Below are positions 1 to 32,000 of a stretch of 32,000 nucleotides of DNA, piece by piece. The stretch covers positions 2,010,001-2,042,000 of the forward strand of contig NZ_CP147990.1 of NCBI RefSeq assembly GCF_037902255.1, written 5' to 3'. The notes below the pieces were generated by a model. That model was not told the DNA's origin, did no database searches, and saw only the letters and a list, made by a program, of their open reading frames with translations. The position numbers and the translations under genes were made by a program. The stretch's first letter is position 1. Every line of letters begins with the position of its first letter. Source of the DNA: Candidatus Electrothrix sp. GW3-4. Its GTDB lineage: Bacteria > Desulfobacterota > Desulfobulbia > Desulfobulbales > Desulfobulbaceae.

Positions 1-822
1 CGCGACCAGGACACAGAAGCCCGCAGCCGACTCCGCAAGCTGATCCGCCCCTTTATTCTCCGCCGCCTGAAAAGTGATGTTCTCCAGGAACTGCCGCCCA
101 AGACCGAGATCAATCTTGAGGTGGAGATGAGCAAGGATGAGTTGGTGCTCTACGAGGCCCAGCGGATCAAGGCTCTGGAAACCATCAGCAACCATGCCGA
201 TGAGGAGGGAGCTGGTCAACAGCATCTCCGTATCCTGGCCGAGATCATGAAGCTCCGCCGTCTCTGCTGTAATCCTTCCCTGGTCCTGCCAGACTGCGGG
301 ATCAGCAGCTCCAAGCTCAAGGTCTTTGCTGACACCCTGGAAGAACTGCTCACCAATAAGCACAAGGCACTGATCTTTAGCCAGTTTGTTGATCATCTCC
401 AGATCATCAGAGAATTCCTTGAGACAAAGGGGATCAGCTATCAGTATCTTGATGGCTCCACCCCGGTGAAAAAGAGAAAGGAGAGGATTACCCGTTTTCA
501 GAACGGTGAAGGGGATGTCTTCCTGATCAGCCTCAAGGCTGGCGGGGCTGGCCTCAACCTGACAGCAGCAGATTATGTTATCCATATGGATCCCTGGTGG
601 AACCCGGCCGTGGAGGATCAGGCCTCAGACCGCGCCCATAGGATTGGACAGGAACGGCCCGTCACGGTCTATCGGCTGGTGGTCAAGGATTCCATTGAGG
701 AACAAATTGTGACCCTGCATAAGGAGAAACGGGATCTGGCAGACAGCCTGCTGGAGGGCACGGATTCCGCAGGCAAGATTTCTGCCAAGGAATTGTTGGG
801 TTTGTTGCAGGGGGAGAAGTAG
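1..822 (+). CDS. SNF2/RapA-family helicase, C-terminal part (5' end lies outside the window)
   Basis: Frame 1 is open from base 1 (RDQDTEARSRLRKLIRPFILRRLKSDVLQELPPKTE) and runs into the listed ORF 121..822. It carries the SNF2 linker motif LRPFILRRLK and helicase-C motifs (LIFSQF, FLISLKAGGAGLNLTAADYVIHMDPWWNPAVEDQASDRAHRIGQ). The stop is TAG at 820-822. Confidence 0.9.
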   Translation, partial: RDQDTEARSRLRKLIRPFILRRLKSDVLQELPPKTEINLEVEMSKDELVLYEAQRIKALETISNHADEEGAGQQHLRILAEIMKLRRLCCNPSLVLPDCGISSSKLKVFADTLEELLTNKHKALIFSQFVDHLQIIREFLETKGISYQYLDGSTPVKKRKERITRFQNGEGDVFLISLKAGGAGLNLTAADYVIHMDPWWNPAVEDQASDRAHRIGQERPVTVYRLVVKDSIEEQIVTLHKEKRDLADSLLEGTDSAGKISAKELLGLLQGEK

Positions 823-863
823 GCAGCGGTTATGCTTGCTCCTTATACAAGCCAGATATCCAT

Positions 864-888
864 GCCCGGTGTTGTGAAACCACCGGGC
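864..888 (+). terminator. Possible intrinsic terminator hairpin between convergent genes
   Basis: GCCCGGTG (864-871) pairs perfectly with CACCGGGC (881-888) across a 9-nt loop, 42 nt after the SNF2 stop. The T-tail (TATTCTC) is weak. A second, weaker hairpin is CAGGAG/CTCCTG at 915-932. Confidence 0.35.
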
Positions 889-958
889 TATTCTCGGCTG
901 TCCCTCCAAACAAGCAGGAGCTAATCCTCCTGTTGTATTGCATATCACGTTTCATACC

Positions 959-1624
959 TCAACGATTTGCAAACCAAATCGCATAATCTTTCACCGGCTG
1001 ATAGTTGAACGAGGATTTATCCAGCACTTTCAAGTCACAGAAAGGAAATACATACTCACTGCGCCCATGACGTAGCGACGCCAATATCCCTTGGGGATCT
1101 ACAATCTCATCCATACTCGTTACTTTTACCTTATCTCCTTCTCGTAACGGTCCTCTTTCCTGCCACTCAAGGACCTCTGCCTTAAAGGGAAATTCCAGCA
1201 CCTCCTGAAAATGTTTCTGCCAGGCCTTGTAGGCCGCCCATTCACTTTCGTCTTCAGCCTTGTCCAGGACAGCCTGTATCCTCCTGCCTTCTTCACATAA
1301 ACAAGCCCATTTATGCTTACTTGTAAGCACATCAATTGCTTCCTGGACATCATCTTCGCTATCTCTGGGCGTTGTTTGTTCAACGTCTTGCAGAAGAAGA
1401 AACATCTTGGTCCAGTCAAGCCCTTCTTCTTCACTCTGGACAATCGTTTCAGCAGGCATCTGCTGGAGTGTCAGGCTATCCCAATCTATTAAGATCAAGT
1501 TGTCTTCTTCATCAACTTCAGCGATCCGCCCTTGCCACCCGCCGATGACAATATCCCAATCAGGGTCTCGCACATCCGGTTTAACAACGACAGAATCAGC
1601 CAATTGGAGTTTGTTTCCTTCCAT
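959..1624 (-). CDS. Conserved hypothetical protein (acidic, no domain I can name)
   Basis: The longest ORF is 959..1738. I prefer the ATG at 1624 (MEGNKLQLADS) because GGTGAGG lies 6 nt upstream, whereas the first 38 codons of the long version look non-coding. Codon usage is backbone-like. I only vaguely recall the motif DWDIVIGGWQGRI from unannotated or so-called calcium-binding proteins, so I assign no function. Confidence 0.55.
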   Translation of the reverse strand: MEGNKLQLADSVVVKPDVRDPDWDIVIGGWQGRIAEVDEEDNLILIDWDSLTLQQMPAETIVQSEEEGLDWTKMFLLLQDVEQTTPRDSEDDVQEAIDVLTSKHKWACLCEEGRRIQAVLDKAEDESEWAAYKAWQKHFQEVLEFPFKAEVLEWQERGPLREGDKVKVTSMDEIVDPQGILASLRHGRSEYVFPFCDLKVLDKSSFNYQPVKDYAIWFANR

Positions 1625-1920
1625 AATGAACCTCACCAGATCAAAAGTTATTTCCCAAGATATTATCCTGTTTTCACTTGGCGTCAAGAAAGAGTATAGG
1701 ATTTTATCTGATAAAACAGCACAGACAATCTCGATCATACGTATGAGGTTATCTTCTCAGCACATGCGAGCTGAACTGGAAAGCACGGTGACTTTTCCTG
1801 CATAGCGAAAGGGAGCATAAACGGCCTATGCCAAGCTCTGGCAGAGACCGCTAACATGCTCTTTTTGGGACAACTTAGGTGGGAAGGGGTTGGTGACGTA
1901 AGTCTGGAATCAGAGAAATG

Positions 1921-2682
1921 CTATTTGCTGCTCTTGCGATACCCATGACTAAAGCCCGCATCATAGAGTTTGGAAGCAGCTGTGGGATCATCGGATAAGG
2001 CCTGCCCCACCACGATCATAGCGGTCTTACGGATATCAGATGCCCTGACTATAGCAGCAATATCCGCCAAGGTGCCGCGAATAATATGCTGATTCGGCCA
2101 GGAGGCCTTTTCCACCACTGCAATAGGGGTATCCCCGGAATACCCCCCCGCGATAAGTTCCTCAACCACCTTATCTATCATGGACACTGAGAGAAAGATA
2201 CACATGGAGGCCTGGATCGCGGCCAGATTACGCAAAGATTCCTGCTCAGGAACCGGGGTCCGACCTGCCTGCCGGGTAAAAATCACGGTCTGACTGACCT
2301 CAGGCACGGTGAGTTCCGCCTGCAAGGCCGCAGCCGCTGCCAAGGCTGAACTGACCCCAGGTACCACCTGATAAGGGATACCTTTTTTCGACAGGCCCTG
2401 CATCTGCTCCCGGGTGGCCCCGTAAATGGCCGGGTCACCGGTATGGAGGCGCACGGCCTTTTTGCCCGCCTGCCAGGCGTCACACAGTACGGTAAGGACT
2501 TCATCCAGGGTCATGGAGGCAGAATCATGGATCTCTGCCTGCACGCCATCAAGCAGAACCGGATTCACCAGGCTGCCTGCATAGACAATGACATCGGCCT
2601 CATCCAGCAGACGCCGTCCCTTAACAGTGATGAGCTCGGGGTCGCCGGGCCCGGCCCCGAGAAAGACAACAGGAGTACTCAT
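1921..2682 (-). CDS. cbiF: Precorrin-4 / cobalt-precorrin-4 C11-methyltransferase
   Basis: The N-terminus VVFLGAGPGDPELITVKGRRLLDEADVIVYAGSLVNPVLL is the classic CbiF/CobM tetrapyrrole methylase signature. The length (253 aa) fits. The start overlaps the upstream cbiL stop by 4 nt (ATGA). Confidence 0.9.
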   Translation of the reverse strand: MSTPVVFLGAGPGDPELITVKGRRLLDEADVIVYAGSLVNPVLLDGVQAEIHDSASMTLDEVLTVLCDAWQAGKKAVRLHTGDPAIYGATREQMQGLSKKGIPYQVVPGVSSALAAAAALQAELTVPEVSQTVIFTRQAGRTPVPEQESLRNLAAIQASMCIFLSVSMIDKVVEELIAGGYSGDTPIAVVEKASWPNQHIIRGTLADIAAIVRASDIRKTAMIVVGQALSDDPTAASKLYDAGFSHGYRKSSK

Positions 2683-3443
2683 GATGCAACCTTGTTTATT
2701 TGTTTTTTGCGGACCAGCAGGGTGGAGAAATAATGGAGCTCCTTGTCTGCTGCCTCGCGGATATCAGTATAGATGTGCTGGTCGTCCATACCGCAACGCT
2801 CCAGCAGCACGGCTTTATCAGTCAGGCCCAGCTCATCAAGCAAGGCAATCACTGCGGGTAAACGGCGAAAGACCTTCATCAGCACCACCGCATCAGAGGT
2901 CTGCAGGATATCACGCAGGCGTGCATCGTCAAAGGCCGCAGGTACCACAGAAAGCACGTCATCGCCCAATCCCAGGGGGGCATTGACCTGAGCAGAGCAG
3001 GCGGACATCGCGGTGATGCCTGGTATAATCGTTACCGGCAAGTCATGACAGACCTCCTGCAGGGTATTGAGCAGATAAAAGGAGGTGGAATAAAGGCCCG
3101 GATCTCCCAGGGTGGGAAAAGCAACGTCCTCGCCCTGCTCAAGACGCTCCAGCACGATCCGGGCAGCCTTCTGCCAGCCCTGCTGCACCTCAGGATCATG
3201 TTCCTGCTCCAGGCGGATCTTCTTCATAGGAAAACGAACCTCCAGAACCTCCTTGTCAGCAGCCCCGACCATTGCCGAGGCGATCTGCAAGGCAGCACTG
3301 GCCCCGTCCGTCTTTGCCTTGGGTGCCACCCAGACCCTGGTCTGATCAAGGGTTCGCACCGCCTTATAGGTCATGAGCTCTGGATCACCAGGTCCAACAC
3401 CGACAAGATAAAGACGGCCTGTCTGTCCTGTTGTCATACTCAT
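2679..3443 (-). CDS. cbiL: Precorrin-2 / cobalt-factor II C20-methyltransferase
   Basis: It has a tetrapyrrole methylase fold signature, GRLYLVGVGPGDPELMTYKAVRTLDQ. Length (254 aa) and the pairing with cbiF fit CbiL/CobI. It is translationally coupled to cbiF. Confidence 0.85.
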   Translation of the reverse strand: MSMTTGQTGRLYLVGVGPGDPELMTYKAVRTLDQTRVWVAPKAKTDGASAALQIASAMVGAADKEVLEVRFPMKKIRLEQEHDPEVQQGWQKAARIVLERLEQGEDVAFPTLGDPGLYSTSFYLLNTLQEVCHDLPVTIIPGITAMSACSAQVNAPLGLGDDVLSVVPAAFDDARLRDILQTSDAVVLMKVFRRLPAVIALLDELGLTDKAVLLERCGMDDQHIYTDIREAADKELHYFSTLLVRKKQINKVAS

Positions 3444-3508
3444 ACTGCCTCACGAGTGCAGGATTTTTTCACAACGTGCTTCTCTCGCATCTCCCTCTTC
3501 TTCCCCTC

Positions 3509-5140
3509 TTATCTTTCTTGCTTGTCTTTGGTTTGCATGGATGGGACCTCTTCCAGTCCTTCCTGCTCCGTATCATGGTTGTTATTATGTTTGTTATTGT
3601 CCAGGACCTGACGGATTTTAACGACCAGCTGTTTTTTAGAAAACGGCTTTTGCAGACACTGATTACTCGATTCTATTAAGACACCGGAATGAGCCATCAC
3701 GTCTGCTGAGTAACCAGACATATACAGGTATTTTATATTCGGACAGATGGACATAAGGACCTTCACCAACTTCTGCCCATTCATTTCAGGCATAATCACA
3801 TCGGTCAGAACAAGATCAATCTTTCCAGCATGGGCCCTGGCTACCCGAAGAGCCTTTCCCGGAAGTATAGTCGGCAGCACTGTGTAGCCCTGTTCCCTGA
3901 GCATTGCAGCCGTCATTTGCAGGATATTGGGTTCATCTTCCACCAGCAGAATGGTCTCATTACCTTTGAGGCCAGTGTTCATGGGTGGCTTGTCAACAGA
4001 CAGTTCCACTGTTTCAGCAATGTACCTGGGCAAATAGATATTAAAGGTCGTGCCCTGACCCGGCTTACTGTCAACAGCAATAAAGCCATTATTTTGCTTC
4101 ACGATGCCATAGACCGTTGCCAGACCGAGACCGGTGCCTTTGCCATGTTCTTTGGTGGTGAAAAAAGGTTCAAAGATGTTGGCCAATATTTCTTTGACCA
4201 TGCCATGTCCGTTATCGCTGACTGAGAGTTGGACAAAATCACCTTCCAGAGCATCAGGATGGACAGCGCAGTACTGCTGGTCAAAGCTCATCATGCCTGT
4301 CTCAACCGTGATCCTGCCGCCCCCAACTATGGCATCCCTTGAATTAACGCAGAGGTTGGCCAGAATCTGATCAATCTGTGTCGGATCCATTTCCACGGGC
4401 CAGAGGTCTTGAGCAGGTTGCCAGACCAAGTCAATGTCTTCACCGATGATCCGACGTAACATACTGATACTTCTCTGCGCATTATGATTCAGATCCAAAA
4501 CCCGAGGTTCAATGATCTGCTTTCTGGCAAAGGTCAACAGCTGTTTAACCAATTCAGCTGAGAGATCAACCGTTTTCAGCACTTCCTGAAGATTACGATA
4601 TACAGAGCCATCCGGGTCCACCTTATCCATAGCGCACTGGGTATAGCCCATGATGACATGTAGCATATTGTTAAAATCATGCGCTACCCCTCCGGCCAAG
4701 CGACCGATGGCCTCCACCTTTTTGATTTCGTGCAGCTTATCTTCCAATTGCTGACGCTCTTTTTCGGCCCGGGCTTTGTACAGGGTCATCTCCAGCATGG
4801 CAAAGAGTTCGCGTTCATGAAAGGGTTTGATAAGATAGCCGAACGAACCGGTCTCTTTGGCCCTATGGAGAAGATTATCATCGCTGTAGGCGGACAGAAA
4901 AATGACCGGGATGGCAAGGCAGCTGTGGATCTGGGCTGCGGCCTCAATGCCATCCATTTCACCGCGCAGCTTGATATCCATCAGCACGGCGTCTGGCTGC
5001 TCAATGCTCGCCTGAGCAATTGCATCTTCGCCTGAAGATGCAATGGAGGTAACCTGATATCCACTCTGTTCCAGACATTCTCGACAGTCCTCAGCCACCG
5101 TGGTGTTGTCTTCAACGATCATGATCTTAGCGGCATCCAT
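3509..5140 (-). CDS. Hybrid sensor histidine kinase with N- and C-terminal receiver domains (REC-HisKA-HATPase-REC)
   Basis: The N-terminal REC is KIMIVEDN...AVLMDIKL. The H-box is [11 protein letters not shown]. The HATPase N/G boxes are DNGHGM and [11 protein letters not shown]. The C-terminal REC is [10 protein letters not shown]...[13 protein letters not shown]. Confidence 0.9.
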
Positions 5141-5339
5141 CTGTTTTTTTCCTTGTTATTTATTATGCATGAGAATAGGTAGGTGAAGCAGTTGATCAGG
5201 CTTCCCACCTTTCATGTTTTTGTTATCCCAGCCTGCTGGGTCAGGATGGGAATTTTATATGAAAGTACCGACGACTCCTTGGAGTCGTCCGATCAACCTT
5301 CATGCTTTGTTGTCCCTCTCCAGAGGGGAGGGATAGGAG

Positions 5340-8300
5340 TTATATGGTATTTGTTTTTGCACAGGTGAAACGAATGACAAACTCTGTCCCAGCTTCATGT
5401 TCCACCTTAATGCTTCCGCCCAGCTCATGGGTAACAATACCTACCACCAGCCGAAGGCCAAGAGAAGAAACATTCTGGAGATCAATCTCCGGGGGTAATC
5501 CGCTTCCGTTGTCGGTAACAGTCAGCTCAATAATATCGGCCTTATCTTCAGGCACGGTCAGACAGATCGATATATTACCACCCTGATCAGCAGAAAAAGC
5601 ATGTTTGAAGGCGTTGGTAATCAACTCGGCAATGACCATGCCCACCGCAATTCCCTGATCCATATTCATGCTTACCTCACACCGCTCCACCTTGAGGACA
5701 ATCCCCCTGCTCCAGGCATCATATGCCTGACTGAGATTTCGGCAAAGTTTGCCGAGATAGGTCTCAAAATCGATACGGGCCAGATCATCAGACTGATACA
5801 GGGCCTCATGGACCAGGGACATGGCTTCAATACGGGTTCGGCAATCATTGAAAATTTTTGTCAAATTCTCATCATCGGTCCGTCTGGTATACATCCGCAA
5901 CATCCCGACAATGACCTGCATATTATTTTTGACCCGATGATGAACCTCGCGCAGCAGGACTTCCTTTTCATTGAGGGCATGGCGAAGGGCCTGCTCTGCA
6001 TTTTTACGTTCCGTAATGTCAACACCGAGTCCACCGACATAGCGCTTGCCTGCCGACGCCCTGAATAAAAATTTATGATTGAGCCACCACACCTCCTTAC
6101 CGTCCTGGTCAACAGTACATTCAACAACTTCAACGGGCTTACCTGCTGTGAGGACCGTCTGGTCATTTTGTTGAGAAACTGTTGCAATCTCAGGTGGCCA
6201 CAGCTCAGAATCCGTCTTATCGAGCCAGTCCTTCTGCTGGACGCTGAAGCGTTTCTCGTAGTTATGACTGATAAAGACATACCGTCCTTCTTCATCTTTG
6301 AGCCAAGCGATGACTGTGCTGTTCTCCAAAAAAGACCGCAGCCGTTCTTCACTGTCTTTTAAGGCATCTTCGACCAGTTTTCGTTCAGTAATATCCTGTA
6401 CCGTTCCGGAAACATGCACAACCTCTCCTTGTTCGTCCCGAATGATCTCTGCAAGTTCCTGGACATATCGCACATCCCCCTGGGGCTGAACAATGCGGTA
6501 CTCAATATTACTGTCCCGCCCCTTGCTCAGCGCCTTTTTCCGCGCCCGCCGGAACTCTTTCCGGTCATCGGAATGGATAGCCTGTTCAAAGACTTGGGGC
6601 GTGACCCTGCAATGCTCTGCATCCTGGCCAAAAATCTTGTGCGCTTCCTCAGACCAGACAAGCCGATTGCTGTCCATATACCAATCCCAGTAGCCCATAT
6701 GGGCCATCTCCTGGGCCTGACGCAACCGTCTCTCGTTCTGCTGCAACAGCAGCACAGCCTCTTTTTGGGCGGTGATATCCTGACCAGTAGAAATCAAACG
6801 GGGAGCCCCCCCGATCTCGACAATAATGCTGCTGTACAGGCAGTGACGTAACTTTTTTTCTTTATTGCGGATAACAACCTCCTGGTTCTGAAGGCATCCA
6901 TCATTTTTGATTATGTCAACCAACCGTTCCCGCTCCTCAGGCACAATCATCCCTATCTCCATCGTTGTCCTGCCGATCAAATCTTCGCGGGAGTATCCGG
7001 CAACATCTATATATGTCTGGTTCACATCCAAAATTTTTCCGGTTTCGATCTCACTGAGAGCCATCATGACCGGTGCGGTATGAAAAACCCTGGAAAATTT
7101 TTCCTCGCTCTGTTTCAGTTCTGCCTCGTTTCGCTTTCGCTCGCTAATATCATCCACCAGGGCAACACAGTAATACAGGGAGTCGTCAGGAGTATAGACC
7201 GCATTTACATAGAGTATTGCGTACAGGATACTGCCGTCTTTGCGGAGGTAACGTTTCTCCACAGTATATCCTCTGATTTCACCGGCCAGCACCCGGTTGA
7301 ACTGTTCCAGATCAGCATCAAGATCGTCTGGACAGGTCAGATCAGACCAGGTTAATTCCGTCAATTCTTCGCGAGAATAACCGAGGAGACGACAAAAAGC
7401 ATCATTGAAATCAAGAAAGCCCTTTTCCGGGGAAGTCATGGCAATGCCGAAAAGTCCTGTATCCATAATTGCCCGAAACCGTTGTTCGTTCTCTCTTAGC
7501 GCTGCTTGGGCCTGCCTGAATCTGCTCACATCCAGGGTGACTCCGATGACCCGGGTGGCCCGGCCGTTACTGTCCCGTTCTGCAGCCTGGCCCAGCCCCT
7601 GGACGTAAATCCATTCCCCGGATTTCGTCCGCATCCGGACCTCAACTTCGTACTGTCCGCTCTCGCCCTCAATAAAATCCGTGTAGGCCTTATTCATGGT
7701 AAAGACATCATCTGGATGAACCCGTTCCATGAGCCAATTCGTGAAGAGATTATACGGGGGCAGTTCTTCCCTGGTGTAGCCAAGTATTCTGGCCCACTGT
7801 TTGCTATGGTAGAGTTCCTGGCCAATGGGCACCTTATGCTCATATATGCCAGCGCCACTGATGGCCAGGGCAGCTGACAGCCGGGATTGGGTCATCTTGA
7901 GGTCGATTTCATTCTGCTTCAGATCAGTGACATCGGCAAAGGTCAGCACCAAGCCGTCTACCCTATTATCCTGGGTCCTGAAGGGCAGGATACGGCGAAT
8001 AAACCACCGTCCTTCATCGGTTTTCACCTCCTTGGCCGAGGGCACCAAAGTATCCATGACCTGGGAGGCATGGCCCTGGAGCTCATCGTCACTAAAGCGC
8101 ATGGCGAGATCGCCGATGGGCCGCCCCACATCAGCAGGGATCAGGTTGAACAGGTGTTTTGCAGCGGGCGTGAAGCGTCTGATCGCCATATTAACATCGA
8201 GAAATACCGTGGCCACATCCGTACTGTTGATCAGATTGGCCATATCGTTATTGGCGTGTTCCAGTTCTCTGACCTTGTCCTGCAGTTCGGCATTGACCGT

Positions 8301-10448
8301 GGTCAGCTCTTCGTTCATGGACTGCAACTCTTCCTTGGAGGTCTCCAATTCCTCATTGGAAGACTGCAGTTCCTCGTTCATGGACATCATCTCTTCGTTG
8401 GAGGCCTTCAGCTCCTCGTTGGAGGTCTCCAACTCCTCAATGGTATTTTGGAGATCCTCCCGGGTGTCAAGCAACTCCGCCTCCAGCTGTCGCACCAGGG
8501 TTTCCTCGCCGAGATCAAGCTCTGCCGGAGTGCTGAAATCCTGTTCCGGTACGGGCCGATCTTCAAAGGTGAGGAGAAAAAGGGTCTCTGGCATCTCCCT
8601 TTCCCGAATCGGCGTAACGGTGAAGCTGACCGGATAATAGCGGTGGTCGCGTTTGATGCGTGCGTCCGAGACCGTGACTGTTTCTTTCTTTTTCATGGCC
8701 TTGTGGAGAGCGGCCCGGAGTTTCAGACGCAGCCCTTCTTTGACCATAGAGGTAAGATCCAGGACCGGATCGCCCTGGGGCAGGTCCAGGTATTGGGTCG
8801 TGGGCCCGTGCAGGTTCACTATACCAAAATTTTTATCCACCAGAACAGCAGCAGGCGCAAAGCGCTTTAACAACAGCGCCTGCATCAGTTTCGACATGTT
8901 CTGCCGGAACACATCAAGACGTATCTCCGGGACGATGCCTGGCGATCTGCCGGAAAAATTCAGGATAGGAATCTGCATCCGTTCATCCCGCTGGCCGATG
9001 CGACGATAGATACGCGATTCCTTGGACACGGTTTCGAAATGATTATGCTGATATCCGATGGTTTCGGAACTGCCCAGGACCAGATAGCCGTTTTCCCGCA
9101 GAGAAAAATGAAAGAGCTCAATAATTTTTTTCTGCACATCAGGATTGAGATAGATAAGCAGGTTGCGGCAGCTGATCAGATTCAGATTGGAAAAGGGCGC
9201 GTCACCGACCAGATTCTGGGCGGCAAAAACCACTGATTCGCGGACCCGACGCAGGATATGATATTCCTGCTCTTCATGAATGAAATATTTTTTCAGGTAC
9301 TCTGGTGGCACATTGGCACTGATCAGCTCAGGATAGACCCCTGAACGGGCCCTGCTGATGGCATCCGTATCAATATCTGTGGCAAAAATCTGGGCATTAA
9401 AATGTCTCCCTGCCTTATCAAAGGCCTCATGGACCAGGATGGCGATGGTGTAGGCCTCTTCCCCGGTGGAGCAACCAGGAATCCAGATCCGGAGCGGTGT
9501 ATCCGGTTCCATCTTTTCCAGCAGGTTTGGCAGCACTCTCTGGCTGACCTTTTCCCAGACCTGTTCCTCCCGAAAAAAACCTGTGACCCCGATCAGCAGA
9601 TCCTTGAGCAGGGCATCTGCCTCAGCAGGCTCTTTTTTCAGGATAGCAACATAATCCATCATACGCTGAACCTGCCGCATCCCCATCCGGCGTTCGGTCC
9701 GGCGGATCAGGGTATTACGCTTATAGCAGCGAAAATCGTGCCTGGAATGGGCCCGGATAACGGCCAGCACCTGATTCAGTTCATCCTGGTCTTCAATACT
9801 TATTTCCCCATGGACATAGGGATGGGCGATAAATTTGAGAATGGCCTCGGGCATGTCTTCGATGTCCAGAATAAAATCAACCATGCCCGTGTCAATGGCA
9901 CTCTTGGGCATGCCATCGTGCTGGGCTGTTTCCGGGGCCTGGGCAAGAACCAGCCCACCGTGTTCCTTGATTTCCTGGATACCCATGGTGCCGTCACGCA
10001 TGGTGCCGGACAGGATAATGCCGATGGCCTGTTCCTGCTTAGCAACAGCAAGGGAGCGAAAAAAGAAATCCACGGGCAGGTTGATTCCGCGCTGCCTGGA
10101 TATTTCACAGGTGACGAGATCGCCTTGCTCGAAAGCCAGGTTTCGGTTGGGCGGCACGATATAAATATGGTTTGCCTCCACTGTCACACGTTCATTCACC
10201 TGGATTACCGGCATCACCGTGTGACGGCTGATAATTTCCATCATCAGACTTTTATGGCCAGGATCGAGGTGGGGGATCATGACAAAGGCCAGGCCGCTGT
10301 TAGAGGGCATCTTTTCAAAAAATGACTTAAAGGCCTCCAGCCCGCCAGCTGAAGCGCCAATCCCGACAACAGGGAGTTTAGGGGTGATAATCTTCGTGTT
10401 GGATCCGGCCTCTTGGGGAACATGGGGACTATCTTTGGGAGTGGTCAT
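5340..10448 (-). CDS. CheB methylesterase-CheR methyltransferase-coiled coil-multi-PAS-HisKA_2/HWE-type histidine kinase fusion (1702 aa)
   Basis: The CheB-like segment is VVGIGASAGGLEAF...MPKSAIDTGMVD. The CheR-like SAM methyltransferase segment is RIWIPGCSTGEEAYTIAIL...ATDID. A heptad coiled coil follows (ELETSNEELKASNEEMMSMNEELQSSNEELETSKEELQSMNEEL). Several PAS/PAC units come next. The kinase core is EVHHRVKNNMQVI with a GHKL ATPase (ELITNAFKHAF, DNGSGLP). Confidence 0.9.
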   Translation of the reverse strand: MTTPKDSPHVPQEAGSNTKIITPKLPVVGIGASAGGLEAFKSFFEKMPSNSGLAFVMIPHLDPGHKSLMMEIISRHTVMPVIQVNERVTVEANHIYIVPPNRNLAFEQGDLVTCEISRQRGINLPVDFFFRSLAVAKQEQAIGIILSGTMRDGTMGIQEIKEHGGLVLAQAPETAQHDGMPKSAIDTGMVDFILDIEDMPEAILKFIAHPYVHGEISIEDQDELNQVLAVIRAHSRHDFRCYKRNTLIRRTERRMGMRQVQRMMDYVAILKKEPAEADALLKDLLIGVTGFFREEQVWEKVSQRVLPNLLEKMEPDTPLRIWIPGCSTGEEAYTIAILVHEAFDKAGRHFNAQIFATDIDTDAISRARSGVYPELISANVPPEYLKKYFIHEEQEYHILRRVRESVVFAAQNLVGDAPFSNLNLISCRNLLIYLNPDVQKKIIELFHFSLRENGYLVLGSSETIGYQHNHFETVSKESRIYRRIGQRDERMQIPILNFSGRSPGIVPEIRLDVFRQNMSKLMQALLLKRFAPAAVLVDKNFGIVNLHGPTTQYLDLPQGDPVLDLTSMVKEGLRLKLRAALHKAMKKKETVTVSDARIKRDHRYYPVSFTVTPIREREMPETLFLLTFEDRPVPEQDFSTPAELDLGEETLVRQLEAELLDTREDLQNTIEELETSNEELKASNEEMMSMNEELQSSNEELETSKEELQSMNEELTTVNAELQDKVRELEHANNDMANLINSTDVATVFLDVNMAIRRFTPAAKHLFNLIPADVGRPIGDLAMRFSDDELQGHASQVMDTLVPSAKEVKTDEGRWFIRRILPFRTQDNRVDGLVLTFADVTDLKQNEIDLKMTQSRLSAALAISGAGIYEHKVPIGQELYHSKQWARILGYTREELPPYNLFTNWLMERVHPDDVFTMNKAYTDFIEGESGQYEVEVRMRTKSGEWIYVQGLGQAAERDSNGRATRVIGVTLDVSRFRQAQAALRENEQRFRAIMDTGLFGIAMTSPEKGFLDFNDAFCRLLGYSREELTELTWSDLTCPDDLDADLEQFNRVLAGEIRGYTVEKRYLRKDGSILYAILYVNAVYTPDDSLYYCVALVDDISERKRNEAELKQSEEKFSRVFHTAPVMMALSEIETGKILDVNQTYIDVAGYSREDLIGRTTMEIGMIVPEERERLVDIIKNDGCLQNQEVVIRNKEKKLRHCLYSSIIVEIGGAPRLISTGQDITAQKEAVLLLQQNERRLRQAQEMAHMGYWDWYMDSNRLVWSEEAHKIFGQDAEHCRVTPQVFEQAIHSDDRKEFRRARKKALSKGRDSNIEYRIVQPQGDVRYVQELAEIIRDEQGEVVHVSGTVQDITERKLVEDALKDSEERLRSFLENSTVIAWLKDEEGRYVFISHNYEKRFSVQQKDWLDKTDSELWPPEIATVSQQNDQTVLTAGKPVEVVECTVDQDGKEVWWLNHKFLFRASAGKRYVGGLGVDITERKNAEQALRHALNEKEVLLREVHHRVKNNMQVIVGMLRMYTRRTDDENLTKIFNDCRTRIEAMSLVHEALYQSDDLARIDFETYLGKLCRNLSQAYDAWSRGIVLKVERCEVSMNMDQGIAVGMVIAELITNAFKHAFSADQGGNISICLTVPEDKADIIELTVTDNGSGLPPEIDLQNVSSLGLRLVVGIVTHELGGSIKVEHEAGTEFVIRFTCAKTNTI

Positions 10449-10555
10449 GGCGTATATCTTCTTCGTGTTCTCAGGTAAACCTCGTTACGCCTCAGCCGTA
10501 GCTACTGCTGGTGAGACTGCAGCTACAGCGACGAAGCGACGAACATTCTGTTCTC

Positions 10556-11908
10556 TCAGGGGGGAAACCGTACTGTCCGATTCCGTCCTGTCCTCTTTGC
10601 CTCATACAAAGCCTGGTCCGCCAGTCTGATCAGATCATCGCAACAGATCGGAAGCTCTGTCTGATCTACTGCTGCTACACCAACAGAGAGGGTGACGATA
10701 TCGGCGCAATAAGAGGCCCTATGCGGCATAGCCAGCTGTTCAACCGTCTGACGAGCCTTTTCTGCCACTTTAATGGCTTGCTCTATCTCGGTGCCCGGCA
10801 AAAGGATGGCAAACTCTTCACCGCCATAACGGGCGGTAAAATCGTTATACCTGACTGCTGTCTTTTGCAGAGCCCGGGCAATCTTCCGCAGACAGGTATC
10901 ACCTGCCAAGTGCCCATAGGTGTCATTGTACTTTTTAAAAAAATCAATATCCGCCATTAACAGGGAAAATACCACCTGCTCCCTGCGCCAACGCTCCCAC
11001 TCTTCCCTGAGCTGTTGATCAAAGGCCCGGCGATTGTGAACTTGGGTCAGGCCATCATACATGGCCTGATGGGCAAATATATTATTCAGTCGTTCCAGTT
11101 CACTTGTCTGTTCTCGCAGGGCATGTTCACTCTGCAGCCGCTTGGTCAATTGCTGCATGACAATATGACCGACAAGCAGGATGCCAAAGAGTCCGATCAG
11201 CCACAGGATGGCGTAAGAATACATGAGCACCCGGACCGTATGGTCCTGCAGTCTGATATACGGTTCCAGAGAGATAGAAACACCGACCCCGCCCCGAACA
11301 TCCCCAGCAACATAGCCCTGACGACCATGACACTTCAGGCAGGGTTCTGTCGTGTAGAAGGCCTGCATATAGCGAAGATAGGGTTTGCCGTCAATATAGG
11401 AGATTTCGGAAACGTGCTCCACACCCTGCTCAAACTGCCGCAACGCCTTAACCTCCCAGGTATCAGGTTTATTAAGAGGATTCAAGGCCTTGAGGCTAGT
11501 AATCCGCCCTTTCACACCGTATAACTGGGAAAACACCTGCATGGTCTGGCGCAGCATATAGGCCGGATTCATCAGGGTAAGCTTTCTCCCGGAAGGCGTT
11601 TCAATGTCCCTCTCAGGGACTTGCTCCAGATAGGGGTTGGGTGGGGTTTCCTCGGAAATCAGCACATACACCCCCCCTCTTCTGGCGACCCAGTTGCGGA
11701 GAGCGATATCCTTGTTAAAGTTGGCCCGGGCCTCCATTCTCGCATAATTGAGGGTCTGATGCTTCTCTTTTGCAATAGCCCAGAGCAACAGACCGATCAA
11801 GACGGCACTCCAGAACAGCAGGACCACTGCCAGAGTACTTATGATAATTTTTAGTTGTCCTGTCGAATGGTTGGAATGTGTGTCCACAGCCCCCTTCTCC
11901 CTCTGCAT
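10556..11908 (-). CDS. Diguanylate cyclase with N-terminal membrane anchor, DUF3365-type (c-type heme) sensor domain and GGDEF domain
   Basis: There is a TM helix near residues 21-45. The periplasmic domain carries CLKCH (CXXCH, nt 11327-11341), typical of DUF3365/Tll0287-like heme-c sensor domains. A second TM helix follows. The GGDEF domain has the active-site motif RYGGEEFAILL. Confidence 0.9.
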   Translation of the reverse strand: MQREKGAVDTHSNHSTGQLKIIISTLAVVLLFWSAVLIGLLLWAIAKEKHQTLNYARMEARANFNKDIALRNWVARRGGVYVLISEETPPNPYLEQVPERDIETPSGRKLTLMNPAYMLRQTMQVFSQLYGVKGRITSLKALNPLNKPDTWEVKALRQFEQGVEHVSEISYIDGKPYLRYMQAFYTTEPCLKCHGRQGYVAGDVRGGVGVSISLEPYIRLQDHTVRVLMYSYAILWLIGLFGILLVGHIVMQQLTKRLQSEHALREQTSELERLNNIFAHQAMYDGLTQVHNRRAFDQQLREEWERWRREQVVFSLLMADIDFFKKYNDTYGHLAGDTCLRKIARALQKTAVRYNDFTARYGGEEFAILLPGTEIEQAIKVAEKARQTVEQLAMPHRASYCADIVTLSVGVAAVDQTELPICCDDLIRLADQALYEAKRTGRNRTVRFPP

Positions 11909-12006
11909 ATTTTTCAGGAAGCTTTTTCAAGAAGCTCTCTGCCGGTTCTTACATGCAATAAGAGAGAGCAGAGGCAGCTCTTCCTGTCAGCAGAAGACAA
12001 CGACCG

Positions 12007-13248
12007 TCATTTCTTTCCGGTAATGATCGTGATGGGGTTCAACAGAATGCCCGGCTCCCCATAGTTGGTGTAGCGTATTTCCTCACGGGTGACGGCCACA
12101 GTGCGCGAGTCCACTTCCAGGCCATTGGTCGTCATCAGTAAGGGGGCCTGCTCAGCAGTATCTTTCAGCACCGCACTGGCCACCATCCTGCCCTTGCTTG
12201 TCAGACGCTGAGCACAGCAGGGAATGATCTCTGCCAAAAGGCCCTTGCTCCCCCCGATAAAGACCCGGTCCGGGTCTGGCAAATCAGGAAAGACATCAGG
12301 GGCCTGACCGCAAATCAATTTGATATTATAGAGATTATACCTCACGATATTGGCCAGGATATTCTCCTGTCCCTCTTCTTTTTGCTCGATAATGTAGATG
12401 GCCAGATCCGGGCAAAGCCGGGCTGCCTCCACAGAGACAGACCCAGAGCCCCCTCCCACATCCCAGAACACACCGGTTTTGGGCAGGCGCAGACGATGGA
12501 GGACCACGGCCCGGATCTCATCCTTGGTGATCAGGCCCCGTGAGTGCTCAATCTCATCTTCCTGCAACCCAAAGAGAAAAGCGTCCTTGGAATCTTCGCC
12601 CTCCTCTTCCGCTGCTGGCTGCTCTATTAGCATCATATTGAGCGGGGAAAATTTTTGCCGGGCAATATCAGCCAAGGTGCCGCTGCACAGACGCTCGTCC
12701 TTCAGCCCGAGGTTCTCTGCCACCCGTATCCGTATCCCTTTTTTCCGGGCATTATCCTTATGCTCCTCCAAGACCGTGAGCAGCTCCTGGGCAATGCGAT
12801 TCGGGCTGTTGTGATGGTCAGTAAAAAGCATAACCTTGTCTTTACCCAGGATCTTCCCGGAGATATCACCAGGAGAACGTCCGTGCAGGCTGATCAGGGA
12901 CACATCATCCCAGGGAAGTTTAAAACGGGCACAGGCCAGCTGCACAGCGGACAGGGCCGGAGTGATATGGACCCGTTCTGGACCGAAACGTTCCAACAGG
13001 GTGCGACCAATACCAAAGAAGAGGGGATCACCAGAGGCCAGGACAGCAACATCACCCTCGTTCAGGGCCACTGCCAGTTCAAATACCATCTCTTCCACCG
13101 GGGTAATAGGGATCCGATGGATCTCCATCCCCTTGAGTAAGGCCTGATGCCGCGATGAGACCACCACTGCACTGCACGTTGCAATCTTTCGCAGCTGCTC
13201 CTTGGCCAGCTCTTCACCGCTGACACCAAATATGAAAACTTCAGACAT
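12007..13248 (-). CDS. cbiET: Bifunctional precorrin-6Y C5,15-methyltransferase (decarboxylating), CbiE/CbiT fusion
   Basis: The N-terminal half is a tetrapyrrole methylase (VAVLASGDPLFFGIG). The C-terminal half is a class I SAM methyltransferase (FWDVGGGSGSVSVEAA). Length (413 aa) fits CobL/CbiET. Confidence 0.9.
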   Translation of the reverse strand: MSEVFIFGVSGEELAKEQLRKIATCSAVVVSSRHQALLKGMEIHRIPITPVEEMVFELAVALNEGDVAVLASGDPLFFGIGRTLLERFGPERVHITPALSAVQLACARFKLPWDDVSLISLHGRSPGDISGKILGKDKVMLFTDHHNSPNRIAQELLTVLEEHKDNARKKGIRIRVAENLGLKDERLCSGTLADIARQKFSPLNMMLIEQPAAEEEGEDSKDAFLFGLQEDEIEHSRGLITKDEIRAVVLHRLRLPKTGVFWDVGGGSGSVSVEAARLCPDLAIYIIEQKEEGQENILANIVRYNLYNIKLICGQAPDVFPDLPDPDRVFIGGSKGLLAEIIPCCAQRLTSKGRMVASAVLKDTAEQAPLLMTTNGLEVDSRTVAVTREEIRYTNYGEPGILLNPITIITGKK

Positions 13249-13412
13249 CCTGTCTCACTCCATCCTCCGAGATTTGTGCTCTTTGTTCGTGGTCCCTCAA
13301 CGCCAACATATCCTGATATCCTGTTATCCCCTTGGGGAGATATGAAGAGGCAGTATAGAAGAAACACACTCTTTTGTCATTAAGTTCTGGCGGCCTCTGC
13401 AACACAACGGGT

Positions 13413-13430
13413 AAGAAGAGATCTCTTCTT
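13413..13430. promoter_or_regulatory. Perfect 18-bp palindrome in the cbiET upstream region (possible operator or 5'-UTR hairpin)
   Basis: AAGAAGAGATCTCTTCTT equals its own reverse complement (checked by hand). It lies 165-182 nt upstream of the cbiET ATG at 13248. The function is not established. Confidence 0.3.
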
Positions 13431-13640
13431 GCTGAACCTATTGCTTGCGCATTGTGGAAAATGTAGAGTATCTTGAGATCAACGTCGTGAGACAATGCAA
13501 TCACAGGCAAAGTTAACATAAAACACAAGGACGAACAACCTGCATCCTCTACTTAATACGCAGCAATATACGCAGGTCAATACCCTCCCAACCAACAAGC
13601 CACTCCCTGAGAAGGTGGCATGCTCCGAGGAAAGAATAGC

Positions 13641-14033
13641 ATGGAATGCAAAGAAATCAGAGAAAAAGCAGAAGCACTGGGCCTGAACAGCGAGAAGAAA
13701 AGCAAGAGAGATTTGATTCACGCCATCCAGCTGAGTGAGGGCAATGTTCCCTGCTTCAGGACAAAAACAGATTTCTGCGATCAAACCCACTGTTGCTGGC
13801 GTGATGACTGCCTCTCTCCGCACTGGCGGGAAGGGGCACTTCTTGAAGAGGTAAAAACAGAACTGGAAGGCCTTATACAAACCTTTGCCGACCTCAAGGC
13901 CACAACGAATAAGCTGGCAAAAAAAAAGAAAAAAAATACCAGCAAGCAGGCCTGGAAAAAGACCCAAAAAAACATTGAGAGCTCTTGGAAAGAGATCGGC
14001 AAGGCCTTACAAAAGCTGACCGCACGATTCTAA
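13641..14033 (+). CDS. Small SAP/Rho-N-like, Cys-rich, lysine-rich protein (function unknown)
   Basis: The ORF is 13620..14033. I prefer the ATG at 13641 (MECKEIREKAEALGL) because GAGG lies about 10 nt upstream. The N-terminus resembles SAP/Rho_N helix-extended-helix modules (LGLNSEKKSKRDLIHAIQLSEG). It is followed by CFRTKTDFCDQTHCCWRDDC and a basic tail (KKKKKNTSKQAWKKTQK). Confidence 0.6.
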   Translation: MECKEIREKAEALGLNSEKKSKRDLIHAIQLSEGNVPCFRTKTDFCDQTHCCWRDDCLSPHWREGALLEEVKTELEGLIQTFADLKATTNKLAKKKKKNTSKQAWKKTQKNIESSWKEIGKALQKLTARF

Positions 14034-14132
14034 AGGGCCCTGAATCTTGGATAGCGTTTGCGCGAACGAGTTATTTTCACAGCATCAGCCCCCTGCTTCA
14101 ACCCCCTGAAACCACAGAACCGGATTCCTTTC

Positions 14133-15701
14133 ATGAAACCTCTTGCACAGCTTTCCAGGCAACTCCCTGATCCTGCTGCTCTTCAGGAGCTTGCAGATGA
14201 ACTGGAAAAAAAATATACTGTTCAGGACACTCCTGCACAGAGCATGACCCTGCGTTTTTACGATAGCTTTGACTGGCGCCTGTATTGCGCGAATCTTCTC
14301 TGCTTTGAACAGGCTGGCAGGCTCTACCTCACCGATCTGATCGGTCGCGAGCTTGTCCCCTCCTTACCAATCTCAGCGATCTCTGGGAAGGCCGTGGGAT
14401 TTTGCCAGCATCTGCCCCAATCTGCCCTGCGACAAAAAATCACCCCTGTCTTGGAGATGCGAACCCTGCTCCTGCAAAGCCATTTTTCCCAAACAACACG
14501 CCAACTCCGCATCCTCAATAAGGATGAGAAGACCGTGGCAACGCTTATCCTGGCTGAGCAGAGCCCAGAAAGTGGAGCAGCCGAGCAACCAATCTGCTCT
14601 GTCCAGCTGCACGAGGTGCGTGGTTATGGCAAATGGTTGCAACGGCTGGAGCAGGACCTTGAAACATTCGGCAACCCTCAACCCTGCACCCGGGAGCAGG
14701 ACCTGAAAGCTGCGCTGGCCGCCAACAAACGGGCCCCCCAGGATTATAGCTCAAAATTCTCAATCGCTCTGCAGCCGGATATGGAAGCCCTGACAGCGGC
14801 AAAGATGATCTATCAAGACCTGTTGAGCACCATGCGGAAAAATGAGCAGGGTATTCTGAATGATCTGGACAGCGAGTTCCTCCACGATTTTCGGGTGGCG
14901 ATCCGCCGAACCCGCTCTGGCCTGGACATGATCAAGAAGGTGCTGGAACCAGAGATCACAGCCCGTTTTAAAAAGGAATTTCGCTCTCTCGGCATGATCA
15001 CCGGCCCGGTTCGCGACCTTGATGTCTATCTTCTTATGGAGGAGGATTATAAGGCCCGCCTGCCGGACCATCTGCAAACCGGTCTTCATTATTTCTTTGC
15101 CGATCTGGCGGCACAGCGTAAAAAGGAACAGAAAAAACTGGTCCAGGCCCTCCGGTCCTCGCAGTACAAAACCATCATCAAGGACTGGAAAAAACACCTC
15201 CACCACAAGAAGGGGTCAGGGGGGAAGCAGAGCGCCACGCCTATCGGCAAGATGGCCAACACCATCATCTCCAAGCGCTTTGCCCGCGTCCTCCGGGATG
15301 GTCAGGCCATTGATGCGGACTCAGCGGATGAGAGCCTGCACCGCCTCCGCATCCAGGGCAAGAAGCTGCGCTACTGCCTGGAGTTTTTCAGCTCCCTCTA
15401 CCCACCCAAGAAGATAAAGTTCCTGGTCAAGCAACTCAAGATGCTGCAAAATAATCTCGGCCTGTTCAATGACCTTTCAGTACAGCAGGACATGCTCAAT
15501 ACCTATCTTGGCGGGCTTAAACCAGGCTCTGGTAAGGCTAAAAAAATGGGGGCCGCCATCGGTGGTCTGCTGACCAACCTCTATCATGAGCAGCAACAGG
15601 TCCGCAGTGAATTTGAGGAGACTTTTCGTCGTTTTTCCTCTAAGGAGAATATCTCCTTGTACGAGGAACTCTTTGGATCAGAGCAGAAGTCAGGCCAATA
15701 A
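14133..15701 (+). CDS. CYTH-like plus CHAD domain protein
   Basis: The C-terminal CHAD helices carry conserved basic histidine motifs (FLHDFRVAIRRTRSGL, LHRLRIQGKKLRYCLEFF). The N-terminal ~200 aa is CYTH-like (TLRFYDSFDWRLY), but I cannot see the EXEXK motif. The listed ORF starts at a TTG (14058); the first ATG is 14133 (MKPLAQL). Confidence 0.85.
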   Translation: MKPLAQLSRQLPDPAALQELADELEKKYTVQDTPAQSMTLRFYDSFDWRLYCANLLCFEQAGRLYLTDLIGRELVPSLPISAISGKAVGFCQHLPQSALRQKITPVLEMRTLLLQSHFSQTTRQLRILNKDEKTVATLILAEQSPESGAAEQPICSVQLHEVRGYGKWLQRLEQDLETFGNPQPCTREQDLKAALAANKRAPQDYSSKFSIALQPDMEALTAAKMIYQDLLSTMRKNEQGILNDLDSEFLHDFRVAIRRTRSGLDMIKKVLEPEITARFKKEFRSLGMITGPVRDLDVYLLMEEDYKARLPDHLQTGLHYFFADLAAQRKKEQKKLVQALRSSQYKTIIKDWKKHLHHKKGSGGKQSATPIGKMANTIISKRFARVLRDGQAIDADSADESLHRLRIQGKKLRYCLEFFSSLYPPKKIKFLVKQLKMLQNNLGLFNDLSVQQDMLNTYLGGLKPGSGKAKKMGAAIGGLLTNLYHEQQQVRSEFEETFRRFSSKENISLYEELFGSEQKSGQ

Positions 15702-15734
15702 CCCTTTCGTTCCCCCATCGTTTGAGGAATTCCC

Positions 15735-16487
15735 ATGGCAATTATTGCTATTTATAATATCAAAGGCGGGGTCGGCAAGACCGCCACCTCAGTCAACCTC
15801 TCCTATATGTCGGCTGTGACCGGCCATACGACCCTGCTCTGTGATCTTGATCCCCAGGGCTCATCCAGTTATTATTTCCGGGTAAAAGCAAAAAAGAAGT
15901 TCTCGGCTGAACATTTCCTTGAGGGCGGTGCCAGTCTGGAACAGAGTATTCGGGGCACGGATTACCACAGTCTGGATATCCTGCCTGCGGATTTTTCCTA
16001 TCGCAATCTGGATATCAGCCTCAACCATATGAAGAAGTCAAGAAGACGCCTCAAGCGGATTCTTGCTCCCTTAACGGCTGAGTATCAACATATCTTCCTG
16101 GATTGCCCGCCCAACATTACCCTGCTTTCGGAAAATATCTTCTATGCAGCAGATATGATCCTGATCCCCTTCATCCCCACCACCCTGTCCATGCTCTCCT
16201 TTACCAAGCTTCTGGACTTTTTCAAGGAAAGCGGGATTGACCGGAGCAAGCTCTATGTTGTTTTTTCCATGGTTGAGCAAAAGAAGAAGATTCATCGCAA
16301 TATGATGCGCCATTTCCAAGGGAGGAAGCGCATCCTCAAGACCTTTATCCCTTATGTGACGGATATTGAAAAGATGGGGTTATACCGCCAGCCTGTCCCG
16401 GCCTACCTGCCCAACTCCAAGGCCGGACAAACCTATGCCGAGCTTTGGCAGGAGATAGAGAAGAAGTTGCTCAGCCACCTCGATTAA
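15735..16487 (+). CDS. ParA/MinD-family P-loop ATPase (orphan; no ParB seen)
   Basis: The deviant Walker A is IAIYNIKGGVGKTATSVNLS and the Walker B-like motif is IFLDCPP. GAGGAA lies 5 nt upstream of the ATG. The gene starts 33 nt after the CHAD gene stop. Confidence 0.9.
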   Translation: MAIIAIYNIKGGVGKTATSVNLSYMSAVTGHTTLLCDLDPQGSSSYYFRVKAKKKFSAEHFLEGGASLEQSIRGTDYHSLDILPADFSYRNLDISLNHMKKSRRRLKRILAPLTAEYQHIFLDCPPNITLLSENIFYAADMILIPFIPTTLSMLSFTKLLDFFKESGIDRSKLYVVFSMVEQKKKIHRNMMRHFQGRKRILKTFIPYVTDIEKMGLYRQPVPAYLPNSKAGQTYAELWQEIEKKLLSHLD

Positions 16488-16520
16488 GGAACAGCGGCTA
16501 TCTGCCCGTAACCAGGCAAG

Positions 16521-16883
16521 CTACTCGCTGATCCATCCTGTTGCCTCGCCAAGATCTTTATTATGAAATACGCGAACATGGCCTGGGATGACCAGGCCAA
16601 AGATCTTGGTCGCGGCCCGTACCCATTCGATGTCTGAGACGATCGCCATTTTCTCCCAGCCTTTGAGATGCTTGAGGCCTAATTTCATATCATCCCACAT
16701 AGCGGCAGCTTCAAAGCCTGTGAAGTCTTCGCCAAGATGATAGAGAAAACGAATTTTCTCCTGACGAGAAAACAGCTCTTCCACCGCTGGAATAATGATG
16801 GTCTCATAGTCATCCACGGTTACCTGCCCTTTGGCAGTGAAACCAAGGGCGTTATCTGATAAATCAACTATCTTCTCAATCAT
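16521..16883 (-). CDS. STAS/SEC14-like (SpoIIAA-like, DUF3478-type) small protein
   Basis: This 120-aa protein shows the pattern I recall for this family: GFTAKGQVTVDDYETIIIPAVEELFSRQEKIRFLYHLGEDFTGFEAAAMWDDMKLGLKH..WEKMAIVSD. A strong AAGGAGG RBS lies upstream. Confidence 0.7.
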   Translation of the reverse strand: MIEKIVDLSDNALGFTAKGQVTVDDYETIIIPAVEELFSRQEKIRFLYHLGEDFTGFEAAAMWDDMKLGLKHLKGWEKMAIVSDIEWVRAATKIFGLVIPGHVRVFHNKDLGEATGWISE

Positions 16884-17000
16884 TGCAAATCCTCCTTATG
16901 GGTTATGGTTGCGTTGTGTTTAAGTTCAAATTGTCTGATTGGGTTTGCACTCACTCTGACCGACACAACTTCAAGGCATTTGTTTTTCCTCCCGGCGTCC

Positions 17001-18218
17001 TCATTCAAAGCCCACACAATTCTCCTGATAGAGGCGCCCGATCAGCTCCAGGGCCTCGTCGCCAAAGTCTTTATGAATCTCTGCCAGGGTCTTCTCGCCA
17101 TTCACGGCCTCCAGCACCGGTTTTGCGGCAAAGGCAACCGGTACAGACCAGTTATAGCGGGTAACCAGATAGCCGAAGGCTTCTTCTCTGATTCGGAAGC
17201 GGGCAACTGGCTTCCAGCTCGGATCCAAGCGCAGAGTCTCCGGCTCTGCCGTGCAAATAGGTCCTGTCATCAAGAGGTCCTGTTTTTCACCCTGTTCCAG
17301 GGCAGCAGAGCGATCTCCTCCCCGGCAGCGAGCAAGCTCAAGGCATTGCAGACAGGCCGCAGCGATCTGCTGTCGATATTGCTGGGCCTGTTCCGATTGC
17401 CAGATCTCTGTCATGGGCTGTTCAAAGATATTGCCGAACACGGTACTGGTCAGATTATCCGGTCGAACAAGGCCTTGCGGTGAGATCGCACAATGTTCGA
17501 TCCCGGCATTGGAGCCCTCAGTGGTATTCGGGGCAAAACATTTGGGGACACAGTTGCCGATGCGGCAGGATACGCCCTGGCTGTGCAGTTCTTCAATCAA
17601 CAGCACAGCTTTCCGGAGCTGCTCTTGAGAAGGTTGATGGGGATTATCTCCACCCAAAAAACGATTAAACACGGCATATTCAGCACCGAGTCCCTGGGAA
17701 AGATGGATGATATCTTCCACCTGTTCACAGCTGTCTTTCGTCAGGATGGTATTGGTGAAGACCTCTATCCCGGCATCTGCGGCGCGTTGGATATTTGTAC
17801 AGGTCTCTGCAAAGGCATTTTTATCCTTAACAAGGCTATTATGGGCAACAGGCGTGTTCCCGTGCAGGCTGATAAGCAGACCCAGGCAGTTTTCCTGTCC
17901 TTGATAGAGGTTGATGATAGATGCAGGATCAGACCAGCGTCCATTGGTAAACAGGACATGGGCGATGCCCAGGGAATCAAGGTGGCGAACGATCCGAGGA
18001 AATTCAGGATGAAGAGTAGGTTCCCCGCCGGTCAGGCGGATCAGTTCGGCATATTTATGGGGATGAGCAGGCGGGGCAATGCGGTCAAACAGGTTTCGCC
18101 AATCGGTCAGGGTCTGTTGGCGTTGAGTTCCCCAGACATTAGCGCAGCCGGTACATGCGTTATTACAGGCATAGGTGAGTTCAACAGCATAGGAGAGAGG
18201 GGCGGAAGGAAAGAGCAT
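17001..18218 (-). CDS. Radical SAM enzyme with Cys-rich SPASM/twitch-like region and fused C-terminal PqqD-like (RRE-type) domain
   Basis: The CX3CX2C motif is at residues 18-25 (YACNNACTGC, nt 18144-18167). A second half holds 7 cysteines (CRIGNCVPKC ... HC ... CLQCLELARC). The last ~70 aa (FRIREEAFGYLVTRYNWSVPVAFAAKPVLEAVNGEKTLAEIHKDFGDEALELIGRLYQENCVGFE) match the PqqD pattern of strand, LN-like segment, then G-x-T-x-x-EI. Confidence 0.8.
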   Translation of the reverse strand: MLFPSAPLSYAVELTYACNNACTGCANVWGTQRQQTLTDWRNLFDRIAPPAHPHKYAELIRLTGGEPTLHPEFPRIVRHLDSLGIAHVLFTNGRWSDPASIINLYQGQENCLGLLISLHGNTPVAHNSLVKDKNAFAETCTNIQRAADAGIEVFTNTILTKDSCEQVEDIIHLSQGLGAEYAVFNRFLGGDNPHQPSQEQLRKAVLLIEELHSQGVSCRIGNCVPKCFAPNTTEGSNAGIEHCAISPQGLVRPDNLTSTVFGNIFEQPMTEIWQSEQAQQYRQQIAAACLQCLELARCRGGDRSAALEQGEKQDLLMTGPICTAEPETLRLDPSWKPVARFRIREEAFGYLVTRYNWSVPVAFAAKPVLEAVNGEKTLAEIHKDFGDEALELIGRLYQENCVGFE

Positions 18219-18221
18219 GGC

Positions 18222-18377
18222 TTAGTTGCTGCCCAGGGCATAGAGGCCCTTTCTTTTCTTCTGCTCCTTCAGCGCAGGTCGTTCCGTTTTATTCAGGACA
18301 ACACGTACGGAGCAGGAGATGGCCTGGTTGCTGTCGTAATAGCTCTTGAGATATTTTTTGCTCTCTGTTTCTTTCAT
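18222..18377 (-). CDS. Small ORF (51 aa) immediately upstream of the radical SAM gene; candidate precursor peptide
   Basis: The ATG is at 18377, with AGGAAG about 9 nt upstream. The peptide is MKETESKKYLKSYYDSNQAISCSVRVVLNKTERPALKEQKKRKGLYALGSN. The TAA stop (18222-18224) sits 3 nt before the rSAM ATG at 18218. I recognise no homology, so whether it is coding at all is uncertain. Confidence 0.35.
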   Translation of the reverse strand: MKETESKKYLKSYYDSNQAISCSVRVVLNKTERPALKEQKKRKGLYALGSN

Positions 18378-18553
18378 ACTGAGGTCTTCCTGCTCGGTCT
18401 TAATGACTGCCCAAGGCAAAAATGTTTTTTTGTTTATGTCTCCATTCCTTTTTCTGCACCTTTTCGCTCTGATCGGAAAATGATACCTTAACCTGATCGC
18501 GATCCTTACCCGGCAGGGAATAAAACGACAGGCAGAATTGAGGAGGTGCTGTT

Positions 18554-21500
18554 TTATCTTTCATATTCCTGTACCAATCTCCAGGTTAAACTCCTCATCC
18601 TGATGAGTTGCAAGATACTTTCAAGTTCCTCCGTTCTCTTTCGCAGATGCCTTCCGTCTTGCCAGATATGCCGTAAAATATCATGGAGGATATCCAGGGA
18701 TGCGCTGTCCGCAATCAACTCTATGCGGCGTCGGAGCACCCGCAGACCTGCTTCAAAACTCAGATCGTTAAAGCCTGCCTTGTAATCACAGGCTTCAACA
18801 TAGCAACGGAACATGGGGAGCAGGTCTTCACGACCGACCGGAGGCTTTCGAGGGATAAAGCTGTAGCTTTCCGAATCTGCTTCATCAGCCTGCTCTTCCA
18901 TTTGAAAACTCCTGCTGAACAGCACATCACCTTGTGTAATCCGGAATCGAGCTGCTACCCAAGGGTACTTATATCCTTCATCTTTTATTTTCCTCTCAAG
19001 ATCCTGCTCATATTTCACAACATCTTTATGAGCATTCCAATCATCATATTCTCCTGAGAAATAGATCGCATTCAGGTAGCTCTGGACTGCATCATCATAT
19101 TTGTCATGATGTTCACTGGCTTCACATACCGCAATGGATTGCTTGAGATATTCAAAGGCCCCAAGGCCGTCCTGATCATTCTTCCAGAAATGTCCGTTCA
19201 TCATCTGCAATTCACCCAGTTGAAAATATGCTTCAGCTGATTGCTGATGATAAAAGCGGATACGTTCTTGCAAAAACTCCTTCTGCTCCTTTTCCTTCAC
19301 TGAATCTAATCGTCCGCTTAACTCCTCCAGAGTTTGTTCAAGCTGCTTTTTACCTTGTTTCAGCAGGGTGAATGCCTTTTCTCGATCCCCCTCAAACTGT
19401 CTGTCAAACCTATCGCGTGCAGACGGCAATTCCTCCCGCAAATAAATTTCCAGCAGAGAGCCATAGCCGCCTTGGCGAAAATAAAATTCACCTTTGACAA
19501 TGTCCGTAAAGCCCTCCAGCCCCTGCTTCAAGATTGGATCAGTTATTTTGACTTGTGCCTCGATATCCTTTCCCTCAATGGCGTCTCGGGCACGTTCATA
19601 ACAAAGCCGGGTATAATGAACATCTCCCAAGAGGCGATATAATCGGCTCTGGCGACTCAGGCGACAGGCAACTTTTTCCTGATATATCTCGCTGCCGGTC
19701 TGTTTAGCCTGAAGCCGATAACCGTCAATCAGGCATTTGTTCAACAAAACCGCATCGCGGTACTTACCGTCATCTTCAGCTTGTTGAATAGCCTGTTTCA
19801 GGCCTTTGATCGTTCCTTGTCTGTCCTCTTCAGTTAGCTGCAACAATTCGATATAGCTGAAGATGATTTTAAAATCAGAAATATCATACTGCCAGTCCTC
19901 AGGATTCTTTTTCAGCCAGGCAAGAATCTCCTCCGCAACCACCCGCTGCTTTTTGATCAGGGTGATTAAACGGTTATAACATACCCGCAACACCAAAAAG
20001 TACCGATCCTTGTTGAATTTCTTTTTATATAATGCCGCAGAAAAATAATGCCTGAACGCCTTATTCAATAGCTTTATCTCTTTGATGCAGTTAGCATCAC
20101 GGGTATTTTTTGCCTGAAGCCGATCCAATGCGCTGTCGAACGCTATATTCCCCAAGGTCAATTCATAACGACCCATGAGATTCGGATAGCGTTCCATTTC
20201 CGACCGTAAATCAACCTCTAATTGTTTCCGGTACTGTTGCTGTTTTTGCTCATTTTCTATTTTTTTCTCGTTTGATAAATTTTCTGCTGCATAATTCCAA
20301 AAGTAATACAAGGCGACCAAACTTTCTAAGGCATCAATATGACTATAGCGAAACTGGCTGATCTCAGCGGATTTCGCAGCCTGAAGAAATGCCTGTTCAG
20401 CTTCCCGCCATTTATCGGCTCTCCATGCTTCAGGCGTCATCATATATAGCTCGCCCAGATTGAAATAGGCATCTGCCAGCTCTTTATGCGAAACAGGATC
20501 TTCAGATTCGCCTTGAAGAATTTTGATGGCTTCCTTTGTATGCTCCACTGCGCTTCTAAGTAGTTCCGCTCGCAAGCTACCCTGTTTGGTAAAGGTATTA
20601 TTAACAGCATAACGCAGCTCTCTTGCCCGGTAATACTCTATCATATAGGCAGACTCTAGAGAGTCATAGGACAGCCAGCAATAATTGCTCTGTAAACGGC
20701 CACCCAGCAGAGGATCCGGTATTTCCCTATAAATTCTTTTCGCTTGTTCCAAATAAGAACGGGCGTCCATACTACGACCGGCGACGGCCAGCACATGGGC
20801 TATTGTATTCAATGATCTGAAGATCTCTTTTTTATTGCGAGGGAGGCTCTCAACAATATTAAATTGCATTTCTGCATATCGTATTGATTCGGAAAACTTC
20901 CCTTTATAACGATACAGCATAGCAAGGTTTCCGTAGGTGTACTGAATACGCTGTTGGAGATTCCTTTTCTTCCTTGTACCCGCATCCAATTCTTTTCCTA
21001 ATAGGTCCAAGAGCCCGTCTAAGCTCTGCTTCATCCAGCCTTCTGCCTCATTAAAATCAGCTTTTCGGTAATACGTATAGCCGATCCAGTTTTCAGCAAG
21101 AAATACCAGGTCTTCTTGCCTCTCATGAGCAATAAAAATCTCTCTCGCCTCCTTCAGAAAACGGATGGCCTTATCAAATTCGTCCAGCCAGAAATAGGCA
21201 ATCCCCTCCCAGAGTTTAAACTTCCCGAAAAGCAAAGAACTTTCCCAGGATGCATCAGCTTGCTGCTGTTCATTTACTGATTTGATGATACCTAAAGCTC
21301 TTGGAATATCTTGTTCATTGCCATCAATATAATACCGAGCATCCCGTAACTCAACTTCGAGTTCAACGAGTAATGAGGGGGTGTATTTATCACAGCAAGA
21401 TACGGTTTCACGGCCGAGAAGGCTAGCATAGGCCCCTCGCCCATCCTCCATTGCCATATCAAATTCATCACAAAACCGTTGTACGCCTTCATCAGCATCT

Positions 21501-23497
21501 GCCATAAAGGTATATTCAATAAGCTCCGGTGTATACACCTCCCGTTTTTCCTGCATGACATCTTGTTTGGCCGCATCAATCAGTATGTCGATGTATTTTT
21601 CCAGCTCGTCTTGATCCAACCTGATGTTCAAGAATGAACAAAACTTTTTCTCTGTAAAAAACAGATTGTTAAAATCAATTACTTTATTCAAAATGCTTTC
21701 GGGGATTTTTTTCCCCCGCAAACGGCTGAAAGACAAGTCTGTCAGCCTGTAATCCGGCGACAGAAATTTATCCTCATAATAACGAACTAATTTTCCTGCG
21801 ATCTCCCTTTGTTGACGTTGATCAGGATCCACCCAGTTTTTCCAATGCGTTTCAAGCAAATCCCGCATCTCATCGTGGAGCAGGATAACATCTCCTTTAC
21901 CTTTATCTTTTTTATGTTTGATAAAAGATAGGGGGCTCAATTCGTTAAGTGTTTTCTGACAATTTCCCAGAGTGTCGTCGGTTAAATACTGCATGATTGC
22001 AGGAGTCATCCGGCGATAGGCCACGGCCATAGGATAAATGAACTTTCTTGCAGCGGGATCATTCCAGCACCATTGAATAACAGCCTTTTCAAAATTTGCT
22101 TTTTTTTCCTCATCGGCAAGCTTATTAAGCTCATCTAACAGTTCCCCCGGTTCGCGATTTCCGCTATTAAACCGATACCAGTCCATAAAGAGCGCTAGAT
22201 AAATCGGACGATAACCGGATAATTCGAAAATTTGATCAAGCTGATTTTCTGTCAGTTGAAGCTCTTCGAGCAGATCATCCAGCGTGTTGATGTTTGCTGT
22301 ATCCTTCAGACATGCCCTTAGGAAATCTGTCGCCTCAGAAGAGTCAAATAGATTAAGAGGAAGCTCGGAACTACCCGCTTTCTTATTAACAAGCGGATAA
22401 CGCCCTGCAATAACAATTCGTGTGTTGTCTGATAACAATCCAGGAAAAAGCTTATCTTCCAGCCAGCTAGAAAAGTCTGTATGGTCTGCCTTCTTTTTCT
22501 CACGATCAACCCGTTGAATTACCTCATATGTATCAAAGAAGAGAACGATTATCCGGCCCTCTTTTTTTGCCTTGTCGGCAAAATGTTTATAGTCTTCTTC
22601 TAAGGCGGTTAATACATTATCTAAGAGATATTGACGCTTACTGCTATCCTTGGTTCGACGATATTCCTTGAGCTGATAAAGAACATTCGAAAACTGATCA
22701 GAGCCTAATTGTTTAATGAGCTGTTTGATAACCCCCGCTTTAGAACGAGTTTCAGTATGATAAAGGTCAATTAGTTCGTCACTGGTTATGATTCTTTCGG
22801 CATATTCAGATTGATGGCATATCTCCTGCATTTGCAACAGAAGCTGCGTCTTACCGACGCCTCCATCACCATTTGTATGAATATCCAAGATAAAAGATCT
22901 GGAATTAAAAAGGAATTCTTCCTTAAATTGTTCTAACTCTTTTTTACGCCCTACAAAAATAGATGATTCTATCGTGGGCCGATTCTGCGTTCCGTCATGA
23001 CCAGCAGACCGTTCCGGCTGAACACTATGAATAGCGAAATTATCCCATAGTTGTTTTTTGATCTGCGCTTCAGTTTCAGTTTCAAACTCCAGTAATTTTC
23101 CGAGTTTTTCCACCAAATCCTTTGGCATCGCAACCTTCAGATCGGAACCCACATATTGAACAGAGAGGACTTTCTCAAAAAACGAATAGTTACTGTTTCC
23201 TACAAGTAAACCATGTAAGTACCTAAAAAGTTTTTTATTAAGGAATTCTCTATCGTTGCTTTGTCGATAGAAGATAATATTTTGGAATTCTTCGATGTTA
23301 CAGAGCCCCTGTCGAGCTGCCCTGATGTTATCCCGCTTGATTTTCTTCTCTTTAATTGCACCAGTAATATTTTGGTATTTTTCATCATCACAATTGAATG
23401 CATTCAGATCCAATTGTAATTCTTCTATCTCACTGTTAAGTTCGCCCAATTCTTTTCCAAGCTGGTCATATTTTTTCTGTAATTCATGAAAAGTCAT
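18554..23497 (-). CDS. Giant STAND-type P-loop NTPase with N-terminal coiled-coil/unknown domain and very long C-terminal TPR array
   Basis: The listed ORF starts at a TTG (23527). The first ATG is 23497 (MTFHELQKKY), with GGAG 7 nt upstream. FVGRKKELEQF precedes Walker A GDGGVGKT (nt 22847-22870). Walker B is RIIVLFFDTYE, the sensor-like strand is RIVIAGRY, and the GxP-like motif is SGYRPIYLAL. Roughly 900 aa of TPR-like repeats follow (for example GNLAMLYRYKGKFSESIRYAEMQ, LADAYFNLGELYMM, AEAYFQLGELQMM). Composition is AT-rich. Confidence 0.85.
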   Translation of the reverse strand: MTFHELQKKYDQLGKELGELNSEIEELQLDLNAFNCDDEKYQNITGAIKEKKIKRDNIRAARQGLCNIEEFQNIIFYRQSNDREFLNKKLFRYLHGLLVGNSNYSFFEKVLSVQYVGSDLKVAMPKDLVEKLGKLLEFETETEAQIKKQLWDNFAIHSVQPERSAGHDGTQNRPTIESSIFVGRKKELEQFKEEFLFNSRSFILDIHTNGDGGVGKTQLLLQMQEICHQSEYAERIITSDELIDLYHTETRSKAGVIKQLIKQLGSDQFSNVLYQLKEYRRTKDSSKRQYLLDNVLTALEEDYKHFADKAKKEGRIIVLFFDTYEVIQRVDREKKKADHTDFSSWLEDKLFPGLLSDNTRIVIAGRYPLVNKKAGSSELPLNLFDSSEATDFLRACLKDTANINTLDDLLEELQLTENQLDQIFELSGYRPIYLALFMDWYRFNSGNREPGELLDELNKLADEEKKANFEKAVIQWCWNDPAARKFIYPMAVAYRRMTPAIMQYLTDDTLGNCQKTLNELSPLSFIKHKKDKGKGDVILLHDEMRDLLETHWKNWVDPDQRQQREIAGKLVRYYEDKFLSPDYRLTDLSFSRLRGKKIPESILNKVIDFNNLFFTEKKFCSFLNIRLDQDELEKYIDILIDAAKQDVMQEKREVYTPELIEYTFMADADEGVQRFCDEFDMAMEDGRGAYASLLGRETVSCCDKYTPSLLVELEVELRDARYYIDGNEQDIPRALGIIKSVNEQQQADASWESSLLFGKFKLWEGIAYFWLDEFDKAIRFLKEAREIFIAHERQEDLVFLAENWIGYTYYRKADFNEAEGWMKQSLDGLLDLLGKELDAGTRKKRNLQQRIQYTYGNLAMLYRYKGKFSESIRYAEMQFNIVESLPRNKKEIFRSLNTIAHVLAVAGRSMDARSYLEQAKRIYREIPDPLLGGRLQSNYCWLSYDSLESAYMIEYYRARELRYAVNNTFTKQGSLRAELLRSAVEHTKEAIKILQGESEDPVSHKELADAYFNLGELYMMTPEAWRADKWREAEQAFLQAAKSAEISQFRYSHIDALESLVALYYFWNYAAENLSNEKKIENEQKQQQYRKQLEVDLRSEMERYPNLMGRYELTLGNIAFDSALDRLQAKNTRDANCIKEIKLLNKAFRHYFSAALYKKKFNKDRYFLVLRVCYNRLITLIKKQRVVAEEILAWLKKNPEDWQYDISDFKIIFSYIELLQLTEEDRQGTIKGLKQAIQQAEDDGKYRDAVLLNKCLIDGYRLQAKQTGSEIYQEKVACRLSRQSRLYRLLGDVHYTRLCYERARDAIEGKDIEAQVKITDPILKQGLEGFTDIVKGEFYFRQGGYGSLLEIYLREELPSARDRFDRQFEGDREKAFTLLKQGKKQLEQTLEELSGRLDSVKEKEQKEFLQERIRFYHQQSAEAYFQLGELQMMNGHFWKNDQDGLGAFEYLKQSIAVCEASEHHDKYDDAVQSYLNAIYFSGEYDDWNAHKDVVKYEQDLERKIKDEGYKYPWVAARFRITQGDVLFSRSFQMEEQADEADSESYSFIPRKPPVGREDLLPMFRCYVEACDYKAGFNDLSFEAGLRVLRRRIELIADSASLDILHDILRHIWQDGRHLRKRTEELESILQLIRMRSLTWRLVQEYER

Positions 23498-23535
23498 GCA
23501 ACTACTCCACGATCTGGTGTTAATCAAGTAAAAAA

Positions 23536-25062
23536 TTATACCGACTCAATAATTTCTAATAATTTTGTAACATCAATCATTAGGCATAATTCTTTATCCC
23601 TCTCCAGAACATTTTTCAATCGGCCAATTTGGTCACGAACCAAATATTCATCTCCAATATATTCTTTAGTAAAATAACTGTTCAGATATTCTTTCAGCTT
23701 CTTCGCGATATTTTGAGTAATATTTTCTACACGTTCTTCTGTCATCAATAACGTCGTATGATACAGCCGTTCAACTATATTCTTGATCTGGCTGGCATCT
23801 CTGGTCTGTTCAATCCAGCGATCATATTGTTCAATCAATGCCCGCTGTATCTCAATAAATTTTTCTTTATGATTAATGCGTAAATCTAAAAGCAATATAT
23901 TCCGAGTAACCTCCTCAAGATCAAAACCGGCACCGAGAGTCCAAGGGGTAAAAATGTGTATCTTGTTTTGAAATTCAGTAATAAGATCATGAAAAAAAGA
24001 AAAAGATTGATCTTTAAAACTACCTGGAAGAAATCGAGATAAAATAAAATGGAAGGTGCTAAATTCAATACGTCGCAAGGGAGCAAGACAAGAAAGAATG
24101 GCCTCCGGTGAAGGATACTTAGAGCTTAATTCTAACTTTTCAAGGACTCGATTTTTAATTACTTTATCAATCAATTCCTGAATACTGCGATTATAATGCT
24201 CGTTAATAATTTCAGCTGTTACTATCTTTCTGAAGCCAGCACTCAAAAAATCAAGAAATGTATAACTACTGAACGGGTGACCTAGTGTTAGCATCCATAA
24301 TTTATTAAGAAGATCACTTTTGTTTTCAGCAGACAAGTGATTTTGAGATAAAAGACGGTCAACAAACTCTTCAGTATCTCGCAAAGATAGTCGCTGCATC
24401 TGATGCCGCTTAACCCTCCTGCGCAAAGTAGGACTTATCCATCCCCATCTCTGCTGACCAGCAAAAATAGCTATAAAATTATTGTTATCAATAAATTTAA
24501 GCAATATTTGTTCCTCAAGACGATGAATAATAGAAGGGCACGCCCGCTCTGTACTATCGAAGCAGATTACAATTTTATACTCCCTTAATAAATCTTGCAA
24601 AATTATCGTGAAGCCATTAAGCAGTTCTTCTTCTTTTCTATCAATAGGTTTCCGGTCTGCAGTTTCTGGGACGTCCCAAAGTTGTCTGTGGTATTTTTGA
24701 AGTTCCTCAATATAACTATTCAACCGCTCATTAAAATTATTGAAATGACTTGATATTTTTTCTTTACCTGAAAAATCATCAACTACTTCTTGCAATATCG
24801 GATAAATCTCCGGTCGATAAAATTGTGGCTCATTTAAATCAATATAGGCAGCTAACCATTTTTTTCCCTTTATGGTTTCAGTAAAAAAGTACTTCAAAAG
24901 CTCCGTTTTACCCTGTCCAGAAATCCCGGTAAATTCCAAGAAATGTTTTTCTTTCTCTTCACCATTAAGAATATTTCCTAATAATTCTTTTTCATCTTTC
25001 CGGTTAACAAACAAATCAGAATCAAATTCGATGTCTCTTTTTATTTTTATTTTCATTTTCAT
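23536..25062 (-). CDS. STAND/AAA-like P-loop NTPase (508 aa), paralogous to the NTPase module of the downstream giant protein; no recognisable sensor repeats
   Basis: FVNRKDEKELL precedes Walker A GISGQGKT. Walker B is KIVICFDSTE, the sensor-like strand is FIAIFAGQQ, and the GxP-like motif is LGHPFSS. The C-terminal half is helical. The AAGGAG RBS is better spaced for the third-codon ATG at 25056. The gene stops 8-38 nt before the next gene. Confidence 0.8.
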   Translation of the reverse strand: MKMKIKIKRDIEFDSDLFVNRKDEKELLGNILNGEEKEKHFLEFTGISGQGKTELLKYFFTETIKGKKWLAAYIDLNEPQFYRPEIYPILQEVVDDFSGKEKISSHFNNFNERLNSYIEELQKYHRQLWDVPETADRKPIDRKEEELLNGFTIILQDLLREYKIVICFDSTERACPSIIHRLEEQILLKFIDNNNFIAIFAGQQRWGWISPTLRRRVKRHQMQRLSLRDTEEFVDRLLSQNHLSAENKSDLLNKLWMLTLGHPFSSYTFLDFLSAGFRKIVTAEIINEHYNRSIQELIDKVIKNRVLEKLELSSKYPSPEAILSCLAPLRRIEFSTFHFILSRFLPGSFKDQSFSFFHDLITEFQNKIHIFTPWTLGAGFDLEEVTRNILLLDLRINHKEKFIEIQRALIEQYDRWIEQTRDASQIKNIVERLYHTTLLMTEERVENITQNIAKKLKEYLNSYFTKEYIGDEYLVRDQIGRLKNVLERDKELCLMIDVTKLLEIIESV

Positions 25063-25116
25063 ATCTCCTTGCTGGACTCTCCTGGAAATTCCTCACTTAT
25101 TTTTGGACAAAAAAAG

Positions 25117-26190
25117 TCACCTCATCCGATTCTGAAAGTGTTCCTTGTCGTCGTAATGTATAAAATAAGAAGAGTCGAAACAAAAATTAATCCTGAATCT
25201 ATCAGTGAAGAACAAAATAAAATCTTCTTGAAATCTTTTAAACCATCCTCTATGCTTGGTTATCACATTCAACTCACTGATACAAATAAATATTCCATTA
25301 TGGTTATTACAAACTTCTTGAATTAAATTATGAACTTTGTAGTGTTGCCCAAAAAAATCATTTAATATTCTCTCTTTCTTATTTACCTCTCTACTATAGG
25401 AATTTTCTAAATATGGAGTAAATATCGGACGTACTTCTTCAGCTTTCTTTTCTCCTGCAAGATTGCAAATTATCGCGAATGCCATCCTGTACACTGCATT
25501 CTCGTAATTTTTAGTTTTTATAACATTTCCGAGCTGTATGATATACAATCCCCTTTTTTGCGGATTTAGTTTTACAGCATTTCCCTCTGAAATATCCTGG
25601 AGAGGTTTCCAAAGATCGGCAATACGATACAGCGGCATTCCAAAAACTGTACCTTCCGCTGGGATTGCCTGAATCTGCAACGCTACAACAGCTTGCAATT
25701 TATCACTGAAAATAGCACTGCCGCTATAACCTCGTTCATCTGCATCTTCACTTCTAAACCTAAAAACACGATGGCAGTTCAACCGTTCGTAATTCCCTAT
25801 AAAATGTCCTTTACAGGCACACATATATTTAAGACTTATTCCAAATCCATAAAGTCGAAATTCACCTAAATTACTTGATGCGGATTCTATTAATTGTATC
25901 GGCAAGAAGCGATATTGCTCCGATTGAAAATCTAATTTTAGCACGGCATAATCAATCCCCATCTCCTTTTGATATCCCCAGCTGACCCTATTTGCAAGGC
26001 AAGGGGCCTCTCCTAAGAATTGGACATAAATTTCTTTCTTAGGTTCTGCCGTCCCCAATAAATGACCTGCTGTCAGCAGATGCCCCTCACTACTCACAAG
26101 CCAAGCAGTACCAACTGGCTCACCCTTATCATTTAAGACAGCACAGGTAGCCTGTTGAATATCATCATCAGATATATTTTGTTTGCCCAT
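25117..26190 (-). CDS. Trypsin-like (S1/Trypsin_2-type) serine protease with an unassigned ~155-aa C-terminal domain
   Basis: The putative triad is H43 (LLTAGHLL), D80 (GIDYAVLKL) and S156 (ERGYSGSAIF), in the order and spacing of chymotrypsin-fold bacterial proteases. No signal peptide is visible, so it is probably cytoplasmic. Residues ~200-357 match nothing I recognise. Confidence 0.8.
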   Translation of the reverse strand: MGKQNISDDDIQQATCAVLNDKGEPVGTAWLVSSEGHLLTAGHLLGTAEPKKEIYVQFLGEAPCLANRVSWGYQKEMGIDYAVLKLDFQSEQYRFLPIQLIESASSNLGEFRLYGFGISLKYMCACKGHFIGNYERLNCHRVFRFRSEDADERGYSGSAIFSDKLQAVVALQIQAIPAEGTVFGMPLYRIADLWKPLQDISEGNAVKLNPQKRGLYIIQLGNVIKTKNYENAVYRMAFAIICNLAGEKKAEEVRPIFTPYLENSYSREVNKKERILNDFFGQHYKVHNLIQEVCNNHNGIFICISELNVITKHRGWFKRFQEDFILFFTDRFRINFCFDSSYFIHYDDKEHFQNRMR

Positions 26191-26225
26191 TGCAAATACT
26201 GCTCTCGTTCTGATTGTTGCTCACT

Positions 26226-26537
26226 TTACCAAATTAATTTTACTTTTAAGACAGAATCCGCTTTTACTCCTATAACCCATACTTTCGTTTGAGCTGAGAA
26301 TCCAAGAGAGAATTCTACTTCCATCTGCTTAACACCGCTTTCTTCACGAAATTTATTTAAGTCATTACCGAGATCTTTAGCCATATTCTTAATGACAGTT
26401 TTTGCCTTTGCATATGCATCCTGAATATCATCTTCAATACCGGTATCGACGGGGACATTTAACCCTTCCAATCTATCATCCATAGCCTGGATCAAAACAT
26501 CAGTCTCTCCAATACGTTCTCGTATGACTTTCATCAT
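26226..26537 (-). CDS. Trypco2-like (trypsin co-occurring domain 2 / CU044_2847-family-like) small protein
   Basis: This 103-aa protein has the C-terminal pattern MEVEFSLGFSAQTKVWVIGVKADSVLKVKLIW. That matches my recollection of the family signature (VEVEFG..L..E.G..I.K......FKVKLTW). It lies directly upstream of a trypsin-like protease gene, the defining context. AGAGGGG RBS is present. Confidence 0.7.
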   Translation of the reverse strand: MMKVIRERIGETDVLIQAMDDRLEGLNVPVDTGIEDDIQDAYAKAKTVIKNMAKDLGNDLNKFREESGVKQMEVEFSLGFSAQTKVWVIGVKADSVLKVKLIW

Positions 26538-26615
26538 TCACCCCTCTTTATCATTCATGAAAGATTTTTTGCTCCAACTTGTTAAAAATATAGACATCCC
26601 TACAAGAAGCAAAAC

Positions 26616-26658
26616 CACCCCGGCAAACGAAAGCCTATTCTTTCAGGATCCCGGGGTG
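26616..26658 (-). terminator. Probable terminator hairpin separating the 117-aa gene from the Trypco2 operon
   Basis: CACCCCGG (26616-26623) and CCGGGGTG (26651-26658) form an 8-bp GC stem with a structured 27-nt loop (inner GAAAG/CTTTC pair). On the minus strand it is followed by GTTTTGCTTCTTG and on the plus strand by TTTTTC. It starts 17 nt after the stop at 26675. Confidence 0.4.
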
Positions 26659-26674
26659 TTTTTCATCCACTTTC

Positions 26675-27028
26675 CTACCCCTCCTCCCCCTGCTCCACCT
26701 TCCTCGCCTGACGCTTCCGCTCACTTGTCCTCGTGCCGCCGATCATATCGTATTCCTCAGAATTGGCCCCGAAAATCCCCTTGACCACCGCCCGCACCTG
26801 CACCATATGATCACTCAGATTCTCTGTCTTATCCCCTTTCCGATCAACCAACCGGGTCCGTTCGACATTAACAGCATCCAGGTCATCAATCACATCCTCC
26901 AGCTCGGTCACCTTTGTTTGCATATCCGCAGCCTTTAGCCCCTCAGGAATACGATCATCGATTTTCTCCAGGGCCTTTTTCATCTCATTGGCCTCCTGCA
27001 ACAACTTGGGTACGCTTTTATTCAACAT
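26675..27028 (-). CDS. Hypothetical coiled-coil protein (117 aa), backbone-like GC
   Basis: A strong AAGGAGG RBS lies 6 nt upstream of the ATG at 27028. The sequence is helical and charged (LQEANEMKKALEKIDDRIPEGLKAADMQTKVTELEDVIDDLD) with a basic tail (GGTRTSERKRQARK). I recognise no family. Confidence 0.6.
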   Translation of the reverse strand: MLNKSVPKLLQEANEMKKALEKIDDRIPEGLKAADMQTKVTELEDVIDDLDAVNVERTRLVDRKGDKTENLSDHMVQVRAVVKGIFGANSEEYDMIGGTRTSERKRQARKVEQGEEG

Positions 27029-27060
27029 AGAAGCCTCCTTTTCTTTTCAGTGCAGGCATC

Positions 27061-27280
27061 TCTCTTAAAAATGGCCAGCACTCTTTTAAAATTCCCTGCC
27101 CCTCTTTTAAAAAGACAGGCCTGACTTTTAAAGATACACGCCCCACTTTTAAAAAGAGAGGACCTTCTTTTTCAAAGAGAGTCCTGACTTTTAAAAAATG
27201 GCCTCTCTCTTTTTAAAATATGCCGCCTTCTTTTCCAAAGAAGAGGCTCTATTTTACAAAGTGCATGCCTGCTTTTTCGT
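27061..27280. repeat. Phased array of ~11 palindromic TCTTTTAAAAGA-like sites with 21-bp spacing
   Basis: The T/A junctions of the cores fall after 27066, 27087, 27108, 27129, 27150, ~27172, 27192, 27214, ~27235, ~27256 and ~27277. That gives a 21-bp period with a single 1-bp register shift between units 7 and 8 (core centres hand-counted; the four tilde-marked, interrupted cores are only approximate). The ~11-bp spacers are GC-rich and variable. No ORF spans the array. It lies 20-250 bp upstream of the 117-aa gene. Confidence 0.85.
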
Positions 27281-27841
27281 ATTGCTGCGTAGCTTAACCT
27301 TGTTGAGCAGGCTGCTGTTTGTTGTCTTCTTGCCTCGAATCTATACAGAACATGCTCATGCAAAGAGCGTCAAGCAAAAAAGATATCATATCAACATATT
27401 AATAATGATTCAGATTCCCAAAACACCTGAATCTCCTTGGGAGGCAGGCAAAGAACCCCGTTCTTTGTTCCTTAAAAAATATTTTTGGCCAAGGTCTGCA
27501 AAGAAAGATCACGTTAAGAGGAAAACGGTTGGCAAAGCCGACCAAGCTTCCCTTCGTTCATGTTTTATTGTCCCGGAGCGCTGGGCAGGGATGGAAATTA
27601 TATTGAAAAAAACGGCAGGTTTGCCTGAAAAGAAGGGGTGCGGCTGGATGGGGCAGAAAAAAAAGAGAAGAGAGGACGAAGTCGGTCTTCGCCCTCAGGG
27701 CAGGACAACAGGGGGCCTTGTAACGGATCACGACATCAATATCTCCTCAAGCGGAAGATGAATATCCAAGACATCGTCAACAACATCACCCTGGGTTCAT
27801 GCGTTTTTATGCATTGCATGATCTACAAAAAGGGCGGGAGA

Positions 27842-29431
27842 TCAGTTATGCTCCCTGGTCTTGTGAAAGACGATATCCGGGAAGAGCTCAGCAGTATGGT
27901 TGAGCCGCCATTGCCCGTCCGCCAGAAAGGCCAGATGCCCCTCCGCATCATGGGCCAGATTGCCCTGATTCTTGGCCTCAAAGGTCTTGAGCTTTTTCGC
28001 ATCATCACAGGTCACCCAACGGGCCAGGTTATACTGCACCACTTCGTAAATCGCATCCACATTATACTCGGCCTTGAGCCGGGCCATGGTCACTTCAAAC
28101 TGGAGCACCCCCACTGCGCCGAGGATATAATCACTGCCCATCACCGGACGAAAGAGCTGTACAGCCCCCTCTTCCGCCATCTGTACCAGGCCCTTATGGA
28201 GTTGCTTGGTCTTGAGCGGATTCTTTAACAGGACCCGGCGAAAATGTTCAGGGGCAAAGTTAGGGATACCCGTGAACTTGAGCTGTTCTTTATCGGTAAA
28301 GGTATCACCAATCTTGATGGTGCCGTGGTTATGGATGCCAATGATATCTCCGGGATAGGCCTCATCCACATTGGCCCGGTTCTGGGCCATGAAGACCGTG
28401 GCCTTGCTCAGATTGACCTCCTTACCCAGGCGGTGATGCCTGACCCGCATCCCCCGGGTAAACTTGCCTGAGCAGATCCGGAAAAAGGCGATGCGGTCAC
28501 GATGGGCCGGGTCCATATTGGCCTGGATCTTAAAGGTAAAGCCGCTAAAGGCCTCTTCATGGGGCGCCACTTCCCGGGAGAGGGCAGCGCGGGGGCCAGG
28601 AGGCGGAGAAAGCTCGATAAAATTATCCAGCAGCTCTTTGACGCCAAAGTTATTAATGGCACTGCCAAAGAAGACCGGGGTCTGACCTGCCTTGAGATAC
28701 TCCTCATACTCAAAGGGATTGGCCGCACCATGGAGCAACGCCACATCCTCCCGCAGCTGCTCCGCATCAGGTCCGCCCAGGAGCTCATCTAAGCGGGGAT
28801 CATCCAGGCCCTTGACCGTGATCCGATCCTCTGGACGGGTCTCCTGGCTCGGGGTAAAAAGGCTGAGCTCATTACGATGGAGGTCGTACACCCCCTTGAA
28901 GCCCTTGCCCATGCCAATGGGCCAGGACAGGGGCGCACATTCGATCTGGAGTTTCTCTTCAATATCGGCAAGGATATCTAAGGGGTCCATGCCGTCCCGG
29001 TCCAGTTTATTGATAAAGGTGATGATGGGCGTATTGCGCATCCGGCAGACCTCCATCAGCTTGGTGGTCTGGGCCTCTACGCCCTTGGCTGAATCAATCA
29101 CCATCAGGGCCGAGTCCACAGCCGTAAGGACCCGGTAGGTATCTTCGGAGAAATCCTGATGGCCTGGGGTATCCAGGAGGTTGATCTCAAAATCCCGGTA
29201 ATTAAACTTCATCACCGAGGTGGTCACTGAGATACCGCGCTCCTGCTCAATGGACATCCAATCGCTGGTGGCATGGTTGGCGGTCTTGCGGGATTTCACC
29301 GCGCCCGCCATCTTGATCGCCCCGCCAAAGAGCAGGAGTTTTTCCGTCAGGGTGGTCTTGCCCGCATCCGGATGACTGATAATGCCAAAGGTGCGCCGTT
29401 TTTCTATTTCTCTTTTCAGCTTACTGCTCAC
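27842..29431 (-). CDS. prfC: Peptide chain release factor 3 (GTPase)
   Basis: [29 protein letters not shown] (G1), DTPGHQDF (G3) and NKLD (G4) are present, with full-length similarity to RF3. The listed ORF begins at a TTG (29485, 547 aa). An in-frame GTG at 29431, preceded by TAAGGT, gives 529 aa, the usual RF3 length. Confidence 0.95.
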
Positions 29432-29752
29432 AAAGGATACCTTATCGGCTTGACCGATGGTTAGGATTATGGGTACTTTTTTCAAGAGCGTTTTTTTCTC
29501 TGTTCTCTCCCTGTTTTCTCTCTGCTCAACAGGACCTGAACCTTATCTTCATCAACGCAGCAGAGCAAACACTGTCCTGCCTGTCCTGCGTAACAACGAC
29601 AGGGGGAACATCCGCTTTGATTCGCTTTGCATTCTTTGGCAGGCAAAATACCGTCTTTTGCTCTTTTATGCAAGAATCGTCAGCAGCAAAGAGGGATTCC
29701 TTGTTCACTTCCCTCCTTATGATCTCCCTGCTCGCAAGGACAAAAAAACAAC

Positions 29753-30241
29753 ATGATCTCTACAAGCACCGTTCTTACCCCCCTTGGCCAACTTGCGCTT
29801 TTTGCCGATGACCATGCCCTGTTCAGCATCTGTTTTCCTGGCACCAGGAAGAGACAAAGACCGCCTGCTCGCCTGGCAGGGGATGATCATCCCCTGCTCT
29901 GCCAGGCCAAGGCCCAACTTGAAGAGTATTTCCAGGGAAAGAGGAAAACATTTGACCTCCTGCTTTGCCCGCAGGGAACAGCCTTTCAACAGGCCGTATG
30001 GACCATTATAGAGCAAATCCCCTTTGGCCAAACCAGGACCTATGGTGAGATTGCAACGCTGCTCGGTAATAACAATAAGGCCAGGGCCGTGGGTGGGGCA
30101 GCCAATAAAAATCCCCTGCCCATTGTCATTCCCTGCCATCGGGTCATTGGGAGCAGCGGAAGCCTGACCGGGTTTGCCGGAGGATTGACAATAAAGCGAT
30201 ATCTCCTTAACTTGGAGCAGCGGGTTGCAGGGCAACAGTAA
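29753..30241 (+). CDS. ogt: Methylated-DNA--protein-cysteine methyltransferase
   Basis: The active-site motif is IVIPCHRVIGSSGSLTGFAGG, together with the DNA-binding helix region FQQAVWTIIEQIPFGQTRTYGEIA. The protein is 162 aa. Confidence 0.9.
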   Translation: MISTSTVLTPLGQLALFADDHALFSICFPGTRKRQRPPARLAGDDHPLLCQAKAQLEEYFQGKRKTFDLLLCPQGTAFQQAVWTIIEQIPFGQTRTYGEIATLLGNNNKARAVGGAANKNPLPIVIPCHRVIGSSGSLTGFAGGLTIKRYLLNLEQRVAGQQ

Positions 30242-30381
30242 TTCAAGATCTCCTTTTTCTTTGCTGAATCCCGCTTCCTGTCTTTTTTTTGAGCTGCTCA
30301 TTATAGCAGAGTTATATGCAGATTCTAATAATTTACCGGAAATAATAATCTTTTTCATCGCCAAAATACGCATCCTTCCTA

Positions 30382-30410
30382 TTGACTTTACGTTATTTTC
30401 CTTATATCAT
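30382..30410 (+). promoter_or_regulatory. Candidate sigma-70-type promoter for the secreted PPC-domain gene
   Basis: TTGACT (30382-30387), a 17-nt spacer, then TATCAT (30405-30410). Each hexamer matches consensus at 5 of 6 positions. It sits in an AT-rich intergenic region ~190 nt upstream of the ATG at 30599. This is a pattern match only. Confidence 0.3.
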
Positions 30411-30598
30411 CAACTCAAAACAGATCGTAATTTTCTTACTCCGGGTAACCGGACAACTATTACCTACATCTAAATAATAGAATAAAATTACCTTACCAAA
30501 GACTATCCATCCAAACACCGTATTATATTTAAGCAAAAACAAATATTTTCTTATGCGGTTTCCTACCAAGAATAATACATAGAAAGGAGAGAAAGGAT

Positions 30599-31624
30599 AT
30601 GAAGATAACTCAGATCAGAACAGGACTCTTGATAATCATAGGGGCCTTGTTTTGCACTGCGACTGCCGGAGCTGAGGTCATATCAGAAATCGAACCGAAC
30701 AATGACTTTGCGAATGCTCAGCATATTGATGTTTCCTCGTTTACTGTCGGCTTGGATTCTGATATCACCAACTCAGACATCTGGCCTTGGGTCTCCATTA
30801 TAGGTACAGGTGATGGCACCTTTGATTATTATTCCTTTGAGGTCTCGCTGGCGGGAACGACTGCCAGCATTGATATCGACTACAATACCTTCGATACCGT
30901 CGTATTGCTCTATGATGCTGACGGCAACCTACTTGCCGAAAATGATGATAACTGGTCTGACCCTGGCTCAAATTCCTGGGCTTCACTTATTGAATATACC
31001 TCTTTACCACCGGGAACCTATATTGTTGCTGTCGCTAAAATTTCCCCCTTCGGCGAGCCAGTTGGCGTATCTGGTGGTTATGGGGTACACATTTCACTCT
31101 CCCAAGTTGGAGTTTCTCTTCCGCCAGACACACCTGGTCAGGACACTCCAGCGATAGACATAACCGATCAGATCATTATGCCGATGGAAGCAACCGGTCA
31201 GATCATTATTAAACCCTTTAAATACGATCGTGACAGGGCGAGCTTCCATCTCCGAGATATGGAGGGCATCGATATTGCGCTACTGGATGCCATGGCCAAT
31301 GGCACGGGTTTGTCATTCAGTAGCGCAACGATCGCTGATTCTCCCATATACAGCTTTTCAGCTGACAGCAACGAGCTTGATGCGGATGCTCAATCCCTTG
31401 TCTATAATGACGGCGTCAATTCACTGCATTGTAGGTTCAACGAACAAGGTTGCGTTGTCCAAATTAGCCGTGCCAATCTTAGCGCAGAGGCAGTTGAGGA
31501 ACTTTTTACTGAAGAAATGACGGTACGTCTTGCTCTCGGGGAAAATCTCTATCTCAATACCTCAATGTGGGAAAAAGTAGAGAGTAAGGGGACCCCCGTG
31601 CTCAAGTACCAAAAAAAGAATTGA
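30599..31624 (+). CDS. Secreted protein with N-terminal PPC (pre-peptidase C-terminal)/DVUA0089-type domain
   Basis: The RBS is strong (GAAAGGAGAG). The signal peptide is MKITQIRTGLLIIIGALFCTATAGA. The domain pattern is EIEPNNDFANAQ...GTGDGTFDYYSFEV...IDIDY..FDTVVLLYDADGNLLAENDD...PGTYIVAV. The C-terminal ~170 aa is unassigned. Confidence 0.7.
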   Translation: MKITQIRTGLLIIIGALFCTATAGAEVISEIEPNNDFANAQHIDVSSFTVGLDSDITNSDIWPWVSIIGTGDGTFDYYSFEVSLAGTTASIDIDYNTFDTVVLLYDADGNLLAENDDNWSDPGSNSWASLIEYTSLPPGTYIVAVAKISPFGEPVGVSGGYGVHISLSQVGVSLPPDTPGQDTPAIDITDQIIMPMEATGQIIIKPFKYDRDRASFHLRDMEGIDIALLDAMANGTGLSFSSATIADSPIYSFSADSNELDADAQSLVYNDGVNSLHCRFNEQGCVVQISRANLSAEAVEELFTEEMTVRLALGENLYLNTSMWEKVESKGTPVLKYQKKN

Positions 31625-31653
31625 TCAACCGCCTCATTTGATCATCAGCAGCA

Positions 31654-31686
31654 AGCCCCTTTCCTTGGTTGAGAGGGGCTTTTTCC
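31654..31686 (+). terminator. Rho-independent terminator
   Basis: AGCCCCTTTC (31654-31663) pairs with GAGAGGGGCT (31671-31680). The stem is 10 bp with one mismatch, the loop is 7 nt, and TTTTCC follows. It lies 30 nt after the stop at 31624. Confidence 0.7.
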
Positions 31687-31753
31687 GTATACACACCTTT
31701 ATCATTTTCCCCGAACCTCAACATATCGCCAAGCATCAGCCGCATGCCGTAGT

Positions 31754-31797
31754 GGCGTTTCTTTTGTGCTAGGCTCTTTTAGCACAAGAGAAACGCC
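31754..31797. repeat. Long imperfect inverted repeat / hairpin of unknown role
   Basis: GGCGTTTCTTTTGTGCTA and TAGCACAAGAGAAACGCC are reverse complements with one mismatch. They are separated by ~8 nt (GGCTCTTT). The repeat is in a non-coding region after the terminator. Confidence 0.5.
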
Positions 31798-32000
31798 GCG
31801 GAGGTATGTCGGCTGGATGCAATTGTTAGATTTTTTATCCCACAATGCTAGATGACTCAATTATTATTTGCTCCGCAATAAATCGTAAAAGAGGGATTTC
31901 CTTTACGAGCATTTTGTCATCTTTAAAAGGCGTGTATTTACTTTTCTCAGACTCTTTGCTATGCACTATGGAATTTCTTGTTTTATATATCCTTCCAGCG

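Follow-up and report, generated by a model that had tools for sequence, protein, structure and literature searches.

Kaur et al. 2020 (PMC7159879) defined Trypco1 and Trypco2 as proteins of vWA-MoxR ternary systems which are encoded beside trypsin-like peptidases. The same study describes actinobacterial loci that link an AP-ATPase-TPR protein with a radical SAM/SPASM enzyme and an FxSxx peptide. Evans et al. 2025 (bioRxiv 10.1101/2025.11.14.688446) refer to Trypco1/2 proteins as Pepco and identified Pepco as a death effector, a pre-assembled β-barrel which is switched on by its partner protease; the protein tested, SsPepco, is a Trypco2. Deletion of SsPepco abolished toxicity, truncated Pepco by itself killed cells, and the pore, an SDS-resistant β-barrel of 9–10 subunits, is toxic after cleavage. 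SPASM radical SAM enzymes, in turn, introduce cross-links between an aromatic residue (i) and the Cβ of residue i+2 in small peptides (PMC11002830).

The locus presented here is built from parts of these known kinds, namely STAND/NLR-like sensors, protease-activated pore toxins and SPASM radical SAM peptide maturases, in a combination which does not appear in the literature searched or in PADLOC. It is situated in a window of 32,000 nt, the whole stretch of DNA that was analysed (NZ_CP147990.1:2010001-2042000, GCF_037902255.1), from the cable bacterium Candidatus Electrothrix sp. GW3-4. A sequence-only reading of the window had described a four-gene operon, composed of a Trypco2 protein, a trypsin-like protease and two STAND NTPases, as a candidate conflict system and had referred to the work of Kaur et al. 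on multicellular or filamentous bacteria, which was broadly correct. Its statement that experimental characterisation was lacking is outdated in view of the work on Pepco. The features of the locus are, in the order of transcription:

26675–27028, minus strand: orf117, 117 aa, hydrophilic, probably coiled-coil, 137 nt upstream of the Trypco1 gene
26226–26537, minus strand: Trypco1 (Pepco-class) protein, 103 aa, Pfam Trypco1 and NCBIfam CU044_2847
25117–26190, minus strand: trypsin-fold (S1C/HtrA-like) serine protease, 357 aa, protease domain at aa 1–200 and C-terminal domain at aa about 200–357
23536–25062, minus strand: NTPaseS, NOD-only STAND NTPase without repeat sensor, 508 aa, likely start ATG 25056
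18554–23527, minus strand: NTPaseL, STAND NTPase whose NOD is preceded by an N-terminal domain of about 185 aa and followed by a long C-terminal array that contains TPRs
18400–18564, minus strand: pep1, 54 aa, basic, MKDKTAPPQFCLSFYSLPGKDRDQVKVSFSDQSEKVQKKEWRHKQKNIFALGSH, start overlapping the NTPaseL stop by 11 nt
18222–18377, minus strand: pep2, 51 aa, paralogue of pep1, MKETESKKYLKSYYDSNQAISCSVRVVLNKTERPALKEQKKRKGLYALGSN, 22 nt downstream of pep1, with the radical SAM start codon following after another 3 nt
17001–18218, minus strand: radical SAM/SPASM enzyme, 405 aa, Pfam Radical_SAM and SPASM

The four ORFs described earlier (103, 357, 508 and 1657 aa) are present at the positions given for them, separated by gaps of 35, 54 and 8 nt if the longest ORFs are used, and their assignment to one operon holds. 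However, the operon does not end at position 18554. Downstream of NTPaseL it continues with pep1, pep2 and the radical SAM/SPASM gene, connected by an 11-nt overlap and gaps of 22 and 3 nt, which results in seven contiguous same-strand genes that either overlap or are spaced 3 to 54 nt apart. The operon comprises these seven genes, perhaps eight if orf117 is counted. Membership of orf117, a possible additional component, is uncertain. It matched no family in Pfam or NCBIfam, is preceded by a good ribosome-binding site (AAGGAGG) and has in E. scaldis a strong orthologue (L021 8511–8867, 118 aa, E 1e-63), encoded two genes ahead of the small NTPase; a terminator-like hairpin (minus strand 27696–27672) is located upstream of orf117, after prfC. 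The GC content amounts to 34–37% in the effector cassette and NTPaseS, about 48% in the whole window and about 53–55% in prfC and the radical SAM gene. All proteins are devoid of signal peptides and hydrophobic segments, with a 19-residue Kyte-Doolittle mean of 1.25 at most. Defence-island neighbours as well as phage or plasmid copies were looked for and not found.

The 103-aa protein is not a Trypco2 at the level of profiles, since PF19631 yields no match at E ≤ 0.1. Instead it matches Pfam Trypco1 (PF19493; 38.0 bits, cut-off 24.6, E 2.5e-9, profile positions 7–96 of 98) and NCBIfam CU044_2847 (NF041216; 29.7 bits, cut-off 23). In the same Pfam test SsPepco matches Trypco2 at E 5e-18, and profile alignment of the window Trypco1 clade with SsPepco by hhalign covers 6 columns ('EVEF'), so that homology to the characterised Trypco2 is not demonstrable from these comparisons. 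In SsPepco (117 aa) a cleavable tail of 20 aa follows Ile97, whereas members of the Trypco1 clade terminate in ...LKVKL[I/T]W plus 0–8 aa and the window copy stops at W103 (...KLIW). Thus, the Pepco hallmark of a cleavable, charged and Pro-rich tail behind a conserved Ile is not found in the window protein, and due to the missing tail the mechanism of SsPepco can not be transferred as it stands. A second hallmark, the position of a small protein next to the serine or cysteine protease of a defence sensor, is present, with 35 nt between Trypco1 and the protease. This pairing recurs in the related loci L016 and L022, where Trypco1 homologues adjoin both the protease and the small NTPase. By analogy to SsPepco, Trypco1 is predicted to be a latent membrane-pore effector and the substrate of the protease.

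Within the protease, the catalytic triad H43/D80/S156 proposed earlier is well conserved: across 20 homologues H43 is invariant, and D80 and S156, the latter embedded in GYSG, are conserved in at least 90%. Pfam Trypsin_2 is matched with 35.8 bits (cut-off 27.6), and the AF2 model reaches a pLDDT of about 90 for residues 10–200 and 30–60 for the C-terminal domain. Foldseek relates the model to the protease domains of HtrA, DegS and MucD (TM about 0.7 on target). The cytoplasmic location that had been suggested agrees with the lack of a signal peptide or hydrophobic segment. For the C-terminal domain a single relative was detected (E 2e-9), a 463-aa protein of E. aarhusensis whose gene lies upstream of the small NTPase, and the domain shows no match to an adaptor domain of about 200 aa seen upstream of NTPaseS in other loci. 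In L016 the protease domain (Trypsin_2) is directly fused to the small NTPase (P0004) and Trypco1 is encoded just upstream, an arrangement that ties the cassette to NTPaseS. Lamassu was considered and rejected as an assignment: its protease-type LmuA is matched by the protease domain alone (E 4e-10, aa 8–194) and the operon lacks an LmuB/SMC-like gene.

The P-loop motifs of both NTPases likewise withstand comparison with homologues. In NTPaseS, GISGQGKT (Walker A), ICFDSTE (Walker B) and GHPF (GxP-type) fall on columns that are invariant among 30 small-NTPase homologues, the invariant residues being G49/G51/K52, D169 and G261-H262-P263. Altogether 43 NTPaseS homologues of about 505 aa each were collected, and a distant NTPase-radical SAM/SPASM fusion (P0043) was observed. 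The likelier start is ATG 25056, which was chosen by the gene caller and follows a Shine-Dalgarno-like sequence. The AF2 model of NTPaseS (pLDDT 90.6) has SSO1545, MalT, CED-4, Avs3, NRC3/NRC4 and Apaf-1 as top Foldseek matches (probability 1.0, TM about 0.4), and judged from this model NTPaseS has a STAND NOD fold, composed of a P-loop NBD, a helical domain and a winged helix. It is found in no named Pfam STAND family (nSTAND3 18.2 bits, cut-off 27.2; AAA_16 18.4 bits, cut-off 32.6), and no sequence relatives are present in the PDB.

The longest ORF of NTPaseL starts at a TTG and encodes 1657 aa. ATG 23497, giving 1647 aa, is the likelier start: it is preceded by a Shine-Dalgarno-like sequence, was selected by the gene caller and agrees with the E. 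aarhusensis orthologue. GDGGVGKT (Walker A, K226) and FDTYE (Walker B) occupy invariant columns in 14 large-NTPase homologues. The TPR array, previously put at about 900 aa, is borne out by TPR matches in residues 773–1447, although Pfam recognises a part only (TPR_12, 40.4 bits, cut-off 30.1). Comparison of the NTPaseL NOD with the NTPaseS family by hhalign (probability 98.2%, E 4e-14, 371 columns) identifies the two, at the profile level, as paralogues. Neither NTPase contains an HTH or other DNA-binding domain detectable with Pfam. NTPaseL is predicted to be the sensor and NTPaseS the helper or effector-carrying partner. Among the domain calls of the sequence-only reading, trypsin fold, P-loop and TPR are thereby retained, and Trypco2 is replaced by Trypco1.

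Two paralogous peptides, pep1 and pep2, are encoded between NTPaseL and the radical SAM/SPASM gene. No family in Pfam or NCBIfam accommodates pep1; however, a family HMM trained on 16 peptides finds four held-out peptides (from L022 and L023; E 4e-24 to 1e-6), each located directly after an NTPaseL gene, which brings the family to 20 members across loci. Orthologues of pep2 occur in L003, L013, L021 and L022. Differences between orthologous peptides are biased to third codon positions. The peptides are hydrophilic, basic and free of signal sequences, and their fast-evolving body is combined with a constant C-terminus carrying the motif [F/Y/H][A/M]LxS[H/N/S](G), which pep2 shares (endings ...FALGSH, ...YALGSN, ...FALSSSG and ...FMLESHG; only the L020 peptide lacks the aromatic residue). 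A family peptide lies directly 3' of 16 of the 18 complete NTPaseL genes, usually via an ATGA-type start/stop overlap, and where two NTPaseL paralogues exist (L004 and L023) every paralogue has its own peptide. This coupling of the peptide start to the NTPaseL stop, together with one peptide per paralogue, suggests that the peptide is a stoichiometric partner and not a product.

The radical SAM/SPASM enzyme is the predicted maturase of pep1 and pep2, and pep1 is accordingly predicted to be both its substrate and the partner of NTPaseL. The layout resembles that of RiPP loci, in which small conserved ORFs with a core motif directly precede a SPASM radical SAM gene (here after a 3-nt gap). Transporters, leader peptidases, RiPP recognition elements and immunity genes were not seen in the loci examined. 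The enzyme reaches the cut-off of no NCBIfam radical SAM family (best matches ahbD, PqqE and mycofactocin, 69–80 bits) and belongs to one tight clade, the nearest 50%-identity representative scoring 577 bits and the next about 320 bits. Orthologues with 52–84% identity directly follow NTPaseL and peptide in ten other loci from several phyla, i.e. in 11 loci with the window counted. In L006 the orthologue is located about 5 kb upstream, and in four loci with NTPaseL the examined flank holds no radical SAM gene; two genomes may share one radical SAM copy in trans.

About 20 related loci from several phyla and groups (Desulfobulbales, Modulibacteria, Gemmatimonadota, Spirochaetales) share a core of NTPaseS, its TPR-STAND paralogue, the peptide or peptides and the radical SAM/SPASM enzyme. 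This core appears to be undescribed in the literature searched and in PADLOC. In 15 of 19 related loci NTPaseS and NTPaseL are adjacent or nearly so, and the divergence of one correlates with that of the other (r = 0.72). Hence it is not the four genes of the original proposal that co-occur as a unit: Trypco1 plus protease is found in three of the roughly 20 loci, whereas the NTPase pair is nearly always together, accompanied by peptides and radical SAM/SPASM. The slot upstream of NTPaseS is occupied by Trypco1 and trypsin in the window, L016 and L022, and elsewhere by an EACC1-like protein with a caspase (L013), TIR, TIR with DUF4062 and caspase, or a metallophosphoesterase. Several of these upstream effectors are fused to a system-specific domain or to NTPaseS itself. 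The upstream genes are classic immune effectors which differ among otherwise related loci, and Trypco1 plus protease is a swappable cassette. As anticipated, hallmarks of conflict or defence are present, no named PADLOC system is matched and the host is a multicellular filamentous bacterium. The system is concentrated in organisms of this type (cable bacteria, Vecturithrix, Moduliflexus) and therefore bears on the sacrifice of single cells in multicellular prokaryotes.

On balance, we slightly favour a modular, NLR-pair-like system of programmed cell death (abortive infection or conflict), in which the TPR sensor works together with a radical-SAM-modified peptide. It would consist of two layers, a signalling core and an exchangeable output cassette, the latter represented here by the trypsin-like protease and Trypco1. 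The core would comprise NTPaseL as sensor, NTPaseS as a helper bearing or recruiting the effector, one or two small basic peptides translationally coupled to NTPaseL, and the radical SAM/SPASM enzyme. The enzyme would cross-link or otherwise modify pep1 and pep2 at the conserved C-terminal motif, and the modified peptide, acting as a ligand or licensing factor, could then bind to the TPRs of NTPaseL and set the threshold between off and on; that the peptide is a ligand of the array, we purely infer. An invader-derived or damage signal would alter this setting, and NTPaseL would exchange its nucleotide and nucleate a hetero-oligomer with NTPaseS, comparable to NAIP-NLRC4 and plant sensor/helper NLRs. 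This oligomer would cluster and activate the protease, which in relatives is fused to NTPaseS. Cleavage of Trypco1 might finally convert a latent oligomer into a membrane pore, and one cell of the filament would be sacrificed. The only experimental demonstration of such a protease-triggered pore comes from a Trypco2 protein and a protease fused to Avs4 (Evans et al. 2025). A more far-reaching proposal, possible but on the doubtful side, is that of a new class of bacterial NLR-like receptor, defined by paired STANDs, a sensor licensed, guarded or tuned by a coupled cross-linked peptide, and interchangeable death cassettes.

The original wiring, in which the TPR-STAND senses, the protease degrades host or phage proteins, Trypco1 serves as adaptor or regulator and the second NTPase is accessory, can draw on the intact triad and cytoplasmic location of the protease, on a caspase-like defence protease which acts without a dedicated effector (Evans et al. 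2025) and on the absence of the cleavable tail of SsPepco from the window Trypco1. However, in the characterised system it is Pepco that kills, as both the deletion and the truncation of SsPepco demonstrate, and the roles assigned to protease and Trypco are therefore probably reversed. Moreover, in none of the three cassette loci does the protease occur without Trypco1, and L013 substitutes a different pair of protease and small pore-former, EACC1-like plus caspase. With killing more likely the task of Trypco1 and transduction that of the protease than vice versa, the original wiring is unlikely. Slightly less can be said for the core as a RiPP pathway, with the peptide as intercellular signal or toxin, the STANDs as MalT/LAL-type regulators or scaffolds and the effectors as unrelated neighbours or a kin-discrimination module, a reading we consider improbable. 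Precursors directly upstream of a SPASM radical SAM gene represent the canonical RiPP layout, MalT is among the structural neighbours of NTPaseS, and Kaur et al. 2020 (PMC7159879) suggested a processed peptide as toxin or amplifying signal. Yet DNA-binding domains in the NTPases and genes for export, leader removal or immunity were not detected, the hydrophilic, basic peptides carry no signal sequence and are coupled one by one to NTPaseL as expected for a stoichiometric partner, and the upstream slot consistently holds immune-type effectors, several of them fused to NTPaseS or to a system-specific domain.

Plant NLR pairs are known to work by guard and decoy logic. By this precedent the modified peptide might be a bait or guardee, so that an invader enzyme which destroys or sequesters the cross-linked peptide releases NTPaseL. 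The tight genomic pairing of NTPaseL and peptide as well as the contrast between fast-evolving body and constant C-terminus are in line with this idea, but it is a sub-variant of the favoured cell-death system which the present data do not separate from the ligand model, and we give it a slim chance. Least probable is a radical SAM protein acting as a viperin-like antiviral nucleotide-modifying enzyme or standing there as a housekeeping neighbour, with small ORFs that are not expressed. Weak PADLOC pVip matches (E 5e-13, aa 13–171) and the host-like GC content of the gene (53.6%), unlike that of the low-GC NTPases, would fit such a role. However, the pVip match does not extend beyond the generic radical SAM core, the protein has a SPASM domain, adjacency to the NTPases is kept across phyla, and the reading frames of the peptides are conserved, show substitutions biased to third positions and were recovered by HMM in held-out loci.

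Compared with characterised systems, the output cassette of the favoured cell-death system comes closest to SsPepco and SsAvs4 of Streptomyces subrutilus, where a small Trypco-class gene likewise lies immediately upstream of a trypsin-like protease coupled to a STAND with a helical-repeat sensor; exchange of the cassette for other effectors is also known from Pepco-protease modules. In SsAvs4, however, protease, NOD and sensor form one polypeptide, while the window distributes them over three proteins and adds peptides and a radical SAM/SPASM enzyme. The tail-less Trypco1-type Pepco would provide a test of how general the published activation mechanism is. STAND-plus-effector logic is shared with Avs families 1–5 and Lamassu. 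In PADLOC-DB v2, NTPaseL and orthologues from L019 find no match, NTPaseS matches only PDC-M01B (E 0.014), and neither window NTPase matches an Avs model. No vWA, MoxR or VMAP core genes were found among the Pfam matches of scanned window ORFs of at least 110 aa.

The closest analogue of the core is the actinobacterial FxSxx-COOH peptide/AP-ATPase system. As far as it is outlined in Kaur et al. 2020, citing Haft and Basu 2011, it also combines a C-terminal-motif peptide, a radical SAM/SPASM enzyme and a TPR STAND in predicted conflict systems of multicellular bacteria; the motif [F/Y/H][A/M]LxS[H/N/S](G) differs from FxSxx, and the second, NOD-only paralogous NTPase and the other phyla set the present system apart from what is outlined there. 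The FxSxx-COOH ending is not found in the family peptides, which have no NCBIfam match, FxsB is not among the best 25 NCBIfam matches of the radical SAM gene, and no zincin/HEXXH metallopeptidase occurs among Pfam-scanned neighbours. Triceptide-type RiPPs (PMC11002830) share the small precursor directly upstream of a SPASM radical SAM gene, and the F/Y/H-A/M-L motif appears, in sequence, to resemble their aromatic(i)-Cβ(i+2) cross-link sites. They differ in that one window-family member lacks the aromatic residue, export and leader-removal genes are missing and the genomic surroundings are immune-like rather than biosynthetic. If the modified peptide is the ligand or guardee of the TPR sensor, RiPP chemistry would be joined to innate-immune sensing and a function given to a conserved, unnamed radical SAM/SPASM clade. 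NAIP-NLRC4 and plant sensor NLRs with NRC helpers also employ two paralogous NODs, one with a repeat sensor and the other linked to the effector (by fusion in relatives of the window system), a likeness of logic only, since the bacterial NODs are not orthologous to NACHT or NB-ARC pairs. If the paired NODs indeed act as sensor and helper, bacteria would share the division of labour of NAIP-NLRC4 and plant NRC networks, and the locus would, if the whole proposal is true, provide the first link of RiPP chemistry to NLR-type sensing together with a bacterial counterpart of sensor/helper NLR pairs.

The positions of the open reading frames (ORFs) bear out four closely packed minus-strand genes, as described in the sequence-only reading, with gaps of 35, 54 and 8 nt between the longest ORFs for Trypco1, a trypsin-fold protease, a small STAND NTPase made up of the STAND core module (NOD) only (NTPaseS) and a large TPR-bearing STAND NTPase (NTPaseL). 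Contrary to that reading, the operon does not end with these four genes, but is extended 1.5 kb downstream by two genes for small basic peptides (pep1 and pep2) and a radical SAM/SPASM gene encoding a predicted peptide maturase. This core of paired NODs, peptide and radical SAM/SPASM enzyme is the distinctive feature of the system and apparently new.

Genes of the operon and ORFs in its vicinity
26675–27028, minus strand: orf117, hydrophilic, family-less
26226–26537, minus strand: Trypco1 gene, 103 aa
25117–26190, minus strand: trypsin-fold protease gene, 357 aa
23536–25062, minus strand: NTPaseS gene, 508 aa; likelier start ATG 25056
18554–23527, minus strand: NTPaseL gene, 1657 aa from TTG; likelier start ATG 23497
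18400–18564, minus strand: pep1, start overlapping the NTPaseL stop by 11 nt
18222–18377, minus strand: pep2, ending 3 nt short of the radical SAM/SPASM gene
17001–18218, minus strand: radical SAM/SPASM gene, directly after pep2
27842–29485, minus strand: release factor RF3 (prfC), exactly 547 aa, IS-like at first sight
14058–15701, plus strand: CHAD-domain ORF, exactly 547 aa, IS-like at first sight

The likelier starts of NTPaseS and NTPaseL carry Shine-Dalgarno-like sequences and are the gene caller's choice on identical Logan contigs. The window stems from a cable bacterium, Candidatus Electrothrix sp. GW3-4, whose MAG has NCBI entries 100% identical to NTPaseS and the Trypco protein. The GC content is 34–37% across the Trypco1, protease and NTPaseS genes and 42.5% for NTPaseL, compared to about 48% window-wide and about 53–55% for prfC and the radical SAM gene. 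Ordinary chromosomal genes border the operon: prfC at one flank, and genes of the SpoIIAA-like, ParA-like, CHAD, GGDEF and CheB/CheR-PAS kinase types at the opposite one. A composite transposon was rejected, since the two flanking 547-aa ORFs encode unrelated proteins and long inverted repeats are absent. No tRNA genes were found in the window, and promoter and terminator scans stayed at background level throughout, with the exception of one hairpin after prfC. The CheB-CheR-multi-PAS histidine kinase (1702 aa, 5340–10448, minus strand) contains a 21-nt periodic repeat at 8280–8447, in a coiled-coil region. An orthologue of orf117 occupies the equivalent upstream position in E. scaldis (locus L021, 8511–8867; E 1e-63), where the other neighbours differ; orf117 may be an eighth component of the system.

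The 103-aa protein, previously taken for Trypco2, matches Pfam Trypco1 instead (E 2.5e-9, over cut-off) and also NCBIfam CU044_2847. It ends with KLIW and has no tail at all, the tails of its relatives comprising 0 to 8 residues. The trypsin fold of the second protein is confirmed by a match to Trypsin_2 over cut-off, by an AlphaFold2 model that is confident at residues 10–200 and resembles the protease domains of HtrA, DegS and MucD, and by conservation of the proposed triad: among 20 homologues His43 is invariant, and Asp80 and Ser156, the latter within a GYSG motif, are at least 90% conserved. Residues 200–357 form a separate domain, which did not fold in the model (pLDDT 30–60) and whose sole detectable relative is a 463-aa protein in the same slot of E. 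aarhusensis. Neither signal peptide nor transmembrane segment was detected in any operon protein, so that the alternative of a periplasmic housekeeping protease does not apply.

The assignment of two STAND NTPases, one with TPRs, is supported by fold, paralogy and TPR matches, but not by a named Pfam family for NTPaseS, which scored under cut-off for nSTAND3 and AAA_16. The AlphaFold2 model of NTPaseS (pLDDT 90.6) displays a STAND NOD, with SSO1545, MalT, Cdc6, CED-4, Avs3, NRC3/NRC4 and Apaf-1 as top Foldseek matches, and the protein is devoid of a repeat sensor. NTPaseL begins with a domain of about 185 aa, continues with a NOD clearly paralogous to NTPaseS (hhalign probability 98.2%, E 4e-14, 371 columns), and has TPR matches (TPR_12 over cut-off) in its long C-terminal part. 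Sequence searches of the PDB with NTPaseS, the protease, NTPaseL and the NOD profiles of both NTPases gave nothing significant.

For comparison, 43 NTPaseS-related proteins were used as anchor and about 20 loci were fetched from Electrothrix species, other Desulfobacterales, Vecturithrix/UASB270, Moduliflexus, a Gemmatimonadota MAG, a Spirochaetales MAG and metagenomes. A metagenome scan with an NTPaseS profile yielded three loci only, and tblastn of NTPaseS against plasmid and phage collections gave zero matches. In almost all of these approximately 20 loci NTPaseS and NTPaseL adjoin, with a correlation of r = 0.72 between their pairwise identities. Conservation of this kind does not extend to Trypco1 and the protease: the four genes are not the conserved unit, but divide into two NTPases that stay together and an output cassette that is swapped for others. 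Adjacency within Electrothrix is weak evidence, because the locus is partly syntenic there, as indicated by a similar CheB-CheR-multi-PAS kinase gene directly abutting the radical SAM gene in E. scaldis; it is conservation across phyla that bears the argument. In non-Electrothrix loci a family-less "mid ORF" of about 200 aa, without counterpart in the window, is conserved between both NTPase genes (L004 11517–12182; L005 11534–12121; L006 11538–12215; L011 3646–4224; L019 11537–12190). The possibility that the N-terminal 185 aa of NTPaseL represent a fused copy of this ORF was rejected, with zero similarity found.

Directly 3' of NTPaseL lie small ORFs of a single family, represented in the window by pep1 and pep2. 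A family peptide follows immediately in 16 of 18 complete NTPaseL genes, and in other phyla its start overlaps the NTPaseL stop (ATGA). Where two NTPaseL paralogues share a locus, directly side by side in L004 (12182–20455) or within L023 (3467–16120), each has its own peptide. The peptides are characterized by an N-terminal MK segment, a [Y/F/L]x[L/I]xx[F/Y]Y motif, a β-like [V/I/L][K/R][V/I/L] centre followed by a basic run, and the C-terminus [F/Y/H][A/M]LxS[H/N/S](G). Substitutions between orthologues are biased to third codon positions, and an HMM built from 16 training peptides found four more in held-out loci, each straight after NTPaseL and including those of both L023 paralogues. The peptides, orf117, the mid ORF and the adaptor domain described below all lack a family in NCBIfam and Pfam.

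An orthologue of the radical SAM/SPASM gene comes directly next in 11 loci, the window among them, and nearby in one more. With 52–84% identity across phyla these enzymes are conserved far above the NTPases; they stay under the cut-off of all NCBIfam radical SAM families and form one tight clade in a search of 1.8 billion proteins. The gene is absent from the fetched flank in four loci, two of these genomes carrying one in another copy of the system. UASB270 and Vecturithrix each possess two separate system copies with a radical SAM gene at only one, which suggests that a single enzyme can act in trans for both copies. A functional link between NTPase and radical SAM enzyme is independently supported by P0043 (L017 10001–12202, 733 aa), in which an NTPase distantly related to NTPaseS (E 2e-12) is fused to a radical SAM/SPASM domain; its neighbours are Band_7 and TPR genes. 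SPASM cyclophane synthases cross-link aromatic(i)-Cβ(i+2) sites (PMC11002830), which the F/Y/H-x-L motif of the peptides resembles. This reading is a lead only, since the aromatic residue is missing from one of the family's peptides.

Just upstream of NTPaseS, the gene content varies among otherwise related loci.

Content of the slot upstream of NTPaseS
Window: Trypco1 and trypsin protease
L022: Trypco1 and trypsin protease
L016: Trypco1; protease fused to NTPaseS (P0004, 709 aa)
L013: EACC1-like protein and caspase; NTPaseS 60% identical
L006, L007, L019, L023: TIR proteins
L004: TIR, DUF4062 and caspase
L011: metallophosphoesterase
E. aarhusensis, E. scaldis: proteins without known family

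A constant sensor core combined with exchangeable TIR, caspase, protease or pore cassettes is a signature of defence or conflict systems. Within or beside the slot proteins, most non-Electrothrix loci contain a system-specific domain of about 200 aa, standalone in some (L008 9098–9823; L009 9195–9920; L024 7068–7796; L007 16516–17223; L019 16799–17506) and elsewhere fused to TIR, caspase or TIR+DUF4062+caspase effectors (L004 7396–9969, aa 660–861; L013 3608–6145, aa 405–577). It looks like the effector-docking adaptor of the system. In E. scaldis its match is borderline (E 0.01). It was not detectable in the C-terminal domain of the window protease (no hmmsearch match; hhalign probability 0.2%). 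In L022 (7626–9878) the protease comprises just 214 aa, and an opposite-strand DUF6399 gene lies where the C-terminal domain would be expected; this protease may be truncated by insertion or naturally short. The system is repeatedly accompanied by RelA/SpoT-like genes (about 362 aa; L007 17230–18318; L019 17513–18601; L023 17368–18456; L006 13921–15003 and 16136–17215), of which one comes directly after a standalone 235-aa adaptor in each of L007, L019 and L006. These genes may represent additional alarmone or pyrophosphokinase-type effector modules.

The protease had been proposed as effector and the Trypco protein as adaptor or regulator. Experiments on Pepco, a name covering Trypco1 and Trypco2, argue by analogy for the reverse. 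Pepco was identified as a death effector: SsPepco forms SDS-resistant 9–10-mer β-barrels and becomes toxic once the trypsin-like protease of an Avs4 STAND removes its C-terminal tail after Ile97; deletion of Pepco abolishes toxicity, and EACC1 is likewise a protease-activated pore (Evans et al., bioRxiv 10.1101/2025.11.14.688446). By analogy, the protease of the window would transduce the signal and Trypco1 would kill the cell. However, SsPepco matches Trypco2, and profile-to-sequence comparison, which aligns only an EVEF strand, does not support homology to Trypco1. Moreover, Trypco1 of the window has no tail, and the published tail-cleavage mechanism can thus not be assumed here. In broad terms the findings support the idea of an uncharacterized NTP-dependent conflict system, whereas the Trypco class itself can no longer be called uncharacterized, its role having been shown experimentally in the sister family.

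Given that NTPaseS carries the protease in the P0004 fusion, the model with the fewest assumptions is that NTPaseL would act as sensor and recruit NTPaseS into an oligomer, in which clustering could activate the protease. The one-to-one, translationally coupled pairing of NTPaseL and peptide, together with a dedicated SPASM enzyme, points to the modified peptide as a likely partner of the TPR sensor (ligand, licence or guardee) rather than an export product. The peptide system showed no transporter, no leader peptidase and no signal sequence.

PADLOC matched no named system at the locus. The protease domain hit an LmuA model only, the radical SAM core gave only generic viperin matches, and NTPaseS, NTPaseL, the peptides, orf117 and the adaptor gave nothing, so that the system is not Avs1–5, Lamassu or any PADLOC v2 candidate. 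Trypco1 and Trypco2 were defined in vWA-MoxR ternary systems, to which the operon does not belong, since vWA-MoxR genes are absent. Full-text literature searches (SPASM with STAND and defence; cable bacteria with defence) returned no description of a paired STAND, peptide and SPASM system. Among known systems the closest is the FxSxx-COOH peptide-processing system of actinobacteria, which is coupled to an AP-ATPase-TPR protein (PMC7159879); the present system differs from it in peptide motif, radical SAM family, absence of a metallopeptidase, an extra NOD-only paralogue and host phyla.

Follow-up and report, generated by a model that had tools for sequence, protein, structure and literature searches.

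A conserved array of 21-nt units precedes the genes of a small coiled-coil protein family in cable bacteria and may form part of an mRNA leader

Several bacterial systems are known in which short motifs are repeated at regular distances. The CsrB and RsmZ sponges present about 10–20 evenly spaced GGA motifs in one RNA, often on or between small hairpins, and the TRAP-bound trp leader of B. subtilis carries 11 (G/U)AG repeats within the 5' leader of the regulated gene. The trp, pyr and T-box attenuators have four segments that pair to the left or to the right (1:2 and 3:4 versus 2:3). At the DNA level, iterons consist of tandem units of 17–22 bp, and centromeres of the ParR type have a similar geometry. 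In CRISPR loci, repeats of about 28–37 nt alternate with unique spacers of much the same size, and cas genes stand close by. The REP/BIME, BOX, ERIC and Correia repeats are short imperfect palindromes, which may stand in tandem and fold as RNA when transcribed. For cable bacteria we know of no pure culture as yet, and to our knowledge almost nothing has been described of their gene regulation. Here we analyse an array of 21-nt units within a 32-kb stretch of DNA (the window), located upstream of the gene for a 117-aa protein. Our literature search found no mention of this protein family, of its locus tag, or of riboswitches or leaders in cable bacteria.

The array occupies the 3' third of the 813-bp gap between two minus-strand genes (Table 1). 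In a preliminary description of this locus, eleven palindromic sites phased at 21 bp were proposed, with a 1-bp register shift between units 7 and 8. The phasing was confirmed by row alignment, by Tandem Repeats Finder and by autocorrelation. When the + strand was printed in rows of 21 nt from position 27060, the sequence nnCTTTTAAAAnG stood in the same columns in 10 successive rows; Tandem Repeats Finder detected periods of 21 and 42 over 27082–27234; and the leader of the window gave an identity of 0.58 at lag 21 (z = 11.5). The core, (C)TTTTAAAA(G), is repeated at an exact 21-bp period. A search for the two-unit pattern CTTTTAAA-N13-CTTTTAAA, allowing up to 2 mismatches, returned 9 matches, all of them within the array, against an expectation of 0.06 ± 0.28 from 100 dinucleotide shuffles. 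The array is a real feature, far above chance.

As to the number of sites, ten units are clear, but the eleventh row is degenerate and begins with TGCTTTTTCGTATTG. No register shift is needed; the apparent shift arises from the presence of two versions of the core, T5A4 and T4A5. The cores are mostly palindromic, as was proposed, but they are asymmetric: on the sense strand of ten group-A arrays (the paralogue group of the window), the A-run is followed by G in 68 of 83 cores, whereas the T-run is preceded by C in only 52 of 83. Conservation within the array is limited to a core of about 9–10 bp, and on the sense strand the spacers are rich in G. With a period of 21 bp the A-tracts recur in phase with the helix, as in curved DNA; they are, however, T4A4 tracts, a type reportedly found by Hagerman to be far less curved than A4T4.

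Table 1. Positions of the features at the array locus, counted from the first nucleotide of the window.
Feature	Position	Strand	Remarks
Gene for 117-aa protein	26675-27028	minus	ORF
Start of 117-aa gene (block 27026-27040)	SD GGAGG 27034-27038; ATG 27026-27028	minus	
Array of eleven 21-nt units	27060-27290	minus	10 clear at 27060-27269, one degenerate at 27270-27290
Layout of array unit		sense (minus)	pyrimidine-rich arm, U4-5, A4-5, G, purine-rich arm, short variable stretch
5' part of presumed leader, from promoter candidate to array	27291-27392	minus	conserved block in group-A alignment
Best sigma70-like promoter candidate (27393-27421)	TTGGGA 27416-27421, 17 nt, TATGTT 27393-27398	minus	predicted
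Conserved inverted repeat overlapping candidate -35	27408-27432	minus	near-invariant columns in five genomes
prfC	27842-29485	minus	terminator-like hairpin at 27696-27672

The array is neither a coding repeat nor a CRISPR, in agreement with the preliminary description. A check of all frames found no open frame running through it, and stop codons are present in every frame of most cable-bacterial leaders, with no conserved frame. A coding heptad repeat (21 nt = 7 codons) is ruled out by these stops. The period of 21 nt and the core of about 10 nt are unlike CRISPR, and no Rfam CRISPR-DR family was matched at the gathering threshold. Scans of the window with Rfam 15 and for tRNAs detected nothing, matches below threshold being noise. 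Two lag-21 signals outside the array have other sources, the one at window positions 8170–8590 to a coding repeat within a 1702-aa ORF and the one at locus L150 to a run of N. The similar motifs that had been noticed near 31921 and 31941 are present, but they are isolated and form no array; the window holds only one.

The array was confirmed to fill the region upstream of the 117-aa gene from just beyond the ribosome-binding site, the GGAGG and ATG lying 20–35 nt from the last unit. The block AAAAGAAAAGGAGG at the SD region is conserved across all group-A leaders, and the phase profile indicates that the A-run together with GGAGG sits roughly at the place of the purine arm of a terminal unit. 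Downstream of the 117-aa gene, on the same strand, genes for Trypco1, a trypsin-like peptidase and two STAND/TPR NTPases follow in a stretch of 35–45% GC.

The 117-aa protein is predicted to form a helical hairpin (helices 6–22 and 33–86, and a short helix 91–95; mean pLDDT 88), with a disordered basic tail at the C-terminus that includes the invariant motif S.EY.M.GGTR.SER. Searches of Pfam, NCBIfam, PADLOC, PDB sequences and Foldseek-PDB found no relative, and no likeness to any DNA-binding fold was detected, including RHH, HTH and H-NS. Of its 46 close homologues, all those with a named source belong to Candidatus Electrothrix cable bacteria. Searching 1.84 billion representatives with a profile (E <= 1e-3) extended the family to 546 clusters at 50% identity, all of about 110–125 aa and sharing the C-terminal motif FG.DS.EY..GGTR.SERK..P.RK; this wider family, too, has no Pfam, PDB or Rfam relative. 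It was not found in the viral contig collection. Scanning the viral contigs with three copies of TTTTAAA-N12-16 was uninformative, as the matches (at least 120) occur by chance in the AT-rich DNA of giant viruses. Species-representative genomes yielded 24 loci, none of them outside Electrothrix, Electronema and related Desulfobulbaceae MAGs, and a metagenome scan added 28 loci. The gene is multi-copy, with 2–5 paralogues in several genomes.

We then compared the upstream regions of these homologues. In E. scaldis, in strain AW5 and in two other assemblies, a homologue lies beside ilvBN, transketolase or other unrelated genes, and each of the four has an upstream gap of 550–740 bp with an TTTTAAAA array. 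An array of about 250 nt was observed upstream of nearly every checkable paralogue of Candidatus Electrothrix and Electronema, again in unrelated neighbourhoods. In 248 kb of cable-bacterial DNA, each of the 30 periodic T4A4 matches was followed by a family gene at a distance of no more than 400 nt, and motif arrays in this DNA and in the window precede genes of the 117-aa family only. These results argue against a dispersed, position-independent repeat, and they confirm that relatives keep the periodic array at the gene. The array is tied to the 117-aa gene, and not to prfC or to the defence island. Its position between these two, which the preliminary description had pointed out, is incidental, since orthologous arrays adjoin ilvBN, transketolase, a tRNA and other unrelated genes.

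Between loci in differing contexts, homology begins at about −450 to −490 from the ATG and ends at the stop codon, and the leader is conserved to 72–80%, about as well as the ORF. These limits of homology indicate that the inherited unit consists of a promoter block, the repeat leader and the ORF. This compact module of about 820 nt is often close to toxin-antitoxin genes. The distances of the units from the ATG are kept in orthologues (about −234, −213, −192 ... −44), indicating that the units are orthologous one by one. Insertions and deletions between orthologous leaders measure 21 or 42 nt, that is, whole units.

Lag 21, 42 or 63 gave the top autocorrelation in 27 of 28 cable-bacterial leaders, with z-scores of 5–11.5 for 25 leaders and of about 3.3 for the other two, L131 and L141. 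The exception is L007, a homologue in which the N-terminus has been replaced and the array lost, with no signal at lag 21, 42 or 63. The sequence of the unit differs among the paralogue groups: TTTTAAAA cores are present in groups A and B, the units of group C are CTTGCAGGAAGAAATCG or ATTGCGGAGGCTCGCAAGTCA, and those of group D are CATAGGAAGAAA...TTTCTTCCTATG. Nonetheless, the phase of the T-run and A-run (position modulo 21 from the ATG) is identical in A, B, D, D2, E and E2, or six of the seven groups, and this phase is kept although the proteins of these paralogues are only about 50% identical. What the family as a whole conserves is the period, and not the TTTTAAAA sequence.

Periodicity was also detected upstream of remote homologues, among six loci with upstream DNA ranging from GC-rich to cyanobacterium-like. 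Locus L192 (66% GC) has clean 21-nt units, with seven copies of GAATGCCCGGAGGCTTCTTCC (z = 9); L180 (65% GC) has a period of 42/21 (z = 6–8); L190 (54% GC) has three copies of a 62–63-nt repeat (z = 7.6); and L184 (66% GC) has a period of 40–41 (z = 5.4). Two loci gave weak signals, L183 (52% GC) at period 21 (z = 3.7) and the HIP1-containing, cyanobacterium-like L187 (39% GC) at period 20/40 (z = 2.8–3.8). A period of two helical turns that is kept across such divergent relatives has a natural explanation on DNA and no obvious one on RNA, and in this respect it speaks against a transcribed leader.

Promoters were then predicted for the leaders. In the window, the −10 element of the best candidate ends 364 nt upstream of the ATG, and the equivalent hexamers of the L006 orthologue are TTGAGA-16-TATTAT. 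The inverted repeat that overlaps the candidate −35 element reads ATTCAGGTGTTTTGGGAATCTGAAT on the sense strand, with 8-nt arms, one G.U pair and a 9-nt centre; it could be a regulator site or a 5' stem. The conserved block between this candidate and the array contains a T-run followed by CTTGACG (27368–27373, cgtcaa on the + strand), and TATAGA at 27341–27346 forms with TTGACG an alternative promoter-like pair, the spacer of which is over-long. This block is included in the homology between loci of differing genomic contexts. The promoter candidates of group A, located in the conserved block, are weaker than those of D and D2. Strong sigma70-like promoters at conserved positions are predicted for groups D and D2 and for L133 and L171, of the form TTGAC[GT]-16-TAnnnT or TTGATA-17-TATAAT; their −10 elements end 277–438 nt upstream of the ATG, with within-group differences that are multiples of 21.

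A proximal promoter does not fit, because the arrays reach to about 30 nt from the ATG. A promoter within the terminal units of group A was judged unlikely, since the −10 candidates there do not end in the conserved T. An Rfam scan of 50 related loci found only a tRNA and a c-di-GMP-I riboswitch, both outside the arrays; the riboswitch belongs to locus L143 and scores 48.8 bits, the gathering score being 35. The riboswitch lies about 230 nt upstream of the array on the same strand, and the next gene on its strand is the family gene. The promoter predictions together with this upstream riboswitch suggest that the array is transcribed as a leader. At the remote loci L192 and L184, good sigma70-like promoter candidates are found between the array and the ATG; barring a further promoter, these would put the array upstream of the transcription start, an arrangement that tells against a leader.

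The capacity of the leaders to fold as RNA was examined on both strands. The minimum free energy was lower on the sense than on the antisense strand in 27 of 27 leaders, and in each of the seven groups the sense strand also had the better local RNAalifold consensus after normalisation by column shuffling. The column-shuffle z-scores (sense/antisense) were −2.2/+0.5 for A, −5.9/−1.1 for B, −3.8/−2.3 for C, −5.6/−4.6 for D, −5.7/−4.3 for D2, −2.0/−1.1 for E and −3.8/−0.7 for E2. The group-A consensus fold is weak, about −4 kcal/mol, and for the window's own group this weakness of conserved RNA structure stands against the leader reading.

Covariation was analysed with 5–10 related sequences per group. 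For the 54 local pairs of group D2, 91.7% of cells were paired, against 40–48% in slid controls; eight pairs were changed on both sides, a number reached in 7 of 500 shuffles, and the covariation score was 0.219 against 0.166 (0 of 500 shuffles). In helices defined symmetrically, by Watson-Crick pairs alone, G.T mismatches numbered 66 and A.C mismatches 37, a moderate excess in sequences that are related, so that the counts are not independent. A cruder hairpin count per sequence pointed in the same direction (37 G.T and 21 A.C). The units of a leader carry differing complementary arms, which fits folding and not the DNA operator of one protein. A model of one hairpin per unit with unit-specific arms holds for group B alone (p = 0.013). 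In group A the fixed-centre arm test was negative for unit-specific complementarity, and this model was rejected, as real units did not fold better than chimeric ones (p = 0.75). What group A conserves is the T4A4(G) core, and such a core is consistent with a sequence-specific binder of DNA as well as of RNA. The predicted ensembles of every group populate two dyad centres, spaced about 10.5 nt from each other, as a consequence of the tandem arrangement of near-palindromes, so that each arm is able to pair with either neighbour. The SD is mostly unpaired at predicted equilibrium (probability 0.56–0.81), and simple SD sequestration is thus unsupported.

Based on the predicted promoters upstream of the arrays and the conserved pairing that favours the mRNA strand, we propose that a transcribed 5' leader built of repeats, with the array as its main part, acts in cis on the 117-aa mRNA, a proposal that we hold to be evenly poised between right and wrong. 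The leader would be about 300–360 nt long, and promoter block, repeat leader and ORF would make up a self-contained module, inherited and duplicated as a whole across this large family, whose members are small, coiled-coil and basic at the tail. In every 21-nt unit, the U-run and the A-run would stand between a pyrimidine arm and a purine arm. As every unit has both kinds of arm, any two arms of opposite kind in a leader would be complementary, and with two dyad centres per period the RNA could adopt either of two registers of small hairpins, the SD region standing roughly in the place of the last purine arm. Such a leader may control translation, stability or both of the 117-aa mRNA. It would offer about 10–12 evenly spaced copies of a motif (U4A4G in the group of the window) to a trans-acting binder, or it might itself work as a register-switching chain of hairpins. 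Action at the RNA level is suggested by the strand asymmetry and by the covariation in sister groups. The binder and the regulatory outcome are guesses on our part; since the SD is predicted to be mostly open, the outcome would more probably be set by a bound factor than by simple sequestration.

A function at the level of DNA was also considered, in which the array is a phased operator, bound cooperatively as double-stranded DNA by a protein that polymerises at the two-helical-turn repeat. The preliminary description likened the array to cooperative dimer-binding sites, extended operators among them, and named the adjacent protein as the first candidate to test for binding. This view remains the main rival, but the promoters upstream and the pairing that favours the mRNA strand count against it; we consider it possible, though rather unlikely. 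The binder might be the 117-aa product, with its basic tail touching an A/T-rich patch once per 21 bp (about 71 Å), and the nucleoprotein filament would then repress or activate the gene, giving autoregulation. The exact 21-bp period in the window agrees with this view, as does the family-wide recurrence of periods of about 20–21, 40–42 or 62–63 nt despite unrecognisable units, including remote GC-rich loci. The preliminary description placed all sites on one face of the helix; this geometry is less strict in relatives, several orthologues having cores spaced at 19 and 23 bp in alternation, and the alternation also weakens the operator view. The protein would have a suitable shape, being predicted as an elongated helical hairpin that ends in a conserved basic tail, for its 54-residue helix of about 80 Å may roughly match 21 bp of B-DNA; no similarity to DNA-binding folds was detected, however, and sequence-specific self-recognition via the tail is unlikely, because the GGTR.SERK motif of the tail does not vary between paralogue groups with wholly different unit sequences. 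The conservation of only the T4A4 core in group A, with weak RNA structure, and the arrays of L192 and L184 upstream of a strong promoter-like site, typical for an upstream regulatory array, fit an operator. The cable-bacterial arrays do not fit it, as they lie wholly downstream of the predicted promoters and reach to about 30 nt from the ATG, and neither do the compensatory and G.U-type changes in complementary arms, with a signal that is stronger on the mRNA strand.

Three further explanations appear improbable to different degrees. With their SD-like or GGA motifs, the units could receive 30S subunits, or they could be the multiple sites of a CsrA-type target or sponge. The purine arms are indeed similar to the true RBS (AAAAGGAGG), GGAGG, GAGG or CAGGA is present in each unit of several groups and remote homologues, such as L143, group C, L184 and L192, and SD-like tetramers are enriched in C (6.5 versus 3.9), E (6.3 versus 2.9) and the remote set (5.7 versus 3.8). 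However, no such enrichment was observed for group A (3.3 versus 3.1 in shuffles) or group B (1.6 versus 2.1), anti-SD pairing at the purine phase averages −2.5 to −3.5 kcal/mol against about −10 for the real SD, GGA occurs in only 2–3 of 10 window units, whereas CsrA sponges carry GGA (ANGGA) in most units, typically in the loops of hairpins, and no Rfam CsrB or Rsm family was matched in the window. The lack of tetramer enrichment and the weak anti-SD pairing led us to reject an array of strong SD mimics or CsrA sites for group A, and this explanation as a whole is improbable. A functionless tandem satellite, or the MITE- or REP-like remnant of a mobile element hitchhiking beside the gene, is still less probable. 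The presence of several copies per genome in variable contexts, often by toxin-antitoxin genes, and the change of unit number by whole units, as in repeat recombination, would be expected of such a repeat, but the array keeps a fixed place and ATG phase across paralogues of about 50% identity and remote homologues, is conserved as well as the ORF, and was never seen away from a family gene in the 248 kb and the 32-kb window; its units, moreover, are orthologous between species, with no recent homogenisation. The preliminary description also likened the array to iterons of a plasmid-type replication origin and to partition centromeres of the parC/parS kind, and its tandem arrangement, with units of about 21 bp around an A/T-rich core, is similar in geometry. 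This reading is barely credible: no Rep, ParA, ParM or ParB gene was found near the array or at related loci, the locus is chromosomal, between prfC and other core genes, 3–5 copies are present per genome, each tied to and preceding a paralogue, and members of the family differ in the sequence of the unit.

More speculatively, and rather improbably, the 21-nt period may be a physical ruler of a family of more than 500 clusters in several phyla, used for co-assembly or for a relay of hairpins, in which case it would represent a new cis-regulatory architecture. If co-assembly is true, a helical-rod protein would bind with one subunit per 21-nt unit, forming an autoregulatory nucleoprotein filament of the tropomyosin type. 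If the relay is true, ten or more mutually exclusive hairpins would relay a choice of fold along about 250 nt as far as the RBS, and in one paralogue the decision could originate at the 5' c-di-GMP riboswitch. An exact 21-nt period and a fixed phase, maintained despite drift of sequence, point to a geometric constraint that is missing from the catalogues of riboswitches, leaders and operators. As the element is coupled to a widespread family of small proteins, the answer to the question of RNA or DNA would provide the first functional handle on this family.

Compared with the described systems, the array shares with ParR-parC and pSK41-type centromeres, iterons and Fis/H-NS/Fur sites the tandem units of one or two helical turns with an A/T-rich core, the adjoining small gene as a possible source of the binder, and the variation by whole units. 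It differs from these phased-site systems in being chromosomal and multi-copy, without partition or replication genes and, in cable bacteria, downstream of predicted promoters. In common with the REP/BIME, BOX, ERIC and Correia repeats, it is built of short imperfect palindromes in tandem that could fold if transcribed, but those repeats are dispersed and position-independent, whereas the array is found only upstream of one gene family and in fixed phase to the start codon. Like the attenuators, it has segments able to pair to the left or to the right; in the array this applies to every arm, with ten or more segments instead of four, and no terminator hairpin with a U-tract, leader peptide or SD sequestration is predicted in the leader. 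The number and even spacing of its motifs resemble CsrB and RsmZ, with a period of 21 nt against about 18–20 nt in CsrB, and its location resembles that of the TRAP sites in the trp leader, which are about 5 nt apart. The motif itself, U4A4G in the window and another in sister groups, is neither GGA nor (G/U)AG. In its proposed function the array comes closest to these multi-site RNAs or to the attenuators, and in geometry to the ParR-type centromeres, iterons and phased Fis/H-NS sites. It belongs to none of the systems compared; as the phased pattern precedes nearly every checkable relative of the gene, it is a conserved control element of a kind not described so far.

The T4A4 array upstream of the 117-aa gene and its flanking candidate promoter block both carry promoter-like sequences. 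An inverted repeat that overlaps the candidate −35 element of the module was near-invariant across five genomes; it may be bound by a regulator, or may form the stem at the 5′ end of the leader. Within the array, adjacent T4A4 cores constitute sigma70-like −35/−10 pairs, TTTAAA-17/18-TAAAAT, in the direction antisense to the gene, because these cores repeat at 21 bp. The −10-like hexamers of the sense strand in the same region have G as the final base. Antisense transcription starting inside the array is possible.

Two loci of the family were unusual in the region preceding the gene. The homologue at L007 differs in its N-terminal 35 residues, and the array was absent from the spacer of only 107 nt that separates it from the upstream glnA. 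This copy of the gene has probably undergone rearrangement or is in decay, and represents a natural "array-less" control. The array of the metagenomic paralogue L169 consists of 42-nt units, each holding the promoter-like pair TTGACG-16-TAACGT, and extends to more than 520 nt upstream of ATG, far longer than the usual 10–12 units.

Short-read contigs tend to end at the array edge, just 5′ of the family gene, as noted for L002 and L191, of which the contigs start 35 nt and 14 nt upstream of ATG, respectively. Metagenome assemblies therefore probably under-represent the family leaders or contain them in truncated form. Toxin–antitoxin pairs (VapB/PIN and DUF433/DUF5615) often adjoin the family genes (L003, L006, L184, and L187), but this adjacency may reflect merely the abundance of such pairs in these genomes. 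An AT-rich conflict-system cluster (35–45% GC) is located immediately 3′ of the 117-aa gene, and no terminator was found between this gene and Trypco1. Another lag-21 periodic stretch in the window (TRF periods 21 and 63) falls within the 1702-aa ORF; it appears to be a coding repeat, of heptad or 21-residue type, and is without relation to the leader array.

Features of the window and of related family loci
Location	Strand	Feature
27408–27432		Inverted repeat, sense strand ATTCAGGTGTTTTGGGAATCTGAAT
27065–27219	+	Antisense sigma70-like −35/−10 pairs
18554–26537	−	Conflict-system cluster
Within 18554–26537	−	Trypco1, 103 aa
Within 18554–26537	−	Trypsin_2 peptidase, 357 aa; weak LmuA-like PADLOC match
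Within 18554–26537	−	STAND-like NTPase, 508 aa
Within 18554–26537	−	AAA_16/TPR protein, 1657 aa
8170–8590		Second lag-21 stretch
5340–10448	−	1702-aa ORF
L007:4001–4372		Family homologue, 53% identity
L169:1–553		Array of metagenomic paralogue
L143:2872–2950	+	c-di-GMP-I riboswitch

Among about 50 family loci, the only riboswitch detected was the c-di-GMP-I riboswitch at the paralogue L143 (48.8 bits against the gathering score of 35). It is preceded by a TTGACA-type promoter, and the repeat array begins approximately 230 nt downstream. The presence of this riboswitch suggests that the L143 copy is under the control of c-di-GMP.
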